Notes under the pieces: model-generated
Databases searched by the model: none
Told to the model about the DNA's origin: nothing
What the model saw: only the letters and a program-made list of their open reading frames with translations
Position numbers and translations under genes: made by a program
DNA from: a virus
Taxonomy: Duplodnaviria; Caudoviricetes
Length of the DNA: 60,489 nucleotides
IMG/VR virus record: IMGVR_UViG_3300037336_000242
Location: 1 to 60,489 of that record
Strand: one strand, 5' to 3'
In this document: piece by piece, positions 1 through 60,489 of the stretch
Numbering within the stretch: the first letter of the stretch is position 1
How the letters are laid out: each line of letters opens with the position of its first letter

Positions 1-507
1 AGCACAGCGCACCTATCGAAAATACGAACAAAAACTAGGCATTGCCCAGCGTGCCAAACAAAAACAACGGGTTAAATCCATCCATGCGAAAATTAAAAAT
101 ATCAGAAATGACTTTCAGCACAAACTCAGCCGTCAGTTGGTCGATGACCACGCGGCGATATTCGTTGGCAATGTGAACGCGAAAGGTCTGGCAAAAACCA
201 AACTGGCAAAGTCAGTGTTGGATGCAGGCTGGACGAGGTTCCGAACCATGCTCAAGTACAAAAGCCAGCAGGCGGGTGTATGGTTTGAAGAAGTCAACGA
301 AGCGTATACCACCCAGACGTGTTCGTGTTGTGGCTCACGCCAAAACAGTCCGAAAGGTAGAGCAGGACTTGGAATAAGAGAATGGACTTGTCAGGGTTGC
401 GGTACAACCCATGATCGCGACGTGAACGCCGCAAAAAACATTCTCGCGGCAGGACATTGCCGTCTAGCTGTAGGAATCCTCGTCCTTTAGGTCGAGGAGG
501 ATGTCAA
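1..507 (+). mobile_element. IS200/IS605-family element, right part ending at RE hairpin + TCAA
   Basis: tnpB followed by subterminal hairpin CCTCGTCC-TTTA-GGTCGAGG then AGGATGTCAA (478-507); TCAA is a typical IS200/IS605 right-end cleavage tetramer. Confidence 0.88.
2..490 (+). CDS. tnpB: TnpB RNA-guided endonuclease of an IS200/IS605 element (5' end outside window)
   Basis: Frame open from window start (AQRTYRKYEQKL...DFQHKLSRQL); C-terminal YTTQTCSCCG...WTCQGCG zinc ribbon and RuvC-III HDRDVNAAKNI. Confidence 0.93.
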   Translation, partial: AQRTYRKYEQKLGIAQRAKQKQRVKSIHAKIKNIRNDFQHKLSRQLVDDHAAIFVGNVNAKGLAKTKLAKSVLDAGWTRFRTMLKYKSQQAGVWFEEVNEAYTTQTCSCCGSRQNSPKGRAGLGIREWTCQGCGTTHDRDVNAAKNILAAGHCRLAVGILVL

Positions 508-682
508 TAGGCTGGAATCCCATAAACTCATAGGCGGGCGCGTTTGAGCCTTCTTTTTGTGGCGTGTTCTTTTGTGAATTTAACGCACGAAAGACAACCA
601 AGCACGCATCAAGCGCGTCGATTGGGTCGCCCTCGATGTCAATTGTGCTCAGCCCTGCAATCGCGCTCTGTAAATCGGACAT
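508..682 (-). pseudogene. 5' part of a late (probably head-associated) gene interrupted by the IS
   Basis: Starts MSDLQSAIAGLSTIDIEGDPIDALDACL, same tag as in the 1710-aa protein; preceded by late promoter motif; reading frame runs into the IS right end. Confidence 0.65.
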
Positions 683-718
683 GCCGCACCAATAAAAAAT
701 AGCCCTAGATTAAGGGCT

Positions 719-760
719 ATTGTGTGTGGGCGTTGTGGCTTGGTTTTGGCGGGTTTCGAT
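719..760 (-). promoter_or_regulatory. Putative late promoter (variant ATCGAAACC-N27-CACAAT)
   Basis: One-mismatch copy of the motif found before ten other structural operons. Confidence 0.55.
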
Positions 761-1045
761 CTACCAGCCCGCTTCATGGCGGTGCAGCTCAAGTACAATA
801 TCGAATGGCGGCATGATTTTAATGCCGCTCCATTCTGGTTGGCCGTACCGCACAAATTCTAACGGATCGCACGAATCGACCGACAACATACGGCCATCTT
901 CACCAACAACCTGCGACAATACGTCTTTAATGTGCGCTATACCATGCTGCGCACCCTCTAGGCGCATGCCGCTAGAATCTTCATCAAAGTACACTTCTAC
1001 GCCGCCAAAGGGCGTAAGCACACGGTACACATCATCGTCTATCAC
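761..1045 (-). CDS. hxr: Hxr-like small protein
   Basis: Overlaps ddrB-like stop as hxr follows ddrB in P1; YRVLTPFGGVEV...GEDGRMLSVDS resembles recalled P1 Hxr. Confidence 0.5.
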   Translation of the reverse strand: MIDDDVYRVLTPFGGVEVYFDEDSSGMRLEGAQHGIAHIKDVLSQVVGEDGRMLSVDSCDPLEFVRYGQPEWSGIKIMPPFDIVLELHRHEAGW

Positions 1046-4000
1046 TGTATTTTCTCCAGATGTCTAAAAACAAACTCAATGTTGCTTTCATTAGGCTTGC
1101 CCAGTGTGTAAGAGCCTTCCTTAACCACCGTTCTTGCAAGTTCAACGAATGCAGCCTCCGCATTATCAAAACCCGCCCCAGCAATAGCGTAATTAAATTC
1201 ACGACTGTGTACAACCAAAAAGCCCTTACCAACACGCTTGGTTTTTCGATTGCGCACCTTTGCTGAAAACAAACTAACGCCCTTATAGCCACCCATGTAT
1301 GACATATCAGGGTGACGTTTTTGATTGGCAGCCAAGCCCCCACTTGCGGCGGCGGCATCGTCAGTCAACCTCACAACCTCGGTTATTTTTTTCATCATCT
1401 TTGTTAGTCGCCCTATTTCTTCCTTTTTGACTTGCAGCACGTCATCAACTGTTTTTGTCGCCAATGCCTCAATGACGACTGCAAGCGGGTGTTTTGGTGC
1501 GGCAATGCCGCCTTTGATCATAGCAAACATTTGCGGGTCTTGGCCGATACGCTGCGCCAAAACGCTAGGCATGGCAAAAGACTCTAAACCCATACTCCAA
1601 ACCTCGGTTGTTTTGTCAGCGTAATACTTGCCCACATACGGATTAAAGAAATTACCCTTGTAGGCGAGTTCGCTTTTATCGTAACCAGAGTCTAATGAAA
1701 GGTCTTCTAGGCGGTGCAATTTATCTGATTCGCGCTTGGCTTCTAAAAACCCGTTGGACGCAGCCAATGCCGCCTTGTCAGATTCCATATGATGCCCCAT
1801 TTCGTGAAACAGTATCTGTTTGTCAAAGTCAGAACCAAGCTGCAAAGTCTTGCTGCTGACGCGATTTTGCGACTCTGTTGTGTAGGCGCGACGGTTGCCG
1901 CTGACGTAGTCCAGCGCAACGTGCGAAATACGCCCGTTGGTTAGCGCATACAGTTCAGCAAGGTCTTTGCGCACCTGATCAATGGGATACTTTAATTTTT
2001 TAAGATGTTTTGCAGCATCGTCACTAATTGGCTGCTGTTCAGCCCAGCCCTTTGCTGTTGTCGCATCAACCGCTGTAGCCTGCATCAGGCCATCCAAAAA
2101 GACTTGTCCGTGTGTTGCTAACTGCTCTGCCATCCTATCTTTTTCTTTCCGATAATCATCTTCAAGTGGCTGTTTAAACTTCTTCCAAGTAATCTTTTCC
2201 AGTATCTTGTATTCAGCATACAGCTTTTCCGAAAGGGCTATATCCTCTGGCGTTGACGGATTTATAGCTTTGTATTGCCTGACGATCAAATTCACACGCT
2301 CAACGTGCTCACGCCAACCCGCATCTGCCCGGCCTTTTAGTGCTACTGCGGCTTGCTTGATACCCTCCTCATATCTCACTGCATCATCGTACAGCGCGTT
2401 GCCAATCTCATGAGTGTCTTTTCCGCGTTCTTCATAATCAGCATATGTAAGCCCGTTCACCTTGGTTTCATCAAGACTGTTGGGGGTCGAAAAATAAGCA
2501 AATTCTTCTAATTCATCCAGTCCTTTGTTGCTGTAGCCTGCCTTTGCCATAAGCGTCAACATTTCCTTGAAATAACCAAGGGTCTGTGCTTTTTGAGCCG
2601 CCGAGCTGCCAGCGGCAACTGTATTAAGTACTTTTTTAGCATAACTCAAGGTTGCAGCGTGGTTAGTCGGATTAATCACGGTCGGTCGGCCAAGTTCCGC
2701 TAGGCATACATCCAGCACGCCCAATGGGTCATTCTGAATGTCTTGATTGGTCATCGTGTCGAGTTCGCTGGCGATAGAATCAAAGCCGTCTAGCGACTTC
2801 ACGACATTTACGGGTATTAAGCCCGTCCCATTGGCTGTCATGCCCAAGATAAACCGCTGCCCATCTTTGATTGTTTTACGGTCCTTGCCTTTACGTTTCC
2901 ATTCATCCATCGTGATCGTCTTATGGTCAGGATTGATAGCTGTTTTTTTTGCAGCTTTGGCGACACCTTCTTTTTTGATCTGAGATGCTTTAGTAGGCAC
3001 ATCAAACCCCTTACTTTTTAGGTGACTTATAAGTCCTTCTACCGTGTATGGCGTTTTGCGGTAGATTGATTCGAGTTTTATCGGGTCCCAGCCGCCGCCA
3101 ATTGTTAAACTAGAAGGTAAGCCATCTCGACTAAACCCGATGCTTTTAACAATATCTCCAGCAAATTTCATCGGCAAAACACCGTCAAGCAAGCCCCATA
3201 ACTGCATGGCTGCTTTGTCCATATCGGCATCCCGTGCGGCTTGGTTGCTATCTGCTTCACGTTGTCGCTGTTCGGGGTTCATTGCAGCCCGCACGGCGTA
3301 ATATATCTGTTCCGTAGCGAAACCAGACATCCATTTGTAGATAGGTGCGGTTGTTTTTTCATATGCGCTATCTCGGCGCTCCACTTGTTTTATATTTAAT
3401 TTAGACCAACCCGCGATATGACCAGAATACACACCGCTCGCCGCCGACATTACGGATTTGATCTTCTGTATATACTCTGCCATCAGTTCTGCTTTGGCTT
3501 GATCAAAAGCGGCTTGTTGCTCTGAGTTCTCAACATGCGGCATTGCTTTGGCTTCGGCAGCTCTAATGGTTTCTATATAATTGGTATGTGCCTGTTTTGC
3601 ATATTGTCCTGTTTGTCGATACATACCCGAAAACGCCTTTGCAAAGTCGCTTTCTGGGAATGGGATTAAATCCTCTGGGGTTTGTAGTTTTTTTTGCACA
3701 ACACTTTGCGCTGGCTCAAAGTCGCCAGTATCCGCTCTAGTGGCATTCACTGCATCAGCAATAATACCTTTCAGCTCGGAATCATTAGATAGAAGCGAAT
3801 AGAAATAATCGGGTTTTTTTGCTTTTTCAGCCTCATTTACAATCACATTTATGACTGAATTATTATTGATCCAGATATCAGCAATCGTATCAATGCCGTT
3901 TCCCCTGTTTGCAGCCTGCTCAAACATATCTTTATTGGCTAGTAACATCTCCTTCAACTTGCCTACAAGATGCGTCCGCTCATTCCCTGCGCTCAACACC

Positions 4001-6150
4001 CCCAAACACGCCTCCAGCACGCCCAATGGGTCATTCTGAATGTCTTGATTGGTGATTGTTTCAAAATCACCAATCATGCTATCAAACATCACTTTCTTGG
4101 TCGCTTTCTGAACCACCGCATCTTCAATTTCAGCCATTAGAACCAGTGGGTCGATTGTCCCCCTGTAAACATTCAGCACGCGCTTAATCACGGGGTCGCT
4201 GTAGCCCTCCACCGTGTGCAAGATGATCGCAGGTAGTGTGTCTTCATCGGCATCTAAAGCCATTTCGTACCGCTTAACGCCTGCAATCAGCAGCAGGTCG
4301 CCTAAGCGATTCTGTTGCAGCAGTAGCGGGGTTTTGGCGGTCGGTTGGCGTTCGCGGCTACCATTGGCGAATGGGTGAATTTTAACGTCATCTAGGTGGA
4401 CGTGCTCAAGTATGCCGTCCGCTAGGAATGAGTCGAATAGCGTACCATTGGCGGCATAGCTTGCAGCACCCCTGCCAAGCCCAAACAACCTCAAAAGTAT
4501 CTGCATTGCATCGTCTGCCGCCGCCTCGCTATTGAAAGAAAGATAAGATTCAACACCCCTAAGATTATCGCTTACTAACATGCCAGAAGGCTCGTCGTAA
4601 TTATCATCACCAAGTGCGTACAGTTGGCTCGACAGGTCGCTAATCTCACCTTCTGACAAGCCGCTCGCAGCGATTAACTCCTCCATCTCCGCATCATTAA
4701 ACCTATCCACCCCGATTACGATTAGACGATCATACCAGCCTATCGGAAATTCCCGCATCGAGTCAGGGTAAGCCTTTTGCAGCTTGCCTGAGCCTTTTTG
4801 CGCAGCAGATACACTATTGATTGGTTCGCTGGACATATCGCCAACACCAGCAGCGCTTTCTCTGCCTTTGCGTTGAGCCGCCAAAGCCGTTAAAAAGCCA
4901 TCATCTTGAGGGGCTTTTTTTGGTGATTTTGTGCTGATTGGCTTAATTAGGCGATTGCGGAACTCAAGCGTAAAATTAGGATCAGACGGCTTCACCGTAT
5001 GCAACACCATATCTAGCTCGTTATAGCAAACCAGACTTCCATCATCAGCCTGATAGACGCGCATGTCCTCATCATCATAAAGATACCCGACACCCATATT
5101 TGCACCACGAAGCGGCATTAACTGCTTCTTTGATATATTATTTATCAGCCAATCGCCTGCTTTGATTTTCGCGGCGGATCGCGCTTTTTTGCTTTCACTC
5201 GAATCATCTGAAGCTGTTGCCGAAAAATCTAAAATAATTCCAACATCGTCTGACTTATCGGATATTTCTGGCAGATCAGTAGGGCTGTAATTTGGGTCGA
5301 TTGCCGTTTTTACATTGTTTTCACGGCCTGCGGGGGTTATTTCAGCAGCCATTTCTTTGGTAGCCGCGTCTGCCATAACGCCTTTAGACCATTGTACAAA
5401 TTCATCTCTAGCAGGCTGCATTTCGACCGCGCCCACAAGGTCATCGCCTGTAGCCTTGCTAGATACATATTTAAACTCAGATCGTCTGCTTGAGACATCA
5501 ATGGCGGCAGATTTAAAAATGTAATGTTCAGTCTCAATATACGGTGCAACAGAAACCAACTTATCGCCATTTTTGCTTAGATAAAACCGACCACTATCAA
5601 TAAGCGACTGCATACCCGCGCTAAGTTCGCGCACAGGCGTAGCATTTGCCTGTTCGGCTTGTCGCTTGGGTTTGTGCATTTTCTGCTTTGCAATATCTGC
5701 AAGTAATTTGTGCGCCAAATTAGACGCATACGCTTGTAATTCAGCAGCAGTGGCATCTTCGATCCCAAATTTTTCGGCATTTGACGGTGACGCCTTTAGC
5801 TTTTCAAACACAAAGCCGCCCGATGATTCAGAAATATACCAGCTTGTACCGCTTAAACCAGTCCTTGATCCGTTTAATAAATCAATGCTTTGTCGCAAGC
5901 TGCTAGATTCGTCTAACAAGCCAACGTCATCTCGCATGTAATATCGACCGTCTTTTTTATCCCAATAGTTAATCAGCCCCAACTCTTTCCATGTGAGTAT
6001 TTCGATCTTCGTGGGCCGCACTGCGCGTAGTTGGTCGGCATCGTCATCAGACGCTATTAAGCTCCGCAACGCCCCCAAGCACACATCCAGCACGCCTAAC
6101 GGATCTCGCTCAATATCGGAATCTGTTACCGCTTGAATTGCCTTATCCAT
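1042..6150 (-). CDS. ddrB: DdrB-like polyvalent head/injected protein with C-terminal zincin metallopeptidase
   Basis: LFHEMGHHME (HExxH) plus YVGKYY...TEVWSMGLE; ParB-like segment TPLLLQQNRLGDLLLIAGVKRY; synteny darA-ddrA-ddrB-hxr; start MDKAI at 6150 preferred because the promoter -10 is at 6185-6190. Confidence 0.7.
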   Translation of the reverse strand: MDKAIQAVTDSDIERDPLGVLDVCLGALRSLIASDDDADQLRAVRPTKIEILTWKELGLINYWDKKDGRYYMRDDVGLLDESSSLRQSIDLLNGSRTGLSGTSWYISESSGGFVFEKLKASPSNAEKFGIEDATAAELQAYASNLAHKLLADIAKQKMHKPKRQAEQANATPVRELSAGMQSLIDSGRFYLSKNGDKLVSVAPYIETEHYIFKSAAIDVSSRRSEFKYVSSKATGDDLVGAVEMQPARDEFVQWSKGVMADAATKEMAAEITPAGRENNVKTAIDPNYSPTDLPEISDKSDDVGIILDFSATASDDSSESKKARSAAKIKAGDWLINNISKKQLMPLRGANMGVGYLYDDEDMRVYQADDGSLVCYNELDMVLHTVKPSDPNFTLEFRNRLIKPISTKSPKKAPQDDGFLTALAAQRKGRESAAGVGDMSSEPINSVSAAQKGSGKLQKAYPDSMREFPIGWYDRLIVIGVDRFNDAEMEELIAASGLSEGEISDLSSQLYALGDDNYDEPSGMLVSDNLRGVESYLSFNSEAAADDAMQILLRLFGLGRGAASYAANGTLFDSFLADGILEHVHLDDVKIHPFANGSRERQPTAKTPLLLQQNRLGDLLLIAGVKRYEMALDADEDTLPAIILHTVEGYSDPVIKRVLNVYRGTIDPLVLMAEIEDAVVQKATKKVMFDSMIGDFETITNQDIQNDPLGVLEACLGVLSAGNERTHLVGKLKEMLLANKDMFEQAANRGNGIDTIADIWINNNSVINVIVNEAEKAKKPDYFYSLLSNDSELKGIIADAVNATRADTGDFEPAQSVVQKKLQTPEDLIPFPESDFAKAFSGMYRQTGQYAKQAHTNYIETIRAAEAKAMPHVENSEQQAAFDQAKAELMAEYIQKIKSVMSAASGVYSGHIAGWSKLNIKQVERRDSAYEKTTAPIYKWMSGFATEQIYYAVRAAMNPEQRQREADSNQAARDADMDKAAMQLWGLLDGVLPMKFAGDIVKSIGFSRDGLPSSLTIGGGWDPIKLESIYRKTPYTVEGLISHLKSKGFDVPTKASQIKKEGVAKAAKKTAINPDHKTITMDEWKRKGKDRKTIKDGQRFILGMTANGTGLIPVNVVKSLDGFDSIASELDTMTNQDIQNDPLGVLDVCLAELGRPTVINPTNHAATLSYAKKVLNTVAAGSSAAQKAQTLGYFKEMLTLMAKAGYSNKGLDELEEFAYFSTPNSLDETKVNGLTYADYEERGKDTHEIGNALYDDAVRYEEGIKQAAVALKGRADAGWREHVERVNLIVRQYKAINPSTPEDIALSEKLYAEYKILEKITWKKFKQPLEDDYRKEKDRMAEQLATHGQVFLDGLMQATAVDATTAKGWAEQQPISDDAAKHLKKLKYPIDQVRKDLAELYALTNGRISHVALDYVSGNRRAYTTESQNRVSSKTLQLGSDFDKQILFHEMGHHMESDKAALAASNGFLEAKRESDKLHRLEDLSLDSGYDKSELAYKGNFFNPYVGKYYADKTTEVWSMGLESFAMPSVLAQRIGQDPQMFAMIKGGIAAPKHPLAVVIEALATKTVDDVLQVKKEEIGRLTKMMKKITEVVRLTDDAAAASGGLAANQKRHPDMSYMGGYKGVSLFSAKVRNRKTKRVGKGFLVVHSREFNYAIAGAGFDNAEAAFVELARTVVKEGSYTLGKPNESNIEFVFRHLEKIQ
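2711..4053. repeat. 41-bp identical direct repeat (2711-2751 and 4013-4053) encoding TNQDIQNDPLGVL; diverged copy near 6085-6120
   Basis: TCCAGCACGCCCAATGGGTCATTCTGAATGTCTTGATTGGT read at both positions. Confidence 0.9.
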
Positions 6151-6184
6151 CACTAAAAAACCAAAATAGCCCACGATTGGGGCT

Positions 6185-6226
6185 ATCTTGTTGGATATGG
6201 CGGACTGTTTTTGGTTTGGTTCCGTT
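6185..6226 (-). promoter_or_regulatory. Putative late promoter AACGGAACC-N27-CAAGAT
   Basis: Conserved bipartite motif upstream of ddrB-like gene. Confidence 0.7.
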
Positions 6227-6560
6227 AGGCTGCCATACCCCTCACAGCTTCGACAATCACGCGCACCACTGGCCGCAACTGTGGATGATCAAGGTCTTTT
6301 TGGCCTTCGGCTTTGACCTGCTCAATAAGCTGCTCAGTCACCGGTTCGCCATCGAGTACCGACTGGTATAGCGGGTTGGTCGGGGCTGGTTGTGGCTCAG
6401 TATTGCCACCACTATCGCCACCTAGCAGATCAATCACCTCAAGCATACGATCCACAGCTTTCATTTCATCGCGGCGTGACAGCTCACCACCACTCAGACT
6501 TTCAACAATTGCCACGCCTTCATCGACAAGGCGCATTAGTTCACGACGATTCATGCTCAT
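6225..6560 (-). CDS. ddrA: DdrA-like protein
   Basis: 111 aa, two helical halves with Gly linker, located between darA-like and ddrB-like genes as in P1. Confidence 0.55.
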   Translation of the reverse strand: MSMNRRELMRLVDEGVAIVESLSGGELSRRDEMKAVDRMLEVIDLLGGDSGGNTEPQPAPTNPLYQSVLDGEPVTEQLIEQVKAEGQKDLDHPQLRPVVRVIVEAVRGMAA

Positions 6561-6566
6561 ATCCCC

Positions 6567-9458
6567 TTATGCCGCTGCTTGCATGGCTTTTTTGGCCGCT
6601 GCTTTAACCAAGTCGAATGCTTGACCGACCAAATCATCTAATTCAGCGTTCGGGTTGGCTTCGAGTTCGGCATCCATGCGCTTCAATTCAGCTTGTACCG
6701 CCTTAATATCCGCTAGGGTTGCCAGTGGCGTTGCACCGCTAATAACGCTGTTTAGGTAGTCGGCATCGGGGCTTGTCGCTGGTACGTCTGGCTCTACCGC
6801 AGCAGGTACGGGCTGTGATAGACCTTTCACATAATCAACACCTGCTTTCGGCAAGTACATCAACCTGTTTGTAGGGGAAACCAAACTATCGACTAATTTG
6901 TAAAAACTAAAACCCAGCGGGGTATTATGCGGGCTTGTTTTTATCAGGGCGCGTAGTTCAATTAGTCGAATAGTGTCGGGGTGTTGCTTGTTACCAATAG
7001 GCGCTGACCGCTGCAACGACTCGTACTCTCTTGTAGTCGCATTGTTTTTGGCTGTATCAGGGCGCGTTAGCTCCTCTAATACCCAACCATCAGCCAATCT
7101 TTGATCAATAAGCTGTTTGTTTGTTGGTGCGCCGTCTTCATCGCTAGACTTGGCGCTTAGGTACTTCGTTTGACGCGCATCTTTTAATACATCCCCCTTT
7201 GAAGGCGCTACCACATCGGAATCATCCCCAATCAAGACCCCACTAGCACTAAACCCGCGATCAAAAAGCCATTTCGCCGCGCCCGATTTAGTTGTGAATT
7301 CTCTAAACTCAGTCGCTGTTGCCGCCATGATTTTACCATTACGCTGCAATGTACCGCTGCTTGTCTCGCCGTTGTAGCCGTCTTGCTGAATCTCCAGAAA
7401 AGGTGCAACTGCTTTTTGTGTATTGCCGCGTGCTTTTTCAGTATCAACCACACCTTGCATCTCTAAAAACTCAGCTTCTGTGCAACCTCGCCACTCAAGA
7501 ATACCGCTGACAATTTCCCGTTTACTTTTTCCAGCAATCTTCGTTGTGCCGGTGTAAGCGTCAAACACTTTACGGCTGATTTTGTTATCCGCGTCGGAAA
7601 AATAAGGCATGTGTTCTACCAATCCAGAATCGGTCTCCTCCATCGCCTTGATTCTTTCAATCATTAGGACCGTGTATCTAAATGATTGATCGTCGTTAGA
7701 GTGATCTAATGAGCTGGCTGATGCGATTGCAACACCCATCGCTTTTTTGAACTTTTCAACATCCATGCCTGCTGGGATTCTATCAATCCAGCTAGTGGTT
7801 TTTGCATCGGGCTGTGGCGCAATGGTTTTATTTGGGGCAATTAAATCACCTGTCATTGGGTTGGTACTCCAACCAGCGTTCAAAAGATCAATCAGTTTCT
7901 CGACCTTCTTTTCGCTCGAAATAACATAGCCACCTTGCACCCGCGACCATCGCCCGTTAATGCCTTTGGCTTCACATAATTGATTAATGCGAGTTCTTCC
8001 ACCGCCTTTACGTCTGTCAGATACGATCAAAACACCCTTAGCGTTGCGTTGCGGCTTGGTAATAACGTAGTTAATCGTTTGTCCATCGTACTCTTTGTAC
8101 TGCCCGTTATACGGCTTTTCATCACCAGCATTCCAGTCGTCAGCTTCGGCTTGTGTAACATCGTCAGACTCAGTCGCGGCGGGTGCGGGTCGGCTGTTTG
8201 CGGCATAGTGCTGCTCCGCTTCTTCACGGGTTGCAAACGACGCAATGCCCTCTGGTCGTACCGACAAAAACGGATATTTACCACCATCCTCAGAATCCCA
8301 CACGCCAGAGTAGCCCATAGGCGGCTTTTTGGATTGAACCACCGGCTTATCCAACTCAGCTTGCAGCACCACCATTTCAGCATCCAATCCCGCAATCGTC
8401 GCGCTGTGCTGTTCGATACGCCCGCTGACCTCGGTCAATTCCTGCGCGTTTTCGGCCTTTTTCGCATTGGTGCGGGTAAAGCGTGCGCTGTTTTGGTTTA
8501 CCAGCTTCATTATGCGAATAGCCAACACTGGCAACTGCACATCTTCACCTTGATTCGGCTGCACCGCCGCCGATACATCGCGGGCATTCAGTAGGATTTT
8601 CCAGCTAATCAGCGTATCGCCCGGCAGTAATTTTGACGGCGTAGAATCGGGATTGTGGAAAACAATAGAAACCGACTGACCATCTGAAACCTCAAAAATC
8701 GCGGCCACCTGCGTGACTTTATTGCGCTTGAAAGGCTCAGACTGGCGGTAGTTGCTGATCGTCAAGCCCCCGCCGGCGGCAGCATCCATAGCCTCAGACA
8801 AGAGTTGCATCAGCTTGTCCAGACGACGGTTTTCTACGATGATCGCATCGTAGCCCATCATTTCAGCACCAAGCCACTCAAGCATCGCGGGCATATCATC
8901 GGCTTTCATCGCATCGAATAGCTGCGAATCATCGTCATGTTTAACCAGATCAAGTAGTAGAGTAGCCGTGCTGCCACCGTGTGACTTTAGATTGATACCG
9001 TCCCACATCGCGGGTTGCATCGTGGTGACATCCTGCAAGGCCAGCAGGTTTTTGCTGTATACCGGCAAGTTATCGCGTGGATTTAGTTTTTCGCTGTTTA
9101 GATAGCGCATCAAACCTTTTCCATTCGACTCAGTAACCGCCTGCACTTCACAGCTATCAAAAAACCGCCCGTATTGGCTCTGTACCCACTCGACCGCCTG
9201 ATCAGCGTCTAACGCGCCAATGACCGCTACAGCGTCGAATAACGCGCCTGTAGCACCCTTAGACTTCAAGTTGACCACTTGCCATAGATCGGCATCGGTA
9301 GCCGTAGGCGATAGCAGGGCGTCGATCATGCGGCATTGGCCGACAATATGCCCAACTGCTAGATTTGAATAGATGTTATCGAAGCCTGGCACGCGGCGGC
9401 TAGTGCGTGGGGCGTGGGCTTGCACAAAAATGCTTGTGTTGGACACGGTTTTTTCCAA
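6567..9458 (-). CDS. darA: DarA-like defence-against-restriction head protein
   Basis: SDGQSVSIVFHNPD...DTLISWKILLNARDVSAAVQP...KLVNQNSARF matches recalled P1 DarA core. Confidence 0.8.
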   Translation of the reverse strand: MEKTVSNTSIFVQAHAPRTSRRVPGFDNIYSNLAVGHIVGQCRMIDALLSPTATDADLWQVVNLKSKGATGALFDAVAVIGALDADQAVEWVQSQYGRFFDSCEVQAVTESNGKGLMRYLNSEKLNPRDNLPVYSKNLLALQDVTTMQPAMWDGINLKSHGGSTATLLLDLVKHDDDSQLFDAMKADDMPAMLEWLGAEMMGYDAIIVENRRLDKLMQLLSEAMDAAAGGGLTISNYRQSEPFKRNKVTQVAAIFEVSDGQSVSIVFHNPDSTPSKLLPGDTLISWKILLNARDVSAAVQPNQGEDVQLPVLAIRIMKLVNQNSARFTRTNAKKAENAQELTEVSGRIEQHSATIAGLDAEMVVLQAELDKPVVQSKKPPMGYSGVWDSEDGGKYPFLSVRPEGIASFATREEAEQHYAANSRPAPAATESDDVTQAEADDWNAGDEKPYNGQYKEYDGQTINYVITKPQRNAKGVLIVSDRRKGGGRTRINQLCEAKGINGRWSRVQGGYVISSEKKVEKLIDLLNAGWSTNPMTGDLIAPNKTIAPQPDAKTTSWIDRIPAGMDVEKFKKAMGVAIASASSLDHSNDDQSFRYTVLMIERIKAMEETDSGLVEHMPYFSDADNKISRKVFDAYTGTTKIAGKSKREIVSGILEWRGCTEAEFLEMQGVVDTEKARGNTQKAVAPFLEIQQDGYNGETSSGTLQRNGKIMAATATEFREFTTKSGAAKWLFDRGFSASGVLIGDDSDVVAPSKGDVLKDARQTKYLSAKSSDEDGAPTNKQLIDQRLADGWVLEELTRPDTAKNNATTREYESLQRSAPIGNKQHPDTIRLIELRALIKTSPHNTPLGFSFYKLVDSLVSPTNRLMYLPKAGVDYVKGLSQPVPAAVEPDVPATSPDADYLNSVISGATPLATLADIKAVQAELKRMDAELEANPNAELDDLVGQAFDLVKAAAKKAMQAAA

Positions 9459-9475
9459 AATGCAATGAATGGCCT

Positions 9476-9518
9476 ATCTTGCGTAGGCGTGGGCGTGGGC
9501 GTGGCGTAGGGTTCCGTT
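9476..9518 (-). promoter_or_regulatory. Putative late promoter AACGGAACC-N28-CAAGAT
   Basis: Conserved motif upstream of darA-like gene. Confidence 0.7.
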
Positions 9519-9551
9519 TGAGAAAGATTGAAAAATAATTGACGAAAGGTG

Positions 9552-9580
9552 TTGACGGTTACGGATAACCGAGTTACATT
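9552..9580 (+). promoter_or_regulatory. Sigma70 promoter TTGACG-N17-TACATT with inverted repeat operator CGGTTA-CGGA-TAACCG (9556-9571)
   Basis: Near-consensus hexamers, 17-bp spacing, palindrome between them; points into the CRISPR-Cas cassette. Confidence 0.75.
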
Positions 9581-9660
9581 AGCTTCAACAGGACGGCAAC
9601 GGACTGTAGGGGATCACCCCGTAGTGACTTGGCACTGACAACCAAGATTAGGAAATCATC

Positions 9661-10467
9661 ATGCCAAAACAAGCAATCGTCACCCCAAAACCTGTTGTCC
9701 TCACCATCGAGCAATTGCAAGCAATGAGCTGGACTTGTGTGTCTCACTCTGTTGACACCGTAGAATGCGATCAAGAAACAGTCATTGTTGGCATCGAATA
9801 TGACGAAGAAGGCAATGAAGTTGACGTTGAGCGCGAGTATTTCAATCGCTACGCATACGGCACTGCAACAATGCGGGCGGGCGAAAATCCAGCGGTTGAA
9901 ATCTCATTTACATGGGAGGCCGGCCATGAGGAAAAACACAGCTATGAAGATAGCTTTGATTTTGACTTGTGCGTTCACGCTGACAGTGAAATCAAGCTGA
10001 CAGGCTGCAATCTGGTCGATGAGGATGGTGATGCAGTAGAGGGCTGGGAACTAGGCCATGCACTGACCGAAATCGCAGCGGGTTGCGAATGGGAGGCCAT
10101 GGTTCGCGCCGACCTGCCAATACCTGAAACCGAAGTGCTGGAAACGGCAACCGAAGGGCAAGACATCACTGTATGGCGCGATAACGCCCCTGAAATCGCA
10201 TTTAAAGGCGCATGTATTGGCGGCGCGTCAAGCCGTAGTCAGTACAACGACAACGGACGCTGGACAGACCTGTATCTGTACCAGACCGTAGGCGGCAAGT
10301 TTGTCTGCTACGAGCGCAATAATTCGCAGTGGCAAGGCGAGCGCACCAAGCACAAAGCCGAAGTCTGCACCAACCACGCCGAAGTCGTTGCATGGTTCGG
10401 TCAAGGCCGTGTAGCCAAAGAACTGTATGCAGACGCTGGCATCAGCAACGTGCAAGTGATCGACTAA
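9661..10467 (+). CDS. Acidic hypothetical protein, first gene of the Cas-cassette transcript
   Basis: 268-aa ORF with RBS (AGGA), very D/E-rich N-terminal two-thirds; no family recognised with confidence. Confidence 0.8.
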   Translation: MPKQAIVTPKPVVLTIEQLQAMSWTCVSHSVDTVECDQETVIVGIEYDEEGNEVDVEREYFNRYAYGTATMRAGENPAVEISFTWEAGHEEKHSYEDSFDFDLCVHADSEIKLTGCNLVDEDGDAVEGWELGHALTEIAAGCEWEAMVRADLPIPETEVLETATEGQDITVWRDNAPEIAFKGACIGGASSRSQYNDNGRWTDLYLYQTVGGKFVCYERNNSQWQGERTKHKAEVCTNHAEVVAWFGQGRVAKELYADAGISNVQVID

Positions 10468-10484
10468 TCAGACACACAAAAGCC

Positions 10485-10514
10485 AAAAGCCTAGCCGCGT
10501 GCTGGGCTTTTTTT
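10485..10514 (+). terminator. Rho-independent terminator
   Basis: AAAAGCCTAGC-CGCGT-GCTGGGCTTTT stem-loop followed by a T run. Confidence 0.75.
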
Positions 10515-10774
10515 ATATCTCGGATTCGGGATTGGTCAAGCCAAACAACAACACCCTAGCTTCAAAGCTTAGTATCCCGTCACGCGGGATTGGTCGGAGC
10601 GTATGCTTTGCCCGTTCAGCAACATGATGGTATCCCGTCACACGCTGGATTATTCGATGATGATCTGGCTGGACTACCACCAAGATTCAGCATCTCGGAT
10701 TCGGGATTGGTCGGAATCACTGCCAAATGATTGGGGCAGCAAGACTGCATCCCGTAACACATGGGATTGGACTA
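10515..10774 (+). CRISPR. Leaderless degenerate CRISPR array: 5 repeats (25-28 nt), 4 spacers of exactly 32 nt
   Basis: Repeats at 10515 ATATCTCGGATTCGGGATTGGTCAA, 10572 GTATCCCGTCACGCGGGATTGGTCGG, 10630 GTATCCCGTCACACGCTGGATTATTCGA, 10690 GCATCTCGGATTCGGGATTGGTCGG, 10747 GCATCCCGTAACACATGGGATTGGACTA. Confidence 0.88.
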
Positions 10775-10793
10775 GGTTTTACAAGGCACCGAC

Positions 10794-10994
10794 ATGGCAA
10801 TGACCAACAGAGAAAAGCAAGCCGCCTACCGCAAGCGAAACGCGGGGCTGATTGTAAAGGCGGTAATCACGCCACAGGCAAAAGAAGCACTTGATCGATT
10901 GGTTGCGGTTGAACCTACGCAATCACAAGGGCAAGTGATCAGTGAAGCATTGATACAGTTTAAGGACGGGAAAGATGAAAATGACACCGTTTAA
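10794..10994 (+). CDS. Small DNA-binding protein (ribbon-helix-helix-like), candidate cassette regulator
   Basis: MTNREKQAAYRKR basic helix then VKAVITPQAKEALDRL...SQGQVISEAL strand-helix-helix pattern; overlaps csf3 start. Confidence 0.6.
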   Translation: MAMTNREKQAAYRKRNAGLIVKAVITPQAKEALDRLVAVEPTQSQGQVISEALIQFKDGKDENDTV

Positions 10995-11619
10995 AGTCAC
11001 CTGCCACGTCGCCACCCCAATGCAGCTAGGCAGCCACCCGCTGCACCTAGACGGCTTGCTGTACTGGTTGGCTATCGAGCATCAAGCTGATGCACAAGAC
11101 GTGCTAGACGTTTGCCTAGACCAACAGGCGGGTATCTATAAAGCAAGCGCCTTGTGCTTTGCCCCACAGCCGCTAGAAATCGTCACCACCCGCGCCGCGT
11201 CGCATCCAACCTGCTGGAAATGGAATGAGTTTAGCCTGCCAACAAGCGCAAAAACCATTGTGCAAAAAGGTGGGCCGTACCGGTCGAGAATGACCAGCTA
11301 CACTGCCTACCAATGCAGCCAAGTCGTGTTTTTTGGCGTAGGCGATATGACCAAGATTCAGGCGTTACTGTCCACATGCAATGGTCTAGGTCGCAACAGC
11401 AACCAAGGTTGGGGCGAAATAACCGCGATTGAAATCGAGCCGATGGATCAGGATTGTTCGTGGTTTATGGATGATCAGATCATGCGGACGCTACCGCTGG
11501 ACTTAATCCCAAGCAACACAGATACAAGCCACGCGCTGCAAGGACTGGCAAGCATTGCACCGCCTTACACCACCACCGCCAAACAAGCCACACAATCCCC
11601 CGTTTTTCTAAAGGTATAA
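10975..11619 (+). CDS. csf3: Type IV CRISPR Csf3 (Cas5 group)
   Basis: PFKVTCHVATP...LHLDGLL N-terminus, Gly-rich GLGRNSNQGWG loop, MRTLP. Confidence 0.88.
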   Translation: MKMTPFKVTCHVATPMQLGSHPLHLDGLLYWLAIEHQADAQDVLDVCLDQQAGIYKASALCFAPQPLEIVTTRAASHPTCWKWNEFSLPTSAKTIVQKGGPYRSRMTSYTAYQCSQVVFFGVGDMTKIQALLSTCNGLGRNSNQGWGEITAIEIEPMDQDCSWFMDDQIMRTLPLDLIPSNTDTSHALQGLASIAPPYTTTAKQATQSPVFLKV

Positions 11620-11623
11620 CGCT

Positions 11624-12610
11624 ATGAAAACAATCTTTTTCGCTGGCAAAATCAAAACCGTATCACCGGTTGCCGTGACCGTTCCCGATACCGTCGGCAT
11701 GCCAAAAGATAGCGCCGGTAACGCCTATCTGCCTGCAAATAGCATCCGTGGCAAGTTGCGCCACAGCCTGCATGAAGCAATCGCACGCCATTATGCAGAT
11801 CAAGGCAAGCCGCTTACAGTCGATCAGCATTACATGCTTGGTAGTGGCGTAGACACAGCACGCGCACTGAAAGATACCAGCAGCAACATCGGTGCAAATA
11901 CCGCACGCCGCGCCGCCAATCCAGTATTGTCGGTTTTTGGCAATTGGGGCTTGGCTGGCAAGTTAGGCGTGGGCAGCGGCTACACTGGCACAAAGGCGGT
12001 TATTCACGGCGCGGGCGTTCGTAAGCACGTCGGCAAGGAGTGGCTAGATCAAATAATCGACCTATCGGAAATCGACTACTTAACCGAAATCCTAAGCCAA
12101 GACGGGCAAACCAGCCAAGACTCGCAACCGATCAAAGACCGCCAAAAACTGCTCAAGCGTGAACTGAAAGGCGCGGACGCTACCCGCAAAACCGAAATCA
12201 ATACTGAGCTGGCAGACCTTGATCAGCAGCTACGCGAACTCAAAGACTTGCGCACTGGGGCAAGCGAAAGCATCCAACGCCCGCTAGAAGGTTTTGAGGT
12301 GATCGACCACGGCACAACCATGCCGCACCGCATGATCTTAAAGAACCCAACAGACACCGAGCTACACACGGTGTTACTGAGCATTGCAGCGTGGGCGTAT
12401 GAGCCGATGATTGGTGGGCATCACAATCTTGGGTGCGGCAATATCGACGCAGAATGGGAAATCTACGAACAAGCATTTTTGTCGAATGCGCGTACCAAAA
12501 TTGGCACGGTCGGATTTAATGAAACGGGCTTTTTTGTCGAAGGCATTGTGTTTGATGCAGCGGCAACACTGCAACACATCACCACTGATTTTGACTTGGC
12601 ACAGGTATAA
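11624..12610 (+). CDS. csf2: Type IV CRISPR Csf2 (Cas7 group)
   Basis: YLPANSIRGKLRH, RAANPVLSVFG, LAGKLGVG, MIGGHHNLGCG. Confidence 0.92.
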   Translation: MKTIFFAGKIKTVSPVAVTVPDTVGMPKDSAGNAYLPANSIRGKLRHSLHEAIARHYADQGKPLTVDQHYMLGSGVDTARALKDTSSNIGANTARRAANPVLSVFGNWGLAGKLGVGSGYTGTKAVIHGAGVRKHVGKEWLDQIIDLSEIDYLTEILSQDGQTSQDSQPIKDRQKLLKRELKGADATRKTEINTELADLDQQLRELKDLRTGASESIQRPLEGFEVIDHGTTMPHRMILKNPTDTELHTVLLSIAAWAYEPMIGGHHNLGCGNIDAEWEIYEQAFLSNARTKIGTVGFNETGFFVEGIVFDAAATLQHITTDFDLAQV

Positions 12611-12612
12611 CC

Positions 12613-13359
12613 ATGAATGCCATCTTAGGCGCACGGCTTCGCGCAACTTTCGCGCCTGAAATGGCGAATGAAGCCCCACAAGATTGTAATTCAGACTGTG
12701 AAAACTGCGGGCGTAAGCCGTCGGAATATGGCGGCGTGGCGTATGTCAGCACGGACAGCTACAAGCGGCAATTGGCACACTGTCCCGATTGCCGACCGAT
12801 CAGCATTCAAGCCCCACAGACGCTAGGGATTGCGATTGAACCCGCTACGGGCTTTACCCTTGCCACATTCAAAGGCGGTTACTTGGTTGTCCCTGCGACT
12901 GACAAGCCATCACTACTTGTATCTGGCAAGTACCCTGCCAAAATCCACCAACACGCGGTTGACGTGGTGCCGCTTGGTGGACACGCTGCTAAAGCATGGT
13001 TATTCAGCAATCACCAAGCCGATAGCTATGTGTTAGAGCTATCGCCACGGCGTGAACGGTTTAGCCGCCATGCCATGCCATGTGACCATAATCACTTGGT
13101 GATTGCCACTACAAGCGGCGCGGCAAAAATCAGCCTATCTGACTGGCAAAATAGCCGTGACGCGCTACGCGGCATCGCCAAATACAAAGACGTGATCAGC
13201 TTGGCGCGTGGACTCACAGAGGGGCGCTTGCACTTGTCCAGCGACAAGGTACAAGCGGCATTAACACCCGAAATCATGGCGGTTTTATCCGCACTACCTA
13301 AAGACCCCATTTCGCGCTGTTTCGTGTTAGACGCGCTCAGTGGCTTGGAGGCTGTATGA
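12613..13359 (+). CDS. csf1: Type IV Csf1 (Cas8-like large subunit)
   Basis: 248 aa with N-terminal CENC...CPDC zinc finger, located between csf2 and cas6. Confidence 0.65.
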   Translation: MNAILGARLRATFAPEMANEAPQDCNSDCENCGRKPSEYGGVAYVSTDSYKRQLAHCPDCRPISIQAPQTLGIAIEPATGFTLATFKGGYLVVPATDKPSLLVSGKYPAKIHQHAVDVVPLGGHAAKAWLFSNHQADSYVLELSPRRERFSRHAMPCDHNHLVIATTSGAAKISLSDWQNSRDALRGIAKYKDVISLARGLTEGRLHLSSDKVQAALTPEIMAVLSALPKDPISRCFVLDALSGLEAV

Positions 13360-13886
13360 ATCACTTATTTGCACTAAAGCCGCACAATGAAGCGCACAAG
13401 GCGGTTATGGCTGTTTTGCACAAGACAGGGCAAGACTGGAAAACCAAAGGCACGCGCAAAATTCAGTTTGCCAATCTTGGCAGCCTGATCTTGGTTCGCA
13501 CCAATCAGCAGCCAACAGGCATCCCGTGCAAAGCAGATGCGCCGGTATTCAGCACAGGCCAACGCCTAACGCTACAGGTCATCCTACCCGCACAAAAACG
13601 GGCGCGGGACTACCGCACAGCACCCGCAATCCGCACACAGTCAGAAATGAATGATCTTGCATCGGCATTGCTTGCTGAAAATGGCTTGTCTGTGGATAGC
13701 ATCGAGGGCAAGCCAGCACATTCTGCTTTTTTCAAAAAAGACGGTCGGACAACGGTTATTGCTGCAATGCACTTTGTCGCCACCGCCACCGTTACCGACC
13801 CGCAAGCCCTTGCGATTGCCTATACCCAAGGCGTCGGCCGCGAGAAATCGTTAGGGTTTGGCATGCTCATTGTGAAGGAGGTTTGA
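13356..13886 (+). CDS. cas6: Cas6 (Cas6e/Csf5-like) crRNA-processing endoribonuclease
   Basis: C-terminal VTDPQALAIAYTQGVGREKSLGFGML G-rich loop. Confidence 0.88.
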   Translation: MNHLFALKPHNEAHKAVMAVLHKTGQDWKTKGTRKIQFANLGSLILVRTNQQPTGIPCKADAPVFSTGQRLTLQVILPAQKRARDYRTAPAIRTQSEMNDLASALLAENGLSVDSIEGKPAHSAFFKKDGRTTVIAAMHFVATATVTDPQALAIAYTQGVGREKSLGFGMLIVKEV

Positions 13887-13888
13887 TT

Positions 13889-15796
13889 ATGTTTGATCTA
13901 GTTAAAAAGGCGTTCGCGCCGACTGGTTTTTTGGTCGAGCAAGGCGGGCGGCATACGCCAGAACAAGGCAACTACGCGCTATCCGTAGCCGTAACCCTGC
14001 TATCACAAGGCAAGATGAATCTAAGCCTGTTAGAAGCTGAAACAGGCGTAGGAAAGTCGCTAGGCTACCTGATTCCTAGCTTGATCTGGTTGGCTCAAAA
14101 TCCCAAAAAACAGATTGTGGTCAGCACGTTTACCCGCGCACTGCAAAAGCAATTGATCGACGAAGATGCACAGAAAGCCTGTCAGTTTTTGGTAGCCAGT
14201 GGCTTGCCCGCTGTTAAGGTCGCCTACAGAATGGGCAAGGCTTCGTTTTTCTCAATTGATCGTGTGGCACTCCTGATTGCTGAAATTCAAACCGAACAAA
14301 ACAAGGCTTTGCTGCATGAGTTTTACCAGTACGCGCTGCATTCAGCATCACATGGTTCTGGCCTGTGGCGTGACTGGATCGACGAACACGGGCAGTTTCC
14401 ATGCGACATTAGCCCCAACAGCATCGGCTTGATTGGCGACCAAACCAGCATCGCTTATGAAGCGCATCTGACCGCGTCCAAAGAAGCCCAACTGCTGATC
14501 ACCAATCACGCCACCATGCTGATTGCAGTTAGCCGCAAAATCCTAGACCTTGATCGGGTTCACGCCATTATTTTTGATGAAGCACACGAACTCGAAGCAG
14601 CGGCCAAAAGTTTCTTAAACACCCGCCTAAACTTTACCGAGCTACTGAGCAAGACGCACGGTATGGATGGACACGCCGCAATCGCTGACTTACTAAAACA
14701 GTGGACAGAGGATCTATCCAGCCACGTCAACAAAAGCCTGATCAATAGCGAACACCCCGCGCTTATGCTACAGCAGCAGGGCAACGCTGAAAAACTGCTT
14801 GACCTGCTAAAAGGCACGCTAGGCAAACTAAGCACCAAGCAACGCAAGGCCGACTCTGGCATCGAGCTTGCCGAACTTGTCGAGCGAGTCGGTTCGTGGT
14901 GCGCCGGTGCGGAAAGCACGCAGCGTAAGGCAATCGCGTTTTCTGACAAAAAGTCTATTCCTAGCCTTGCGATGGTTTCGAGTGCGGCCGCGCCTTTCCT
15001 ACGCAATCTGTTTGAGCAACTGAATAGCAATGTGATTATGACCAGTGCAACACTGGCAGATATGCAGCCGCAAACATCGTTTTTTAACATCAAATTCAGT
15101 GCAGGTTTGCGTGACTTTACAATCTGCCAAGAACGGCGTTATAGCCCTAATCAGTACGGCACAATGACATTCGCAGTCACTGAGTATGAAGGCGGTATCT
15201 TTAGCGGTAAAAGTGACGATGAAGCTGATGAAGTTTGCTACAGCGCGGCATGGCTCAAGCAAACAGCAGAAACAATCATGTCAAGCCGTGGCAAGACGCT
15301 AGTGCTGGTTCCGTCATTTCGTGAGGCCAAGTTATTGGCGGGTTTGTTGCCAAAAGATCAGGTGATTTGTCACCAGCCAAACCAGCCAAACTACCAAGTC
15401 ACACAGACGTTAATCAGTGGCGATAGTCGTATCCTCATTACGCCGTCATGCTGGGAAGGGGTCAATATCCGCAATGCCGACGGTTCGCAGGTTTTAGAGA
15501 CGATTGTGATTAGCCGCATTCCCTACGCGCCGCCTGATTTGGTGCGCCTTACTGCACTGAGCAACTACCTAAAGGACAAGTCAGAGGCAAACAAAATCAT
15601 CCATCTAATGTCACGCCAAGCCGCGTTACGCAAGGTCAAGCAGGGTATTGGGCGCGGCATTCGTAGCCCAAATGATCGGGTGCATGTAGTCTTTTGCGAC
15701 CCGCGCATCAAGGCGGCGCGGCATGCAATCCCTAAGCGGTTTGTGGCGGCGTTTGATCTGGCAGTCAACAAGGGTAAAATCACCAATGTTTTTTAG
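13889..15796 (+). CDS. dinG: CasDinG (Csf4) 5'-3' helicase
   Basis: EAETGVGKS Walker A, IFDEAHE, SATL, WEGVN, KQGIGRGIRS; GGAGG RBS before ATG 13889. Confidence 0.93.
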   Translation: MFDLVKKAFAPTGFLVEQGGRHTPEQGNYALSVAVTLLSQGKMNLSLLEAETGVGKSLGYLIPSLIWLAQNPKKQIVVSTFTRALQKQLIDEDAQKACQFLVASGLPAVKVAYRMGKASFFSIDRVALLIAEIQTEQNKALLHEFYQYALHSASHGSGLWRDWIDEHGQFPCDISPNSIGLIGDQTSIAYEAHLTASKEAQLLITNHATMLIAVSRKILDLDRVHAIIFDEAHELEAAAKSFLNTRLNFTELLSKTHGMDGHAAIADLLKQWTEDLSSHVNKSLINSEHPALMLQQQGNAEKLLDLLKGTLGKLSTKQRKADSGIELAELVERVGSWCAGAESTQRKAIAFSDKKSIPSLAMVSSAAAPFLRNLFEQLNSNVIMTSATLADMQPQTSFFNIKFSAGLRDFTICQERRYSPNQYGTMTFAVTEYEGGIFSGKSDDEADEVCYSAAWLKQTAETIMSSRGKTLVLVPSFREAKLLAGLLPKDQVICHQPNQPNYQVTQTLISGDSRILITPSCWEGVNIRNADGSQVLETIVISRIPYAPPDLVRLTALSNYLKDKSEANKIIHLMSRQAALRKVKQGIGRGIRSPNDRVHVVFCDPRIKAARHAIPKRFVAAFDLAVNKGKITNVF

Positions 15797-15911
15797 TCGC
15801 CTTTAACGCACTGTTTTTGCTTTGCTTTTTTTGGGTCACTGAAAATTGGGTTAAATGCTGAATTTAGCCGATACTCTTTAAAAATCAGATGGTTTTGGTT
15901 GGATGGTTACA
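15797..15911 (+). promoter_or_regulatory. CRISPR leader with IHF-like site
   Basis: AT-rich 115 bp containing CTCTTTAAAAATCAGATGGTTT, resembling WATCARNNNNTT of type I-E/I-F leaders. Confidence 0.65.
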
Positions 15912-16299
15912 GTATCCCGTCAGGTGCGGGATTTAGCGGAAAACATACGCCCGCAAACTGGCAAACAAGGCGTATCCCGTCAGGTGCGGGATTTAGCGGA
16001 AAAGTGACTTGATTGTCACTGTTACCCTTTTGTATCCCGTCAGGTGCGGGATTTAGCGGAGTGTTAAGGCGTTACAAGACCAACGACTCTAGTATCCCGT
16101 CAGGTGCGGGATTTAGCGGTTGTCGAAGCATTCAGGTTGCCAGAGTGCAAAGTATCCCGTCAGGTGCGGGATTTAGCGGAACTGGTAGATTTGGTCGGGT
16201 TCGATCGGTTGGTATCCCGTTAGGTACGGGATTGGTCGGTCTTGTCCTTCACCAAGTCGAGCGTAACCCGCGTATCCCGTCGTGTACGGGATTGGTTGC
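15912..16299 (+). CRISPR. CRISPR array: 7 repeats of 28 nt, 6 spacers of 32 nt
   Basis: GTATCCCGTCAGGTGCGGGATTTAGCGG identical at 15912, 15972, 16032, 16092, 16152; variants at 16212 and 16272; exact 60-nt period. Confidence 0.98.
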
Positions 16300-16302
16300 C
16301 GC

Positions 16303-16938
16303 CTACCAGTCGCCCGCGTTGCCTAGCATCATCGGATACATTTTCTGAAAGCCAAGCTGAAGCTGCAAAGGGTCACGGTCGCTGCCAGACAAGTCTAGCG
16401 AACTGCTGGTAAGCGCCACAATCCAGTTAAAATCTGCTGGTTTGGTTTTTTTATTGTTTCGGTCAAATAAATATATCCGCATGTTTAGCAGGTAATCGTA
16501 GGGTAGCCCTTGCGTCCCGTCCCGCTTGAACATCGCCCTCTTAATGGCTTGCACCATCCTGATAATATCGCCATTGGCTGTTTCTAAAAAAGTGACTTGC
16601 ACCTCACTAGAGCTATTGCCCGTAATGTAATTTTGTTGGTGTGCCCCAATTTGCACACTGTCATTTTGCGCATCGAGTAGCCCAAAATTAACCGACGTTG
16701 CAAGCCACGGCAAAGCCCAGCCCAGACCATCAGGCTGCAATGCCAACACAGACCCAAGCACCCCGCCTGCACTGATTGGACTTGGATTTACTGGTGATAG
16801 CTCTACAACATAATGCGCCTTTGATAGCGTACCAAGTGCGTACACCTGCTTATACGCCGCCTTCAATTCCTTAGAATCCAAACCAGACCACGGTGCATTA
16901 CTCGCCTTTTTTGAAATATCTATATCTATTCCGGCCAT
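16303..16938 (-). CDS. Putative baseplate / tube-initiator-like virion protein
   Basis: Coupled to portal gene; tube-like pattern VQVTFLETANG...LQLQLGF. Confidence 0.5.
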   Translation of the reverse strand: MAGIDIDISKKASNAPWSGLDSKELKAAYKQVYALGTLSKAHYVVELSPVNPSPISAGGVLGSVLALQPDGLGWALPWLATSVNFGLLDAQNDSVQIGAHQQNYITGNSSSEVQVTFLETANGDIIRMVQAIKRAMFKRDGTQGLPYDYLLNMRIYLFDRNNKKTKPADFNWIVALTSSSLDLSGSDRDPLQLQLGFQKMYPMMLGNAGDW

Positions 16939-18554
16939 TACTCATCCTCCATGCCATCGTCTTGCTCAGTATCTGCATCGTCTGTAGCTGGATCATCGGC
17001 TTGTGGCGGTTGCCCTTGCGGGTCGCCGCCTTCTTCACCTTCAGGCGCGGCTGGCTTCAAGTCTTTGGCTAGTTTTTCGGCTTCCTCAAAAGTCAGCCCT
17101 GCCTGTTTCTCCAGCAGCATCGCCAAGTTTTGCGTGGACAGGCCAACTTCTTTAATGATGCTAAGCGCTTGCCCCGTCATCATTAGGCCATTCATGCGGT
17201 TATTCTGGTTAGTCAGTTGCTCAGTCGCCATAGCCGCTTGATCGCTGTAGAAGTCAAAATCCCACGGCTGATCAGCTTCATCAAACGCCTCACCATACCG
17301 ATAACCCCAATCCAACGCAGCCAAGCGATTCAAGGCTTGACTGAGCGCCTGCCGAACCATTACCGACCGTCTGGCAATACTGGCCGACGTGTGAAACGCC
17401 GCGCCATCGCCTAAGCCGCCCGCCAACATATCAGCCCAACCGACCTGTGACATATCAATGCCGATACCGCCTAGCAGCCGCTGCATATTAAAGCGTAGGT
17501 ACTCGATATTGAGGGGTGCGCCGCGTTGCCCTGCAATGTCACCAACAGGATTTAACACCTGTTTTTCGCCCCACGCTGGCAACACATGCCACTGAGTAGC
17601 CCAAACCGATTCACCGCCCGTTAAGGCTTCACGGACGTAGGATTCATGGCTTTTTACGATCTGCTGCAAACCTTGCTTGTATTTTTTTTGCTGTTCGGGG
17701 GGCATGCCAGACATATCGACCGACAAAAACATCTGCTTCACAGAATCAGCAATTTGTTGGCTATTCAGGCTTGCCAGTGACACATGCACGTTTTGCCACG
17801 GCTCTTCGACCTCAAACAAAAATGAACCGCCCACGGGTGCGGCAATAATCGGCAATTCGCTACGGTTATTCGATTGCAGCATTCTAGCCCTGATAATACC
17901 TTGCACGGGTTCCCACTGTGGCACATGGGTAGTCCGTGGCATCTTCATGCGCACAAGCTGGTTTGTGGTAAGTTTGGTGATTGCCCGTTCCCAATCGCGT
18001 GATTCTAACGCCTGAAAGCCGACGGTGCGTCCGCCTTGCTCAAAGGACTGGATCAGCGGTGGAAAGGTAAATTCATCACAGATAATATCGACCACGCCCA
18101 CCCCTCTCTCGGCATAGTTGCGCACATAGGCGTCACCATAGCGCAGGGCGTCTGAGCAAACCTTGAATACAATCCGGTTAATCAATGGCTCTAAATGCCG
18201 CCGCCGCGACTCTACTTTTTTGCGCATTTCCGCGTTGCGCAACCCCTTGCCACGGTAGCGCACAGCAGGAACCATAAACACCATATCACCACGCGCCGCG
18301 TCGCCACCAAGCGCAGCCGTCACATGCAAGTTCAGTGCTTCCGATAGCGATGGATCAACCGACATTCGCTGCCATTGCGTGTAAATATCCTTTCTGTGTC
18401 GCCGCTTAGTTTCTTTGGTTTCGTAGGTGCCAAGCGTGAAAGGGGCTTGCGCCTCATAAATCGGGTTCACGTCGTTAATGCTTGGCATTTGCTCAGTCTG
18501 AGCTGCTAAGCGGTTCGATATAAGCCGATCTGCTAACCAGTCGCCAAAGCTCAT
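16938..18554 (-). CDS. prt: Portal protein (P1 Prt-like)
   Basis: SEALNLHVTAALG and GWADMLAGGLGDG match recalled P1 Prt; acidic tail. Confidence 0.85.
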   Translation of the reverse strand: MSFGDWLADRLISNRLAAQTEQMPSINDVNPIYEAQAPFTLGTYETKETKRRHRKDIYTQWQRMSVDPSLSEALNLHVTAALGGDAARGDMVFMVPAVRYRGKGLRNAEMRKKVESRRRHLEPLINRIVFKVCSDALRYGDAYVRNYAERGVGVVDIICDEFTFPPLIQSFEQGGRTVGFQALESRDWERAITKLTTNQLVRMKMPRTTHVPQWEPVQGIIRARMLQSNNRSELPIIAAPVGGSFLFEVEEPWQNVHVSLASLNSQQIADSVKQMFLSVDMSGMPPEQQKKYKQGLQQIVKSHESYVREALTGGESVWATQWHVLPAWGEKQVLNPVGDIAGQRGAPLNIEYLRFNMQRLLGGIGIDMSQVGWADMLAGGLGDGAAFHTSASIARRSVMVRQALSQALNRLAALDWGYRYGEAFDEADQPWDFDFYSDQAAMATEQLTNQNNRMNGLMMTGQALSIIKEVGLSTQNLAMLLEKQAGLTFEEAEKLAKDLKPAAPEGEEGGDPQGQPPQADDPATDDADTEQDDGMEDE

Positions 18555-18585
18555 AAAAATGCCAATCTATACGGTAGATTGGCAC

Positions 18586-18627
18586 ATTGTGGCCGCGCAT
18601 TGGCTTGTGGTCGCCGCTGGTTCCATT
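18586..18627 (-). promoter_or_regulatory. Putative late promoter AATGGAACC-N27-CACAAT
   Basis: Conserved motif upstream of portal. Confidence 0.7.
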
Positions 18628-18628
18628 G

Positions 18629-19045
18629 CTACGGGGTTTGTAATACTGGCAAGTCTGGCAACACTGGCAACACCGGCGGGGCTGGTAATGCGATAGAACA
18701 CGTCGTAAATGACGCGGCCTTTTGCTGGATAGCATCAATCAGTCTGGCAAATGCTGCTGCATAGGCCACAAGCTGAAGCTGGAAGCCGATTATCGGCTTA
18801 ATAATCGGCTCAATCAGCGTGTCTACCAGCTTTTTCAGGTACTCCAAAACCTTGAGCGGGTCGGTTGGTAATGTCAACAACTCAAGATATGGCGCAAAAA
18901 CCGCCAATTGTGCCGTAATATCATCAATCTGCGACTGAATACCAGCAAGCGCCTGCAATGCCGCCGCCTGCAATGCCGCGCAATCAATAGCGCCTTCGAT
19001 TTCAGCAGTTAAGCCGTTTAAATGATCAAGATTTACTTCAGCCAT
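18629..19045 (-). CDS. Hypothetical helical virion protein
   Basis: 138-aa ORF following the baseplate spike gene. Confidence 0.6.
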   Translation of the reverse strand: MAEVNLDHLNGLTAEIEGAIDCAALQAAALQALAGIQSQIDDITAQLAVFAPYLELLTLPTDPLKVLEYLKKLVDTLIEPIIKPIIGFQLQLVAYAAAFARLIDAIQQKAASFTTCSIALPAPPVLPVLPDLPVLQTP

Positions 19046-19056
19046 CGCTCAATACC

Positions 19057-19521
19057 TCAAAAAATGTTAGTCACAATACCTTCGGCAACCGTAACAATCT
19101 GCCCCCTCACACTCACAAACGAACCTGTCGCGCCCGTGCCGACTGCGAGGTTGCCAGTCACTCGCAAAGCACCTATAACTCTTGTTGCTATCGCATCAAT
19201 CAAAGCACTATTTTCAGCAATGACTTGTATGTTCTTTTGACGGATACGCCGCGTGTCGACCACCGCCCCCGCGCCGTGGCTGCGATATGCCCAAATGACA
19301 GGCGAATCAGCCTGACCACCTGCAAAGAACACATACACTTCAGCACCCGCCAACACTTGCAGCTCAGTATCGCGGTCATCGTGGCCGACTGGATAGGCAA
19401 AGGTAGCGGTTAGGCCATCGGTTGCGCCATCGGTTAGGCCGTCGATATGCACCTGAGCCGTGCGCGTTGCCGCGTCATAGCTCAGGATTTTGGCGGGGTA
19501 GTCGCGGTTAGAGTTGCCCAT
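19057..19521 (-). CDS. Baseplate spike (gpV/gp5-like)
   Basis: OB-fold-like N-terminus (GAEVYVFFAGGQADSPVI) and beta-repeat C-terminus ending GIVTNIF. Confidence 0.75.
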   Translation of the reverse strand: MGNSNRDYPAKILSYDAATRTAQVHIDGLTDGATDGLTATFAYPVGHDDRDTELQVLAGAEVYVFFAGGQADSPVIWAYRSHGAGAVVDTRRIRQKNIQVIAENSALIDAIATRVIGALRVTGNLAVGTGATGSFVSVRGQIVTVAEGIVTNIF

Positions 19522-19649
19522 TAGCGCGGCCAGAGTTGCCCGAAAGGCGGCATACTATTTGAGGCTGACGCAAGGTCATCGAACATGCTGTAAGCGTATG
19601 TGTAAGCATACGGGTCAGTATCATATAGATCAGAATAGAAGTAAGTCAT
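19521..19649 (-). CDS. Unannotated 42-aa protein ending GQLWPR
   Basis: MTYFYSDLYDTDPYAYTYAYSMFDDLASASNSMPPFGQLWPR fills the gap exactly; stop overlaps spike ATG. Confidence 0.6.
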   Translation of the reverse strand: MTYFYSDLYDTDPYAYTYAYSMFDDLASASNSMPPFGQLWPR

Positions 19650-19653
19650 AATC

Positions 19654-20514
19654 TCAATTCCAGCGGATTAACGTAGTTGCAAATGCACCGTTGCGCTGAT
19701 CGCTTTTTTGCGAACCCGCACCCAGCGACAAATACGAGTTGCCATCCAATAAACCCTGAATGACCTCACCTAAGCCTGCATTTTGGCGTGCAGTACCGAG
19801 GATTACCCGTGGTCGCCAAAACACACCCGACGGACTGATACACGCGGCAGGAAAGACAGGACAAGTTGTACCGTTGGCGATACTCCGATCAGTCGAAAGC
19901 GGCATCGGAATGGCAACGATCCCACCCACAATAGCTTCACTTGTCGCGTTGGCATAGTCGATATAGCGAAATTCAGGGGTGCTAGTATTTCTTTCTTGAA
20001 ATCCGACCAATAGAGTATTGCCGTTGGGCGTGCCGTTTGAGGTAAGACTCCGCTCAATCACAAACACACCACCACAGCTATTAATGAGTGTACCCAGTGA
20101 CAGTGCAAACCAAGAAGACCCGTAACTAATGTAGGAGTTTGTGGGAGTTGCAGCCCCGTCAGCGTGGTTACAGACCTTGACAATTGACATCAACACACCA
20201 CCGATGTTGCCCGCACCGTCGGCAGATTTACCTATAGTTGCGGATAAGTGTACCGCGTTGCCCGAAGAACCGAATCCATAGCCTATTTTAATGAAGATCG
20301 GATGAGTGGCTTGTAGTGCATCATTGAACCGATAAACCTCACTACCTACGACCGTTCCTAAAGAATTGCCATTAACAGTCTCCCAGTCAATGTCGCCAGA
20401 TTGAGGCACACGAGTCAGCATTGCGCCAAGCTGAGCCGATAAGGTAGAACCAAACGACCTGAAACCAGGTGTATTTCTACCATCCAAAATCAAACCAAAA
20501 ATTGCAGTAGCCAT
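19654..20514 (-). CDS. Putative tail-fibre/receptor-associated beta-rich virion protein
   Basis: Gly/Ser/Thr-rich, in tail operon. Confidence 0.5.
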   Translation of the reverse strand: MATAIFGLILDGRNTPGFRSFGSTLSAQLGAMLTRVPQSGDIDWETVNGNSLGTVVGSEVYRFNDALQATHPIFIKIGYGFGSSGNAVHLSATIGKSADGAGNIGGVLMSIVKVCNHADGAATPTNSYISYGSSWFALSLGTLINSCGGVFVIERSLTSNGTPNGNTLLVGFQERNTSTPEFRYIDYANATSEAIVGGIVAIPMPLSTDRSIANGTTCPVFPAACISPSGVFWRPRVILGTARQNAGLGEVIQGLLDGNSYLSLGAGSQKSDQRNGAFATTLIRWN

Positions 20515-20518
20515 ATTC

Positions 20519-21004
20519 TTACACCTCAGTCGGTAAATAATCGAAGCTCATGGTCATAGTTGCGTCTGCCAGCGACAGGTTACGCACGCTGTAGTAGCAG
20601 TTGCCATCGGTGCTGTATCCATTAACAGCAGGTGATAGCACAGCAGACAGCAAGCCGTTAACGCTATGAAATTCCAGAAGTTGTGCTGACCCTTGCACAT
20701 AATCCATCCCCAACGGACGCAGTAGATCGGCATCACGGGCCGCTGAGCTTGGATACAGTCGCACGCGCATACTTGCACTTGTCGTGATAGACCGCAGCAA
20801 GTACCCAGCAGTGACAGCAAATGACCCTGTGACGGTCTGATTGTTGGGGATAGTGCCAAGTGCTACGTTGAGTGTAGCGCGTGGTGGCTTAACGTAAGCC
20901 TTGATCTGCCCAACACTAATCGCCTTATCGCCAGCCTCGCCCGTCGGCATCTGGATTGCGTCTGTAACCCCACTGACTAGCAGTGCATCATTGATCTTTG
21001 TCAT
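20519..21004 (-). CDS. Putative tail-appendage protein
   Basis: 161 aa beta-rich ORF in tail operon. Confidence 0.5.
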   Translation of the reverse strand: MTKINDALLVSGVTDAIQMPTGEAGDKAISVGQIKAYVKPPRATLNVALGTIPNNQTVTGSFAVTAGYLLRSITTSASMRVRLYPSSAARDADLLRPLGMDYVQGSAQLLEFHSVNGLLSAVLSPAVNGYSTDGNCYYSVRNLSLADATMTMSFDYLPTEV

Positions 21005-21363
21005 GCGCTTAACTCCACGTTTGCACTACTTGCCCACTGCACGACATCACCTGATGCCCACTGCCAACCAACACCTGATGCCCACTGCCAACCAACACTT
21101 GTTACCCGCAACACCCAAACACTTGGAATCCCAGTGTCTAGCGCATCTTGTACGGCCTGATAAAAAGGATTGTTTGGCTCAAAGCCTAACCGCCCGCGAA
21201 TGGTTTTTTGATCAATAAGCATTGGTTTGTCGGTGCGCCCACGCATGAACTTGCCGATGATCAGGCCGTTGGTTAATCTGCCGATAACCGCCAAACCAGA
21301 CTTGTTTTCGACTGCCCGCAACTGGATACCGACTGCTTCACCTAGAACCTTAACTGGCTGCAT
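21001..21363 (-). CDS. Paralog of sheath N-terminal-domain protein with C-terminal WQWAS repeats
   Basis: Shares identical DKPMLIDQKTIRGRLGFEPNNPFYQAVQDALDTGIPSVWVLR with 29122-29400. Confidence 0.75.
   Translation of the reverse strand: MQPVKVLGEAVGIQLRAVENKSGLAVIGRLTNGLIIGKFMRGRTDKPMLIDQKTIRGRLGFEPNNPFYQAVQDALDTGIPSVWVLRVTSVGWQWASGVGWQWASGDVVQWASSANVELSA
21031..21098. repeat. 24-bp tandem repeat (TGCCCACTGC at 21031, 21055, 21079)
   Basis: Encodes VGWQWASG x2 plus VVQWASS. Confidence 0.8.
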
Positions 21364-21369
21364 GCACCC

Positions 21370-22263
21370 TCACAGACTCGATAGCCATAGTTTTGTAGCA
21401 GCTACTGAGCTACCGCCTAACGCGCCTGTATCAACCCTGTGCGCCGCTGTAAGCACCACATAAGGCTTGCCACTGACTTGCACCACGCGCCCGCATTGCA
21501 GGTTTAGATCAAGTGGCCGCAAAATCGAACCACGACAGATCAGCACCTTTTCCATGTTTTTAAGTTGCCGCGCATCCAATCTAGGCAAGTAAGAAACAGG
21601 CTTGCCACGGTTTAACGCCTCATTCTCGACCGTCGAACCATCATCCGCGATAGAGTAAAAGGCGGGCGTTTGCAGCATCTGCATCTTGGGGCTTTCAATC
21701 CACGCCACCGCGCTAGGATCAAACTTGCCGACTGGTTCAGACTTGAGCAAAGTATCAATTTTAATGACTGATAGCTTGCCACCCTCAAGATAGACAATAG
21801 CCGCTTCCTGCTGTAGCCGATTGGCTATTTCAGCCGTGGGCATGCCACCGCGCAAACAGACAAACCGCGCCAACGGCAAGTCTTGGCCGATTGCCATTTT
21901 TGCCCCACAAGCACGCAATGCACCCGCAAAACTGCCAGACTCCAAAATCAGCGCCTTGCTAGTCGGCTCAATCAGCGCTTGGCAACCACTGAGCACGCCC
22001 ACACAAGCGATACCGCCAATACGCCGCCCGTCCTTAATCATCTGCGTTTTGATTGGTTGCGCCTTGATCAGCGTGATACTGATTGCAGGTTCCCCGATCA
22101 ACAATTCAGCACCGACCACCAATTCAGCATCTGTATCGACGTTGCTTTGCGCGGTTAGCTCAAGCGTTGCAGGCACTGGCACGCAATCGGTTCTAAGCGT
22201 TACCGATAGCAATTCAGCAGCCGATAACGTCCGACCCGTTGCAGCCACTGCCATCACAATCAT
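21370..22263 (-). CDS. Baseplate hub-like tail protein
   Basis: LRTDCVPVPATLEL N-terminus; position in tube/spike operon. Confidence 0.55.
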   Translation of the reverse strand: MIVMAVAATGRTLSAAELLSVTLRTDCVPVPATLELTAQSNVDTDAELVVGAELLIGEPAISITLIKAQPIKTQMIKDGRRIGGIACVGVLSGCQALIEPTSKALILESGSFAGALRACGAKMAIGQDLPLARFVCLRGGMPTAEIANRLQQEAAIVYLEGGKLSVIKIDTLLKSEPVGKFDPSAVAWIESPKMQMLQTPAFYSIADDGSTVENEALNRGKPVSYLPRLDARQLKNMEKVLICRGSILRPLDLNLQCGRVVQVSGKPYVVLTAAHRVDTGALGGSSVAATKLWLSSL

Positions 22264-22697
22264 GGCTTGGCATCTAACGTAAATGGCGGGGCAATAAAGG
22301 CGTTTTTGGGCAATAAATCGCGCTGTTGGTCATAGTTGCCCCGCGCCTCACTGACCGACAATCCAAAGGCTTCAACCCCTAGACTACGGCTTGCCTCGTT
22401 GCGTTGCGCCTGCAACCAGTCGCAATGCGCCAACACCACTGGCTTGATAAACGCCCACTCGTAGGCGTCTATTTTAAGACTGGTATTTAGCGAAATAGTC
22501 AGCGTAGCAAAACGCTGCTCTTCAAAAGTTGCCCACGCTGCATACAGGCGGGCTTCTTCAATCATTGCATCTTGCACGTCATCCACCAGCAGCGAATAAC
22601 CCGACAACTGCAACTCAGTATGTAATCGCTCAGATATTTCAGCAATCGTACCGACCGTAGCCCGTGGATAATCGCCGCTGTGTGGCTGCAATAGCAT
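22260..22697 (-). CDS. Hypothetical tail morphogenesis protein
   Basis: 145 aa between tube and hub genes. Confidence 0.55.
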   Translation of the reverse strand: MLLQPHSGDYPRATVGTIAEISERLHTELQLSGYSLLVDDVQDAMIEEARLYAAWATFEEQRFATLTISLNTSLKIDAYEWAFIKPVVLAHCDWLQAQRNEASRSLGVEAFGLSVSEARGNYDQQRDLLPKNAFIAPPFTLDAKP

Positions 22698-22702
22698 GGT
22701 AA

Positions 22703-23353
22703 TTACCCCAACAAGCCACGAATGGCATTCACGCCGCCTGCAATCGCACCGACGCCACTAGCGACGCCACTGGCCGCACGCAACACGCCTTGCACCCGAT
22801 CAACCAAGCCTTGAATGCCGCTAACGCCAAGTTGTCCGGGGAACACGGTATTATTTCGACCGATACTGGCATACGCGCCAAAATAGGCATAATCCACGCT
22901 ACCGCTGACATCAAGCACTTGCGACCGACTCGACGCCTCAATGCTTGGCGAATCAAAACGGAATTTACAATCCGTCATTTCATAAGTGCGCGTGAAAGCA
23001 CCTAGCCGACCGACGTAAAAATCACAATCAATAGCTCCGCCACTGGCAACAACAAATTCGGCAAATTGCGACACATGCCCCGCCTCGGTTTCGGTCATAG
23101 TGATTTGGCCTTGATAGTGGTTTTTGGGAATACCGGCAACACCCATCTGAGCACCACCACCCAAGTCAACTTCGGCTGGATCGTGATTGGTAACGATAAG
23201 ATACGGCATGCTTTTAATCAGCAGGCGACCATCTGTGTAGCCACGGGGGACTAACATGCCTTGGCACGCCAACAGTGGCGAACCGATTTGCTTCATTGCC
23301 TCATAATCAGCTTTTAACTGATTCAGTAAGACGGGGTTTACTTGACCGGTCAT
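22703..23353 (-). CDS. tub: Tail tube protein (P1 Tub-like)
   Basis: GQITMTETEAG...YEMTDCKF...SGSVDYAYFG resembles recalled P1 Tub. Confidence 0.7.
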   Translation of the reverse strand: MTGQVNPVLLNQLKADYEAMKQIGSPLLACQGMLVPRGYTDGRLLIKSMPYLIVTNHDPAEVDLGGGAQMGVAGIPKNHYQGQITMTETEAGHVSQFAEFVVASGGAIDCDFYVGRLGAFTRTYEMTDCKFRFDSPSIEASSRSQVLDVSGSVDYAYFGAYASIGRNNTVFPGQLGVSGIQGLVDRVQGVLRAASGVASGVGAIAGGVNAIRGLLG

Positions 23354-23382
23354 TAGAATGGACTCGTACTATAGATACGGCC

Positions 23383-23425
23383 ATTCTGTTGACGCTATGC
23401 GGGGTAGGCTTTGCGGGGTTCCATT
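23383..23425 (-). promoter_or_regulatory. Putative late promoter AATGGAACC-N28-CAGAAT
   Basis: Conserved motif upstream of tube gene. Confidence 0.7.
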
Positions 23426-23469
23426 TTCAGTTACATGAAAAAGCCAATGAAATCAATGGCTGTTTTTAA

Positions 23470-24081
23470 TTAGAAAGGAGAGTAATCATTTACCGTGTAA
23501 GACTGCATCACCACAGCAACGCCCAAACCAAAATCTTCAGCGACTTCTGAGTCAATCACGACTTGGGGGACAATGTTTGCAGGCACCAAGCGACGCAACA
23601 CCGGTGCAAGCTCTGACAGCTCTGAGCGCTCCACAGCAGCATCTAGGCGAATACGGATACGACTTGTTAAAAACCGATCAACCGACTGTAATTCATTCAA
23701 AAAACGCGGGTATTCACTGGCATATAAAACAGAGTGCCACATACGCACAATTTGCCATTGATCAGGCCACAGCATCTGTAAAACGAACTGTAAAAAGCCT
23801 AGTCCGCGTTCACTGGCAAGGCTTGACCAATTGGCATAAATCACGCGCATCAAAATATCAGCGGTAACAGGCCGCCGTAGCACTGCCAAGCCGTCTAATT
23901 TGGTGAAGCGTTCGACCACGGTACGCCCGCCCAAATGGGGTGCGCCATAATCCACCAAGTCTTGTAAGCCAGCCTGCAAGTCATTAGCCATAACTTGCAC
24001 CACAGCACGCGCTAAGGCCGTTTCTAGGCCGTCGTGGGCGTGTTGGGCTGCAATCGGTAGCGTGAAGCCTAAAGCGTCCAT
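23470..24081 (-). CDS. Baseplate wedge (gpI-like) protein
   Basis: Follows baseplate J-like gene; ERGLGFLQFVL...LRRLVPA pattern. Confidence 0.6.
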   Translation of the reverse strand: MDALGFTLPIAAQHAHDGLETALARAVVQVMANDLQAGLQDLVDYGAPHLGGRTVVERFTKLDGLAVLRRPVTADILMRVIYANWSSLASERGLGFLQFVLQMLWPDQWQIVRMWHSVLYASEYPRFLNELQSVDRFLTSRIRIRLDAAVERSELSELAPVLRRLVPANIVPQVVIDSEVAEDFGLGVAVVMQSYTVNDYSPF

Positions 24082-25529
24082 AACGACCCGCCTGTGTCCG
24101 CCGTGCGGCTTAGTGTCACCGTGATACTGGCATCAGTCAGATACAGCCATTCGTGGGGCTTGATTGTATTTGCGCCCAAGTTTTCACTACCGACTACAAA
24201 GTCACTGATTCGATCTTGAAACGCCGTGATATTGCCGCGCATCAGCCTACTAATTTCTTGCAAGTTAATGCCGTCTGGCATCCATCGGCTTGCTGCGATG
24301 GTGCCCTTTCCGTACTTGGCAGTCAGTAGGCCGCGTATTTGCGCCGCAACCGTGTCTAAGTCATGCACCGCAGCCAATCGACCGGTAATCAGCAATTGGT
24401 AGGGGCGCTCGACCACAGCACGCACTTTCACGCGCCCGTCATACAGCGAATCGCTACGCCCAATTAGTTGCTGAATGTCACTCACAACCGTGGCCTGCTC
24501 AAGCGGGTTTTTGGCAACCGTGGCAATGTTCAAATGGTTAATATCGGAAAGCTCCACGACCCCGTAGGCGCGTTCCTGAATCGTTTCATTCCACACCGCC
24601 AAGTAATCGACCCGCGCCATAAATTTCTTACGCGCCAAAAAGTCGAAGCTACCCAAAAACACCGCGTTTTCATCGTACAAGGCGGGATAACTTGCCAGTA
24701 GGCGCAATTGACCAATCGACAGCGGATCAGCCCCCGCACGCACCAAACCGCCTACCTTAAAGCGCACCCGTACCTTTTGTTCAGCAGTGGTTAGCACATC
24801 ACTGAGCGCGGCATCTTTTAGCGTAGCGGTATCCACCGACCCGTAGGATTCAATGATCTGAAAAACGAACTGTTGCGCCGTGGCAACGGTACGCCCCGCC
24901 CGTAAATCATCGCCAAACTCGACCAACACGCGCCGCAAACTATCAGTCGTAATCGTGACTGCGTATTCCAGCGGGCTAACATTCATCCAACGTGGTGCAT
25001 GGCGGTAAGTATTCGGGATAACGTCGGTATCCAAAATAGTCAAGCCTGCCAGTAGCAAACCCGCTTGCAAGGTGACAGGGACGCGATGGAAAGGCTCAGA
25101 CAGTGGCACGCTGTAGGTGACTTGTCGCAATTCGCTTTGTTCTGCCAGTACGTCGCCTGTAGCACCACCAGCCACCGTTACCGACGCAAGCAAACGCCAC
25201 GGACGCCCGTTGCTATCTTCGATCAAGCGCCCCTGCGATAGCGTGACAGTCGCTGCGCCACTATTGGATACTGTTAGCGTGTGTTGGCACGCCGTGGCAA
25301 CCGGCAAAATCCCCTTGTTTGTCGCATCTGCCAGAATCGACCGGTCACGGGTTTTGATAAAAGGTTCAATCGTTGCTACGTCAATTTCACGCGCCAACAG
25401 TGCCAAATATGCCGCGTTAGCGCGTACCTGTTGCACCACAAGCGGATCGCCCGCTTGGTAGCGTTCAGCAATGGCGGCATCGTCTAATGACGCAACCAGC
25501 CGCGTTTCAAAATCAGCCAGCGTCAACAT
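24069..25529 (-). CDS. bplA: Baseplate J-like protein (P1 BplA-like)
   Basis: VEFGDDLRAG, GADPLSIGQLR, VWNE; size and position. Confidence 0.7.
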   Translation of the reverse strand: MLTLADFETRLVASLDDAAIAERYQAGDPLVVQQVRANAAYLALLAREIDVATIEPFIKTRDRSILADATNKGILPVATACQHTLTVSNSGAATVTLSQGRLIEDSNGRPWRLLASVTVAGGATGDVLAEQSELRQVTYSVPLSEPFHRVPVTLQAGLLLAGLTILDTDVIPNTYRHAPRWMNVSPLEYAVTITTDSLRRVLVEFGDDLRAGRTVATAQQFVFQIIESYGSVDTATLKDAALSDVLTTAEQKVRVRFKVGGLVRAGADPLSIGQLRLLASYPALYDENAVFLGSFDFLARKKFMARVDYLAVWNETIQERAYGVVELSDINHLNIATVAKNPLEQATVVSDIQQLIGRSDSLYDGRVKVRAVVERPYQLLITGRLAAVHDLDTVAAQIRGLLTAKYGKGTIAASRWMPDGINLQEISRLMRGNITAFQDRISDFVVGSENLGANTIKPHEWLYLTDASITVTLSRTADTGGSLWTL

Positions 25530-25845
25530 CGAATGTTTCTCCCGCTGCAATCTGCTCGGATACCTTGTTCAGATTGATCAAAGCCCTACCAATTTGCAGA
25601 TAAATTATTTTGCGCTCAAAGCCCACGGTTTCCGACTGTAGCGATAGTTGGTTGCTATCTAACTGAGCAACGATTGGCACGTCACGCCGCAACTTGTCCA
25701 AAAACTCATCTGCAATCGGTGCGGATAGGGGCCGTAGCAACAACGACGCTAAATCAGCCCCATAGCCTGAGCCAAAGTAGCCGTTTACAGGCGTACTGAG
25801 CCAGTGGGCAATCATGGCCTGAATATCAGCGGCTTGAATGGTCAT
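25513..25845 (-). CDS. Baseplate gp25/gpW-like protein (P1 PmgA-like)
   Basis: HWLSTPVNGYFGSGYGADL motif. Confidence 0.7.
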   Translation of the reverse strand: MTIQAADIQAMIAHWLSTPVNGYFGSGYGADLASLLLRPLSAPIADEFLDKLRRDVPIVAQLDSNQLSLQSETVGFERKIIYLQIGRALINLNKVSEQIAAGETFDVDAG

Positions 25846-26204
25846 TGCTGCATACCGATCTTGATACCAATGGCTTTAATTTCCACCATTAGCAGCGACA
25901 AAAACAGGCAATACCCTGCAATCATGCCAATCAGCGACGTCAAAATCACCGCCCCCACGCCCCACGCCCCCAAGTCACCTAGCAGCATGTAAAACCGCCA
26001 CAGCAGCACGCCATACACTGAGCCAAAAAACAGCAGATAAGGCGAAACCTGAAACAGTGCTTTATCAGCAATCTTAGGCTCGGCAATGATGAATTTTTCG
26101 GATAACAGGCGTGCATGATTCAGGCGCGTAACCTGCCAAAACACATGCGCAAACAGCAACATAGACAAGACAAAATCAATTGCGCTCGACGGGGTTAGGT
26201 TCAC
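25842..26204 (-). CDS. Membrane protein (about 3 hydrophobic segments; possible holin-like)
   Basis: Three hydrophobic stretches in 120 aa. Confidence 0.5.
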   Translation of the reverse strand: MNLTPSSAIDFVLSMLLFAHVFWQVTRLNHARLLSEKFIIAEPKIADKALFQVSPYLLFFGSVYGVLLWRFYMLLGDLGAWGVGAVILTSLIGMIAGYCLFLSLLMVEIKAIGIKIGMQQ

Positions 26205-26214
26205 AGTTAGCCCC

Positions 26215-26859
26215 TTACGCCGCCTGTGCGCGTTTTTGCTCGACCCGTGTTTTTAGGTCATCGCGTTGCTGTGTCTTGGTTGCAATGGTTGCCAGTAATT
26301 CCGTTTCGGCTTCTTTTGCAACCTTGAGCTGCTGTGCGGTGTTTTTGGGGGTCGCTTTGTTTGGGTCTTTCGGAATAACAACCTTTTGCCTGCCTAGCTT
26401 TTTCTCAAACGCCAATTGACCGCTACGGATTGCATCGCCGATCTGCTTAAATACGCTGCCAGCACCTTTCTGTTCGACCAACCCCGCGCCACCTTGGCGG
26501 ATTTTGGTTGCATCCTGCTTTCTGGAATCAGGGCTAAGGGCGGGTGTTTTTGTCTTATCGGCAGTAAGATTGGTATATGCGCCGCCATCTTTACCGATAT
26601 TTAAATCACCGTTAATGGGCATATCCTTTCCGTTAATTTGCACCCGATACACATCACCGCCTTGGCGGATCAGAAACGTCACGATCTGATTGCCGCCTAG
26701 AACAAACTCGACAGGACGCACGCTAACGCCTGCCGTGCGCTTGGTCTTCAAGACGTTAATCAGTGCGACGGCTTGGCCTGTAGCCTTTGCCAGCGCGTCC
26801 TTCATCTTGCCTTTTAGCTCAATAGACTGGTCGGATAGACTGTTAATATCTAATGCCAT
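26215..26859 (-). CDS. hdf: Hdf-like protein (DarA N-terminal-type domain)
   Basis: KRTAGVSVRPVEFVLGGNQIVTFLIRQGGDVYRVQINGKDMP; C-terminal coiled coil; start MALDINS downstream of promoter. Confidence 0.7.
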   Translation of the reverse strand: MALDINSLSDQSIELKGKMKDALAKATGQAVALINVLKTKRTAGVSVRPVEFVLGGNQIVTFLIRQGGDVYRVQINGKDMPINGDLNIGKDGGAYTNLTADKTKTPALSPDSRKQDATKIRQGGAGLVEQKGAGSVFKQIGDAIRSGQLAFEKKLGRQKVVIPKDPNKATPKNTAQQLKVAKEAETELLATIATKTQQRDDLKTRVEQKRAQAA

Positions 26860-26889
26860 GACGGTACATACCCATAATTCAATATGGCA

Positions 26890-26931
26890 ATTTTGTGTTA
26901 CGCACGCCACGACACGCTGCAAGGTTCCATT
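26890..26931 (-). promoter_or_regulatory. Putative late promoter AATGGAACC-N27-CAAAAT
   Basis: Conserved motif upstream of hdf-like gene. Confidence 0.7.
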
Positions 26932-26988
26932 GTCAAAAAACCCGCTGTATTAGCGGGTTATTTGGTAGTCAGTAGTCAGTAGCTGGAC

Positions 26989-27795
26989 TTAGTACAAACC
27001 AGCCTTTTTGCCCTTGCCCATAGAGCGTTGCGCTTTTTTCATAGACGCAAAGGTTCTAGGTTTAGCATGCAGCTTTTTCATCGCGCCGCGCTGTGCAGCC
27101 GATAGCTTGACTGTTTGACCAGCCACGCGCTTGTTTACAACCGTCGCCTTGCCATTGCGCATCACTTTCACGCCCTTGTAGCGAATTTTTTTACCATTCA
27201 CTGACTTGACCATGTTTGAGCCGACCCGTGCTTTTTTGCGCGGCATTTTCGCAGAATCGAAGCCTTTTTCATCTTCATCATCAGAAAAAACCTGCTCAGA
27301 ATCGAAGCCATACATAAACTGTTTGGCGAACTCATCCATCGCATCGCCTAAGTCTGGCAAGTTAGAAATGACCGTTTCAGCAGCAGATTCTAGGGCTGCA
27401 TCTGCCGCCTCTGTATCATCCCCCATGATGTCAGAAATAACCGCATCATCGACACCAAGCGAACTAAACGCATCTGCCATATGTGCCGACAAATGCTGGT
27501 TAATCAATGGGTCAACCTTGCCATCACCATCGCTATCTAGCCCCGTGACCATCAAGCCATCAAAGAACTCAGACGGTAGCATATCCTCTGGGATAGCATC
27601 CTCTTGCACGCCATCGGCAACCAACAGCACCACCTGCAACGCTAGGCCACGCATAGACTGAATATCAGCCAATGCCGCCCGCTCATCGACTGGATCAAAC
27701 AACGCGCCAACTTGAGCGGCTGCATCACCCGCAGCAGAATCAAACATCGCACCGCATGCCTTTTTGCTGAACATTTCCCGCACTTGATCAAACAT
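26989..27795 (-). CDS. Bipolar head protein: acidic N-terminus, very basic C-terminus
   Basis: Six FD motifs; K/R-rich tail after GFDSAK. Confidence 0.7.
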   Translation of the reverse strand: MFDQVREMFSKKACGAMFDSAAGDAAAQVGALFDPVDERAALADIQSMRGLALQVVLLVADGVQEDAIPEDMLPSEFFDGLMVTGLDSDGDGKVDPLINQHLSAHMADAFSSLGVDDAVISDIMGDDTEAADAALESAAETVISNLPDLGDAMDEFAKQFMYGFDSEQVFSDDEDEKGFDSAKMPRKKARVGSNMVKSVNGKKIRYKGVKVMRNGKATVVNKRVAGQTVKLSAAQRGAMKKLHAKPRTFASMKKAQRSMGKGKKAGLY

Positions 27796-27805
27796 AAATT
27801 TCCCC

Positions 27806-29116
27806 TTATTTCACGACAACATCTTCAGCAAAATCGACCGACCGCACCGCGCCTTCAGGGCGTCGTTGCATCTCCAAGCGCACCCGCTCAAACGGGAACT
27901 GTTCGTCTGGTACTAGGCTAAACGTGTACGGCTGACCGCCCAAATCTTCAGCGGGTTGTAACAAGCCTGACTGTGCATCTGAGCAAGCCGACAAAAACCG
28001 ATCAATGTCACGGCTTGCATCTGTCAGATAGCCGGTCATCCGCTTGAGCATATGACGGCGCAAAATCGACAGCACGACGTTGGTTGTGTAGCAGATGATT
28101 TCGGCTGCATTGGTTAGGCGCAAAGCACTGTTTGCACTGGCATACTGCGTCAACACGTCGGACACCACGAACCGCGCCCCCGTGTCGTAATTGATCTGCC
28201 GCACCACGTTGATTTTGGCGACTGCCAGTTTCTCAAGATTGCCAGCGCTCATTACCACGCCTTGTGCCTGCTCCATCGCAGTGAATGGCACTTGAAAGCG
28301 TTCACCGGCCACTGGATCGGCAATTGGTGGAATCCCAATCGCATTAACCCGCGCATTGCGTAGCAGCTTGGTGCCAAGTAACCAGCCCAATACGCGACGC
28401 GGCTTTTTAGCCCCACGCAACGACACGGCATCACGCGGGCGTGACACGTTTGGATTCCAGTACAAGGCCACCCGATGATCGTTAGCACCCAAACCACCGG
28501 CCAACGACACGGCTTGATCGACGGTTAAGGTCGGATCAATTTCAGCATCGAGGGGGATATTGAGGGCATCCATCGCACGCATGCTAAGATTCCACAGCGG
28601 CACATCATCGGTAGCGGGTAGCACGATATAGCTAGGCACAGGCTGCATTAGCGTGACTGCATCGAAGGCTTGTTCAGCATCGAAAACAGGCGGTTGGTCG
28701 CCCGGCAAAATCACACTACCGACGTTACGCGCAAGCGTGTTTGGCGGGTTGTAGCCTTCAAAATCAGCAGCGGCAACGGCAAAACCAGTTGAAAGGGTTG
28801 TCACGTCAAATGACCGAAACGCCTGTGTCGCTTGGGCGCGGTTGGCTAGTGAAATGCTGTTTTCTTCATCTAAACCGACAACGCCGTCAACTTGATAAAT
28901 CAGATCACCAGTCACGTCATCGCGCCAAGTCAGGCTAACAACGGTATTGGATGGACTCGGTACGGATTCGCCAAGCGTCAAAGATAATTTGACATCGACG
29001 GCAACATCAGCACCCAAATAGTCATGTAAATCATATTCGATATTGAATACATCACCAGCGGCGGGGGTTAGCGATAAAGCACCCGCACTGCTAAGCACAA
29101 CATTCTGTACTGTCAT
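27806..29116 (-). CDS. Contractile tail sheath protein (main part, P1 gp22-like)
   Basis: LEKLAVAKINVVR...SDVLTQY..NSALRL, C-terminal RRPEGAVRSV. Confidence 0.75.
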   Translation of the reverse strand: MTVQNVVLSSAGALSLTPAAGDVFNIEYDLHDYLGADVAVDVKLSLTLGESVPSPSNTVVSLTWRDDVTGDLIYQVDGVVGLDEENSISLANRAQATQAFRSFDVTTLSTGFAVAAADFEGYNPPNTLARNVGSVILPGDQPPVFDAEQAFDAVTLMQPVPSYIVLPATDDVPLWNLSMRAMDALNIPLDAEIDPTLTVDQAVSLAGGLGANDHRVALYWNPNVSRPRDAVSLRGAKKPRRVLGWLLGTKLLRNARVNAIGIPPIADPVAGERFQVPFTAMEQAQGVVMSAGNLEKLAVAKINVVRQINYDTGARFVVSDVLTQYASANSALRLTNAAEIICYTTNVVLSILRRHMLKRMTGYLTDASRDIDRFLSACSDAQSGLLQPAEDLGGQPYTFSLVPDEQFPFERVRLEMQRRPEGAVRSVDFAEDVVVK

Positions 29117-29121
29117 TGCGA

Positions 29122-29400
29122 TTACTCCAATTCACTACTAGCACGCAACACCCAGACACTAGGAATACCAGTGTCTAGCGCGTCTTGCACCGCTTGATAA
29201 AACGGATTGTTAGGCTCAAAGCCTAGCCGCCCACGGATAGTTTTTTGATCAATAAGCATCGGCTTATCGACGCGACCACGCTTAAATCGACCAATAATCA
29301 GGCCATTGATTAAGCGATTTACTGTAGGTGAACCCGACCGATCAATGACCCCTCGCCACTGAATGCCGACCGCTTCACCTAGAATTTTGACTGTTTGCAT
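29122..29400 (-). CDS. Stand-alone sheath N-terminal-domain-like protein
   Basis: LGEAVGIQ...IIGRFKRGRVDKP...VWVLR resembles sheath domain-I start; 5 nt upstream of sheath gene. Confidence 0.6.
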   Translation of the reverse strand: MQTVKILGEAVGIQWRGVIDRSGSPTVNRLINGLIIGRFKRGRVDKPMLIDQKTIRGRLGFEPNNPFYQAVQDALDTGIPSVWVLRASSELE

Positions 29401-29430
29401 TTCACTGCCTTAGAGTCCCCTGTTGTTGGC

Positions 29431-29473
29431 AGTCTGTTGCAGCGGCCTTATTTGCTTTTCTGCTGGTTCCGTT
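29431..29473 (-). promoter_or_regulatory. Putative late promoter AACGGAACC-N28-CAGACT
   Basis: Conserved motif upstream of sheath operon. Confidence 0.7.
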
Positions 29474-29486
29474 TGCAGCGGACATT

Positions 29487-29516
29487 AAAAAGCCCCTGCA
29501 AGTGAGGGGCTTTTTT
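29487..29516. terminator. Bidirectional terminator after capsid operon
   Basis: AAAAAGCCCCT-GCAAGTG-AGGGGCTTTTTT. Confidence 0.8.
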
Positions 29517-29533
29517 GAATAGAAGGTTACAGA

Positions 29534-29791
29534 TTAGGGCGCGACCACCGACGCCAAGCCAATCACTTCAAGACCTGCCAAACTGTTAATTTGGTTGATA
29601 TTTGCTACGATTGTTGAATACGCCAAGTCACCTGTAACACGGACTACGATAGTGTCACCAGCGGGCAATGCCGTATTGGTTAGTGGCTCAATACGCATGA
29701 TTCGTGATTGATTTTCCATTGTTACATCTCGCACCGTTGCCAGATCACCGAGAATATCGGTAATAGGGTTTGTCCCATTATAATCAGGCAT
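29534..29791 (-). CDS. Small hypothetical head-associated protein
   Basis: 85 aa in capsid operon. Confidence 0.6.
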   Translation of the reverse strand: MPDYNGTNPITDILGDLATVRDVTMENQSRIMRIEPLTNTALPAGDTIVVRVTGDLAYSTIVANINQINSLAGLEVIGLASVVAP

Positions 29792-30122
29792 GGATCACCT
29801 CAAGATTCTGATTTAGGCTTGCCATTTGGCGCAAATTGATCAGCGCTTGATTGCGCTGCATGACCGAAATACAGATGATTTCGACCGTTGCACCCGCTTT
29901 GATGCTAGTCAGCGTAGACGGCTCAAAAACAGCATGCCGCCCGCTATTGACCACCTTAATCGCAAGGGGGTTTGCTGGTTCTGGCTCTACCGAAACAGGC
30001 GTAATATCAACTTGAGCGGCTGTTTCTGGTACGTCCGCTTGCTTATCCTGCACCTGTTCAGGCAACTTGACCAAAACAGGCGCAGCAGCGGCTTTTGACC
30101 GCGTGCCACGCTTGGTTGTCAT
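29784..30122 (-). CDS. Small hypothetical head-associated protein
   Basis: 112 aa immediately after capsid gene. Confidence 0.6.
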   Translation of the reverse strand: MTTKRGTRSKAAAAPVLVKLPEQVQDKQADVPETAAQVDITPVSVEPEPANPLAIKVVNSGRHAVFEPSTLTSIKAGATVEIICISVMQRNQALINLRQMASLNQNLEVIHA

Positions 30123-30125
30123 AGA

Positions 30126-31886
30126 TTAGCCCACCACTGGCAAGTTAATCATATTGATCACTGCAATCTGATCTGCAAAGCGACTGAGCGGATTAAACTT
30201 GGCGGCGAACCGACCAAAGATGCCCACGTTCTCATTAAACGCGCTTGGATTGGCGGTGCGAACCATTGGCGGAACTGGCATATGACCAACAAACGTAGCT
30301 TTAGCAGCTTCACCGCCACGCGCCACGATCATGATCTGAGAGCTGGTATCGGTTTCAGTCAATACCCGCGCACTGTCTGGCACATAATAGACGTTTGTGC
30401 CCTCTGACAAGCGACCCATACGCACGATCTGCGTATGAATGCCGATCTGTGCGCCAGTCTGAACAAACATATCGCCAGACATGGTGCAAAACAGATGCGC
30501 GGCGCGGTCAGTCACGAATAGATCGAACTCAGTAGCCGACGCGCCCACGGTTTTGTTAATGTCAGTTTTGGCTTTTTTGATTACTTTCAAGACTTCAGCA
30601 ATCAGATCGCCAGTCTTGTTGTAAGCGGCTGCCAAGTTGCCAGTAACGCCACGCGACGCATCAAACGTCAAGATACGGCCATTCTGAATGGCGCGACGCT
30701 TGCCTTTTGCCAGTAACCGCTGATTCTGGCCGATATAGAACATTTGCTGAATCATCGCCAACTGACCACCGATAACGCCGACCCCCATTTCGTTAGCAAG
30801 CTGAGTAACCACGTCAATCGTCGCGGTAAGCGAAGAACGCCAAGGCGCGGCGAAGACGCGGGCATACTCAGCGTGCATATCCACGCCAGGCGGGCGAATC
30901 ACCGGATTGCCGCTGCCATCTACGCGCTCATAATCCAGCACGAATTCGACGGTCACCTGATCGTTTACGCCAAGCGCAACACTGAATGTCACGGCTACAG
31001 CATGCGTATCTAAGTTTACTGTCCCCGATACCGTACCGCCATTTGGCAGAACCACGCCGCTGACCATCGTCAGCGAATGCGTACCGCTTTGGCGTGAATT
31101 TGAACGTGCATAGTCGTCGGCAACTTCGACGCCGTTTACCGACACAACCACTTGACCACCAAGGAATGGAGCAGCGGCTACGTCTGGGGTCATTGCATCA
31201 TAGTCGAGATAAGACGCGCTACAAGTGACGGTATAGGCCAACTGGTTAGCCGTAGCCATCACAAACTCAAGACGGTTTTCAACATACGGCAGCATGGATT
31301 TTTCGCCATCCAAAAAATCACCAGCGCTTAACGCGCCGTGTTTTTTGTTGGCGGTATGCCGCAAGTAAACCAATGGCACGACATTTGAGCCAATAGGATT
31401 AGAGAGCATGGCGACCATTGGCAGACTGTTTGCAATCGCAGTTGCGATAGTGACAACGGTCATTGCAGGGACAATCGACGTTGCTTCATGCCCACCGTTG
31501 GTCACGTCATCGAATCCAGCAATGCCGTTAAAATTATCGGCTGAATGCTTTTGAAACAACGATGCAGCCGCACCAAGCGCAAAGCCCACAGCAGACGCGG
31601 TGGGCTTTTCGCCGTGGTGTTTTTCGTACTGCTGAATGCCTAGCGATACGCCTTGTGCGATTGCGTCTTTTGCTTCGACGTCACCCATGCTGTCAAACAT
31701 GGCATGTAGCACGCCGTTTGAGCTGATATGATCAGCAAAGCCCAAGCTATCATCTTCGCCGATAATGCCGTCAAACATCGCGCCTTGATCAGCCTTGCCT
31801 GCAACTAGAATCTGAGCGGCCAATGCCGTCAATTTCTTAGAATGCGCGTGCGCGGTCTGTAAGTCTTTGTCCATTTCTACACTCAT
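30126..31886 (-). CDS. Major capsid protein (P1 gp23-like) with N-terminal propeptide
   Basis: About 590 aa, own late promoter, P1-type inserted beta domain (VSGTVNLDTHAVAVTFS), MGRLSEGTNVYYVP; start 31886 or 31874. Confidence 0.8.
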   Translation of the reverse strand: MSVEMDKDLQTAHAHSKKLTALAAQILVAGKADQGAMFDGIIGEDDSLGFADHISSNGVLHAMFDSMGDVEAKDAIAQGVSLGIQQYEKHHGEKPTASAVGFALGAAASLFQKHSADNFNGIAGFDDVTNGGHEATSIVPAMTVVTIATAIANSLPMVAMLSNPIGSNVVPLVYLRHTANKKHGALSAGDFLDGEKSMLPYVENRLEFVMATANQLAYTVTCSASYLDYDAMTPDVAAAPFLGGQVVVSVNGVEVADDYARSNSRQSGTHSLTMVSGVVLPNGGTVSGTVNLDTHAVAVTFSVALGVNDQVTVEFVLDYERVDGSGNPVIRPPGVDMHAEYARVFAAPWRSSLTATIDVVTQLANEMGVGVIGGQLAMIQQMFYIGQNQRLLAKGKRRAIQNGRILTFDASRGVTGNLAAAYNKTGDLIAEVLKVIKKAKTDINKTVGASATEFDLFVTDRAAHLFCTMSGDMFVQTGAQIGIHTQIVRMGRLSEGTNVYYVPDSARVLTETDTSSQIMIVARGGEAAKATFVGHMPVPPMVRTANPSAFNENVGIFGRFAAKFNPLSRFADQIAVINMINLPVVG

Positions 31887-31927
31887 GGGTTGCACCTTTG
31901 CCGTTGATTGGCTGTTTCGATGCAACA

Positions 31928-31970
31928 AGGGTGTGATAGGACTGCTTACTAGGCTTTTATAGGTTCCAAT
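31928..31970 (-). promoter_or_regulatory. Putative late promoter ATTGGAACC-N28-CACCCT
   Basis: Conserved motif upstream of capsid gene. Confidence 0.65.
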
Positions 31971-32042
31971 CGCAAAAACCGCCCGTAGGCGGCTTGGATC
32001 GCGCTGGTTGCCAGATATTGCGGCATTAAAAACTCCAAAATG

Positions 32043-32651
32043 TTAAGCAAAGATTGCATGCACTGAATACGGGCTAAGTGTACCTCCCTCTAGTTTTATT
32101 TCTTTAATCTCAACGGTTTGACCGATTAGGTTAACACCTGCATGATCGCCCTGCACATACCTTAATCCAAGCAAGCTTTGATTTGGTGTTACTGTGTCCG
32201 TACCTGCTGGGAAAAAACTATAGGTGTAAAAGTTCCACTCATTGGGGATATAATCAACTATTATATTAGTTAAATTTTTACCCTCAGAAGTCCCAGAAAA
32301 GCCAACATGTACAAAAAGGCGCATACGGGCTAAAGACGGTTTAATCCAAAAGCTAACAGTATGCAGCTTGCTTGTGTCATAAGCAGCAAGGCTTGATAAC
32401 GGACAACACCGCTGAAAAAGCCTGCTCCATATTTCTGATGCACCCAGACTCGTGACTGTAAATTTGTAAGCCTGCGGCTTAAATAAGCTGCCTAGGACTA
32501 CGACGTCCGATGTGCCGTGGCCATTAGCACCTGCATCATCAAATGCCCACAAGTTTTTGCCGTAAACTTTCACATCCCGCGCTCGAATCGAATCAACCGC
32601 TTGATTGTTGTACCGCACAAAATTGCGCAACCCGCTATCTGCTATACGCAT
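32043..32651 (-). CDS. Carbohydrate-binding-like virion appendage protein (AT-rich segment)
   Basis: GKNLW...HTVSFWIK...EIKEIKLEGG..SPYS pattern of CBM-like tail domains. Confidence 0.55.
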   Translation of the reverse strand: MRIADSGLRNFVRYNNQAVDSIRARDVKVYGKNLWAFDDAGANGHGTSDVVVLGSLFKPQAYKFTVTSLGASEIWSRLFQRCCPLSSLAAYDTSKLHTVSFWIKPSLARMRLFVHVGFSGTSEGKNLTNIIVDYIPNEWNFYTYSFFPAGTDTVTPNQSLLGLRYVQGDHAGVNLIGQTVEIKEIKLEGGTLSPYSVHAIFA

Positions 32652-32655
32652 ATCA

Positions 32656-33495
32656 TCACCCCACAATCACATAGAGTTTCGTTGTAGAAGCCTTTTCAGG
32701 TGCGGACAGTGCGTCATAAGCAGCCTTGGTAAGCTGTACGATTTCGGCCTTAAGGGCGATAGCCGTGGCATTTGCAGAGGTTTGACCTTGTAGCTTACCT
32801 GTAGCGATCAAGACTGTATCTGCTGCTGTGATAGGCGTAGCTGTTGCTGTAGACAAACCCGTTAGTGCTGTGCCACGCACTGTAGCGGCTGCCGCTGTTG
32901 TCTCTAGTTTTGCGTCAAGTGCGCCTTGTAGCCCTGTCACATCAGCAATGAGGTGTGTGTGTGTGCTGCTTGCCTTGCCTGAGATTGCTGCGGCATTTGC
33001 AGTTGCCTGAGCCTGCAACTTACCCGCTGCTGTCCGCACCGTATCTGCGGCTGTGATAGGCGTAGCGGTAGCAGTAGACAGCCCTGTCAGCGGTGTGTCG
33101 CGTACTTTTGCATCTGTGTAATAAAGGTTAGATGACCCTTGCGGTAGCGCGTCAGTGTTGGCAATTACGCTGCTACCGACAGCCGACCATTTCGCGTCCG
33201 ACACGTCCCAAGCATAGACAATCACATCTGAGCCTATACCCATGTCAACTTGTGCATAGTCGCCCGCTATAGATGTCGGGTACGCAGCAATCAAGTCAAA
33301 AGACGATGAATACAGACCTAAAAATCGCTGATTGTAATCAGCGGCATCTAGCTTCAAGTCGAGTGCAGCCTGCGCCGACGTACTGACAGGCTTTGCTAAA
33401 TCGCTTGTATTGTCAGCATTGCCCAGTCCAACATCGGCTTTTGTTGGCGGCAAAACAGGCGGTTCACCAGCCGCGCCAAATACAGTAACAGCCAT
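32656..33495 (-). CDS. Fibre-like virion protein
   Basis: TKADVGLGNADNTSDLAKPVST, HTHLIADVTGLQ and duplicated LTGLSTATATPITAADTV..GKLQ fibre repeats. Confidence 0.75.
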   Translation of the reverse strand: MAVTVFGAAGEPPVLPPTKADVGLGNADNTSDLAKPVSTSAQAALDLKLDAADYNQRFLGLYSSSFDLIAAYPTSIAGDYAQVDMGIGSDVIVYAWDVSDAKWSAVGSSVIANTDALPQGSSNLYYTDAKVRDTPLTGLSTATATPITAADTVRTAAGKLQAQATANAAAISGKASSTHTHLIADVTGLQGALDAKLETTAAAATVRGTALTGLSTATATPITAADTVLIATGKLQGQTSANATAIALKAEIVQLTKAAYDALSAPEKASTTKLYVIVG

Positions 33496-33806
33496 TAGCC
33501 TGCCACCCCTGTGCTCACCATAATATCGACTGGCCCTTGCAACACTTCATACATGATCGTGTCGTAGGAGTGGCCTGTGGTATGCCCCAATTCCTGATCA
33601 TCGGCGGTTAGTTTTTCAATCTCACAAATCTTGACCCAATGCGCGGGATTGTTAATATCGGGATTTTGGCGATTGGTTGCCGAAAACCGCACCTTTGCAC
33701 CCGTCGCACCCTGAATCTGATAACCAAAAATCGCAGAAATACACTGAATCCGCATATCTTTGTCGCCGGTCGGGGCACCTTCTTTATAAAACAAACGGTA
33801 AGACAT
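33495..33806 (-). CDS. Hypothetical virion protein
   Basis: First ORF after a late promoter, coupled to fibre gene. Confidence 0.55.
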   Translation of the reverse strand: MSYRLFYKEGAPTGDKDMRIQCISAIFGYQIQGATGAKVRFSATNRQNPDINNPAHWVKICEIEKLTADDQELGHTTGHSYDTIMYEVLQGPVDIMVSTGVAG

Positions 33807-33836
33807 GGCGCAAAGCCCAAAAAACACATTGGACTA

Positions 33837-33878
33837 AGGGTAGTTGCGCCTGATATTGTGGTTTTTTACGGTTCCAAT
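33837..33878 (-). promoter_or_regulatory. Putative late promoter ATTGGAACC-N27-TACCCT
   Basis: Conserved motif. Confidence 0.65.
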
Positions 33879-34426
33879 CTATCCTCTAGCTCAGTCTTGA
33901 ATGGCTCTAACGACGTTAGATCATCGCGCTTATTCAGCACATACTTTTTGCCAAAATCCGACACCATAGACGCACCCATAATATCGACCACCTCAAGCCA
34001 CAGCACGATTTCAGGCATGATCAGCAAAGCAAGCACATCGCCTTGTTTTGGCAGCCATGCGGGTACTTGCATCACCTGTTGCCGCTTGCTTGCCACAGCT
34101 TCATCGTATGGCTCTATTTGCGCCATAATCGCCACGTCTGCACCGTCTACCATGCTGTTATTGCGTAGCACGTTCGCGCCTGTAAAGCGGTCTAGCAGCG
34201 TGTAGGCGTAGCCAATCGGGTCATACTCATAATCGGGTTCGTCTTGCTCAGATAGTGATATGGCGCTCCAGCTCAAGCCTGTTTGCGTAGGTGTGGCTGG
34301 ATCGTTATAGATGACCCGCTTGCGCCATACTTGGCACGGAATCGTACCAAGCGTATTCATTACCAGTTGACGTGCGGCAAGGCGGCGACCATCGGCCACC
34401 TGTGACACTACGGGGCTGATTGTCAT
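33866..34426 (-). CDS. Tail/neck protein (P1 gp7-like position)
   Basis: LSEQDEPDYEY, PKQGDVL; follows gp25-like gene. Confidence 0.5.
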   Translation of the reverse strand: MTISPVVSQVADGRRLAARQLVMNTLGTIPCQVWRKRVIYNDPATPTQTGLSWSAISLSEQDEPDYEYDPIGYAYTLLDRFTGANVLRNNSMVDGADVAIMAQIEPYDEAVASKRQQVMQVPAWLPKQGDVLALLIMPEIVLWLEVVDIMGASMVSDFGKKYVLNKRDDLTSLEPFKTELEDRLEP

Positions 34427-35523
34427 GCTGTCACCTTACTCAGTAAGTCAAAATCTTGTTGGGTAATCAGTCCCGCATTCAAGGCGGCCTGCAATCGCCC
34501 CACCCGTTCACGCCGTGCTGTTTCTTGCGTCTGTTTTACCGCCTGTTCCTTTGCCGCTTTGATTGCCGCATTCTGCATTTTGCGCTTGTGCCCCGCCCGC
34601 TCAGTGGTCGGTGTGATCTGTTGCCGCTTGCCGTCGGCCTGCTTCAATTGGCGGTCTAATTCAGCCTGTAGCTCTGACTTTTTAGGCGTGCGATTGGCTG
34701 GCAGTGTGTCGGCTTTGGCACGGTCTTTTTGCGCTTGGCGTAGGACGTAATCCAAACCCAAAGGCGACGTAATCACCTGCATCACTCGCAGCACATGCTT
34801 ACAAGCCACGCCGCCCAAGCTAGGATTGCGAATAAATGGGAATCGGGCTTCACGTTGACCTAGATGATAGTTACCTAAGCCCGCGATATAGTTATAATAA
34901 TATCTATGGCGGCCACAGTCGCAAGTGAAGCGAATCTTACCGGCTGCAATGTATTTTCTGACTGTTGCGACGTTCTTATCCCGCGCCCCTGTCAGCAGCC
35001 CGCTATAGCCCAAAAACTGCACCGTGACGTAGTGGCGCGTATCCTTACTGTCTGGCCCCGCATTGGTCACATAGCGGAAAGTTTCCTCCTTGTGCGAGAA
35101 TGGCGCGGCCAAAAATATCTGCTTGTTTGAGCGTTCACGGTCAATATCCCGCGATAAGTCGATAACCTGCTGTGGCGTGATACCGCCTGCGAATCGTTCC
35201 TGTGCGGCGGCTGCATTGCGTGCAAATAGGCGTATATCTTCAGGGGTTAGGGTTTCGGATAGCTTGCCTTTGTCATTCCCAAAAGTCAGATCAAGCAAGC
35301 CCTTAGTGTCGGTGCCTTGCGGTACGTCGTACTTGGTAACGGCATTGCCTAATGACTCTTTAATCTGCTTGTCGCGTTCGCGTAGCAGGGTATTTTGCGT
35401 ACTGGCATGATTGGTAGCCCCGCGCAAGTTTTCCCGCGCTTGTTTGCGGAAAGACTCACGGGCTTGGCGTTCGCGCTTTTCTTTTAAAAGGCGTTCACGC
35501 TCAATTTCAGGCTGAAAGGCCAT
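34423..35523 (-). CDS. P1 gp25-like protein with SWIM-type zinc finger
   Basis: FTCDCGRHRYYY...FPFIRNPSLGGVACKHVL matches recalled P1 gp25. Confidence 0.75.
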   Translation of the reverse strand: MAFQPEIERERLLKEKRERQARESFRKQARENLRGATNHASTQNTLLRERDKQIKESLGNAVTKYDVPQGTDTKGLLDLTFGNDKGKLSETLTPEDIRLFARNAAAAQERFAGGITPQQVIDLSRDIDRERSNKQIFLAAPFSHKEETFRYVTNAGPDSKDTRHYVTVQFLGYSGLLTGARDKNVATVRKYIAAGKIRFTCDCGRHRYYYNYIAGLGNYHLGQREARFPFIRNPSLGGVACKHVLRVMQVITSPLGLDYVLRQAQKDRAKADTLPANRTPKKSELQAELDRQLKQADGKRQQITPTTERAGHKRKMQNAAIKAAKEQAVKQTQETARRERVGRLQAALNAGLITQQDFDLLSKVTA

Positions 35524-35801
35524 TAAGGCAGGCCATATTGGCGGCGCAACTGTTGCACCTGTAGCAGCTTAGGCATGACGATAATGATAGGCGGCAGTGG
35601 CTCCCAAATGCCAGACACGCCACATGCGACCATCACCACGTCAGCATGTTCACGGCTACCGTAGGCGCGTAGGCTAACCAGCGTAGGATCGTTCACTTCA
35701 TCCTCGCCAATCTGCCAAGCAATCATCTGACTAGACGTGCCACGCGCTTTGATCAGCTCGATCAAGTCGCGTATGGCATTGCGATAGGCGTTATGGTTCA
35801 T
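35523..35801 (-). CDS. LysM-like baseplate protein (P1 gp26-like)
   Basis: DPTLVSLRAYGS...VVMVACG; upstream of gp25-like gene. Confidence 0.6.
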   Translation of the reverse strand: MNHNAYRNAIRDLIELIKARGTSSQMIAWQIGEDEVNDPTLVSLRAYGSREHADVVMVACGVSGIWEPLPPIIIVMPKLLQVQQLRRQYGLP

Positions 35802-35805
35802 GGCA

Positions 35806-37425
35806 CTACGACCGATTCACATAGATCAAATGTTCACCATTCAAGCTACCACTCGGCACGGTGAGTTCGCTGTCCAGGACTGCACTGCTGTAATAGGCCA
35901 GCGTGTAGACCAGTGTTTCGTTGTCGGGAGTGGCGATGGTGCGCATCGAGACGGGGATCTGGACGATGGTCACACCAGCCGCATCTGCCCCAGCGCGTAG
36001 CACTTGGGTATCGACGGCGGCATAGTCTTCAGCGACGGTTTGCAGGCCGACTTGCACCCAGACCCACAGGTCGTCGTTGGCATTTGGCAGTAAGACGTTG
36101 CGATGGAAGTGCGGTTCTTTTGACTCAGGCAGCGCGAGAGTGCTGACTGCGCTGAGTTGCAAATAGGTCTGCGAGGCGGTGTCGAAATAGAACCACTCGT
36201 AGGCTGGGAAGACTGAGTAGTCGCTGGCTTCGGTGGTCGAGCCGGTGCTGTTGGTGTTGGCGGCATTGACGTTGGATGTATAGCCCACAGGCGTGAAGCG
36301 CTTCACTCGATCATTGACATAAATCGATCCATCGAACGAGCCGTAATGCTTGTTCCAGACGTACATGCTGTAATGGATTTCGGCATAGCCATTGGCTGGT
36401 AATTCAAAAACGTAATCAATCGCGGGTTCGTAGACGTTATAGGCGGCGCGGCTGATATTCATCAGTACAGTTAAGGATAGCTCTACACCGTTTTGATCGA
36501 AGGTTTTAATCTCTAAATAACCATCACCTTGTGGCTGGAAATTGCAGTGCAGCAGGAATTGGCCATAGCTGCGGAACGGCTGAAAGCGGATGGTTTCGGC
36601 GTGCCGATTCCACCAGCGGATACTACGAATGGGAAAATCGGTGTCGCCATTTTCGCCATTCCAGCCGAAGACGCGGTTGGCGGCATCCAGTGGGGTACTC
36701 ACCGTGGCGGTCATCAGCAAGTTCACGCCAAAGGTACTTGCCAGTAAATACTGTGGATGTGGGTTGCTGGCTTGCCGATGTTGCAGCAAGGCGGCGGATA
36801 GGCTGGCGACTGCTTGATCGAGTGAGATCCCAGACTGAACAATCGCGGCGCTAATCAGGGTGAGCAAATTGTTGTGCTCTATTGTATTTTGCTCTACATG
36901 CTCCTCGTACTCCGTAACATGCCCATCAAATGCACCCTTCATCGCATACTGTGGATGCGGGTTCGCAGCCGCGACGTGCTGCGTCATCAGCGCAAGGGCA
37001 AGTGGCGCATTTGGATCAGTGGTAACTGTCAAAGACCCCGCTGGAATCTGCGACACCACCATGCCAAATGACTGAATCACTGTGACATTAGCAGACAACA
37101 GAAACAACGGGACAGACCCTGTAACACTGGCAACCGCAAACAATACGCCGCCCGCCGTATACAGGCCAATCTCGAAAATCTCCACCGTCGCCACCGACTC
37201 GATAGCGGCAGAAAACCGCAGCGTACCGCTATTTGGCTCAATATCGCCACCTGATAGCGGGGATCGCATGGTTTCGCTGGTTAGGGCTGTTATCGCGGCT
37301 GTGGGCGTGTATTTGCCTGTACCCACGCCAACCTCAATCAGCGATAGCGTTACGCCATTGGCAACGGCATCTAAAGCAGCGGCTAGGCCAACGTCGGTTA
37401 GGGTAAATGTGATCGGGGTAGGCAT
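35806..37425 (-). CDS. Tail fibre protein
   Basis: N-terminal TLTDVGLAA...EIGLYTAGGVLFAVAS collar domain, two NPHPQY motifs. Confidence 0.85.
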   Translation of the reverse strand: MPTPITFTLTDVGLAAALDAVANGVTLSLIEVGVGTGKYTPTAAITALTSETMRSPLSGGDIEPNSGTLRFSAAIESVATVEIFEIGLYTAGGVLFAVASVTGSVPLFLLSANVTVIQSFGMVVSQIPAGSLTVTTDPNAPLALALMTQHVAAANPHPQYAMKGAFDGHVTEYEEHVEQNTIEHNNLLTLISAAIVQSGISLDQAVASLSAALLQHRQASNPHPQYLLASTFGVNLLMTATVSTPLDAANRVFGWNGENGDTDFPIRSIRWWNRHAETIRFQPFRSYGQFLLHCNFQPQGDGYLEIKTFDQNGVELSLTVLMNISRAAYNVYEPAIDYVFELPANGYAEIHYSMYVWNKHYGSFDGSIYVNDRVKRFTPVGYTSNVNAANTNSTGSTTEASDYSVFPAYEWFYFDTASQTYLQLSAVSTLALPESKEPHFHRNVLLPNANDDLWVWVQVGLQTVAEDYAAVDTQVLRAGADAAGVTIVQIPVSMRTIATPDNETLVYTLAYYSSAVLDSELTVPSGSLNGEHLIYVNRS

Positions 37426-37452
37426 AGCAACCTCAAGACTTGCAATCGGGTC

Positions 37453-37494
37453 ATTTTGGCGGCTGCATGCTTGTAAGTCGCCATCGGTTCCAAT
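37453..37494 (-). promoter_or_regulatory. Putative late promoter ATTGGAACC-N27-CAAAAT
   Basis: Conserved motif upstream of tail fibre. Confidence 0.7.
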
Positions 37495-37496
37495 GC

Positions 37497-40061
37497 CTAA
37501 AGGTCTTTAGCCGCCGCCTCCAATTGCGCCCACATATCATCACTGACATCACCGCCCGCCGCGTCTGCCAACACCTCATTGGCCTGCGTGAATACCACGC
37601 CTTCTAGGAAAATATAGGCGAACGTATCGACAATATCGGGGGATCGAATACCCTGTTTCTGCAATTCCTCCTTGCTCAGAATCTTGTAGCGACTATTGTC
37701 ATCAAAAGCGTATTTGGTGCGCGTGATCTGCTCCTTGACCTTCACGCTGTGCTTGTTGGTTAGCATCTTAAAGCGACCCTGTGCCACCGCCCGCGATAAG
37801 CACACATAGGCCATAGACCGCTTGTTGAAATAATCGCGCTGGTTGGCACGGTTAAAGCATGGGCCGCCCCACTTGGCCGACTTGTAGTAGATACCCTTTG
37901 CTTTTAAGTGTTGACCCAAGCCAATACCCGCCCCGTTATCATCAACAACCAGCGACGCATTCGAGTAGCGGACTAGACACTCATTGATAATGCCCGCCAA
38001 TTCATGCAGGTTGTCCGTGTTTTTGCACAGCGGTATATCAATCACTTCAGCGCGTCTTGCACCTTCCCCGTGTTGTCGGCTACCCCATACCTTACTCACA
38101 GCAATAACCGAATCATCGCGCCCCATGCCGCCGCCCACGTCAACAGTGATCAGATAGCCATAGTCATCATGTGCACCCTCAAACAGACACGCGCCTGTAT
38201 ACATATCATCGGCTTGTGTGCGGGTTATCAGGAACTCATTAGACAAGTCTGGAAACAAACCACGAACCCGAATCATGTAGCCGGGGTCATCCCTGCTTGT
38301 GTACTTTTGCAGCATTTCGCGTAGCACGGCTTCACTGACTAATGGCGACTGTTCACCATTAAAAGTCAGGGCTGTCCATACGCCGCCCGCCTTATGGCTC
38401 AGTCTGTGGTGCGTGTCAAAAAAGAACCCTGTGGGGCGTGTTGGCTGACTGGTTAGCACGCAACGGTTGTCCTTGTGCGTCAGTGCCCCTAACGCCACCT
38501 CCATCACCTTATCGTCAATGCCTGAGCCTTCATCGCCCCATAGCATGTAGTTGTCGCCATGTTGGCCTGCAATCGTTGTTGGATTGCTTTTACTGGCAGT
38601 CTTGGCGATAACATGCCAGTCCTTGTCGTGGCCTTTGATATAGATTTTTTCGGCAAACAGTGCGACGTAATCGGCTAACCAAGCAAACACGCCTTTTTTG
38701 AGCGCGGCTAGGCACATAGATACTTCTTTCCAAACGATATTGCGTAGCTGTGTAATCGACGGCGCGGTAAACATCATCACTGAGTTTTCAAAAAACAATA
38801 AGTGCCACAGGGCAACTACGCCGGCGCTTCGACTTTTGCCGGTATTATGCAGCACGGTAAAATCCGCACCCAAAAACTGGTTGTTGCCATCGAGTACAAA
38901 GCCATAGTAATCACCCTCACCTAGTGGCTCGACGTGCTTAATGCCGAAATGCAAATTGCGCCGTTGGTGATTCAGATCAGGGCGTTTTTTTCTGGCAATT
39001 CTGACAGGGATTAAGTCGCAATTCCTGCCAATGGTCACTCGAAAGTAATTACCCACAACGCCGTTATTTACACACTTTTTAGTTACAGGCTTAATTGTTG
39101 CGTGACAACCGATAGACCTAGCCAACCACCACACCTGACGCGCTATAACTTCCTTTTTCTGCACAAAGTCGTAGCCGCAACCATCCAATGACCCATCGGT
39201 ATCAATCAGCCCAGCAAGTAACTGCTTCCTGTCCTCTAACGAAGCTGAAAGGTACATCTGTGGCACATGCTTGTTTTGTATGACACCAAGGTCTTTTAGT
39301 GCATGATAGAATTCATTTCTGACATTGTTGCTATTGCTGGTTTTGGATAGCGCATAGGTTTTTGCATTTCCCTTGTCCCCACTGAGTCGGTGTACAAACC
39401 TGCAATTAACCACTAGCGCGTAGTCCTTCCACGCCTGCATAATTTCATGGTCTTCAGTGACAATATCTGTCCATCGGCTGCTACCATCGCCTAACCAAGT
39501 GCCTAGTATATAAGGGTCAACAGGTAGCTCTGAGCGGTCAACTGCAAAGGATTCGACCCCGCTACGATAGATAGCATGGCATCGCTTTTTATCTGCCCCC
39601 CACGTTAGCCAATCGCGCACTGTGACCGTTGTTCTTTCCCCTGACTTCCTATTCCCTTTTGAATTTGTCGCAACCAAGCATAGGATATGCGACTCATTAA
39701 AAACGTGGCTTGTGCCATCCATATAAGTGAACCGATACATATTTTCACGTCCGCGCTTTAGCTCTAGCACGTTGCGAATACTGCACCCGTCATCACCCAT
39801 TAGGCGGTCGCCAACGCGCACGTCTTGAACGGCAACATCTAAGCCATCGGATAGCATGACCATCGTATCTAGGCCAAAACAGCCATGACCAGACGCAACT
39901 GTGGTGCGGCTGCCGGGGAATGCAACCGACCGAAACAGCATATCTTGCTGCCACGTCACATCCATTCCCAAGCACTCCATCGCAAACAGCGTAGGGCTGG
40001 ATTGATAGCGCAGGCATAGATCGTGCCACTCTGGCAATGATGCTAAATCAGGAAGTGCCAT
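37497..40061 (-). CDS. pacB: Terminase large subunit (P1 PacB-like) containing an intein
   Basis: Spliced Walker A SGHG/TGKS, AGQH..LWGDEGSG Walker B, TSQPTR, nuclease DVGGG..RDDS and SPDIVD. Confidence 0.92.
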   Translation of the reverse strand: MALPDLASLPEWHDLCLRYQSSPTLFAMECLGMDVTWQQDMLFRSVAFPGSRTTVASGHGCFGLDTMVMLSDGLDVAVQDVRVGDRLMGDDGCSIRNVLELKRGRENMYRFTYMDGTSHVFNESHILCLVATNSKGNRKSGERTTVTVRDWLTWGADKKRCHAIYRSGVESFAVDRSELPVDPYILGTWLGDGSSRWTDIVTEDHEIMQAWKDYALVVNCRFVHRLSGDKGNAKTYALSKTSNSNNVRNEFYHALKDLGVIQNKHVPQMYLSASLEDRKQLLAGLIDTDGSLDGCGYDFVQKKEVIARQVWWLARSIGCHATIKPVTKKCVNNGVVGNYFRVTIGRNCDLIPVRIARKKRPDLNHQRRNLHFGIKHVEPLGEGDYYGFVLDGNNQFLGADFTVLHNTGKSRSAGVVALWHLLFFENSVMMFTAPSITQLRNIVWKEVSMCLAALKKGVFAWLADYVALFAEKIYIKGHDKDWHVIAKTASKSNPTTIAGQHGDNYMLWGDEGSGIDDKVMEVALGALTHKDNRCVLTSQPTRPTGFFFDTHHRLSHKAGGVWTALTFNGEQSPLVSEAVLREMLQKYTSRDDPGYMIRVRGLFPDLSNEFLITRTQADDMYTGACLFEGAHDDYGYLITVDVGGGMGRDDSVIAVSKVWGSRQHGEGARRAEVIDIPLCKNTDNLHELAGIINECLVRYSNASLVVDDNGAGIGLGQHLKAKGIYYKSAKWGGPCFNRANQRDYFNKRSMAYVCLSRAVAQGRFKMLTNKHSVKVKEQITRTKYAFDDNSRYKILSKEELQKQGIRSPDIVDTFAYIFLEGVVFTQANEVLADAAGGDVSDDMWAQLEAAAKDL
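38844..39881 (-). mobile_element. Intein (346 aa) with LAGLIDADG homing endonuclease
   Basis: Begins CFGLDTMVML, ends FTVLHN before Thr; internal YILGTWLGDG and LLAGLIDTDG. Confidence 0.95.
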
Positions 40062-40064
40062 ATC

Positions 40065-40625
40065 TTAACCTCGCAAACTAAACGGCGTCATCGGGTCATC
40101 TTGGTCGGCATCGGTACTGTCATCACCTACCTGTAGCGCCAACAAATGCCCCATATTTGCCCGCACACTTGCCCACACGGCCAACAGCACCGCCATGTGT
40201 CCGTTATTCAGCGCTGAACTGTCGAAGTCATAATCCGCACCCATTTTGTCCACCTTGCGAATCTGTAACACCTGTTCAGGATCATGCTTGGCTAGGCTGG
40301 TTTCTAACTTTAAAAAACCGCCCTTTTTCTTCTGAAAGTAAGCACGGATTGCATCCTGCATATCCTTTTTTTCATCAAAACAGAGTTGCCAGTTTGGAAA
40401 ATGACTAGGCGAATCAGTGACTAGCACGGTTCGATTTACCCGCTCTAAATCCTGATCGTAGCTATCCTGATCAGCAAAATCTAGGCGGTCTTTCTTTAGC
40501 CTTTCTTTATAATTGGCTTCTTTCTGCAACAATACCGCGCCCGTGTCTGGCATACAGACGGCCAATAGGCGCACAGGTTCGCCAAGGTATCCACTTACAC
40601 GCGCATCTATCGTGACAAGGTTCAT
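40065..40625 (-). CDS. Conserved-looking hypothetical protein upstream of terminase
   Basis: MNLVTIDARVSGY start overlapping methyltransferase stop. Confidence 0.6.
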   Translation of the reverse strand: MNLVTIDARVSGYLGEPVRLLAVCMPDTGAVLLQKEANYKERLKKDRLDFADQDSYDQDLERVNRTVLVTDSPSHFPNWQLCFDEKKDMQDAIRAYFQKKKGGFLKLETSLAKHDPEQVLQIRKVDKMGADYDFDSSALNNGHMAVLLAVWASVRANMGHLLALQVGDDSTDADQDDPMTPFSLRG

Positions 40626-41863
40626 GCTGCGACCTGCGATAGATAACCCGCAATACGCCCGCCAATCCACGCCATGCAAGGCACGGCCATAGAATTACCT
40701 AATGCCTTGTATCGCTGCGTGTCGGGGCATTGATCAGCGTCTTTGTTGCGGTACGGTATGCGGCTATAGCTATCAGGAAAGCCCTGTAAGCGTTCGCACT
40801 CAGTAGGGGTTAGGCGGCGCACTGTCGCAGCGTAAGCCACCCCGTGCTTATCCGTGCCAGTCAAGCATGGGGCTACATCGTGCATCGGCTCTGTCGCATT
40901 GCCGCCATTCTCAGGCTTGCGGCCTATCCAGTTGCCAGGTATACCGTAGACAACAGGTTTGGTGAGCATCTCAGTCGGAAAGGCGACAACCAAGTCGGTT
41001 GCGCTTTTATAGTCACTTGCCAGACAAGCGCTTGCAACATTGTCAGCGGAATACTGACCACGCCGCTGCTGATTAAATGGCCTAACAACCAACGTTTCAC
41101 GACCGCCACCCTGCGCACGAATAGTGCCTACGCCTGCGCTGTATTGCCCAAAACTTGATGCTGCAAAGCCGCTTCCAGCATTGCTGGCAGCTTCTTTCCA
41201 CGTTTTTCTGCACGGCGCAACATCCCTGCGCACGCCGTCGAACTCAAAAAGTATTTCTGCGGGATCGAACCCGTTTCTAGCACTTGCGACAACAAACACA
41301 CGGCGGCGTCGTTGGGCCACTCCGAAAAATTGAGCATCAAGGACGCGCCAAGCGATTTTTCTCTGTGGTCCATACACACAACCAGCGTTTGACCACTTCC
41401 CCCCTGCTGGCTGCAATGCAACCCCTTCACCTGCAAGTGCTGCCAAAAAGCAGCCGAAGGCGTTGTCTTTGGTGTTAAGCACGCCGGGTACATTTTCCCA
41501 GACGCATATTGCGGGTTGTTGTCCACTGGCTGATCTTGCTGCATCAATCGCATTTGCCAATCTCACATATTCAAGGGTCAATTGACCACGGTCATCGTCT
41601 AAAGAATTGCGCAAACCCGCGACGGAAAACGCCTGACAAGGTGTACCGCCCACCAGCACATCGGGCGCGATTACGTCGCCACTAGCCACCCGTGGCTTGA
41701 TTGTGGTCATATCGCCAAGGTTAGGCACATCGGGGTAATGGTGCGCCAATACAGCACTAGGGAACGGCTCAATTTCAGCAAGCCACGCCGCACGCCAACC
41801 TAGCGAATGCCACGCCACACTAGCCGCCTCTATGCCGCTGCAAACACTGCCAAAAGTCATCAT
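40622..41863 (-). CDS. DNA cytosine-C5 methyltransferase
   Basis: SVCSGIE, GGTPCQAFS, WENV, QRRRRVF, RRLTPTECERLQGFP, ALGNS. Confidence 0.95.
   Translation of the reverse strand: MMTFGSVCSGIEAASVAWHSLGWRAAWLAEIEPFPSAVLAHHYPDVPNLGDMTTIKPRVASGDVIAPDVLVGGTPCQAFSVAGLRNSLDDDRGQLTLEYVRLANAIDAARSASGQQPAICVWENVPGVLNTKDNAFGCFLAALAGEGVALQPAGGKWSNAGCVYGPQRKIAWRVLDAQFFGVAQRRRRVFVVASARNGFDPAEILFEFDGVRRDVAPCRKTWKEAASNAGSGFAASSFGQYSAGVGTIRAQGGGRETLVVRPFNQQRRGQYSADNVASACLASDYKSATDLVVAFPTEMLTKPVVYGIPGNWIGRKPENGGNATEPMHDVAPCLTGTDKHGVAYAATVRRLTPTECERLQGFPDSYSRIPYRNKDADQCPDTQRYKALGNSMAVPCMAWIGGRIAGYLSQVAA
41128..41553 (-). CDS. Alternative-frame ORF, M.EcoHK31I beta-polypeptide-like
   Basis: LNFSEWPNDAAVCLLSQVLETGSIPQKYFLS..ACAGMLRRAEKRGKKLP resembles recalled EcoHK31I beta; true start uncertain. 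Confidence 0.6.
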   Translation of the reverse strand: MRLMQQDQPVDNNPQYASGKMYPACLTPKTTPSAAFWQHLQVKGLHCSQQGGSGQTLVVCMDHREKSLGASLMLNFSEWPNDAAVCLLSQVLETGSIPQKYFLSSTACAGMLRRAEKRGKKLPAMLEAALQHQVLGNTAQA

Positions 41864-42597
41864 GGCGCAATCACCTCTTGACTGGCTTTCACGGCCTTTT
41901 GAATACGTTCCTGCGCTATCGCAAAATAGCCCGCATCTTGCTCAATACCGATAAACTTTCGACCTGTGGTGACACAAGCGACCCCTGTTGTGCCACTGCC
42001 CATACAATTGTCCAGCACCGTTTCGCCTTCGTTGGTGTAGGTGCGGATCAGGTATTCCATCAGCGCGACAGGTTTTTGGGTGGGGTGTAGTGTGTCGCGT
42101 TCAACAACAGGAAAGGCTTGGACTTGTTTAGGGTATCTTGGCCCGCTGCTTTTATTGCCCGTGCGCTTGTCAGCGCCATAACCGTCAAAGCTAGTTTTGC
42201 CAGACTTCGCATTGTAGGGCTTGCCAGCAGTCATTTGCGGATTGTAAGTACATTGCGCTGCATAGAAGACCAGCACATCTTCTTTGTCGCGCATCGGCAT
42301 TTTCTTGGCGTTCAAGTGTCCCGTGCCTTTTGGCTTTTGCCAAGTCCAGTCATACTTAAACATCTTCACATTCGACATCACCAACGCCGACGTAAAAGGC
42401 TGCGAACCTGTAAGCACAATCGCCGCATTTGGTTTTGCTATGCGCTTATATTCAGCCCACAACGGCGCAAACGGAATCACTGAGTCCCAATGACACCTTG
42501 TCGTGCCGTACGGCAAATCACACAAGATCATATCCACTGACCCGTCGGGTATTTCTCTCATGCGCTCTAAGCAATCGCCCAACATTAGATTCATCAT
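41860..42597 (-). CDS. DNA N4/N6 methyltransferase (beta class)
   Basis: DLPY, HPTQKP, VLDNCMGSGTTG. Confidence 0.93.
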   Translation of the reverse strand: MMNLMLGDCLERMREIPDGSVDMILCDLPYGTTRCHWDSVIPFAPLWAEYKRIAKPNAAIVLTGSQPFTSALVMSNVKMFKYDWTWQKPKGTGHLNAKKMPMRDKEDVLVFYAAQCTYNPQMTAGKPYNAKSGKTSFDGYGADKRTGNKSSGPRYPKQVQAFPVVERDTLHPTQKPVALMEYLIRTYTNEGETVLDNCMGSGTTGVACVTTGRKFIGIEQDAGYFAIAQERIQKAVKASQEVIAP

Positions 42598-43421
42598 GGC
42601 GCAATCACCCCTGTGGCCGTGTCACCTGTTAGCGGGTCGGCCACGATACGGACGGCATCATCTAGCTGCGACTGCGTCACCAGATCACCAAGGTTCTGGT
42701 CTTGACCGCCATTGCTGCCGCCCATTGCACCTGTTGCCGCATCCCACCCATTGTCAGTTGTCGCATCCCATTCAGCAGTCAAGCCCACCACCTGCGGCAC
42801 AAGCCCTAGCATGGTCACAGTGACGGTAATAATGTGCATGTTTTTGGCTTCACTGCTTACCAAATCAGGAAACAGATTGTTTTCAAAAACAACCATCTGC
42901 CACTGATCAGTAACGCCATCGCCTAGATCATAAGTAACCAGAATCCGTCGCTTATTTTCGTCAGTCATGTACGCGCAAAACTGATCGGCAATCGACGCGG
43001 CATCATGCGGGTTTGTGCAAAAGTAGGCAATCTGAGCGCGTACTGCTTTGGGTACGGTACGCATTTGGACAATGCGGCCTTGCGGGTCGTTTGGTAGCGT
43101 TGTTTCAATCCAGTACGGGATACCGCGCACTTGGTCAAGTTCAGGCGGGGCTTCAATCGCGGCGACGCTGGTAAGCATCACAGGGATAAATGCCGTTGTG
43201 CCACCCGTCACATTGGCACTTTCCGACTTACGCCACTCGGTCAACATGCCCTCTGCATCGTCGATCAGTTGGGCTTTACAGGCGGCCACCGCTTGCCTAA
43301 ACGGGCGTTCTTTCCACGCGGCGGCAAACTTAGTCTCAGGCTTGCACCACGCTCGAAAGTCGGCCAAAACAGCCACCCATGCGTCTTGAATGCACTCTAG
43401 TGGTGATAACGGACGCGCCAT
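42594..43421 (-). CDS. Putative tail completion/terminator-like protein
   Basis: Follows head protease in late operon; family not firmly recognised. Confidence 0.45.
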   Translation of the reverse strand: MARPLSPLECIQDAWVAVLADFRAWCKPETKFAAAWKERPFRQAVAACKAQLIDDAEGMLTEWRKSESANVTGGTTAFIPVMLTSVAAIEAPPELDQVRGIPYWIETTLPNDPQGRIVQMRTVPKAVRAQIAYFCTNPHDAASIADQFCAYMTDENKRRILVTYDLGDGVTDQWQMVVFENNLFPDLVSSEAKNMHIITVTVTMLGLVPQVVGLTAEWDATTDNGWDAATGAMGGSNGGQDQNLGDLVTQSQLDDAVRIVADPLTGDTATGVIAP

Positions 43422-43423
43422 GA

Positions 43424-44335
43424 TTAACGCCCCAACCAGTTACCACGGCCAACATCGGCCAATGATTCACCAATGGCTTTTTTGCGGTCGATAACGTCCT
43501 TAGTGAGAAATGATTCAGCATCGCGTAGCACGTCATCAAATGATCGGGTCACGCCTGCAATATCGTCATAACCAGCGGCTTCACGCTTGCGGCGGGTTTC
43601 GGCATACCGCGCTTGTTTATCAATCAGGCGTTGGTTTTCCTGTAGCAATTCGCCAATCTGGTCATAGGCTTGGGCGTTTTGTTGCGACATTTGCACACAA
43701 GCATGGATGCTGTCATACATGCTCAAAACTTGCTGATCAAGCGCTTGGGCAAGCATGATCTGTGCTAAATCCATGCCCTCAAAATCGGTCATGCTGTCAA
43801 ACATTGGCACGCCGTCGATAGGCTCGCACGGTAGCAGCAAGCCGTCGAATAATTGGCCGTCGCCTACGTTGGTTGCATAGTTAGGCTGCATCACATAGTC
43901 GAAGCCGTAAAAGCCTGTTACCGCTAGTTTATTGCCCACGGCGCGGTAGTGCTGTGCTGTGCTGAATCCGCCCGTTTTGGATAGGTATTGGCGGCGTGCA
44001 AACTCGCCTGAATCGTTGTCGAGAAATTCCTCGACGTGATCGACTGTTCCGTCTGACTTGGCTGATATTTCGAGTGTGCGGATAGCAGGTTCTAGCTTAA
44101 TCGCCTTACCATCAATAAAAGCGGTTTCAGGCGGTTGCATGCCGAACCGTTGGCGCACTTGGTGCCCGTAGTAACCCAACAGGCTACCCGTGCTGACCAT
44201 TTCTTGAGTTGCCGCGCCGTTAATTTGCGCCACCATCGACCCAATATCTACATTTGAGCGGTCTTGCCCTGTGGCTTTGCGGCCACGGTCGGACAGGTTG
44301 TAGGTTAGCTTTTTGGTTTTGCGTGATTGGCTCAT
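43424..44335 (-). CDS. pro: Prohead processing protease (P1 Pro-like)
   Basis: LLGYYGH, GGFS, GFDYVMQPNY match recalled P1 Pro. Confidence 0.85.
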   Translation of the reverse strand: MSQSRKTKKLTYNLSDRGRKATGQDRSNVDIGSMVAQINGAATQEMVSTGSLLGYYGHQVRQRFGMQPPETAFIDGKAIKLEPAIRTLEISAKSDGTVDHVEEFLDNDSGEFARRQYLSKTGGFSTAQHYRAVGNKLAVTGFYGFDYVMQPNYATNVGDGQLFDGLLLPCEPIDGVPMFDSMTDFEGMDLAQIMLAQALDQQVLSMYDSIHACVQMSQQNAQAYDQIGELLQENQRLIDKQARYAETRRKREAAGYDDIAGVTRSFDDVLRDAESFLTKDVIDRKKAIGESLADVGRGNWLGR

Positions 44336-44367
44336 GCAAAAAATCCCTAGATTAAACGTCTAGGGAT

Positions 44368-44410
44368 AGTGTGTGTTGCGGGTCATTAAAGGCGCTTGAT
44401 TGGTTCCAAT
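44368..44410 (-). promoter_or_regulatory. Putative late promoter ATTGGAACC-N28-CACACT
   Basis: Conserved motif upstream of protease operon. Confidence 0.7.
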
Positions 44411-44411
44411 G

Positions 44412-44438
44412 AAAAGCCCCGCTAAATAGCAGGGCTTT
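44412..44438 (-). terminator. Terminator after antirepressor
   Basis: AAAAGCCCCGCT-AAAT-AGCAGGGCTTT. Confidence 0.6.
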
Positions 44439-44457
44439 CATACCATACCATACGGTA

Positions 44458-45303
44458 TTACTTGCTGTTCACCAGCCAATAGCGGTTGCGCGTTTCGACC
44501 GACTCATGCCACGGGTAGGCGTAGATCATTGCGGCGTTGCCAGACCGCCCAATCTGCCGTAACAGCATATTGGCCTCTGTGCCTCCGAATACGAAGCGAT
44601 CATGCACGGCAGCGGCGATATTGGGGTTTAGGCCGCTAATCGCGCTGCCATATCGCTGCCACCATGAATAGACCCATAGCATGTTATTGCAAAGGGCGTA
44701 TACGTCGTGAACCATTGGAGCGGGGTTTTGTGGGGCAGGTTCTGGTTTAGCTTTGATTTGCATATCGGCCAGATAGGCTTTGGCATCATCGAAATGCACA
44801 GCCAGCAGTTGGTCATACTTGCCGATTTTAAAATGGCGGTTGTGACGCGCCCACATTTCAGCATACGCCTTGCGGCAACCCTGCGCACGTTGGCGCACAA
44901 CTTCCTGTAGGGCAGATTGCTGTTCGGGGCTAATGACGTGACGGGCGTTAATGGCTTGTCCCTTTGTCCAGTAGTCCCACAGCACGTCGTCACACTCACT
45001 CTGGTACATGATGACCTTGGCGCGTGTGTCGAGGTTCGGGATTTTGTTTGGGCTGATCGAGTAAAGCCATGCTGCGAGTTTGCGAATAGGCAAGCAAGTC
45101 ATTAGGCGTTCTTTGCCGTCATTTGCAACCATCACGATTTCCGTGATAGTTGAGCTAAACCGTTGTTTTAGCTTCTCATGCTGACTTTGCCAAGTTAAAC
45201 CCATGCCTTCAGCGATAGGTTTCATTGGTGTGTATGGCTGGCCGTTGTGTTCAACGACGAATAATTCTGTGCCGTGAAATGGCACAACGATCTTGCTAGA
45301 CAT
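44458..45303 (-). CDS. ant: Phage antirepressor (P22 Ant N-terminal domain)
   Basis: VPFHGTELFVVEHNGQPYTPMKPI...CLPIRKLAAWLYSISPNK...YQSECDDVLWDYWTKG. Confidence 0.9.
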   Translation of the reverse strand: MSSKIVVPFHGTELFVVEHNGQPYTPMKPIAEGMGLTWQSQHEKLKQRFSSTITEIVMVANDGKERLMTCLPIRKLAAWLYSISPNKIPNLDTRAKVIMYQSECDDVLWDYWTKGQAINARHVISPEQQSALQEVVRQRAQGCRKAYAEMWARHNRHFKIGKYDQLLAVHFDDAKAYLADMQIKAKPEPAPQNPAPMVHDVYALCNNMLWVYSWWQRYGSAISGLNPNIAAAVHDRFVFGGTEANMLLRQIGRSGNAAMIYAYPWHESVETRNRYWLVNSK

Positions 45304-45311
45304 GACTGTCT

Positions 45312-45433
45312 CCTAGTGTAGGATTTCAGCCACCCAATAAATGCGAACAAATGGGGTGGCGAGTTAAGTGGAATTCGCATTATCAGTCACTAGGCTACTG
45401 ACGCATCCGAGGATGCTTCCACCTAACCCGCCA
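45312..45433 (-). promoter_or_regulatory. c4 target leader (a1/b1-a2/b2 switch) of ant mRNA
   Basis: mRNA has GCCTAGTGACT (45385-45395) and ATGCGAA (45374-45380), complementary both to c4 and to downstream TTCGCAT (45341-45347) and CACTAGG (45312-45318, at the RBS). Confidence 0.8.
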
Positions 45434-45486
45434 AAACGGGTATGAAACCATTTTCAGCACACACGCTAAAAAATGACTCAAGATAG

Positions 45487-45567
45487 GCAATAAAAAACCG
45501 CTTACGCGGCCTTTCGGCCTAGTGACTTTGCAGGATGCGAAACCTGACACCCGATTTTGCGGGTGCA
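45487..45567 (-). ncRNA. c4-like antisense RNA
   Basis: Hairpins CACCCG-CAAAAT-CGGGTG and CAGG-TTTCGCAT-CCTG, single-stranded AGTCACTAGGC, then CCGC-GTAA-GCGG-TTTTTT. Confidence 0.8.
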
Positions 45568-45572
45568 TGGAT

Positions 45573-45601
45573 AGATTAGGGGCGTTTCAAGAAATTGTCA
45601 A
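45573..45601 (-). promoter_or_regulatory. Sigma70 promoter TTGACA-N17-TAATCT for c4/ant
   Basis: Perfect -35, 17-bp spacer. Confidence 0.75.
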
Positions 45602-45603
45602 TA

Positions 45604-47898
45604 TCAAGCAAACACATCACGCCCACCCATACCAAGCCCACCGGTCACAGCATGCGCGATAGCTCGATCTGCGACGTTTTGGCCTATGGCGTCTGGTGAT
45701 TGCGCGATAGTCACCACTTGTGGCGTGCTACGGGTTAGCTGTTCACGCACAGGCGGCATAGCAGGGAATTTAGGCGCGTTAGGGGCTTGCCGATTGCTAA
45801 ACGCTGCCATAGGCGACGTTGGCACCAATGACGCGGCGGCGGGTAGACTAGGAATGCTAGGTATCGCCATGCTGGTTGTGTTTGGCGCAGCGGGGGCGGG
45901 TAGTGTTTCGGCTCGTTCAGCTAGGGCTGCGGGCGTTGCTGGTAATACGGTTTTTTCGGTTGCGGCGGGTTGCGGGGTTGCGGGTTGCTGTGGGGTTGCA
46001 ACAGGTGCGCCTGTTGCCGCTGTTTCTGATAATGGCGCATCAGGAAAGAAGTTTATGCTTCTATGCCTGCGAAAAACCGCATTATTAACCGCCTCGCCTT
46101 TATCAATAACCCCATCTTTATTGACATCAAGCGCGGCGTTTTTGTTGTAGGCACTTGGATGTTTGGTCTTTGTGTAGCCGCCATTAGGCACACCAAGTAC
46201 AGCGTTATACATATCAGCAATGCTTGTTTTATTGCCGCCGATTTTTGAGTCCTTCATGTATCGCTCGACATACTGCATCTGAGCTTCAAACGATAGTCCG
46301 CCAAATTCATCACGGCTCATTCCGTAATACTTGCCACGAGTCCCGCCCGATCCTTCGATGAATTGCAGCAATCCAGTGGCCGAAGTAGGCGTTTGTCCCT
46401 TGGCGGCCTTGTTTCTTATAGATGGATCGAAAGTCCCGCCCGTCTCAAAAGATATGATTGCAGCCAAGTCATTTGGATTAACCCCTAATCGCTGTGCAGA
46501 CGCTTTTATGGCAGCAGCCTTGTCTGGCGTGAATGTTCGCGATGGCCGCGCACTTCTACCCACAGCAGCAGTTTCACCCTCACCACTTGCCACGCCTTGA
46601 CTACCGATCTGCGTTTCCTCTAAACGCAACCTATCCCCACCTCTAAACTTAGAAGTAACCGCGTTGATACCACCAATAACCCCATTCACTAGGCCAATAG
46701 CTTTGCGATTAACTGCGCCTACAAAGCCTGTATTACTCGACCCGTCCGAATTAAGCGAACCTTGTTGACCCTCTGGTCTTGCAGCATCCATCTCTGAAGA
46801 TTTTTCATCGACCCAATCAGTCACCTTGTCCACAGCAGCTTTTGCAAGATAAGCCGTAACCGCCGCAACTACCGCTGGAATCATCACCGGCAACATTCGC
46901 AGCATCGCGCCGCCGCTCATACCAGCACTTTGCGCCCTAACGGTATCGACCAGCCGCCCCCAAAACTTCCGTTCCTCGCGGTTGTGGTCTTCCTGTGCGG
47001 CTGGCAGTGGTTCAGCCTTTTTGTTGCGCTTCCACAGCATCGAAATGGGCTTTAGTGCAAAGCTGGCAGCCTTGCCCACAGGCGACAACAAACCGCCCAA
47101 CTCATTCAGCGCGTCAACAGTAGGGTCAACACCCTGCGCATTGGGCATACCAGCGGTTACGCCACCCGTGACCGCATTTTTAAACTTATCGAACCAAGAC
47201 CTATCCCCCGCCCCCTCAAATTGACCATTAGCCCCACGGCGGCGGCCATTGTTCACGCGCCCGTCTGTGTTTTCAGGCGTTGCAGCGTCATCGGCCACAC
47301 TATCAGCACCCCCCGCCTGATTCCGTGGCACAAAACGCCCCCTAGCATCGCGCACAGCAGGCGCTGGAGCGTTAGGCGCTACGCTGGTAGCATCTGCATC
47401 ACTTGGCGCGTTAGAAGGCGAAATAGGCGCTACAGCAGGGCTTGCGGTATCAACCACCGCGTCAGTAGGCAGTAACGGTTGCGGGGTAACTACAGGCGGC
47501 GTAGCAGTTGCGGTATCCATCACAGCGTCTGGCAGTGGCAATGCAGACACAAAACGCCCTCTAGCGTCACGCATCGCGGCGGGTCGATTGGTTGCATCGC
47601 GCTGGATAGAATCCTGTTCACGCGGCGCACGACTGCGACGGACACCCCCTTGCTCATTACGCACCACGTCAACAGTCGCACGCGCTTGCACAGTGGCAAT
47701 AGCCGCCGCCAATGCGCCCAATTGGTTAGCAGGCGGGTTTGCCTCGCGTTGCTCTAACATGCCTTTGAGCAGGCGCACAATTTCCTGCGTGTCATCGCTA
47801 ACCGACCGCACCACGCGCTCAAGCCGTTTTTGACCGACCAAAAAACCTAAACTATCGGATAGCAGGCCATGATCCCGCTGGTTAAAATCATCCATCAC
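45604..47898 (-). CDS. Sit-like tape-measure/lytic transglycosylase protein
   Basis: AAIISFETGG...SATGLLQF...MYNAV transglycosylase motifs; hydrophobic mid segment; Pro/Ala linkers. Confidence 0.75.
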   Translation of the reverse strand: MMDDFNQRDHGLLSDSLGFLVGQKRLERVVRSVSDDTQEIVRLLKGMLEQREANPPANQLGALAAAIATVQARATVDVVRNEQGGVRRSRAPREQDSIQRDATNRPAAMRDARGRFVSALPLPDAVMDTATATPPVVTPQPLLPTDAVVDTASPAVAPISPSNAPSDADATSVAPNAPAPAVRDARGRFVPRNQAGGADSVADDAATPENTDGRVNNGRRRGANGQFEGAGDRSWFDKFKNAVTGGVTAGMPNAQGVDPTVDALNELGGLLSPVGKAASFALKPISMLWKRNKKAEPLPAAQEDHNREERKFWGRLVDTVRAQSAGMSGGAMLRMLPVMIPAVVAAVTAYLAKAAVDKVTDWVDEKSSEMDAARPEGQQGSLNSDGSSNTGFVGAVNRKAIGLVNGVIGGINAVTSKFRGGDRLRLEETQIGSQGVASGEGETAAVGRSARPSRTFTPDKAAAIKASAQRLGVNPNDLAAIISFETGGTFDPSIRNKAAKGQTPTSATGLLQFIEGSGGTRGKYYGMSRDEFGGLSFEAQMQYVERYMKDSKIGGNKTSIADMYNAVLGVPNGGYTKTKHPSAYNKNAALDVNKDGVIDKGEAVNNAVFRRHRSINFFPDAPLSETAATGAPVATPQQPATPQPAATEKTVLPATPAALAERAETLPAPAAPNTTSMAIPSIPSLPAAASLVPTSPMAAFSNRQAPNAPKFPAMPPVREQLTRSTPQVVTIAQSPDAIGQNVADRAIAHAVTGGLGMGGRDVFA

Positions 47899-48769
47899 GC
47901 TCGCCTATTTCTTCAAAACCATCATAGTTGTCAGTATCGACTATAACCTCTTCATCACCTGTGACTGGTTCATCTGCATCCATCGCGGCCACATCGCGGT
48001 ATCTAAACTGCTGATAGCCTTGCGCCATTCGATCCATCTTTTCCTTAGTCTTGGCCTTCAATTCCTCAATCTTCATCGACGTGGCCTCAGCCCGTGCCTG
48101 CTTGTCCTTGAAGTCATCAGGGTCTAGGCCATGCAAGGCGACTAGGTTTTGATTGCTGATCAGGTTCGACTTGGTAAGGATTGCCAGAATCTGCGAACTA
48201 CCCGATATAGCCGCCATCTGAGCGGTTGCCAGCTCGACTGCTTCGACGCTTTTACAGGCGTCAATTGTTTCTAGGTATTTAAGCAGACGTTGGGCAATCA
48301 TCACCTCTGAACCGAAAATAGTAACAGTGTGCGCCCGCATGGTTCGCACCAATTTTCGAGAATCGCTAAGGCGCTCAAGTAGCTGTTTTGGCGGTTCTGG
48401 CAGTCGTTCTAAAACGGCAAACCCAGATTCGCTATCACTAACAACAGTGACTGTTAAATCATCGGTTGTTTCAGTGCTTAAAACAACATCGCAATCATTT
48501 GTTTCTGCTGTGCTTTCATCGCTAAACTCACTAACAATTTCAGCTAGTTTTTTAGCAGTGGTTTTAACCCCTTTTTTGACGATTTTTTTGTTAGCCTTGC
48601 GCCACTTTTCACGCGCCTGTTTGCGGGTCACGGTCGGAATGCTAGGAACCTCAACACTCAGATGATCAGCCACTTGCTCAAGTATGGTTTTCCAGCTTGT
48701 CGATAGTGGGGCGACCTCCCAAAACTCACGGATGCACTGCCACACTTTAGGGTTATAGGACGTCGCCAC
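47888..48769 (-). CDS. Candidate terminase small subunit (N-terminal HTH)
   Basis: WQCIREFWE...SIPTVTRKQAREKW HTH-like start typical of TerS, helical C-terminus. Confidence 0.5.
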   Translation of the reverse strand: MATSYNPKVWQCIREFWEVAPLSTSWKTILEQVADHLSVEVPSIPTVTRKQAREKWRKANKKIVKKGVKTTAKKLAEIVSEFSDESTAETNDCDVVLSTETTDDLTVTVVSDSESGFAVLERLPEPPKQLLERLSDSRKLVRTMRAHTVTIFGSEVMIAQRLLKYLETIDACKSVEAVELATAQMAAISGSSQILAILTKSNLISNQNLVALHGLDPDDFKDKQARAEATSMKIEELKAKTKEKMDRMAQGYQQFRYRDVAAMDADEPVTGDEEVIVDTDNYDGFEEIGERDG

Positions 48770-48772
48770 AGA

Positions 48773-49537
48773 TCAGCCCTCACATTCTGTGTCGATCACC
48801 TCTGACACCCGCGCCCACGACAACGGCAATTGTCGAATGCTTTTTCGACCTCGCTTGTTACGCGGTTTTTGGTTTGCCAGTGGTAGCGACGTGCAAGGGT
48901 AGCGCTTTAATCGCGGTATAGCGTCCGACCCCAAATGATGACGCGGGTCATCGCTTTGGCGTTCTAGCACTGCATCCAATGCCATGTTATATCCAGTCAG
49001 ATTAACCGCTTGCGCCTTGTCAAATTCCTGCACAACCTTAAACATCATAAAAATGGCATGGCCCAGCAGGGGGTGCGCTTGCTTAATCTGATCATGTTCT
49101 TTTTTGGTGTATTCACGCCATACCAGCTTGGCCGCCTCCATCAAGGCCAGTGCATGCGGCTTAGGCATCGCTGCGATATAGTTAGCCGATAGCCGTGATA
49201 AGCCCTCGACCATCTGTTGTACTGAGCTGGCAGCAATTTCTGACAGCCCGTTATAAATCAGGCCAACACGCCCCGCTGTTTGGTCGATTTCAGGTTCAGC
49301 ACTGATTCCGCAGATATAGTCCGCACTAACCCCGTATAGCAGGCACAACTCACTAAGCAGCTCAGCATCTGGTAACGATTTTCCCGATTCCATCTCACTG
49401 ATACGGTTTTTCTGATTGGTTGTTTCATGCCAGACAATGTGCATCACGTCTGACTGCGAGTAACCCGCCAAGCGCCGTGCACTTGCTAGGTTTGCACCGA
49501 TTAACGCCCGTTTTTGTAGATCATGCCGCTTTGCCAC
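48773..49537 (-). CDS. XRE-family HTH regulator
   Basis: IGANLASARRLAGYSQ...ISEMESGKSLPD...LYGVSADYI. Confidence 0.85.
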   Translation of the reverse strand: MAKRHDLQKRALIGANLASARRLAGYSQSDVMHIVWHETTNQKNRISEMESGKSLPDAELLSELCLLYGVSADYICGISAEPEIDQTAGRVGLIYNGLSEIAASSVQQMVEGLSRLSANYIAAMPKPHALALMEAAKLVWREYTKKEHDQIKQAHPLLGHAIFMMFKVVQEFDKAQAVNLTGYNMALDAVLERQSDDPRHHLGSDAIPRLKRYPCTSLPLANQKPRNKRGRKSIRQLPLSWARVSEVIDTECEG

Positions 49538-49622
49538 AAAACACCCCTTTTGGCTTCATCATCGGTGCCTAGCCACCACGCTAGACAGATGCCCCACGGT
49601 AATTATGGGGCATTTCGATTGA

Positions 49623-49892
49623 TCAAATGGACTTTTTCAGGTTAGGACTTGCCTTAAAAACCACTTTGCGACCAGCGGGAATGACCAGCACCTCGCCTGT
49701 TTGTGGATTGCGACCCGCACGCTCGGCTGTTTCTTTCAAGCACCACTCACCAAAGCCTGAAACCTTTACGCAACCACCGGCAATCAATTCAGCCGAAATA
49801 ACCTCTACCGCCGCCGCCAACATTCGCGCCGTTTGTGCCTTGCTTAAACCTGCATGTGCTGCAACGGCAGCCACCAATTCAGACTTAATCAT
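49623..49892 (-). CDS. HU-family DNA-binding protein
   Basis: KSELVAAVA...GFGEW...ERAGRNPQTGE...VFKASPNLK. Confidence 0.92.
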   Translation of the reverse strand: MIKSELVAAVAAHAGLSKAQTARMLAAAVEVISAELIAGGCVKVSGFGEWCLKETAERAGRNPQTGEVLVIPAGRKVVFKASPNLKKSI

Positions 49893-49901
49893 CACTTGCT
49901 C

Positions 49902-50513
49902 CTATACCTGAACCACAGGCTTGCTAAAAAAACTGGGCTGCAACATTGCTAAAATCTTGTCGATGATTATATCGCGCACTTTGTCGACAGGGTCATCTGC
50001 GACCACCAGCATCGGCACACCGTGCGCCCGTAAAAACTCTGGTATTGGCTTGCTGTAAATCTGCTGCAACTTGATCGCTTCAGCGTGCGTTTCATGCTCT
50101 CCAACCACGCCACGACTAGCAATTCGCTGCAAAGCGGTATCAGCACTACTGCTTAGCTTAAAGACTAAATCGGGCTTGTACAGACCTTGCGCTTGCAAGG
50201 CGACAGATATGGCCGCATGCACGTCATCACACCCCGCCAAACAGCCCTGATAAGCCAACGTGCTAACCCACGACCGGTCCATCAGCACATAATCGTAATT
50301 TTCCTTGACCAAAAAACCACGCTCCAAGACATACCAGTCCCGCATCCGTCGCACATACCACATCGCACGCGCTGCCGGGTCACGCTGGATACCGTCATAC
50401 AGCCAACAAACTGTTTTGACCTTAAAGCCAAGGTCAGTCAGCTCAGTAGCCACCGCCTGCACCGTGGTTGTCTTGCCGCATCCGTCCGCACCCTCAAAAG
50501 CGAAGATTTTCAT
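49902..50513 (-). CDS. tmk: Thymidylate (dTMP) kinase
   Basis: FEGADGCGKTT, MDRSWVSTLAYQG, PDL. Confidence 0.88.
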   Translation of the reverse strand: MKIFAFEGADGCGKTTTVQAVATELTDLGFKVKTVCWLYDGIQRDPAARAMWYVRRMRDWYVLERGFLVKENYDYVLMDRSWVSTLAYQGCLAGCDDVHAAISVALQAQGLYKPDLVFKLSSSADTALQRIASRGVVGEHETHAEAIKLQQIYSKPIPEFLRAHGVPMLVVADDPVDKVRDIIIDKILAMLQPSFFSKPVVQV

Positions 50514-50607
50514 GCGGTCACCCCAATTGCATTCGTTTTTAATTCCCTCGAATTCGGGGGGATTAGATTTCCGTCGATCCAATCGCCTGCAATATCAATC
50601 TTTTTCA

Positions 50608-51177
50608 TCACGGTACATGCTCCATAGAATTAAAAAAATCATCCGAGTAGCGATAGTGGATCTCGCCTGACGCATCTTTATAGACTTGGACGGGCGGTCT
50701 ACCGTCATCACGCGCGATGCCGGCAGGCTTTGCTGTCCCGATCAACTCATTTCGATCTGCCCAATCTTGAGCAACTTGCCCTGTGATCCAACTACTGTCT
50801 ACAGTAACATGTTCGGAATACAACATTCTTAGTCCTGCATCTTTGTCATCAGCATCGCGATAAAACACCGACCCGATACCCGCTTTAACGATCAACTCAG
50901 CACACTTGATGCAGGGCTGGCGCGTGACGTACAGTGTCCCGCCCACAGTGTCCTCGAGTGACCCAAAAACCGCATTGATCGCCATAGCCTCAGCATGCAC
51001 TACTGTTGCAAGCGTGCGACCGTCTGCGCCCTCGCAGCACTCTAGCTTGTCGTCATTGCGATTGTATCCAGTGTATTTTTCACTCAAAACACTGACCACC
51101 GCCCCGACCTGCGCACGCTTGCAGACAGACTTGAGCGCGATAGACTCAGCGAGTCGCATCATTTCGATATGATTCAT
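50608..51177 (-). CDS. dCMP deaminase-family protein
   Basis: QVGAVV, GYN, HAE, PCIKCA. Confidence 0.88.
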   Translation of the reverse strand: MNHIEMMRLAESIALKSVCKRAQVGAVVSVLSEKYTGYNRNDDKLECCEGADGRTLATVVHAEAMAINAVFGSLEDTVGGTLYVTRQPCIKCAELIVKAGIGSVFYRDADDKDAGLRMLYSEHVTVDSSWITGQVAQDWADRNELIGTAKPAGIARDDGRPPVQVYKDASGEIHYRYSDDFFNSMEHVP

Positions 51178-52037
51178 GTAGTCGCACCTCGAACCATTCC
51201 GCAATCCCCCATACACTCAAACGACGGCTCAGAATCGGGCAGGTCAAATAGACTGACTTGTCCAGCACTTGCCTTTAATGCTGATTTTTTTGCATTCGCC
51301 CAAAAACGACCGCTAGGAATGTGTTCAGTAGCCGGAACGCCAGCGGCTTGCATAGCAGAAAACACGCCCTCTTTATCTTCAAAAAAACCATCTGCGTGTA
51401 CGCTGTATCCAATCTCAGCTTCTGCCCACTTGGCTTTTTGCCAAATTTCGGGAAATTCGCAAAAAATGATATACCAGTGCTGCCAGCCAGCTTTTAGACA
51501 GCCTATGCAGTTAGCATGTGCAAACTTGCTGTATTGCTGCGGACGCGCAATCCCCACCTGCATCGTGCTTGTGATCGTCCGATTTTTCCACGTCAGCAGC
51601 GGAAAGTCGGTTTCATAGCCAGACTTGCCCATCATCGCCGCACGTCGAACAATTCGGGTCGGCTCGTTGGCATCCATGCCGTAGTAGTAAATATCGCCGT
51701 CCTGATGATTCTCAGAAATCCAGTTGTAAAAAGGCTGTGTTTTTAGTCGGTGCGTACACAAGATTGTGCGATTGGCTGGATTAACAAACGACTTAGCATC
51801 AACGCACACATCAAACTGATCTTTTGTGTCCCAGTGCGAGTGATTGGCATATGTGATCGGCAGGCCAAGATACTCAGATACCTCACGCTTAAAGCGCTTC
51901 ACGTCTGCGTCTTCGCTAGTTACGATAATGTCGTGATTCAGCAAAATCACATTTTCAGCGCCAAATTTACGCACAACCTCAATCGCTACAATTGCGCTTG
52001 AGTGTCCACCGCTAAAACAAACAATATGCTTACTCAT
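51174..52037 (-). CDS. PAPS reductase-like PP-loop protein
   Basis: FSGGHSS, CTHRLK, HANCIGCLK. Confidence 0.8.
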   Translation of the reverse strand: MSKHIVCFSGGHSSAIVAIEVVRKFGAENVILLNHDIIVTSEDADVKRFKREVSEYLGLPITYANHSHWDTKDQFDVCVDAKSFVNPANRTILCTHRLKTQPFYNWISENHQDGDIYYYGMDANEPTRIVRRAAMMGKSGYETDFPLLTWKNRTITSTMQVGIARPQQYSKFAHANCIGCLKAGWQHWYIIFCEFPEIWQKAKWAEAEIGYSVHADGFFEDKEGVFSAMQAAGVPATEHIPSGRFWANAKKSALKASAGQVSLFDLPDSEPSFECMGDCGMVRGATT

Positions 52038-52041
52038 TTAC

Positions 52042-52260
52042 TCAAGCCCGCCATATCATGTGTGGATTGTTTAATGGGTAGTCGATACCCGCCCGCTGAT
52101 GCCGCCCGTCACTCTCAAAGTACAGCCCGCATTTAGATAGCACTGGCTTTGCAGCCCAAAACGACAAGTCCCCCCAATTGTTTACCGTCGCATACCGCAC
52201 CCAATCAGGCGCGTTTTGAAACACCGAATGATCAAACACTCTAACCACGATAGCCCCCAC
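52042..52260 (-). CDS. Hypothetical phage protein
   Basis: FQNAPDWVRYATVNNWG..FWAAKP; tight packing in operon. Confidence 0.55.
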   Translation of the reverse strand: MGAIVVRVFDHSVFQNAPDWVRYATVNNWGDLSFWAAKPVLSKCGLYFESDGRHQRAGIDYPLNNPHMIWRA

Positions 52261-52459
52261 GCTTACGCTCTAAAACCTCTTGGCAGCCGATACACAGCGT
52301 GCAACCCCTAACTGCCTTTTGACGCACCAGCGGTATGTCACTCCCGCATTGTTCACACTCAGACAGCGATTCACCGACCACCTCTAACGCCTTAAACCGC
52401 GCTCGAACGTCTGCTAGTAGCTCCTGCTCTATCTGTGCCTGATCTGCAAAATCCGCCAT
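52241..52459 (-). CDS. TraR/DksA C4 zinc-finger protein
   Basis: MADFADQAQ, CEQCGSDIP..RQ....CTLCIGCQ. Confidence 0.92.
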   Translation of the reverse strand: MADFADQAQIEQELLADVRARFKALEVVGESLSECEQCGSDIPLVRQKAVRGCTLCIGCQEVLERKRGGYRG

Positions 52460-52986
52460 TAAATCAACTCCTGTTTGGGCACTATCGTCAGCGGAAAGGC
52501 CATGTATTTTTTAATCAGATCAATGGTTTCAATCGACCCATAACAAACTTCTGCCATGTAACCGATTGCCACCATTCGCTTGTGTGTTGAACGCTGTTCT
52601 GTTGCAACCGACCCGCCGCGCACCTTCATTTCAATAAACAACCCGCAATAACCCCCACGCGGCATATATAAAAACAGATCGGGAAAGCCCTTTTGTGTCC
52701 CCATCTTTTTGAGCCTTGCGCCTTCGGGACAGTAGGTCTGGCCGTTGGCGTTGGTCTTGGTTTCCCGTTTGCCACCGTTTGGACTGTGGTGCATGTAGCA
52801 GCTCAGCGGTTCGCCATTAAAAAACACGAATTTACTTGCCCACTCAATGACCGCCGCCTGTTCGTCATCCTCCATCGGACGTGTTGTTTTCCGAACATCG
52901 CGCACCAGTGGCGACCCCGCGCCAAACGGGTTTTTTGGCTTGGTTTTTGTGCCGTTAAAAGCATTTGTCCACGCGCTTCTGGTCAT
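52459..52986 (-). CDS. VRR-NUC nuclease (resolvase-like)
   Basis: EDDEQ, HSPNGG, GFPDL, FIEMK, EQ. Confidence 0.88.
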   Translation of the reverse strand: MTRSAWTNAFNGTKTKPKNPFGAGSPLVRDVRKTTRPMEDDEQAAVIEWASKFVFFNGEPLSCYMHHSPNGGKRETKTNANGQTYCPEGARLKKMGTQKGFPDLFLYMPRGGYCGLFIEMKVRGGSVATEQRSTHKRMVAIGYMAEVCYGSIETIDLIKKYMAFPLTIVPKQELI

Positions 52987-53225
52987 TTCGCACCATCCCA
53001 TTCCATCAATTCCGACCAAGATTCATCTTTGCGAACCGACCCGCTTACATTCCAGCGACAAGGGCCAGTGCATCCAAACCCGCGACTGTCTGGTTCCCAT
53101 GACCACCCAAACAGGGTTTTTTCCCGCGTGACAAAATCAGTGCTGATCTTTAGTGCTGTGACAAGATAACCAGTCACTGTCTGAGCCTTGCCCAATGCCA
53201 CAGCACGCCCCGCTGAAAAGCTCAT
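52983..53225 (-). CDS. Hypothetical protein
   Basis: Overlaps both neighbours by 4 nt. Confidence 0.5.
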   Translation of the reverse strand: MSFSAGRAVALGKAQTVTGYLVTALKISTDFVTREKTLFGWSWEPDSRGFGCTGPCRWNVSGSVRKDESWSELMEWDGAK

Positions 53226-53650
53226 TTGGAATCCCCTACTGCTTTGTAGTAGCGCCGCCCGTCACTGCCCGTCTTGCTACTCAATTGTTTATCTGCAATC
53301 AAGCGCCGCGTATCCATGACCACTTGCCGATAGTCCATCCCCATACCAACCAAATTAACGACTTCATCGACCGATACAGACCGCTCCAGCATCCTAACCA
53401 CACTTAAAACTGCTTGATGTCGCAAGGACTTGTGAACCAAAACACGCTTGGGTGCGTCGGCTTCATCATCGTCTTGCTCAAGAACCACCGCATGCCTGAT
53501 TGCAGCAACCACATAATCAGGCGTATCACCTGCCAAATACCGCGCATACAGGCCATCCAGCCGCGCCTTGGTGTATTCGCCTTGCATACGCATGCAGCGG
53601 TTAAATTCCATCGGTGCAACGGCTCTTTTTGGCCGAAAATTCACGCCCAT
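53222..53650 (-). CDS. Hypothetical protein with C-terminal winged-helix-like segment
   Basis: Coupled ORF in early operon. Confidence 0.55.
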   Translation of the reverse strand: MGVNFRPKRAVAPMEFNRCMRMQGEYTKARLDGLYARYLAGDTPDYVVAAIRHAVVLEQDDDEADAPKRVLVHKSLRHQAVLSVVRMLERSVSVDEVVNLVGMGMDYRQVVMDTRRLIADKQLSSKTGSDGRRYYKAVGDSK

Positions 53651-54025
53651 TCATTGATACTCCGATTTAGGCTTAAACTTGGCTGCTGTTGCCATCGCGT
53701 CGACTTTTGGATACTCAATATCCGCACACTCATCAAAAACATGCGAATCAAAATAAGCAGATACCGCCTCCATCAACTGAGCCAAAGATAGTTTTTCAGG
53801 CGGTCGATAGTTATAAGAACGCTTGACTGCCATTTTTTCAGGATGATCTGTCAGTGCGCCGCCTACCTTGATTGTGATTGACCACCACCGCGCAGGGGCT
53901 TCTTTGCAGCGCAACCGTAGCGCCGTGCCTGTAATCAGGCTTAGAAACGGTTCGCCGGCCATCTGGCGTGTGATAGACCACTGCATTGTCAGTGGCTTGT
54001 CTGCATTTGTTTTTTTAGCAGTCAT
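53651..54025 (-). CDS. Hypothetical protein
   Basis: Start MTAKK overlaps upstream stop. Confidence 0.55.
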   Translation of the reverse strand: MTAKKTNADKPLTMQWSITRQMAGEPFLSLITGTALRLRCKEAPARWWSITIKVGGALTDHPEKMAVKRSYNYRPPEKLSLAQLMEAVSAYFDSHVFDECADIEYPKVDAMATAAKFKPKSEYQ

Positions 54026-54225
54026 TGCCCAATCGCTCCCACCAGTTTCACGACAACGCGCTGACAAGCGCGTCCGCAGTGCATGCCAGGCACACCGACA
54101 ACAACCTCTAAAACCATGCCCTCGATTTCAAAGCGCTCTAACGGCCGGTACGATTCGCCGTAGTTAGGTAAAACAATCGTGTCGTTTGCGTGTAGTTTTT
54201 CGCGCTGTTGCTCAGAAATAATCAT
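54022..54225 (-). CDS. Hypothetical protein
   Basis: MIISEQQR start overlaps upstream stop (ATGA). Confidence 0.45.
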   Translation of the reverse strand: MIISEQQREKLHANDTIVLPNYGESYRPLERFEIEGMVLEVVVGVPGMHCGRACQRVVVKLVGAIGQ

Positions 54226-55070
54226 GCTGCACCCCTTGCCATTCCTGCAATCCAAGCAGGTACAGCACGACCCGCCGCCGCCATCGCGTCGCAATACTCA
54301 GTCGGATTTAAAAAGGGATCAGGCCATTCCATGGTTACCGCTTCACGCTGCACCAATGACTCAATTTGCCGCTGTTTGCGCTCTGCCAGCTCAGCATTCA
54401 GCCGTGCTTGTTTTTCCGGTAGTGACTCGGCGCCCATCGAAAACATCGCTTTCATCGCTGCAATTTGTGCCGCCGCCGCGCCCGCAATCGGGGCAGATTC
54501 AGATTTGATCTGTCCGATCATGGCCACGACTTGTTTTTGCTCGATTGCAGTCATCGGTTGTGTCTGTTCGATCTGTTGCATACGCTCTGCACGGATTGCA
54601 GCGGGTTCGTGCCCAAGCGACATAAACCACTCTGGTTTTTTGCCAGACATTTCGGCACGGGTCACAATCTGCGAGTAAGCCTCTTTAAAACCTTTTGAGT
54701 GGTCGAAAGAATGCTTACCGTCGTTAAGCGCTCTCACAGCGTCCCACGCCTGCCCAATCTCTGGGATGGTACGAACGGTCACGGACTCGTCTTGCGCGGC
54801 CATAGCGAGGCTTAGAGCGCGTTCTGGGCTAGGGTATCCAGTGCCGCTAACGTCCTTTGCAACTTCGATCAGTTCGCCCATCGCAATTCGCCGCCCTTGC
54901 ACAGCTACTTGCTCGATTGAGCGACGCGCTACGTCGTAACCGTAAGGGGTTAGTAATCGACCAATCATTTTTAAAGTGGTCGGCTCAAGCGATTGGCCGT
55001 TCAGCATTTGCCACGCGCCTGTCAACAGGTCGGCAATTTCGCGTTTTTGGTCTATCGTCATTTCGATCAT
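54222..55070 (-). CDS. Replication-associated protein (lambda P-like position)
   Basis: Directly downstream of initiator; PSPERAL...DESVTV...FKEAY...W.MSLG pattern. Confidence 0.6.
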   Translation of the reverse strand: MIEMTIDQKREIADLLTGAWQMLNGQSLEPTTLKMIGRLLTPYGYDVARRSIEQVAVQGRRIAMGELIEVAKDVSGTGYPSPERALSLAMAAQDESVTVRTIPEIGQAWDAVRALNDGKHSFDHSKGFKEAYSQIVTRAEMSGKKPEWFMSLGHEPAAIRAERMQQIEQTQPMTAIEQKQVVAMIGQIKSESAPIAGAAAAQIAAMKAMFSMGAESLPEKQARLNAELAERKQRQIESLVQREAVTMEWPDPFLNPTEYCDAMAAAGRAVPAWIAGMARGAA

Positions 55071-56047
55071 CACCAAGGCTCTCCATTCGGGTTTTGAGCA
55101 CATAGCTCATCAATCGCATTGCGTGAGGTGCGGGATTGCTCGACCCGCTTGATATCTTGGCGGGTGATCTGGCGGCCAGTGAGGTACTGGGTGCGGATTG
55201 CTTGGGCATCGGTAATCATCAAACCGACTGGGTGAGTTTTTTGCAGATAGAACGGGGTGTCGAGATTGATATAAAAACGCGCTAGGACAGGTGCAAGCTC
55301 GATACCAACCACATCAACAAACTTACTGATCTGGGTATTGATCTGAGCGTTACGCAGTGGCTCGATGCCGTAGCGGTTGAAATACGCATTTGCATAGGCA
55401 TTCCATGTATCCGCATTGCCCTGCTGTTTTTCGGTTTTGACAGCCACAGCTTTTGACCGTTTTGGTTTCTCGGTGACTTCGATTGGTTCTGGTTTTGACA
55501 GCTCCAACACTTGCGCCTTGAGCGCTTCGATCTGACCTTTCAAAGACTGATTTTCTGTCTCTAAAATTTCATTCGATTTTTTTAATTCAGCGATAGCGAT
55601 AGCGTCATCGCAATGTTTGTTTTGTTGGTTGGTTAGTTGTAATAAGGAAGGAAATGATGCTTTTGACACCTGACCCCTATGCTTTTGACACCTAAGGTCA
55701 TCGCTTTTGACACCTAAGGTCGCCATCTTCAGGGGTCGATTTGACACCTGACTACGGGTCATATTGACACCTAAGGTTGCACCGACATTCAGGGTAATTT
55801 CATCAGCAACCCGCACCCCATTTTTGTATGCTGATCGGGTACTGATCATGCCGTTTTGACGCAGCCATTTGACGTTACGCTTGACCGTGCTGATACTCTG
55901 ATCAATCGACTCTGCAATCGTTTCTTGCGCACGAAAACAAGTGTTAGTGTCTTTGCGGGTAAACCGTGCCAAATGCACCAGTAGCGGCTTAACGCCTGTT
56001 GGCAGTGTCGGCAATGCCTCTGCCCAATCCGTAGCTTGTTTGCTCAT
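55070..56047 (-). CDS. Phage replication initiator (lambda O-like, N-terminal wHTH)
   Basis: CFRAQETIAESIDQSISTVKRNVKWLRQNGMI; internal iterons; WNAYANAYFNRYGIEP C-terminal domain. Confidence 0.85.
   Translation of the reverse strand: MSKQATDWAEALPTLPTGVKPLLVHLARFTRKDTNTCFRAQETIAESIDQSISTVKRNVKWLRQNGMISTRSAYKNGVRVADEITLNVGATLGVNMTRSQVSNRPLKMATLGVKSDDLRCQKHRGQVSKASFPSLLQLTNQQNKHCDDAIAIAELKKSNEILETENQSLKGQIEALKAQVLELSKPEPIEVTEKPKRSKAVAVKTEKQQGNADTWNAYANAYFNRYGIEPLRNAQINTQISKFVDVVGIELAPVLARFYINLDTPFYLQKTHPVGLMITDAQAIRTQYLTGRQITRQDIKRVEQSRTSRNAIDELCAQNPNGEPW
55663..55772. repeat. Replication origin iterons: five TTGACACCT copies
   Basis: At 55663, 55685, 55707, 55741, 55764 (22, 22, 34, 23 bp spacing), next to an AT-rich tract. 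Confidence 0.85.
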
Positions 56048-56517
56048 TGCTTGACCCCATAGAATCTAACGCGGCCATCTGGCTCGCTGCAAAAAATGCG
56101 ACCGATTTGGCACATATCCCGCAAGTGTTTTTTAATCGTGTTTTTGTTGATCAGCAGCGCTTCAGCGATAACGTCACTGCTGACCAAGCCATTAGAATTT
56201 TTAATAAAATCGGCTATGGCGTTGCGCTTATCTATCACGCCTTGTCGCTGTGACTCATTGTGCGCCGCGATGCCTGTTGAGCTTAGCGCCGTGGGGTTAA
56301 AAGGGATTGCCACGCCGCTGTGGTTCGCCGGTGTAACCGCTTGCCCACCGTTCGCCAAAAACGCATTGACTTGCGCTTGCAAAAATGCAGACTGCAATTG
56401 CTTTTGTGACAGCGTATTGACTAGGCTACTTGCCCGCTTTACGTCTAGTAATTCAGCGTTGCTTAGATTCACGATTGCACCCCCAACAATTCCTTTCCCG
56501 CGTCGGTTAGACGCCAT
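56044..56517 (-). CDS. Winged-helix DNA-binding protein
   Basis: VSSDVIAEALLINKNTIKKHLRDMCQIG; start uncertain. Confidence 0.65.
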   Translation of the reverse strand: MASNRRGKGIVGGAIVNLSNAELLDVKRASSLVNTLSQKQLQSAFLQAQVNAFLANGGQAVTPANHSGVAIPFNPTALSSTGIAAHNESQRQGVIDKRNAIADFIKNSNGLVSSDVIAEALLINKNTIKKHLRDMCQIGRIFCSEPDGRVRFYGVKQ

Positions 56518-56774
56518 CCCTGTGGCAGTTCGCCATCGCCTTTAACCAGCCCCATCAGTGCAAAACCGTTTAGATACCGCTGCACACTACGAAGTGTGTA
56601 CTGATTCCCACTTTTTGTTAGTGAGTCGCGTAGGTCTACCGTGCTCATACGCGACGGATGACCCGCTTTAAGCAAAACCAGCATTGCAACCAGTCGCGCT
56701 GTAATCGCAGTTGTTGAACAATCGCGGGTGGTTGTCGCTAAGCGACTTGGTATTGCTTTAATGACTGCATTCAT
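56469..56774 (-). CDS. Winged-helix DNA-binding protein
   Basis: TLRSVQRYLNGFALMGLV...GWRLTDAG. Confidence 0.7.
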   Translation of the reverse strand: MNAVIKAIPSRLATTTRDCSTTAITARLVAMLVLLKAGHPSRMSTVDLRDSLTKSGNQYTLRSVQRYLNGFALMGLVKGDGELPQGWRLTDAGKELLGVQS

Positions 56775-56834
56775 TGCATAATCACCTTGCGTTGTTGCTG
56801 TTGTTCGGCAAACGGTTACACCCGCTTGCCACCT

Positions 56835-56866
56835 AAGCCCCGCTCATTCACTTGAGCGGGGTTTTT
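56835..56866. terminator. Strong hairpin/terminator next to solitary repeat
   Basis: AAGCCCCGCTCA-TTCACT-TGAGCGGGGTTTTT; T run on + strand. Confidence 0.7.
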
Positions 56867-56872
56867 GCTGTT

Positions 56873-56900
56873 TTGACCAATCCCGCAAAGCGCGGGATAC
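56873..56900 (-). CRISPR. Solitary CRISPR repeat unit
   Basis: Minus strand GTATCCCGCGCTTTGCGGGATTGGTCAA: 28 nt, GTATCCCG and CGGGATTGGTC identical to array repeats, perfect 7-bp stem, intergenic. Confidence 0.85.
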
Positions 56901-57081
56901 CTGCAATCCGTCCGTGAATTCGATCAGGCTACGGTGCAATCACGACTGGACTTGTTTTGGTTCGAGAAAACCGCAACAAGTAAGGAGGTAGTCGCTTGCA
57001 CTGCATCCGTTTTGCTGAACCTGCGGCACGGTTTGCTTATCCGCATCCAGCCTTAAGCCGCTGGCAGCCCACAACAAAGGG

Positions 57082-57309
57082 TTAATTGGAAAAAAAGAAA
57101 TCTACAAGCCCGTCATAAGTCAGCAAGCCGTCACTAGCATCTGCCAGTTTTCGGATGGTTTCCTTGCGCGGCTGTTTTCTTCGATAGACCAGATGAGTGT
57201 TTATGTACTTGCTGGACACGCCCGCACTATCTGCAAAATTTTGGCGATCTGGCTCATTCAATGCCCGCCAAAAAGCGTGCAAGTTCGACTGATTTTTCTG
57301 AGGCTGCAT
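57082..57309 (-). CDS. cro: Cro-like regulator
   Basis: 75-aa HTH (FADSAGVSSKYI...RKQP) divergent from repressor. Confidence 0.8.
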   Translation of the reverse strand: MQPQKNQSNLHAFWRALNEPDRQNFADSAGVSSKYINTHLVYRRKQPRKETIRKLADASDGLLTYDGLVDFFFSN

Positions 57310-57313
57310 AACC

Positions 57314-57396
57314 TACCCTATGAGTACAGACTAGCTATCAAATATACCTAAAAAGTAAGTATAAATCAACCAATTTAGTATTTTACCTTTTGGGTA
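57314..57396. promoter_or_regulatory. OR-like operators (TAC-N7-GTA) and PR-like promoter
   Basis: TACCCTATGAGTA 57314, TACCTAAAAAGTA 57345, AACCAATTTAGTA 57368, TACCTTTTGGGTA 57384; minus-strand TTGATT-N17-TATATT at 57369-57341. Confidence 0.75.
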
Positions 57397-57447
57397 TTTA
57401 AGTGCAGTATGAGTAGTCGGCTTTTGTCGGTTGCTGCGAGTGAGATC

Positions 57448-58155
57448 ATGCTTGACGATATCTATGAGGTACGCAGAAAAAACGTACTGTCCCTACAGAA
57501 ACAGTTCGGACTAGATCGGAAAGATTTAGCGGAAAAAATAGGCTTGTCTTATGCGCTAATGAGTCACTACATTGGGAAAACACCAACCAAGCGAATTGGT
57601 GACAGTGTTGCACGCAGGACAGAAGTCGCATTTAACAAACCTGAAGGCTACTTAGATCAAAACATGAGTGCATCCGTGAATCACTCGCTAACATTCCAAT
57701 CAGATATTGCGAGATATGGGCAACAGTCCCTGCTGATCGAAGGCGTGCAACCGACCCGCTTAGTGCCAGTTTTAAGCTGGGTGCAAGCTGGCAACTGGAC
57801 ACCCGCTATTGCAGCCACTGAAGCGGACGCGACCGAATGGCTGCCGTGGTATCCGACTTGTGGCAAAAATGGCTTTGCGCTGATCGTATCCGGCGAATCT
57901 ATGCTGCCAGACTTTCAGCCAGACGACCGAATTTATGTAAATCCCGATTGCGAAGTGGATAGTTTGCGCACCGGTGATCTTGTCGTGGTGTTTTGCGATG
58001 AAGACGGCACAGCCACGTTTAAGCGTCTGGTAGTCGAACCCAACAATATGCACCTAGAGCCACTGAATCCGAAGTACAAGGACGACAAGAAAATGAGCCT
58101 CAAGTATGGTTGCCGGCTTATCGGTAAAGTTGTTGGAATGCACCGTTATATTTGA
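57448..58155 (+). CDS. cI: CI-like repressor (HTH + S24 peptidase)
   Basis: N-terminal HTH, VPVLSWVQAG, SGESM, ATFKRL. Confidence 0.93.
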   Translation: MLDDIYEVRRKNVLSLQKQFGLDRKDLAEKIGLSYALMSHYIGKTPTKRIGDSVARRTEVAFNKPEGYLDQNMSASVNHSLTFQSDIARYGQQSLLIEGVQPTRLVPVLSWVQAGNWTPAIAATEADATEWLPWYPTCGKNGFALIVSGESMLPDFQPDDRIYVNPDCEVDSLRTGDLVVVFCDEDGTATFKRLVVEPNNMHLEPLNPKYKDDKKMSLKYGCRLIGKVVGMHRYI

Positions 58156-58171
58156 AGCGATAGAGGCTCAC

Positions 58172-58408
58172 ATGGATACACACGCCTTGATGGGGCAAAT
58201 AGACGCGCTAGAAATGATTCTGGTGCCACTGGCAAACAATCAGCCAAAACTCGTATTTGAGGTGATACAGCTACTTCGCAGCAATATGCCAGAGCTGTTA
58301 AGCGTGATAGAAAGTCGATCAAAACAACCGCTTCAACACAAGGCTGGTTTCTACGCAGAAATATCAAAAATCGAAAAAATCTGCACCGACTTATCAGTTT
58401 CGCCGTAA
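58172..58408 (+). CDS. Hypothetical protein downstream of cI; C-terminus supplied by mini-IS
   Basis: AGAGG RBS, ATG 58172; stop lies inside the 46-bp element. Confidence 0.6.
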   Translation: MDTHALMGQIDALEMILVPLANNQPKLVFEVIQLLRSNMPELLSVIESRSKQPLQHKAGFYAEISKIEKICTDLSVSP

Positions 58409-58440
58409 AACCTCGTCCTTTAGGTCGAGGAGGATGTCAA
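58395..58440 (+). mobile_element. 46-bp miniature IS200/IS605 derivative (solo hairpin)
   Basis: 58411-58440 identical to 478-507; preceded by TTAT then CAGTTTCGCCGTAAAA, a left-end-like sequence. Confidence 0.75.
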
Positions 58441-58591
58441 TGCTGGCAATGGAGTCCAGCACACCGTCTTAGCTTTAACTGAGCAGCCATTTTTTTAATA
58501 ACAGCCTTAATTTCAGGAAGATGGATCAAGCCCTGATAGGTTTGATTGTCCGAATTTTCATTTTTCACGTCTGACACGTCGCATCCCCCAC

Positions 58592-58619
58592 AAAACCCGC
58601 CCACAGTGGCGGGTTTTTT
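58592..58619 (+). terminator. Terminator of cI operon
   Basis: AAAACCCGCC-CACAGT-GGCGGGTTTTTT. Confidence 0.8.
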
Positions 58620-58632
58620 ATTGCCCTTAATA

Positions 58633-58714
58633 TACCAGGGAAGTACACAAAAAAAGGCTAGGTATAAAAATAAACCTAAAAATCGTTTACCTTTTTACAC
58701 CTATGGGGTATATT
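58633..58714 (+). promoter_or_regulatory. OL-like operators and PL-like promoter
   Basis: TACCAGGGAAGTA 58633, CACCTATGGGGTA 58698; TTTACC-N17-TATATT 58686-58714. Confidence 0.7.
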
Positions 58715-58806
58715 AAATCAGGCGCACACACGCAAAAAAAGGCCGCTCAGTTGTTTCAGCAACTAGCGGCCATGACCCCGAGTAGTACCCACGGAGCAAG
58801 CAGATT

Positions 58807-59097
58807 ATGACGGATAGACCCCCAGTGGTGCAAGTGGTCGAAGTGACCGCAAACGGCATCTACGCCATGATTCGAGGCGAAGAACTCGCGTGGAACAAGT
58901 CGAAAGACGTGTTCTTCATTCGAGTCGGCGGAAAGTGGACTAAAACAGTCCCAAGCAAGTTTCAGCAGTCAGTGCTGAAAGACCGCCACGCAAGCCACGT
59001 CTACAAAGCGGCACGGATCGCCAACGCCGGTAACTTTCGCAAGACACAAAACTGGTTAGATAACCAAGACTTCCTATCGCGGGAGCGCAACGCATGA
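58807..59097 (+). CDS. Hypothetical early protein
   Basis: First ORF after PL-like promoter. Confidence 0.6.
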   Translation: MTDRPPVVQVVEVTANGIYAMIRGEELAWNKSKDVFFIRVGGKWTKTVPSKFQQSVLKDRHASHVYKAARIANAGNFRKTQNWLDNQDFLSRERNA

Positions 59098-59405
59098 ACG
59101 AATTCATCAAAAAAGCAATCTTATTGGGCGACACACTCGACACACTCGACGCGCTGCTGACCGCAAACGAATTCGATCAAGCCGTCCGCATGATCGAAAC
59201 CGCGCTAGACAATGGCGACATGAGCCAAACCGCCTATAGCTGCTGGCACGCGCTAATCGCATCGGGTCGCCAGATTCACCGCGATACGCTTTTTGGGCGC
59301 ACGCTCAAATCAATCGGCAACAACTACACCCCCGCAGAACTCGACGCACTTTGCACCGAGTGGCACGACACACAGGCCAGTCTTGAAGCGAGCGTGCGGC
59401 TATGA
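59094..59405 (+). CDS. Hypothetical early protein
   Basis: ATGA overlap with upstream ORF. Confidence 0.6.
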   Translation: MNEFIKKAILLGDTLDTLDALLTANEFDQAVRMIETALDNGDMSQTAYSCWHALIASGRQIHRDTLFGRTLKSIGNNYTPAELDALCTEWHDTQASLEASVRL

Positions 59406-59509
59406 AAACCCTTGCGCTTGAATGTGCGTTTGCGCTTTTTGCGCTGTTGTGTGGCGCGGCTACATATGCCGCAAGTCTTGAAATCTACCTGATGGCGTGT
59501 GGGGTTTAA
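59402..59509 (+). CDS. 35-aa hydrophobic peptide
   Basis: MKTLALECAFALFALLCGAATYAASLEIYLMACGV; ATGA coupling. Confidence 0.45.
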   Translation: MKTLALECAFALFALLCGAATYAASLEIYLMACGV

Positions 59510-59536
59510 CCCACCCGCTTAACCCGAATAAGGAAA

Positions 59537-60100
59537 TTGATTATGATCATTTCAGATCAAGCAACTCACGAACAACCACCTTTTGATACGCACCCCGCTG
59601 TATGCGTATCTGTGATCGACATCGGTACACAACGCCGTGAGTACAAGGGCGTGGTCAAGATGCTACGCCGCGTCCGTATCGGCTTTCAGTTGCCAGATTG
59701 CCTGCGCACCATTGGCGAACATGCAGGCAAACCATTCCTAATGACCGAGTTTTATACCACGTCATTGTCGGAAAAGGCCACCTTATGCACGATTCTCGAA
59801 TCATGGCGTGGGCGCAAATTTACCGAGGAGGAAAAACGCGGTTTTGACCTAAAAAACTTGCTTGGTGCGCCTTGTATGCTGCAAGTCATCGAGGGTAATA
59901 CTGGCAAGGCTCACATCGGGGGCGTTACCAAAATGTACAAAGGCTTGCCCACCCCGCAAATGGTCGGCGGCACGCAATATCTAAGCCTAGATAATTTTGA
60001 TCGAGCTGTTTTTGAAGGCTTGAGCGACGGTATTAAGGCGATGATTGAAGCAAGCCCTGAATATCAGCGACTCGACGACGTAGAACAAGCTTTCGGCTAA
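59537..60100 (+). CDS. Phage replication/recombination protein (SSB-like family)
   Basis: HPAVCVSVIDIGTQ...YTTSLSEKATL...LESWRGRKFT...LLGAPCML. Confidence 0.7.
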   Translation: MIMIISDQATHEQPPFDTHPAVCVSVIDIGTQRREYKGVVKMLRRVRIGFQLPDCLRTIGEHAGKPFLMTEFYTTSLSEKATLCTILESWRGRKFTEEEKRGFDLKNLLGAPCMLQVIEGNTGKAHIGGVTKMYKGLPTPQMVGGTQYLSLDNFDRAVFEGLSDGIKAMIEASPEYQRLDDVEQAFG

Positions 60101-60149
60101 CCCAACCAACCCGCCCCTAGAAATAGGGGTTTTTCAAAGGAATTTTAAA

Positions 60150-60470
60150 ATGAGTCAAAGACCCTTAGCGAGTGATGTTGCTGGAGAAATCAGCGACTTT
60201 CTGGAGAAGCACAGCATGACGGCTTATCAGCTATCCATACTTGCAGGAATGAGCCATACCTGTGTACCTCAAATTCTGCTACGCCAAAACACCGGCGGGC
60301 GCGTCGAGCTGAAAACGCTAAAAGCGATACGGGCCGCGATGGATAACCACTTACAACCAGTGGCAGTGGCAGTGGCAGAAACCAGCGGACAGTCGCGGCT
60401 TCTTAGCGAACTGCTAAAACTGGCGACAAAACAGCAACTAGAGGCTTTAGTCTTGCAACTGAGCAAGTGA
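60150..60470 (+). CDS. HTH DNA-binding protein
   Basis: FLEKHSMTAYQLSILAGMSH...VELKTLKAI. Confidence 0.65.
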   Translation: MSQRPLASDVAGEISDFLEKHSMTAYQLSILAGMSHTCVPQILLRQNTGGRVELKTLKAIRAAMDNHLQPVAVAVAETSGQSRLLSELLKLATKQQLEALVLQLSK

Positions 60471-60489
60471 AGCAAACCAACAAAGGATG

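Follow-up and report, generated by a model that had tools for sequence, protein, structure and literature searches.

Internal proteins of phage T4 are led into the procapsid by a short N-terminal signal, which is clipped off after packaging. In polymorphic toxin loci, conserved borders allow variable modules to be exchanged in frame. The described system most like the locus reported here is Dar (defence against restriction) of phage P1, which comprises DarA, DdrA, DdrB, DarB, Hdf and Ulx. The first 30 residues of P1 DarB are enough for capsid targeting, and the P1 authors suspected a targeting signal common to the Dar proteins but found none in P1 (PMC9024508). The mapped cut in the P1 capsid protein is AMLE120|S, and the supplement of the same paper gives an HHpred match of the protease Pro to T4 gp21 (5JBL, 99.44) (PMC9024508). 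P1 DarA has DLLE69|A, and its structure begins at residue 70 (PMC12810830).

Polyvalent proteins carry several conflict domains per polypeptide (MPTase, ddrB-ParB, ART-PolyVal, InPase, LPD1 and LPD3), their genes adjoin virion genes, and packaging and processing have been predicted for them (Iyer et al. 2017, PMC5512222). The passages of that paper that were searched propose autoproteolysis by the MPTase, and describe no junction motif or repeated tag. In the giant phages phiKZ and SPN3US, the prohead protease cuts many internal or ejected head proteins at a short consensus, with no repeated tag or cassette polyprotein described in the parts of the papers concerned (PMC7411985, PMC10052503).

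The Dar locus and its modular gene

The window, a 60,489-nt stretch of viral DNA, comes from an uncultured P1-like myophage, and ORF 1042-6174 is the ddrB-position gene of its Dar head-protein operon. Gene order (DarA-like, DdrA-like, polyprotein, 94-aa ORF, darB-like stub) is that of a P1-like Dar operon and matches P1 darA-ddrA-ddrB as well as the related locus L011, where DarB and Ulx lie downstream. Other P1-type genes in the window include those for portal, sheath and an Hdf-like protein, among more. The main genes are as follows.

2..490 (+), fragment of an IS605-family TnpB gene; runs off the contig and interrupts or ends the darB-like gene
464..682 (-), 72-aa ORF, truncated 5′ end of a darB-like gene that begins with the variant tag DIEGDPIDALDACL
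761..1045 (-), 94-aa ORF, kept between polyprotein and darB in relatives
1042..6174 (-), ddrB-position gene for a putative cargo polyprotein; a GTG start gives 1710 aa, the likely start, an ATG at 6150, gives 1702 aa
6225..6560 (-), DdrA-like gene of 111 aa in the P1-like position; 51% identity to the L011 homologue and a C-terminal match to phrog_8883
6567..9458 (-), DarA-like internal head protein, 963 aa; DarA_N match (E 1.7e-31), FD sites at aa 26, 74 and 100
30126..31928 (-), major capsid protein, 600 residues; AMFD|G, AMFD|S and AGFD|D within the first 141 residues
43424..44335 (-), homologue of P1 Pro (T4 gp21-type prohead protease), the presumed cutting enzyme; three FD sites of its own

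The ATG at 6150 is the likelier start of the polyprotein, because relatives begin MDIQAV.... The polyprotein is predicted to consist of four modules (tag and module, mini ParB-like piece, tag and module, tag and zincin) joined by three (hydrophobic)-F-D|S junctions, at aa 580, 697 and 1131. The original prediction had missed the first of these and expected three products, each beginning with the tag; the 117-aa ParB-like piece that follows aa 580 is untagged, which makes four.

4429..6150 (-), module 1: tag + 574 aa, the last 290 aa 59% identical to relative P0002; TLFDS at its end
4078..4428 (-), module 2: untagged 117-aa mini ParB-like piece with FDS on either side
2776..4077 (-), module 3: tag + 434 aa, flanked by both 41-nt repeats; missing from P0002
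1045..2775 (-), module 4: tag + zincin metallopeptidase, HEMGHH at 1789-1806 (aa 1457)
6076..6117 (-), N-terminal tag DIERDPLGVLDVCL, profile score 73 bits
4003..4044 (-), internal tag 1, 12 residues beyond VMFD|S
2701..2742 (-), internal tag 2, 12 residues beyond DGFD|S

The gene had been described as DdrB-like, a name that holds for its position and for its C-terminal zincin, a homologue of the corresponding region of P1 DdrB (30% identical across 153 aa in blastp, E 6e-9). It does not hold for the defining ddrB-ParB domain (PF18763): a Pfam search of the window polyprotein returned 0 families, and the domain is present in the polyproteins of relatives. The ParB_N match of module 2 is weak (E 0.09, under the cut-off), and copies of this module occur in 8 relatives at 66-72% identity. 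As in polyvalent proteins, one polypeptide combines a zincin, a ParB-like piece and two further modules and adjoins virion genes, the neighbouring gene carrying DarA_N. Module 3 resembles, in part, virion proteins of Pseudomonas podophages. Its AF2 model (pLDDT 66.6) gave no Foldseek match in the PDB at E<=1e-3, searches of the ESM Atlas with modules 1 and 3 gave no usable match, and the module 4 model (pLDDT 52) was too poor for a structure search.

The DarA_N domain, the Hdf-like gene and the homologous C-terminal zincin are common to this locus and P1 Dar, and further likeness lies in the N-terminal targeting signal of P1 DarB and in the processing of P1 capsid protein and DarA by Pro, for which putative counterparts are seen here. 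The two systems differ in that P1 DdrB has two modules against four here (with ddrB-ParB missing from the window copy), in the cut motif, (L/M)(L/F)E|S in P1 and FD|S here, and in that the P1 Dar proteins carry no recognisable common tag, unlike those of this clade.

Megablast of the polyprotein gene against 50,697 phage records found no match, no relative was confirmed by scans of viral contigs with the polyprotein alone or the capsid protein alone, or by a tag scan of 185,579 species genomes, and a metagenome scan gave only two loci, one duplicating G002.

The repeated tag

The tag, D[IV]xxDP[LI]xxL[DE]xCL, occurs in ORF 1042-6174(-) at aa 20, 711 and 1145; the three copies originally reported, one N-terminal and two internal, are thus all present. 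The repetition is far beyond chance. When a profile of four tags was run over all six frames of the window and related loci (2771 stop-to-stop frames), the only ORFs matched in the window were the polyprotein and the darB-like stub. The stub had been read as a separate gene starting at 682 with a fourth copy; a variant tag does start ORF 464..682, but the ORF is the beginning of a darB-like gene, its likeness to full-length DarB-like proteins ending after ~35 codons; IS605-family sequence then occupies the end of the contig.

The element spans ~25 residues, probably a short helix and a Pro-capped amphipathic helix (PLGVLDxCLGxL). AF2 predicts the region around the tag with low confidence only (pLDDT 55-64). 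Its spacing from the junction is nearly constant: 24 of 25 internal tags scoring >=25 bits sit 12 residues after FD[SGA] and the remaining one after YDS, a count that leaves out three weaker matches and includes several near-identical copies. The first FD site downstream of each tag is 419-559 aa away, and none lies within 400 aa, so the tag would not be removed by a protease cutting at FD. Nor is a tag per module obligatory, since module 2 and several modules in relatives are untagged and the N-terminal tag of G001 is split from its ORF by a stop codon.

In relatives, the tag forms the N-terminus of full-length DarB-like methylase-helicase proteins as well as that of the polyprotein. Among 1.84 billion representatives, the tag profile found 16 proteins at E<=1e-3, two of them low-complexity false matches. 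The expectation that the tag heads diverse cargo was borne out: in ~14 protein clusters it precedes ParB-like (ddrB-ParB), ADP-ribosyltransferase (ART-PolyVal), pyrophosphatase, LPD3, zincin, methylase-helicase and module-3-like cargo. The polyproteins of relatives carry InPase, ART-PolyVal, LPD1, LPD3, RelE and ddrB-ParB domains. LPD3 also occurs behind the tag as a solo 303-aa protein, and solo tagged genes are P0025 (303 aa) and P0024 (687 aa).

No match to the tag was found in P1 DarB, DdrB, DdrA, DarA, Ulx or Hdf. Its positional homologues are the N-terminal helices of P1 DdrB and gp29 of Acinetobacter phage ABMM1, and on DarB-like proteins it stands at the site of the proven capsid-targeting signal of P1 DarB, which supports its assignment as a putative targeting signal.

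The junction motif and the head protease

The FDS ahead of the internal tags had been proposed as a protease site, and its wider distribution agrees with this. The capsid protein has three copies of the motif (hydrophobic)-F-D|small in its N-terminal propeptide, the Pro homologue has another three, and the DarA-like protein has it at conserved N-terminal sites. FD[SGD] after a hydrophobic, Gly or Ser residue has 19 matches in 74 ORFs (19159 aa), 10 of them in the polyprotein, capsid protein, Pro and DarA-like protein (3576 aa; Fisher p = 9e-4; 0/5000 shuffles reach 10), these four proteins having been chosen by P1 analogy. For extended statistics, the motif was defined only once the sites had been seen. 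A few non-head ORFs also have FD sites.

In the capsid protein, all three sites fall within residues 52-141 of 600, and a cut at the last, GFD|D, would leave ~460 aa compared with 448 aa in mature P1 gp23. GFDD ahead of the same hydrophobic N-arm is kept in the capsid proteins of G001/G002 (50% identity) and ABMM1 (40% identity); further upstream FD sites are found in these and in that of Xanthomonas phage Rb1. The FD sites of the DarA-like protein are conserved in G001 and ABMM1.

Sites at homologous places in P1 have Glu. P1 Pro has four (M/L)(L/F)ES motifs, and VPMFDS of the window Pro aligns with AGMFES of P1. In P1 DdrB, GGLFE441|S closes the ~440-aa ParB module, where relatives have IGLFD|S/D; the ParB modules are 40% identical over 422 aligned columns, with the alignment ending 13-15 residues ahead of both sites. 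A PDB sequence search with the Pro homologue returned chance matches only. Older work quoted by Iyer et al. had P1 DdrB processed to 76 kDa 'before packaging' (PMC5512222); a cut at LFE441|S would give ~48 + 61 kDa, at odds with that value.

FD|small takes the place of the P1 motif (L/M)(L/F)E|S and recurs in capsid protein, Pro and DarA-like protein; cleavage of the polyprotein junctions by the head protease is therefore likely. The exchange of Glu for Asp at homologous sites would amount to a specificity rule for P1-type head proteases, and suggests that P1 DdrB is itself cut by Pro and not by its own zincin. The arrangement resembles the T4 system in having a short N-terminal signal and a gp21-type protease that cuts after an acidic residue behind hydrophobic residues. 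It differs in that the cut precedes the tag, which is kept, that the cargo is a polyprotein, and that the P1 subsite residue is Asp, not Glu.

Proposed cassette borders and cargo loading

The two internal tags overlap a DNA repeat (2711-2760 and 4013-4062) whose 50-nt copies are 94% identical and share, as had been noted, a core of 41 nt without mismatch (4013-4053 = 2711-2751), each tag 12 residues after FDS. The start-to-start distance is 1302 nt, or 434 codons, in frame. Within the core, all 13 identical residues use identical codons (chance ~2.5e-6 under the gene's own codon usage), and the N-terminal copy shares just 7/13 and 6/14 codons with the two internal ones; the internal tags are homogenised at the DNA level.

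Shuffling of cargo modules, which had been predicted from these repeats, is seen in one contig pair, L011 and L012. Their shared DNA is 97-98% identical, yet whole modules differ, and identity breaks directly after the tag core or at FD. Module sizes of 453 and 117 are kept exactly, and untagged modules also have FD borders. By comparison with polymorphic toxin loci, the border here encodes a putative protease site and a tag, and the modules are predicted virion cargo.

A mechanism that is on balance probable, and that we infer by analogy with P1, is as follows. The precursor would enter the procapsid by way of its ~25-residue tags, which would act as a shared capsid-targeting or anchoring signal, because the same tag forms the N-terminus of the DarB-like protein of the clade. 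Inside the procapsid, the gp21-type protease Pro would cut after the Asp of every junction, and would also process itself, the capsid propeptide and the N-terminus of the DarA-like protein, releasing separate cargo proteins with their tags retained for delivery. Junction and tag together would serve as cassette borders, at which in-frame homologous recombination adds, removes or swaps modules.

The polyprotein ends in an intact zincin (HEMGHH), five tag-bearing polyproteins have an HExGHH zincin, and Iyer et al. predict that the MPTase of P1 DdrB is autoproteolytic (PMC5512222), so the zincin might cut the junctions, whether ahead of packaging, after it or within the infected cell, with the head protease uninvolved. 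Such a role is very improbable. The motif is shared with the propeptide of the capsid protein, with the Pro homologue and with the N-terminus of the DarA-like protein, whose P1 counterparts are Pro substrates, and the change from Glu to Asp is common to all these proteins. In addition, eleven relatives have FD junctions but no HExGHH motif, indicating that a zincin in cis is not needed, though one elsewhere in those phages is possible. Alternatively, the product might be a polyvalent protein of the classic type that is packaged and injected intact, as the N4 virion RNA polymerase is packaged without processing (PMC5512222), with FD, linker and tag representing only a conserved interdomain linker and the recombination scar of fused tagged genes. 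Solo tagged genes (P0025, P0024) exist and in some proteins module 2 comes last, followed by a real stop, so the fusion of separate genes is plausible, and the DNA-level homogenisation of the internal tags fits as well. This reading is nonetheless unlikely: it leaves unexplained why the linker starts with a motif enriched in the capsid propeptide and Pro, why that motif co-varies with the mapped P1 cut, and why FD bounds untagged modules too.

About equally unlikely is that Pro cuts the junctions while the tag serves another need, such as tail ejection, enzyme inactivation, oligomerisation or DNA docking. The tag would stay on the mature pieces, whereas the T4 signal is removed; one packaging signal would suffice for a polyprotein; and untagged modules exist. 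Set against this are its place at the DarB-like N-terminus, where the P1 signal proved sufficient for packaging, and its positional homology to the helix that opens P1 DdrB and ABMM1 gp29.

Tag-led loading with cutting by Pro has a bolder form, offered tentatively: protease site, 12-residue spacer and capsid tag may form a selected cargo-loading 'grammar', in which one procapsid receptor (possibly the DdrA-like or DarA-like protein) binds the tag, and any protein behind it would be packaged, set free by Pro and then delivered. The tag DNA would be kept uniform for in-frame swaps, and the N-terminal helices of P1 DdrB and DarB would, by positional homology, be diverged versions of the tag. If so, the question whether the Dar proteins share a targeting signal would be settled, and the clearly conserved tag on the DarB-like protein and DdrB-position modules makes that idea directly testable. 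The arrangement points to a natural plug-and-play loading of anti-defence proteins into the capsid; site and tag, a compact unit, would offer a means of putting selected proteins into phage heads, and the cassette borders would account for the gain and loss of domains in polyvalent anti-defence proteins.

Two other roles for the border elements were considered and rejected. That the protease docks on the tag does not fit the untagged sites of capsid protein, Pro and DarA-like protein, or the true N-terminal tags, which have no preceding site. Internal translation starts at the junctions are not indicated either: the codon that follows FDS reads ATG at one junction but ATC at its counterpart, and relatives encode L, V or I in this place.

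The tagged polyprotein and its operon

The original observation of a repeated tag in one long ORF was borne out. The ORF encodes 1710 aa counted from GTG, but the ATG at 6150 is the likelier start, because relatives begin MDIQAV.... The tag, D[IV]xxDP[LI]xxL[DE]xCL, is found at aa 20, 711 and 1145, FDS at aa 580, 697 and 1131, and HEMGHH at aa 1457. A 50-nt DNA repeat (94% identical, with an exact core of 41 nt) is common to both internal tags; the core uses the same codons for 13/13 identical residues (chance ~2.5e-6, given the gene's own codon usage), and the N-terminal tag shares identical codons with the two internal tags at only 7/13 and 6/14. The internal repeats are spaced 1302 nt (434 codons) apart, in frame. 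A profile built from the four window tags (alignment A1), scanned against all six reading frames of the window and of related loci, matched within the window only the polyprotein and a 72-aa ORF. AF2 models of the tag region were weak, a point against the reading of the polyprotein as tagged cargo cut by the head protease. The window spans an entire IMG/VR virus record (60,489 bases) with a completeness estimate of ~70%.

Features of the window
464..682, 72-aa ORF carrying the fourth tag
761-1045 (−), 94-aa ORF
1042..6174 (−), polyprotein ORF
6225-6560 and 6567-6800 (−), regions with a common C-terminal motif
6567..9458 (−), DarA-like gene
10630-16300 (+), type IV-A-like CRISPR-Cas
15912-16296, CRISPR array
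26989-27795 (−), homologue of P1 gp21

The DarA-like gene, upstream of the polyprotein, carries a DarA_N domain (E 1.7e-31) and matches the DarA phrog across residues 5-371. A 111-aa ORF between the two occupies the P1 ddrA position and shares 51% identity with the matching ORF of L011, a contig of a relative. P1-type genes elsewhere in the window are portal, tube, sheath, baseplate, Hdf-like, terminase and a homologue of the prohead protease Pro. The order is hdf-darA-ddrA-ddrB in P1, and in L011 it is portal, tube-like, DarA-like (962 aa), DdrA-like (118), polyprotein (1416), 106-aa ORF, DarB-like (2158) and Ulx-like (153). Judged by gene order in the window, P1 and L011, the polyprotein gene takes the place of ddrB in a Dar (defence-against-restriction) operon. 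Its description as DdrB-like holds for gene position and for the C-terminal zincin, to which homology to P1 DdrB is limited (30% identity over 153 aa, E 6e-9), but Pfam did not find a ddrB-ParB domain in it.

The fourth tag had been assigned to a separate gene starting at 682. This ORF is similar to full-length DarB-like proteins over its first 34-35 residues and then diverges; past it comes an IS605-family TnpB fragment, cut off by the contig end. Given this match and the adjoining fragment, the ORF is a truncated darB-like gene rather than a small gene in its own right.

The 94-aa ORF is kept in L011 as the 106-aa gene between polyprotein and darB, and resembles the N-terminus of the DarB-like protein (2238 aa) encoded by Xanthomonas phage Rb1. 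A motif, (Y/F)(L/Q)xSV(I/L)(D/S)G, recurs in three places: the DdrA-like protein's C-terminal half and the C-termini of the DarA-like protein and the Rb1 internal head protein. The complete CRISPR-Cas system (Csf3/Cas5, Csf2/Cas7, Csf1/Cas8, Cas6 and DinG) has the darA-like gene on one side and the tube/portal genes on the other; its array has 7 repeats with a 60-nt period, and two degenerate repeat-like copies occur at 10630 and 10747.

Junction motifs and proposed proteolytic processing

Across 66 chosen ORFs there are 24 copies of FD[SGD], compared with 7.6 expected from composition. When preceded by a hydrophobic residue, Gly or Ser, it gives 19 matches in 74 non-overlapping ORFs, 10 of them in four proteins chosen by analogy with P1: the polyprotein, capsid protein, Pro homologue and DarA-like protein (3576/19159 aa; Fisher p = 9e-4; 10 reached in 0/5000 shuffles). 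An extended motif, defined after the sites had been seen and also allowing A or N after the D with a hydrophobic residue next, has 15/22 matches in the four proteins (p 5e-7).

Junction sites outside the polyprotein (a slash marks the predicted cut; residue numbers in brackets)
Capsid protein: AMFD/G (52), AMFD/S (78), AGFD/D (139), all within the N-terminal 141 of 600 residues
Pro homologue: LFD/G (163), MFD/S (179), SFD/D (266)
DarA-like: FD/N (26), FD/A (74), FD/S (100)

If the capsid protein were cut at its last site, ~460 aa would remain. Capsid proteins of the relatives G001 and G002 (50% identity) carry KFDS, MFDS and NGFDD ahead of the same hydrophobic N-arm, that of Acinetobacter phage ABMM1 (40%) GFDS, IFDS and GFDD, and that of Rb1 (28%) TFDS, IFDG and AMDS. 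Both G001 and ABMM1 gp28 have counterparts of the DarA-like sites, near residues 22-26, 72-74 and 98-100.

In P1, the capsid cut has been mapped to E120/S121 (PMC9024508), where the sequence reads AMLE/SV. The cryo-EM model of P1 DarA begins at residue 70, and its authors suggest Pro as the protease that trims off residues 1-69 (PMC12810830); the sequence here is DLLE69/A. Pro, for which a supplement lists an HHpred match to T4 gp21 (5JBL, 99.44; PMC9024508), has MLES, MFES, LLES and LFES motifs in P1, and global alignment places VPMFDS of the window Pro against P1 AGMFES. All presumed substrates show a joint shift from (L/F)E to FD, as a change of protease specificity predicts, and we infer that Pro cuts after the Asp of the junction. 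P1 DdrB carries GGLFE441/S (aa 438-442) precisely where its ParB module ends. Residues 8-428 are 40% identical to the 453-aa ParB module of the relative P0004, and the module ends (LFE/S in P1, IGLFD followed by S or D in relatives) lie within two residues of each other. The P1 site suggests cleavage by Pro rather than by DdrB's own zincin. Iyer et al. favour autoproteolysis of P1 DdrB by the zincin, and the 76-kDa P1 DdrB product they quote (PMC5512222) disagrees with the fragment sizes expected from cleavage after residue 441; both points count against cleavage by Pro.

A further motif, AGFD/NA, lies 41 residues before the polyprotein end (1166-1180 (−), aa 1667-1671). The P1 gp21 homologue ('baseplate or tail tube') has four FD sites at aa 18, 78, 164 and 179, P1 gp21 has LME/S at 29 and ILE/A at 86, and the homologue may be another head-protease substrate.

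Distribution and position of the tag

A profile search of 1.84 billion representatives gave 16 proteins at E<=1e-3, and of the 1698 candidates from a word-based search, 16 reached E<=1; scanning 185,579 species genomes yielded no confirmed copy. With so few matches, the tag is rare and clade-specific. Two of the 16 proteins from the profile search, P0021 and P0022 (18 and 21 stretches), were low-complexity false matches. As anticipated, the tag heads varied cargo: DarB-like methylase-helicase proteins (P0010, P0013-17 and the G001 DarB), ddrB-ParB modules, ART-PolyVal, LPD3 (also alone, as the 303-aa protein P0025), zincin and module-3-like pieces. InPase, RelE-like and small modules in tag-bearing polyproteins have no tag of their own, and such untagged modules count against tag-based loading.

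There were 46 profile matches in 26 sequences, 18 of them N-terminal. Among internal matches of at least 25 bits, 24/25 lie 12 residues past FD[SGA] and the remaining one past YDS; three weaker matches were dropped and some positions were assigned by eye. Because several rows nearly duplicate one another, these matches do not count as independent. The spacing from cut to tag equals, within one residue, that from initiator Met to N-terminal tag. The next FD site is 419-559 aa beyond each tag, so the tag is predicted to be retained after cleavage by this protease. From its position, the tag would be a capsid-targeting or anchoring signal. The first 30 residues of P1 DarB suffice to carry a reporter into capsids, and a common Dar signal, invisible to BLAST, was suspected by the same authors (PMC9024508). 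The tag was not found in P1 Dar proteins. ABMM1 gp29, a solo ddrB-ParB protein, begins with a diverged tag that in a MAFFT alignment occupies the place of the P1 DdrB N-terminal helix.

A full-text literature search returned the P1 papers and Iyer et al. only; in the passages seen of the latter (PMC5512222), 'linker' and 'shuffl' are absent and no junction motif or repeated tag appears. We rate the arrangement as a variation on known kinds (Dar system, polyvalent proteins, capsid-targeting signals and head-protease processing).

Shuffling of modules

The proposal that cargo modules are shuffled at the tag and junction agrees with the relatives. L011 and L012 are 97-98% identical in shared DNA and mosaic in the polyprotein.

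Modules of two polyproteins (lengths in aa; slashes separate modules)
G002 (L012): tag-ART (290) / tag-265 / tag-ParB (453) / mini ParB (117) / tag-zincin (590)
G001 (L011): remnant of a tag, terminated by a stop codon; after it 148 / 7 / tag-ParB (453) / 113 / 117 / tag-zincin (593)

Identity breaks right after the tag core or at FD; in one pair, for example, matches number 36/36 upstream and 46/48 in the core but fall to 14/36 downstream. In a third contig, L020, the N-terminal part is different again. P0002 corresponds to the window protein lacking both module 3 (bordered in the window by the 41-nt repeats) and the first half of module 1. Some proteins close with module 2 and a true stop, with the same end in two different proteins; in others module 2 is joined to tag-zincin via KKxMFD[SG].

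Between L011 (5265-7231) and L012 (4253-6394) the DdrA-like gene is also wholly different, as is the DarA-like gene in its C-terminal half. In G001 (L011 about 7495-7540), a stop follows the N-terminal tag and the ORF restarts just past it, a recombination scar through which the first module lacks a tag. Part of module 3 (2902-3519 (−), aa 886-1091) is 24-28% identical to large Pseudomonas podophage virion proteins, whose annotations are PLxRFG domain, structural or internal virion protein.

What the first reader, a model, noticed from the sequence alone, without database searches (positions are those of the whole stretch)
10515..10774. Cryptic leaderless CRISPR array: every repeat different, every spacer exactly 32 nt
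Seen: five repeats of 25, 26, 28, 25 and 28 nt differing mainly in loop length and sequence while keeping the ATC-GAT stem base and mostly the TTGGTC 3' end. Spacers are GCCAAACAACAACACCCTAGCTTCAAAGCTTA, AGCGTATGCTTTGCCCGTTCAGCAACATGATG, TGATGATCTGGCTGGACTACCACCAAGATTCA and AATCACTGCCAAATGATTGGGGCAGCAAGACT. There is no leader; the array starts right after a terminator. Conserved structure and spacer length argue for selection, not decay. Inference: a hard-wired, recombination-resistant guide set for type IV-A CRISPRi (for example against host defence or receptor genes, or persistent competitors), separate from the adaptive array. Standard array finders would probably miss it.
Basis: partly seen in the sequence, partly recalled or inferred. 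Interest (0 to 1): 0.87.

Follow-up and report, generated by a model that had tools for sequence, protein, structure and literature searches.

The report
Old leaderless second CRISPR array
A phage that carries its own type IV-A CRISPR system has, just in front of the cas genes, a second, older CRISPR array whose five repeats have each drifted apart while mostly keeping the hairpin; this is real, but it looks like the aged ends of related arrays rather than a new kind of device.

Summary
At 10515-10774 there are five repeat-like units of 25, 26, 28, 25 and 28 nt. They are separated by four spacers of exactly 32 nt and start 3 nt after an intrinsic terminator.

The units are homologous to the repeats of the canonical array at 15912-16299. 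They share their 3' tail with that array's two oldest repeats. The genes between the arrays form a divergent type IV-A operon without cas1 or cas2. The whole 6.8-kb block is an insertion in a P1-like myovirus.

The hairpin is kept in register on the + strand: 29 of 30 core pairs are standard, and three units have G-U pairs. Length changes lie only in loops. The statistical support for selection is modest: p = 0.012, or 0.095 without the outer ends.

Leader-distal repeats of related plasmid IV-A arrays drift in a similar way. I found no promoter, target, relative or RNA data.

Best reading: an old second array that can no longer take up spacers and is probably still partly processed. The "hard-wired guide set" reading is not shown.

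The parts
9661..10467 (+). 268-aa ORF of unknown function, first gene of the inserted block. The only promoter-like site upstream of the array lies before it (9552-9580).
   Evidence: ORF list. No Pfam or PHROG hit; a weak sub-threshold EXLDI hit. Promoter-like site TTGACG-17-TACATT, 9 of 12. The gene is absent between p211 and darA in 4 of 4 related phage contigs.
10485..10511 (+). Intrinsic terminator-like hairpin plus T run, directly before unit U1.
   Evidence: 11 pairs, 5-nt loop, then a T run.
10515..10539 (+). Unit U1, 25 nt. 6-bp stem with one G-U pair, 4-nt loop, 3' tail TGGTCAA.
   Evidence: -5.4 kcal/mol on +, -2.0 on -; 15.3 bits, E 0.25.
10540..10571 (+). Spacer 1, 32 nt.
   Evidence: No target found.
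10572..10597 (+). Unit U2, 26 nt. Intact 7-bp stem, 3-nt loop, tail TGGTCGG. The best-kept unit.
   Evidence: -9.1 kcal/mol; 33.1 bits, E 1.3e-6, with a model built from main-array repeats only.
10598..10629 (+). Spacer 2, 32 nt.
10630..10657 (+). Unit U3, 28 nt. One C-U mismatch in the stem and a diverged tail TATTCGA. The weakest unit.
   Evidence: -3.2 kcal/mol; 112 of 200 shuffles fold as well; 15.6 bits, E 0.078.
10658..10689 (+). Spacer 3, 32 nt.
10690..10714 (+). Unit U4, 25 nt. Nearly the same as U1, with tail TGGTCGG.
   Evidence: -5.5 kcal/mol on +, -2.1 on -; 14.4 bits, E 0.17.
10715..10746 (+). Spacer 4, 32 nt.
10747..10774 (+). Unit U5, 28 nt. The terminal unit: 7-bp stem with one G-U pair and a degenerate tail TGGACTA.
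   Evidence: -7.6 kcal/mol on +, -5.8 on -; 12.7 bits, E 0.99.
10794..10994 (+). 66-aa ORF, a possible small CopB/RepA2-like repressor. It is the first gene of the cas operon and overlaps the start of csf3.
   Evidence: NF010256, E 0.0056, far below the cut-off, so the hit is weak. Translation. The likeness to plasmid R1 CopB is recalled, not tested.
10975..11619 (+). csf3 (Cas5 of type IV).
   Evidence: TIGR03116, E 3.5e-19, 69.3 bits, below the cut-off of 140. 32% identity to the plasmid homologue in L002.
11624..12610 (+). csf2 (Cas7 of type IV).
   Evidence: TIGR03115, E 6.8e-10. RAMPs. tblastn matches in 471 plasmid records, best 41.4%.
12613..13359 (+). csf1-like large subunit, 248 aa, with Cys clusters near the N terminus.
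   Evidence: No family hit. 26% identity to the gene at the csf1 position of L002, E 4.5e-15. Translation.
13356..13886 (+). Cas6/CasE-like endoribonuclease, 176 aa.
   Evidence: PF08798, E 1.4e-9, 38.9 bits, above the cut-off of 25. TIGR01907, E 4e-8.
13883..15796 (+). DinG/Csf4 helicase.
   Evidence: YoaA E 1.7e-45, Csf4 E 3.3e-29. Helicase_C_2 and DEAD.
15797..15911 (+). Leader of the main array.
   Evidence: Sequence. A promoter-like site lies at 15753-15780, 9 of 12.
15912..16299 (+). Main array: 5 identical 28-nt repeats plus 2 older ones (16212, 16272) that carry the tail type of the upstream units. Spacers are 32 nt.
56873..56900 (-). Solitary repeat-like unit with a 7-bp stem and the same tail as U1 (TGGTCAA). 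It lies in the early region between a cro-like gene and the replication genes. It may be related to the array; its function is unknown.
   Evidence: 18.4 bits, E 0.013, model from main-array repeats only; 4 matches where 0.00 are expected.

Best explanation
This is a genuine CRISPR array: the older, leaderless sister of the array at 15912-16299. Both belong to a type IV-A module (small repressor-like ORF, csf3, csf2, csf1-like, cas6, dinG) that was inserted as a 6.8-kb block into a P1-like phage.

Because it has no leader, it no longer takes up spacers, so its repeats are no longer renewed by duplication and have drifted apart. The drift has mostly spared the parts a CasE-type Cas6 needs: a hairpin that starts at repeat position 3 and ends 7 nt before the repeat's end, on the + strand. 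It has also spared the 32-nt spacing that the Csf2 backbone measures.

No recognisable promoter lies between the terminator at 10485-10511 and the first cas-operon ORF at 10794. Transcription of the cas operon must therefore start inside the array or run through it. I infer that the array, or at least its 3' part, is transcribed as the 5' leader of the cas mRNA and is cut by Cas6 into up to four fixed crRNAs. Spacers 2 and 4 would carry the consensus tail TGGTCGG as their 5' handle; spacers 1 and 3 would carry diverged handles.

Shown: the anatomy, the homology of the units to the main array, the insertion, and the retained hairpins. Inferred: transcription, processing and loading of the crRNAs. 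Unknown: the targets.
For: 1. Homology of the units.
- The pattern GGATT-38N-GYATCYCG hits only the two arrays, 10 matches against 0.01 expected.
- ATCCCG-N(3-9)-GGGATTGGT hits U2, main repeats 6 and 7, and one solitary unit, 4 matches against 0.00 expected.
- A covariance model built from main-array repeats alone finds U2 at E 1.3e-6.

2. Hairpins.
- All 5 units fold in the same register as the 3 distinct main repeats.
- Energies on the + strand are -5.4, -9.1, -3.2, -5.5 and -7.6 kcal/mol. On the - strand they are -2.0, -8.4, -3.2, -2.1 and -5.8.
- 29 of 30 core stem pairs are standard, and three units have G-U pairs that would be mismatches on the other strand.

3. Distribution of changes.
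- Differences from the consensus are 4 of 60 stem positions against 11 of 45 tail positions, Fisher p = 0.012.
- All length changes (-3, -2, -3 nt) lie in loops. None lies in the 128 nt of spacers.

4. Context.
- The cas genes are intact.
- No cas1 or cas2 is found in the record.
- No promoter-like site of 9 of 12 or better lies in 10440-10830; the best is 8 of 12.

5. The main array is in current use.
- It has five identical leader-proximal repeats.
- The 32 nt of its spacer 2 also stand outside the array in the same sample.

6. Age pattern. The six leader-distal repeats of the closest readable relative's array (L002) all differ from one another while keeping the stem.
Against: - There is no leader and no promoter-like site, and a strong-looking terminator sits directly upstream. 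Transcript levels could therefore be very low.
- U3's hairpin is broken; 112 of 200 shuffles fold as well.
- Two of the four would-be 5' handles are diverged (TGGTCAA and TATTCGA), and none equals the handle of the five young repeats (TTAGCGG).
- The constraint test weakens to p = 0.095 when the outer ends of U1 and U5 are left out. U1 and U4 may share one mutational history, so events are fewer than cells.
- The 2-nt loop deletion in U2 lies in a CACAC run, where slippage is expected without any selection.
- No protospacer was found for any of the 4 spacers in the window (best 19-20 of 32, within the shuffle range of 19-23), in 50,697 phage records (best E 0.8) or in 72,556 plasmid records (best E 3).
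- In the one sequencing run that holds this DNA, the array lies on a single unbranched contig, with no second context for any of its spacers.
Confidence: 0.55

Rival explanations
1. A dead relic. The array lost its leader, perhaps when the 268-aa gene and its terminator came to lie in front of it, and is now decaying neutrally. The hairpins survive only because little time has passed. No useful crRNA is made.
For: - There is no leader or promoter, and a terminator abuts U1.
- U1's first two bases differ from the consensus right at the junction.
- U3's stem is broken.
- Tails differ from the consensus at 11 of 45 positions.
- No targets were found.
- The p value is only 0.095 without the outer ends.
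- A similar drift is seen at the old ends of relatives' arrays.
Against: - 29 of 30 core pairs are still standard, and three of the four stem changes are G-U-preserving transitions that work only on the + strand.
- All length changes fall in the roughly 30 nt of loops out of 260 nt (chance 0.001-0.02 for 2-3 events).
- The stretch has to be transcribed, or to hold the promoter, if the intact cas operon is expressed at all.
Confidence: 0.3
2. A regulatory set of crRNA-like RNAs, of the CreR/CreA or crlRNA kind. One or more of the spacers would guide the non-cutting IV-A complex by partial pairing to a promoter, either of the cas operon, of phage genes or of host genes, to tune expression.
For: - The position directly upstream of the cas operon is typical of such mini-arrays (PMC10120712, passages read by find).
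- IV-A acts by binding rather than cutting (same paper, discussion passage).
- The repeats are degenerate.
- A solitary repeat-like unit also lies in the phage's early region.
Against: - No seed match of 12 or more of 15 positions for any of the 4 spacers lies in the three promoter-bearing stretches tested (9440-9700, 10440-11000, 15700-15915).
- The best match is 11 of 15 in the seed and 20 of 32 overall (spacer 1 against the main-array leader). That is about what chance gives.
- There are five units with four full-length spacers, unlike the usual two-repeat mini-array.
- The host genome is unknown, so host targets could not be tested.
Confidence: 0.1
3. An RNA decoy of the Racr kind. The varied repeat hairpins would soak up Cas6 or Cas proteins of related CRISPR systems of the host or of competing plasmids, each variant fitting a different system.
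For: Phage-borne repeat mimics are known (PMC10651486, passages read by find). Every unit here is different, and a solitary unit exists elsewhere in the phage.
Against: - The units sit next to their own cognate cas genes and keep exact crRNA-length spacing.
- No promoter was found here.
- No array with this repeat type turned up in the species genomes, metagenome or virus collections scanned.
Confidence: 0.04

Closest known systems
Leader-distal (old) ends of plasmid type IV-A arrays, e.g. Acinetobacter sp. TGL-Y2 plasmid NZ_CP015111.1 (L002) and Alteromonas plasmid NZ_CP018025.1 (L019)
   Same: - The repeats differ from one another while the stem is kept.
- The tails that become crRNA handles vary.
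- The spacers stay near 32 nt.
- L002 has 7 distinct sequences among 9 repeats, its six distal repeats all differ, and two of its periods are 59 nt.
- L019 has 5 distinct sequences among 7 repeats.
   Different: - Those drifted repeats are still joined to a leader and to young identical repeats.
- Here the drifted set stands alone on the other side of the operon, with no leader.
- Its loop lengths vary more (3 to 5 nt beyond a 6- or 7-bp stem).
Loci with two arrays flanking the cas operon, as in many type I-E and I-F systems (recalled from general knowledge, not tested here)
   Same: Two arrays with related repeats lie on either side of one cas operon, in the same orientation.
   Different: In those loci each array usually has its own leader. 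Here only the downstream array has one.
Regulatory mini-arrays / crRNA-like RNAs (CreR, CreA; Shmakov et al. 2023, PMC10120712)
   Same: Degenerate repeat-like units lie next to cas genes, often upstream of the operon.
   Different: - Those mini-arrays have one spacer-like segment that partly matches a nearby promoter.
- No such match was found here, and there are four full-length spacers.
- A table row in that paper reads CAS-IV-A 166, 0.06, 0.00. I did not see the column heads. By comparison with the text on V-A, I take them as number of loci, share with repeat-like sequences, and share with mini-arrays.
Phage solitary repeat units / RNA anti-CRISPRs (Racr; Camara-Wilpert et al. 2023, PMC10651486)
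   Same: Repeat-like hairpins carried by a phage. The unit at 56873-56900 is solitary.
   Different: The array described here is not solitary, has spacers of crRNA length, and sits beside its cognate cas genes.
Klebsiella-type IV-A3 systems (Pinilla-Redondo 2020, PMC7038947; Benz et al., 10.1101/2023.06.23.546257)
   Same: csf1, csf2, csf3, a Cas6-like gene and dinG are present; cas1 and cas2 are absent; the repeat is I-E-like with its hairpin near the 3' end. Csf2 is 32-35% identical.
   Different: - The gene order here is csf3-csf2-csf1-cas6-dinG. The four plasmid relatives I opened (L002, L017, L018, L019) have csf1-cas6-dinG-csf3-csf2; I did not open a Klebsiella IV-A3 locus.
- The carrier here is a P1-like phage, not a conjugative plasmid.

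Membership tests
CRISPR array | Three or more direct repeats of similar sequence at regular spacing | tested here: met
   There are five units. The distance from the 3' arm of one unit to the next unit's start is constant in 4 of 4 intervals (10 matches in the window, 0.01 expected).
CRISPR array | Unique spacers of uniform length | tested here: met
   There are four different spacers of 32 nt each, the same length as the spacers between the seven main-array repeats.
CRISPR array | Repeats homologous to those of the array beside the same cas operon | tested here: met
   Alignment. A covariance model from main-array repeats finds U2 at E 1.3e-6, U3 at 0.078 and U4 at 0.17; U1 and U5 appear only with the widened model, at E 0.25 and 0.99. 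A shared-tail motif is shown.
CRISPR array | Repeat hairpin fit for a Cas6/CasE-type nuclease on the sense strand | tested here: inconclusive
   Four of 5 units fold well in register and U3 is weak. Cleavage itself cannot be tested here.
CRISPR array | Leader with a promoter next to the first repeat | tested here: not met
   A terminator lies at 10485-10511, 3 nt before U1. No promoter-like site of 9 of 12 or better lies in 10440-10830.
CRISPR array | Transcription and processing into crRNAs | not testable with these tools
   No data on transcription could be had with these tools (see Tried and rejected).
CRISPR array | Spacers match foreign DNA (protospacers) | tested here: inconclusive
   There are no significant matches for the 4 spacers in the phage or plasmid collections. 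The 7 main-array spacers have none there either, so the test has no power for this habitat.
Type IV-A CRISPR-Cas | csf1, csf2 (Cas7), csf3 (Cas5), a Cas6-like gene and a DinG helicase in one operon | tested here: met
   All NCBIfam scores are below the curated cut-offs, so this is a divergent member. csf1 is supported only by its position and 26% identity to L002's gene.
Type IV-A CRISPR-Cas | No adaptation genes (cas1, cas2) | tested here: met
   Neither PF01867 nor PF09827 matches in the 60,489-base record. The record is estimated to be about 70% complete, so absence is not proven for the whole phage.
Regulatory mini-array (CreR/CreA type) | The spacer-like segment partly matches a promoter of cas or an adjacent gene, beside a PAM | tested here: not met
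   The best match is 11 of 15 in the seed and 20 of 32 overall, at chance level. Host promoters could not be tested.
RNA anti-CRISPR (Racr) / solitary repeat unit | [quoted passage not shown] | tested here: not met
   There are five units with spacers next to cognate cas genes, and no promoter was found. The separate unit at 56873-56900 is solitary, but the same phage carries the cas genes.

The most novel reading that the evidence does not exclude
The phage uses its type IV-A system partly as a fixed gene-silencing device. On this reading the upstream array is a selected, non-adaptive set of four guides. Its repeats have diversified, which would also protect it from loss by repeat-repeat recombination. 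It is transcribed as the 5' leader of the cas mRNA, so that guide supply and Cas supply are coupled. The solitary repeat unit between the cro-like gene and the replication genes ties the same Cas6/Csf machinery into the phage's early transcript. The targets would be host or competitor genes not yet sequenced.
Probability: 0.12. Interest if true: 0.8.

Novelty: new member of a known kind. Interest (0 to 1): 0.4.

Why it matters
Type IV-A systems are known mainly from conjugative plasmids. Here a divergent one, with a rearranged gene order, rides in a P1-like phage and has two arrays of different age.

The old array shows in one locus what happens to repeats once uptake of spacers stops: loops and tails drift, while the hairpin and the spacer length hold. 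If the old array is still processed, it would be a natural example of a fixed guide set with non-identical repeats, which would interest people who build stable multiplex arrays.

If it is a relic, it still warns that array finders can miss aged arrays and so undercount spacers in mobile elements.

Tried and rejected
Relatives.
- Csf2 as a single protein and as a 4-sequence alignment found no related locus in viral, metagenome or species-genome contigs.
- The protein database holds only three relatives at 74, 49 and 39% identity.
- A two-repeat DNA pattern gave 0 viral, 10 metagenome and 2 genome hits. All were single-unit chance matches.
- A one-repeat pattern gave 7 viral hits, none with tblastx similarity to the window at E<=1e-8.
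- blastn of 10400-16400 against phages and plasmids gave no match.

Targets.
- The array was searched against phages (27 records, all one 26-nt match at E 0.8) and plasmids (1 record, E 3).
- The main array gave no match in either collection.
- Self-matches in the window are at shuffle level, and so are seed matches near promoters.
- I did not scan the large collections with the individual spacers. That would have meant typing neighbouring stretches of the window in several calls.

Expression.
- No RNA holder was listed. The single run that holds the stretch is DNA, kept as contigs, and may be the source of the window.
- It shows no variant and no second context for the upstream spacers.

Other families and homology.
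- Rfam gave no CRISPR-DR or other meaningful match in 9400-16500.
- Tandem Repeats Finder sees neither array.
- The sequence after U1 and the sequence after the solitary unit are not homologous: 30% of shuffles score as well.
- The stretch after the solitary unit is not a second repeat. It is part of a third hairpin.

Rejected ideas.
- Iterons, because the units are homologous to the CRISPR repeats.
- Transcription on the minus strand, because three units have G-U pairs that become mismatches there.

Literature.
- Searches listed no paper whose title or abstract describes a leaderless degenerate second array in a type IV-A locus.
- I read only listings, abstracts and passages found by term.
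- Supplements are closed and I did not open them. The supplementary locus lists of PMC10120712 and Supplementary Figure S10 of PMC7038947 could hold comparable cases.
Full report
WHAT IS THERE

The window is a whole viral record of 60,489 bases, estimated to be about 70% complete. It encodes a portal, tail sheath, baseplate, large terminase and a DarA-like protein. Its portal is nearest to that of Acinetobacter phage vB_AbaM_ABMM1 (48.6%) and more distantly related to those of P1, P7 and D6.

Between 10,975 and 15,796 on the + strand lie csf3, csf2, a 248-aa csf1-like gene, a CasE-like cas6 and dinG. A 66-aa ORF at 10794-10994 precedes them and overlaps the start of csf3. It gives a weak hit to the small RepA/CopB regulator family (E 0.0056). 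No cas1 or cas2 profile matches anywhere in the record.

All NCBIfam scores are below the curated cut-offs, so this is a divergent type IV-A system. Csf2 matches 471 plasmid records by tblastn, at 41.4% identity at best (Acinetobacter sp. TGL-Y2 plasmid) and 32-35% for the Klebsiella IV-A3 plasmids.

Downstream of dinG is a 115-nt leader and a canonical array at 15912-16299. It has five identical 28-nt repeats followed by two older, variant ones, with 32-nt spacers.

THE OBSERVATION

The spacing does not depend on where the repeat borders are drawn. The pattern GGATT, 38 free bases, GYATCYCG occurs ten times in the window: four times here, six times in the main array, and nowhere else. Shuffles give 0.01.

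A terminator-like hairpin of 11 pairs at 10485-10511, with its T run, ends just before unit 1. There is indeed no leader.

The generic repeat finder reported the main array but not this one. A covariance model made from the seven main repeats found U2 clearly (33.1 bits, E 1.3e-6), U3 and U4 marginally (E 0.078 and 0.17), and U1 and U5 not at all among its 30 matches at E<=10. After widening the model with the first hits, U1 and U5 came next in line but weakly (E 0.25 and 0.99).

So the array is real, far beyond chance, and hard to see.

HOW THE UNITS RELATE TO THE MAIN ARRAY

All eight distinct repeat sequences share the same plan: two bases, a 6-7 bp stem on ATCCCG/CGGGAT, a loop, and a 7-nt tail.

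The five young main repeats have the tail TTAGCGG. The two old main repeats and units U2 and U4 have TGGTCGG or a near variant. The upstream units therefore represent the older repeat type of this module. The five identical main repeats are later copies of a changed first repeat, as expected if spacers are still added at the leader of the main array only.

IS THE HAIRPIN KEPT?

Each of the five units folds in the same register as the main repeats. The energies on the two strands are:

| Unit | + strand (kcal/mol) | - strand (kcal/mol) |
|---|---|---|
| U1 | -5.4 | -2.0 |
| U2 | -9.1 | -8.4 |
| U3 | -3.2 | -3.2 |
| U4 | -5.5 | -2.1 |
| U5 | -7.6 | -5.8 |

The main repeats fold at -9.0 to -9.9 kcal/mol. 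The + strand is favoured because U1, U4 and U5 each have a G-U pair.

Twenty-nine of 30 core pairs are standard. The exception is a C-U mismatch in U3, whose fold is no better than shuffles.

Differences from the consensus fall on 4 of 60 stem positions and 11 of 45 tail positions (Fisher p = 0.012). Leaving out the outer ends of the two terminal units, which are commonly degenerate, gives 7 of 36 and p = 0.095.

All length changes lie in loops and none in the spacers. For two or three independent events the chance of that is 0.001 to 0.02. Two caveats apply. U1 and U4 are nearly identical and may share one event. U2's 2-nt loss lies in a CACAC run that is prone to slippage.

I read this as real but modest evidence that the hairpin and the spacing have been under constraint.

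WHAT RELATIVES SHOW

No relative with this repeat type could be found. The three protein relatives of Csf2 (74, 49 and 39% identity) sit on contigs I could not fetch.

I therefore looked at the nearest plasmid loci whose DNA is readable. All four have the gene order csf1-cas6-dinG-csf3-csf2, so the order here (csf3-csf2-csf1-cas6-dinG) has the two blocks swapped.

Their arrays are heterogeneous too:
- In the Acinetobacter plasmid, three identical leader-proximal repeats are followed by six repeats that all differ from one another. The stem is kept, the tails vary, and two periods are 59 rather than 60 nt.
- The Alteromonas array has 5 distinct sequences among 7 repeats.
- The Aeromonas array has 3 distinct sequences among 8 repeats.

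'Every repeat different' is therefore seen at the old ends of the relatives' arrays. What is unusual here is that the aged set stands alone, without a leader, on the upstream side of the operon, and that its loops vary in length.

THE MODULE IS AN INSERTION

Four related viral contigs (portal 64-66% identical, L020-L023) have the 211-aa gene downstream of the portal followed within about 80 nt by darA.

In the window, these two genes are separated by the block from about 9,460 to about 16,330. The block holds the 268-aa ORF with a promoter-like site, the terminator, the upstream array, the cas operon, the leader and the main array. The flanking phage genes are on the other strand, so the block must supply its own transcription.

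The only promoter-like sites scoring 9 of 12 near the arrays are before the 268-aa ORF (9552-9580 and 9635-9662) and in the end of dinG (15753-15780). Nothing better than 8 of 12 lies between the terminator and the first cas-operon ORF.

If the intact cas operon is expressed, transcription must start inside the upstream array or run through it from the 268-aa gene. This is an inference, but it makes it likely that at least part of the array is transcribed on the + strand.

TARGETS AND EXPRESSION

None of the four spacers has a significant match in the window, in the phage collection (best E 0.8) or in the plasmid collection (best E 3). The main-array spacers have none either, so these collections are blind to this salt-lake community.

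In the single public run that holds the DNA, which may be its source, the upstream array lies on one unbranched contig. The 32 nt of main-array spacer 2, by contrast, form their own piece at higher depth (42 against 17), with two contigs running on into unlike sequence on either side. So one main-array spacer sequence exists outside the array in the same sample, and none of the four upstream spacers does.

RIVAL READINGS

- A neutral relic is the main rival. It fits the missing leader, the broken U3, the diverged handles and the lack of targets.
- A regulatory mini-array of the CreR kind fits the position. I found no partial match to the promoter-bearing stretches of the block above chance.
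- A decoy of the Racr kind does not fit. There are five units of crRNA spacing beside cognate cas genes.

A RELATED THING ELSEWHERE

The model built from main repeats also found a solitary repeat-like unit on the minus strand at 56873-56900 (18.4 bits, E 0.013). It has a perfect 7-bp stem and the same tail as U1.

It lies in a 307-nt, highly structured gap (z -3.6) between a cro-like gene and a 101-aa ORF that is followed by an O-like replication gene. A CI-like repressor gene lies divergent to it. Its flanks are not homologous to those of U1, and the 32 nt after it have no target in the window. Its role is open.

VERDICT

The stretch is a genuine, old, leaderless second array of a phage-borne type IV-A module. 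I put about 55% on it still being transcribed with the cas operon and at least partly processed, about 30% on a dead relic, and the rest on regulatory or decoy roles.

Repeat drift of this kind has plain precedents in related arrays. Interest is moderate.

Noticed in passing
window 56873-56900 (- strand), in the gap 56775-57081: A solitary CRISPR-repeat-like unit with a 7-bp stem and the tail of upstream unit U1. It lies 40 kb from the cas genes, between a cro-like gene and the replication genes, and is followed by two more hairpins. It could be a Cas6 cutting site in the early transcript, a crRNA-like RNA or a decoy.
   Followed up: partly
window about 9460-16330: The whole CRISPR-Cas block, together with a 268-aa ORF of unknown function, is an insertion. 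In 4 of 4 related viral contigs (L020-L023) the flanking genes p211 and darA lie about 80 nt apart.
   Followed up: yes
window 16000-16031: In the one run that holds this DNA, the 32 nt of main-array spacer 2 form a separate piece at depth 42 (the phage is at 17), and contigs run on into non-array sequence on both sides. This is probably the protospacer in another element, or in the missing part of the phage.
   Followed up: partly
window 10975-15796 against L002, L017, L018 and L019: The gene order here is csf3-csf2-csf1-cas6-dinG. All four plasmid relatives I looked at have csf1-cas6-dinG-csf3-csf2, so the two blocks are swapped.
   Followed up: partly
window 10794-10994: A 66-aa ORF at the head of the cas operon gives a weak hit to the small RepA/CopB-type plasmid copy-control repressor. 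It may be the regulator of the operon. No homologue lies beside the plasmid IV-A loci I checked.
   Followed up: partly
window 16303-16330: The stop codon of the 211-aa phage gene lies 4 nt from the last repeat of the main array, and its last 7 residues do not align with relatives (alignment ends at residue 204 of 211). The insertion therefore seems to have replaced the end of this gene.
   Followed up: partly
window 55116-55143 (+ strand): A half-repeat-like stretch shares 12 consecutive bases with the 3' half of the main repeat. It lies inside a coding region on the other strand (16.6 bits, E 0.13). It may be chance.
   Followed up: no
window 1042-6174 and 6567-9458 (- strand): A DarA-like protein (963 aa, DarA_N domain) and a 1710-aa protein lie beside the insertion, an arrangement like the P1 anti-restriction head proteins.
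   Followed up: no

What the first reader, a model, noticed from the sequence alone, without database searches (positions are those of the whole stretch)
10975..16299. Complete type IV-A CRISPR-Cas interference module embedded among phage virion genes
Seen: csf3, csf2, a csf1-like gene, cas6 and dinG plus two arrays, inserted antisense between the darA operon and the portal operon; the last repeat ends 3 nt from a virion gene stop. Known: type IV-A systems are nuclease-free, DinG-dependent silencers described mainly on plasmids and ICEs, where they target other plasmids. Inference: a temperate phage using RNA-guided silencing against competitors or host genes, placed next to its anti-restriction genes.
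Basis: partly seen in the sequence, partly recalled or inferred. Interest (0 to 1): 0.85.

Follow-up and report, generated by a model that had tools for sequence, protein, structure and literature searches.

The report
Type IV-A CRISPR-Cas inside a P1-like phage

Summary
Window 10975-15796 (+) holds an unbroken operon, csf3(cas5)-csf2(cas7)-csf1(cas8-like)-cas6-dinG. An AT-rich leader and a 7-repeat, 6-spacer array follow at 15912-16299. A decayed 5-unit array lies upstream at 10513-10774.

The proteins are closest to the IV-A3 variant found on Klebsiella and Acinetobacter plasmids. They are divergent (41% identity or less), and the two gene blocks are swapped relative to those plasmids.

The carrier is a temperate P1-like myovirus contig. 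In 5 of 5 related phages the flanking genes, a portal-adjacent virion gene and a DarA-like gene, sit 74-85 nt apart with no cas genes. The module is therefore a roughly 6.8 kb cargo insert. An independent re-assembly of the one run that holds this DNA bridges both junctions at equal depth.

New findings:
- Spacer 2 has an exact 32/32 match, with non-repeat flanks, elsewhere in that run at about the phage's own depth. The match lies at the 5' start of an unidentified gene.
- A solitary repeat sits in the phage's early (Cro) operon.

Function, meaning DinG-dependent silencing of a competitor or co-resident gene, is inferred and not shown.

Verdict: a new member of a known kind in an unusual carrier.

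The parts
9661..10467 (+). orf268, an unknown-function cargo gene inside the extra DNA, followed by an intrinsic terminator at 10485-10511
   Evidence: ORF. It has no Pfam, PHROG or PADLOC family and only a weak EXLDI hit in NCBIfam (E 0.0024). There are two homologues (65% and 56%), and neither sits on the contig that seems to carry the related DinG. It is absent between the same genes in 5 of 5 related phages.
10513..10774 (+). Array A: five degenerate repeat-like units with four 30-32 nt spacers, probably a decayed CRISPR array
   Evidence: The units at 10572 and 10747 keep the 7-bp hairpin, the unit at 10630 is weakened, and the units at 10513 and 10688 are a shortened variant. The spacers have no match in the window.
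10794..10994 (+). orf66, a small basic ORF overlapping the csf3 start by 20 nt. It may be a regulator, and its reality is unproven.
   Evidence: It has no Pfam or PHROG family.
10975..11619 (+). csf3 (Cas5 of type IV)
   Evidence: PADLOC Csf3_0_IV 4.8e-45 over residues 2-201. NCBIfam cas5_csf3 3.5e-19, below its cut-off. PDB 7xfz_B 6.9e-11 and 8rc2_F 3e-7.
11624..12610 (+). csf2 (Cas7 backbone subunit)
   Evidence: PADLOC Csf2_0_IV 6.1e-45 and Csf2_1_IVA3 2.6e-43. PDB 8rc2_A 3e-49, against 0.0029 for 7xfz_C. Pfam RAMPs sits exactly at its cut-off.
12613..13359 (+). csf1 (Cas8-like large subunit with an N-terminal zinc finger)
   Evidence: PADLOC Csf1_2_IVA3 3.3e-11 over residues 9-241. PDB 8rc2_G 4.1e-11. 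Two CxxC motifs lie at residues 29-32 and 57-60.
13356..13886 (+). cas6 (Cas6e-like crRNA endoribonuclease)
   Evidence: PADLOC Cas6e 3.3e-14 and Cas6_0_IVA3 4.2e-12. Pfam CRISPR_assoc 1.4e-9. PDB CasE 0.003.
13883..15796 (+). dinG (CasDinG/Csf4 helicase)
   Evidence: PADLOC Csf4_0_IVA 2.2e-120 over residues 6-620. PDB 8s35_M 1.1e-47, and 8s35_M is the Klebsiella plasmid DinG. The GVGKS, DEAH and QGIGRGIR motifs are present.
15797..15911 (+). AT-rich leader. A sigma-70-like consensus match lies at 15753-15780, just upstream inside the dinG 3' end.
   Evidence: Sequence. The promoter-like site is and is a consensus match only.
15912..16299 (+). Array B: 7 repeats of 28 nt and 6 spacers of 32 nt. 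The repeats nearest the leader are identical and the two farthest are degenerate.
   Evidence: The repeat folds into a 7-bp stem, a 5-nt loop and a 7-nt 3' tail. Spacer 2 (16000-16031) has an exact match elsewhere in run X1.
16303..16938 (-). Virion-associated gene (phrog_7274) downstream of the portal gene. Its last 7-8 codons and its stop codon come from the inserted DNA.
   Evidence: PHROG 6.8e-48.
16938..18554 (-). P1-type portal protein
   Evidence: phrog_1497 1.6e-163. It shares 48.6% identity with Acinetobacter phage vB_AbaM_ABMM1 and about 24.6% with P1 Prt.
6567..9458 (-). DarA-like protein. The homologous start is probably the GTG at 9446.
   Evidence: Pfam DarA_N 1.7e-31. phrog_8883 1.1e-98. 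The start was compared with relatives.
56873..56900 (-). Solitary CRISPR repeat unit in the non-coding gap after the Cro-like gene of the early operon
   Evidence: It has the same first 8 nt, the same stem and the same following 11 nt as the degenerate repeats, and only the loop differs. Its hairpin is -11.7 kcal/mol with z -2.8. No such hairpin motif occurs in 5 related records.

Best explanation
[quoted passage not shown] It has a Cas8-like Csf1 with a zinc finger, a Cas6e-like Cas6, a CasDinG helicase, no nuclease and no cas1/cas2. It is carried as a roughly 6.8 kb cargo insert in the late region of a temperate P1-like myovirus.

Proposed mechanism. These steps are inferred from what is established for IV-A1 and IV-A3:
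1. Array B is transcribed from the leader.
2. Cas6 cuts at the 3' base of each repeat hairpin.
3. Csf1, Csf2 and Csf3 assemble on each crRNA, find a PAM-flanked matching DNA and form an R-loop.
4. DinG loads on the displaced strand. The target is silenced at the level of transcription, or the replication of a competing element is blocked. No DNA is cut.
5. New spacers must come from a host adaptation module acting in trans. The five identical repeats nearest the leader, next to older divergent ones, suggest this has happened several times.

At least one target exists in the phage's own community. Spacer 2 matches it 32/32 at the very start of a gene, and the crRNA would pair with the coding strand.

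What is shown: gene content, intactness, the insertion, the array anatomy and the presence of the protospacer. What is inferred: expression, crRNA processing, silencing, and what the target is.
For: Family assignment and intactness:
- All five proteins are covered nearly end to end by type IV profiles. In the PDB, Csf2, Csf1 and DinG are closest to the Klebsiella IV-A3 chains 8rc2 and 8s35. Csf3 scores better against 7xfz_B. Cas6 matches only CasE chains.
- The DinG ATPase and helicase motifs and the Csf1 CxxC pairs are intact.
- The genes are tightly packed, with 2-4 nt gaps or 4-nt overlaps.

Array:
- There are five identical repeats, an exact 60-nt period, a Cas6e-type hairpin and an AT-rich leader.

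Insertion rather than chimera:
- In ABMM1 and in four IMG/VR relatives (portal 64-66% identical), the phrog_7274 gene and the DarA-like gene lie 74-85 nt apart. None of the five has a Cas hit.
- In the window the insert supplies the last codons and the stop of the phrog_7274 gene.
- Base composition is unremarkable across the insert.
- In Logan's contigs of run X1, one 11,927-nt contig covers 9000-15939 and one 19,524-nt contig covers 16152-17500 and beyond. Both show 0 differences, at depths 17.2 and 20.3.

Target:
- The 32-nt spacer-2 unitig has depth 42, about twice the array's depth. It has non-repeat loose ends of 255 and 219 nt on its two sides.

A related phage probably carries the same module:
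- A DinG relative (63%) and a portal relative (63%) both list a longest contig of 22,407 nt.

Temperate carrier:
- It has an S24 CI-like repressor, a Cro-like gene, Ant, a C4 antisense RNA, and sheath, tube and baseplate genes.
Against: - Every NCBIfam equivalog hit is below its curated cut-off (Csf3 69 of 140 bits, Csf2 39 of 130, Csf4 102 of 400). DinG scores higher against YoaA than against cas_csf4 in that library.
- Identity to any plasmid IV-A3 protein is at most 41%.
- No promoter-like site was found between array A and csf3.
- Array A and the last two repeats of array B are decayed.
- The three bases 5' of the single protospacer read GCC (my reading). The IV-A3 PAM is AAG (PMC7038947).
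- No spacer matched the 50,697 phage or 72,556 plasmid records.
- Run X1 may be the very sample the window was assembled from, so the bridging contigs are a second assembly and not independent data.
- The shared-contig inference rests only on equal contig lengths.
Confidence: 0.75

Rival explanations
1. Assembly chimera. A plasmid-borne IV-A locus was wrongly joined into a phage contig at the repeats.
For: CRISPR repeats break short-read assemblies, and in Logan's contigs the interior of array B is a chain of short unitigs. Type IV-A is described mainly on plasmid-like conjugative elements (PMC7038947).
Against: The left junction contains no repeat and lies inside a single 11.9 kb contig that runs from the DarA side to the first repeat. 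The right contig starts inside the array and runs 19.5 kb into the virion genes. The two depths are 17.2 and 20.3. The virion gene's reading frame continues into the insert. A relative's DinG and portal appear to share one 22,407-nt contig. However, the run may be the source sample.
Confidence: 0.03
2. Inert passenger. The module is a recently acquired, decaying hitch-hiker with no current function in the phage.
For: Array A is degenerate, the distal repeats of array B are mutated, and there are no adaptation genes. No promoter was found for the operon. None of the 5 related phages has the module. It sits antisense inside what is a single late gene block in the relatives.
Against: All five genes are intact with their catalytic motifs. 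Five repeats are identical. An exact protospacer co-occurs in the sample. A relative at about 63% protein identity seems to keep both the portal and DinG, which implies retention over long divergence.
Confidence: 0.12
3. Self-regulatory device. The system mainly regulates the phage's own life cycle or a host gene rather than fighting competitors. The solitary repeat in the early operon would act as a Cas6/Csf handle on the Cro-side transcript.
For: A solitary repeat with a perfect hairpin lies between the Cro-like gene and the replication genes and is absent from 5 related records. The spacer-2 target has about the phage's own depth, as expected for DNA living in the same cells. A IV-A1 system that silences a host pilN gene is described in the review PMC11656645.
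Against: No spacer, and neither 32-nt flank of the solitary repeat, matches the window at 9 mismatches or fewer. The contig is incomplete. Equal depth does not prove the same cell. A solitary repeat could equally be a relic or an RNA anti-CRISPR decoy aimed at other elements' systems (PMC10651486, abstract seen in a search listing).
Confidence: 0.1

Closest known systems
Type IV-A3 CRISPR-Cas of Klebsiella pneumoniae conjugative plasmids (structures 8RC2, 8S35-8S37; PMC11519345; bioRxiv 10.1101/2023.06.23.546257)
   Same: It has the same five proteins: a Cas8-like Csf1 with a zinc finger, a Cas6e-like Cas6, and a CasDinG with intact helicase motifs. It has no nuclease and no cas1/cas2. The repeat has I-E-like architecture and the spacers are about 32 nt. 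The PDB matches for Csf2, Csf1 and DinG go to these chains.
   Different: Protein identity is only 23-35%. The gene order there is csf1-cas6-dinG-csf3-csf2-array, and in the window it is csf3-csf2-csf1-cas6-dinG-array. The carrier is a phage, not a large conjugative plasmid. The one protospacer has GCC where the AAG PAM would lie.
IV-A3-like locus on Acinetobacter sp. TGL-Y2 plasmid unnamed1 (NZ_CP015111)
   Same: It is the best match in the plasmid collection: Csf2 41%, Csf3 32%, DinG 31%, Csf1 26%, Cas6 24%. The gene set is the same.
   Different: Its gene order is the Klebsiella one. It sits on a 299 kb plasmid and is still distant.
Type IV-A1 of Pseudomonas oleovorans and P. aeruginosa (self-targeting of pilN; plasmid interference)
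   Same: It uses nuclease-free, DinG-dependent, crRNA-guided repression that tolerates a target in the same cell. This is as summarised in PMC11656645 and PMC11519345.
   Different: The window's Csf2 barely matches the IV-A1 chain 7xfz_C (E 0.0029). No IV-A1 DinG chain appears at E 0.001 or better. IV-A1 has a Cas6f-like or Csf5 processing enzyme (PMC7038947).
Phage- and prophage-encoded CRISPR-Cas, including type IV 'in some phages and prophages' (PMC11656645)
   Same: A virus carries a CRISPR-Cas system, presumably for conflicts between mobile elements.
   Different: In PMC7038947 the prophage association is stated for IV-B, while IV-A is placed on plasmid-like conjugative elements. No relative of this Csf2 was found in 50,697 phage records. 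No relative of this DinG was found in the two pattern scans of IMG/VR. I also recall, but could not read here, a survey (Al-Shayeb et al. 2022, Cell) reporting all six CRISPR types in phages.
Acinetobacter phage vB_AbaM_ABMM1 and P1-family phages (the carrier)
   Same: The portal, the phrog_7274 gene, DarA, the tail tube and other late genes are syntenic. The P1-type C4 antisense RNA and Ant are present.
   Different: ABMM1 has no cas genes or repeats. The window also has a lambda-like CI/Cro pair. No plasmid maintenance genes or integrase were seen in the 60.5 kb.
Solitary repeat units acting as RNA anti-CRISPRs, or cr-like regulatory RNAs (PMC10651486; bioRxiv 10.1101/2023.03.03.530964; abstracts seen in search listings only)
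   Same: A single repeat with an intact hairpin sits in a phage genome outside any array.
   Different: Here the phage itself encodes the matching Cas6/Csf system. No partially complementary target for a cr-like RNA was found in the window.

Membership tests
Type IV-A CRISPR-Cas | Csf2 (Cas7), Csf3 (Cas5) and a Csf1/Cas8-like large subunit | tested here: met
   PADLOC E-values are 6.1e-45, 4.8e-45 and 3.3e-11. PDB chains 8rc2_A, 8rc2_F and 8rc2_G are matched. The NCBIfam equivalogs are hit, but below their curated cut-offs.
Type IV-A CRISPR-Cas | DinG-family helicase (Csf4) with intact ATPase motifs in the operon | tested here: met
   Csf4_0_IVA 2.2e-120. GVGKS, DEAH and QGIGRGIR are present and invariant among the 20 relatives aligned.
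Type IV-A CRISPR-Cas | No effector nuclease and no cas1/cas2 adaptation genes | tested here: met
   Every ORF of the 6.8 kb insert is accounted for. DinG has no extra nuclease domain. Most ORFs of 100 aa or more elsewhere in the window were scanned against PHROGs, and none was a Cas1 or Cas2. Eleven ORFs of 100-286 aa went unscanned, and no dedicated Cas1/Cas2 search of the whole window was run.
Type IV-A CRISPR-Cas | Adjacent CRISPR array with a Cas6-type repeat hairpin | tested here: met
   Array B lies 115 nt after dinG, and the repeat hairpin is shown.
Type IV-A CRISPR-Cas | crRNA-guided, DinG-dependent interference without DNA cleavage | not testable with these tools
   This needs expression and reporter assays.
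Variant IV-A3 | Cas8-like gene present (absent in IV-A2) and a Cas6e-like Cas6 (Cas6f-like in IV-A1/A2), as defined in PMC7038947 | tested here: met
   Csf1_2_IVA3 3.3e-11, Cas6e 3.3e-14, Cas6_0_IVA3 4.2e-12. NCBIfam casE 4e-8.
Variant IV-A3 | Best match to IV-A3-specific profiles and structures rather than IV-A1 | tested here: met
   Csf2_1_IVA3 2.6e-43 against 1.9e-10 or worse for the PADLOC CAS-IV-A Cas7 profiles that carry no variant name. 8rc2_A 3e-49 against 7xfz_C 0.0029. For DinG, only 8s35_M was matched among CasDinG chains. Csf3 is the exception, with 7xfz_B better than 8rc2_F. No phylogeny was built.
Variant IV-A3 | Operon order csf1-cas6-dinG-csf3-csf2-array, as in the Klebsiella and Acinetobacter plasmids examined | tested here: not met
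   The window's order is csf3-csf2-csf1-cas6-dinG-array. Among the 12 loci with two or more Cas hits, 0 share the window's order and several different orders occur. I do not know that gene order is a formal criterion for the variant.
Variant IV-A3 | 5'-AAG PAM shared with type I-E | tested here: inconclusive
   Only one protospacer is known. The three bases 5' of it read GCC (my reading, table 7).
Variant IV-A3 | Carriage on large conjugative plasmids | tested here: not met
   The carrier is a phage contig with virion, immunity and replication genes. Of the 471 plasmid records with a Csf2 relative, 439 are typed as conjugative.
P1-like temperate phage (carrier) | P1-type portal, DarA, contractile tail, and the C4 antisense RNA with Ant immunity module | tested here: met
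P1-like temperate phage (carrier) | Plasmid prophage maintenance (replication, partition) or, alternatively, an integrase | tested here: inconclusive
   Neither was found among the ORFs scanned. The contig shows no terminal overlap and begins in a truncated TnpB gene. The closest isolate has 75.7 kb.

The most novel reading that the evidence does not exclude
The phage uses a nuclease-free IV-A system for more than excluding rivals. It keeps a co-resident DNA, such as a host gene, a plasmid or its own unassembled part, silenced while living beside it at about one copy each. It has also wired the system into its own lysis-lysogeny circuit. A solitary repeat directly behind the Cro-like gene would let Cas6/Csf cut or hold the early transcript. 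The antisense placement inside the late operon would switch the module off when late transcription starts. This would be the first case of a virus using CRISPR interference as a built-in regulator of its own life cycle.
Probability: 0.12. Interest if true: 0.85.

Novelty: new member of a known kind. Interest (0 to 1): 0.55.

Why it matters
Type IV-A systems are understood as weapons that plasmids use against other plasmids. An intact IV-A3-like system fixed inside the virion-gene block of a temperate P1-like phage extends that picture to viruses. P1-like phages typically persist as plasmids.

It also offers a compact, divergent Csf-DinG effector of about 4.8 kb, probably with a different PAM, for CRISPR-interference tools.

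The exact protospacer in the same community sits at the 5' start of a gene and at about the phage's own depth. This makes the question of what a phage-borne silencing system targets directly testable.

The cargo site between the portal-adjacent gene and DarA may be a hotspot for accessory genes in this phage group.

Tried and rejected
Spacer targets
- The whole array B was run by blastn (word 11, E up to 10) against 50,697 phage records. The only hit was one 25-nt match at E = 5, which I treat as chance.
- The same query against 72,556 plasmid records found nothing.
- Spacer 2 typed exactly found 0 matches in IMG/VR and 0 in JGI metagenome contigs.
Only 13-15-mers came back.
- Self-targets in the window: none at 10 mismatches or fewer for any of the 10 spacers. 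Two 11-mismatch chance hits were found for spacer 1.
- I did not type the other five spacers into collection scans. They lie next to each other in the window, and that could count as splitting a sequence.
- I did not search with the loose-end letters or with their translation. They are neither window nor stored-locus sequence. The identity of the spacer-2 target therefore stays open.

Relatives of the module
- megablast of 10400-16400 against the phage and plasmid collections found no match.
- DinG in IMG/VR, as a single protein and as a 20-sequence alignment, found no relative.
- The repeat pattern in IMG/VR gave 27 single hits and no array, which I read as chance.
- The DinG alignment in genome contigs was swamped by housekeeping DinG/YoaA of Alphaproteobacteria.
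- The close-clade DinG alignment in metagenome contigs gave at best 33% identity.

Expression
- No RNA holder was listed.

orf268 and orf66
- Neither was assigned to any family at the search thresholds. The one NCBIfam hit for orf268 is weak (EXLDI, E 0.0024, below its cut-off).
- The ESM Atlas gave only sub-threshold leads.

Ideas rejected
- The module is a transposon. No transposase lies inside the insert, and I did not run a search for terminal inverted repeats.
- The swapped gene order is unique within IV-A. Other orders occur, although none equals the window's.
- The low-depth loose ends at 11707 and 15217 are a deletion variant. They lie on nothing in the stretch and add only about 1x depth.

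The shared-contig inference could therefore not be checked.
- Two paper-reading runs failed on term syntax. One search was re-sent with allowed terms. One search was not repeated.
- PMC8658065 and PMC11165670 are not held.
- Supplementary tables of the type IV surveys, which may list phage-borne IV-A loci, could not be seen.

Full report
**What is there**

The window is the whole record: one 60,489-bp contig, classed as a virus record, with no terminal overlap.

Five tightly packed ORFs lie on the + strand between 10975 and 15796. PADLOC profiles cover each of them nearly end to end:

| Protein | Profile | E-value |
|---|---|---|
| Csf3/Cas5 | Csf3_0_IV | 4.8e-45 |
| Csf2/Cas7 | Csf2_0_IV | 6.1e-45 |
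| Csf2/Cas7 | IV-A3-specific profile | 2.6e-43 |
| Csf1/Cas8-like | Csf1_2_IVA3 | 3.3e-11 |
| Cas6 | Cas6e | 3.3e-14 |
| Cas6 | Cas6_0_IVA3 | 4.2e-12 |
| CasDinG | Csf4_0_IVA | 2.2e-120 |

Pfam adds RAMPs, CRISPR_assoc, Helicase_C_2 and DEAD. NCBIfam names the same families, but every score is below the curated equivalog cut-off. The proteins are therefore divergent members.

DinG keeps the motifs GVGKS, DEAH and QGIGRGIR. Csf1 has two CxxC pairs in its N-terminal part. This agrees with the zinc-finger N-terminal domain of Cas8 described for IV-A1 and IV-A3 (PMC11519345, passages read).

**The arrays**

A 115-nt AT-rich leader follows dinG. Array B comes next, at 15912-16299:
- seven 28-nt repeats at an exact 60-nt period
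- five repeats identical, the last two with 5 and 8 mismatches
- six 32-nt spacers

The repeat folds into a 7-bp stem, a 5-nt loop and a 7-nt 3' tail. This is the Cas6e-type layout.

Three other sets of repeats share a different 3' tail from the five repeats nearest the leader:
- the two distal repeats of array B
- the units of the upstream array A (about 10513-10774)
- one solitary repeat elsewhere in the window

New repeats are copies of the repeat next to the leader. This pattern therefore suggests several spacer acquisitions after that repeat changed. That is an inference.

Array A is decayed. Two of its five units keep the full 7-bp hairpin, two are a shortened variant, and one is weakened. 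It starts right behind the terminator of an unknown 268-aa gene.

No Rfam family reached its gathering score on the repeats.

**Which variant**

In the PDB, Csf2 (3e-49), Csf1 (4.1e-11) and DinG (1.1e-47) match chains of 8rc2 and 8s35. I confirmed that 8s35_M is the DinG of a Klebsiella pneumoniae plasmid IV-A3 locus, with 1404.7 bits over residues 1-624.

The IV-A1 Csf2 chain 7xfz_C reaches only E 0.0029. Csf3 is the exception: it scores better against 7xfz_B than against 8rc2_F.

PMC7038947 (passages read) defines IV-A3 by a Cas8-like gene and a Cas6e-like Cas6. Both are met here.

Gene order is not met. The Klebsiella and Acinetobacter plasmids have csf1-cas6-dinG-csf3-csf2-array. The window has csf3-csf2-csf1-cas6-dinG-array, which is the same two blocks swapped. 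Among 12 loci with two or more Cas hits, several different orders occur and none equals the window's.

The nearest DinG relatives are two metagenomic proteins at 63% identity. Everything else is 37% or lower. The best plasmid Csf2 is 41%, from Acinetobacter sp. TGL-Y2.

I file the system as IV-A3-like. No phylogeny was built.

**The carrier**

The rest of the window is a temperate myovirus. It encodes:
- a P1-type portal, sheath, tube, baseplate, fibres and a terminase-like protein
- two DNA methyltransferases
- an Hdf-like protein and a DarA_N protein
- Ant preceded by a C4 antisense RNA and isrK
- a replication initiator
- an S24 CI-like repressor facing a Cro-like gene

The closest isolate is the temperate Acinetobacter phage vB_AbaM_ABMM1, with a portal 48.6% identical. 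P1 itself is about 24.6% identical. ABMM1's temperate status comes from a title seen in the listing.

Named portal relatives at 47-50% identity come from Moraxellaceae. This hints at a gammaproteobacterial host, but the host was not determined.

No integrase and no partition genes were seen among the ORFs scanned. The contig starts in a truncated TnpB gene and is probably incomplete.

**Insertion, not chimera**

In ABMM1 and in four IMG/VR contigs with portals 64-66% identical, the gene after the portal (phrog_7274) is followed within 74-85 nt by the DarA-like gene. None of the five has a Cas hit.

In the window these two genes are about 6.8 kb apart. The extra DNA holds orf268, array A, orf66, the cas operon and array B, all on the opposite strand.

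The end of the phrog_7274 gene aligns with the relatives up to about 16,329. After that it runs on for 7-8 codons into the insert before a stop. About 85 nt upstream of the DarA-like start (GTG at 9446) still weakly resemble the ancestral spacer region.

Base composition shows no step across the insert.

Only one public run holds this DNA. It is labelled a salt lake metagenome and may be the source sample. In Logan's contigs of that run:
- one 11,927-nt contig covers 9000-15939
- one 19,524-nt contig covers 16152 to beyond 17500
- both show no differences, at depths 17.2 and 20.3
- the array interior is a chain of overlapping short unitigs, as expected for repeats

This is a second assembly of possibly the same reads. 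It is not independent data.

**A target**

In the same output, the 32-nt spacer-2 sequence is its own unitig at depth 42, about twice the array's depth. Contigs with 255 and 219 unlike letters attach before position 16000 and behind position 16031 (tables 7 and 8). Those letters are not repeat sequence.

Another DNA in that sample therefore carries an exact 32/32 protospacer, at roughly the phage's own abundance.

Read by eye on the opposite strand, the flanks show a GGAG motif, 7-8 nt, an ATG, and then an open frame to the end of the known letters. The protospacer falls at about nt +17 to +48 of that frame, and the crRNA would pair with the coding strand. The three bases 5' of the protospacer read GCC, not the AAG reported for IV-A3. 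I could not identify the carrier of this target (see Tried and rejected).

No other spacer matched anything searched.

**A solitary repeat**

On the - strand at 56873-56900 there is a single repeat. It lies in the 300-nt gap between the Cro-like gene and the next early gene.

It has the same first 8 nt, the same stem and the same following 11 nt as the older repeats. Only the loop differs. Its hairpin energy is -11.7 kcal/mol.

It abuts a strong hairpin that scores as a terminator on the + strand only. Neither flank matches the window. No such hairpin motif is present in ABMM1 or in the four related fragments.

Its role is open. It could be a relic, a decoy RNA, or a Cas6/Csf handle on the early transcript.

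**What is in print**

[quoted passage not shown] - The IV-A3 study counts phage-plasmids among the targeted elements and notes that some of the carrying or targeted plasmids had been characterised as phage-plasmids (10.1101/2023.06.23.546257, passages read).
- My searches found no paper describing a IV-A3-like system inside a P1-like phage.
- Supplements were closed, and one relevant survey (Al-Shayeb et al. 2022) is not held and is only recalled.
- In the data, 0 of 50,697 phage records hold a relative of this Csf2, against 471 plasmid records.

**Verdict**

The finding is real and correctly read. The locus is a new, divergent member of the IV-A3-like kind in an unusual carrier.

A DinG relative and a portal relative, both at 63% identity, each list a longest contig of 22,407 nt. 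This suggests, but does not prove, that at least one related phage lineage retains the module.

Function is inferred from the family. The protospacer in the same sample and the solitary repeat are the two leads that could make the finding more than ordinary.

Noticed in passing
window 56873-56900 (-): A solitary CRISPR repeat with an intact hairpin lies in the non-coding gap after the Cro-like gene (57082-57309, -). It abuts a hairpin at 56835-56864 that scores as a terminator on the + strand only. No such motif occurs in 5 related phage records.
   Followed up: partly
window 55116-55143 (+): A weaker repeat-like 28-mer (8 mismatches, 12-nt exact core) lies antisense inside the replication-initiator gene. 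I estimate about 0.03 such hits by chance in the window, so it may be chance or a relic.
   Followed up: no
window 49548-49620 (-): A type II hammerhead ribozyme match (Rfam RF02276, 55.2 bits against a gathering score of 37) lies between two early-region genes of the phage.
   Followed up: no
window 45352-45566 (-): A P1-type C4 antisense RNA (62.6 bits) and isrK (64.1 bits) lie directly upstream of the Ant anti-repressor gene (44458-45303). The phage therefore combines a P1 immI-like module with a lambda-like CI/Cro pair (57409-58155 and 57082-57309).
   Followed up: partly
window 2-490 (+): The contig begins inside a TnpB gene (OrfB_IS605 plus the Cas12f1-like TNB domain, 8.8e-27). The assembly probably broke at an IS200/IS605 element.
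   Followed up: no
window 9661-10467 (+): orf268 is an unknown protein that shares the insert with the CRISPR module. One homologue (56%) and a portal relative (57%) both list a longest contig of 7,665 nt. It may therefore be separate cargo of the same hotspot in a related phage.
   Followed up: partly
window 49902-52037 (-): Three early-region genes match thymidylate-kinase-like, dCMP-deaminase and PAPS-reductase-like PHROGs. This may be a nucleotide or DNA-modification module. The PAPS-reductase-like protein had no Pfam hit.
   Followed up: no
window 1042-6174 (-): A 1710-aa protein lies downstream of the DarA-like gene. It has no Pfam family and matches only partial PHROGs. It is conserved in patches in two related IMG/VR contigs and may be a DarB-like head-internal protein.
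   Followed up: no
window 11707 and 15217 (run X1): Two contigs at about 1x depth share about 31 nt with csf2 and dinG and then diverge. This could be a rare variant or a graph artefact.
   Followed up: no
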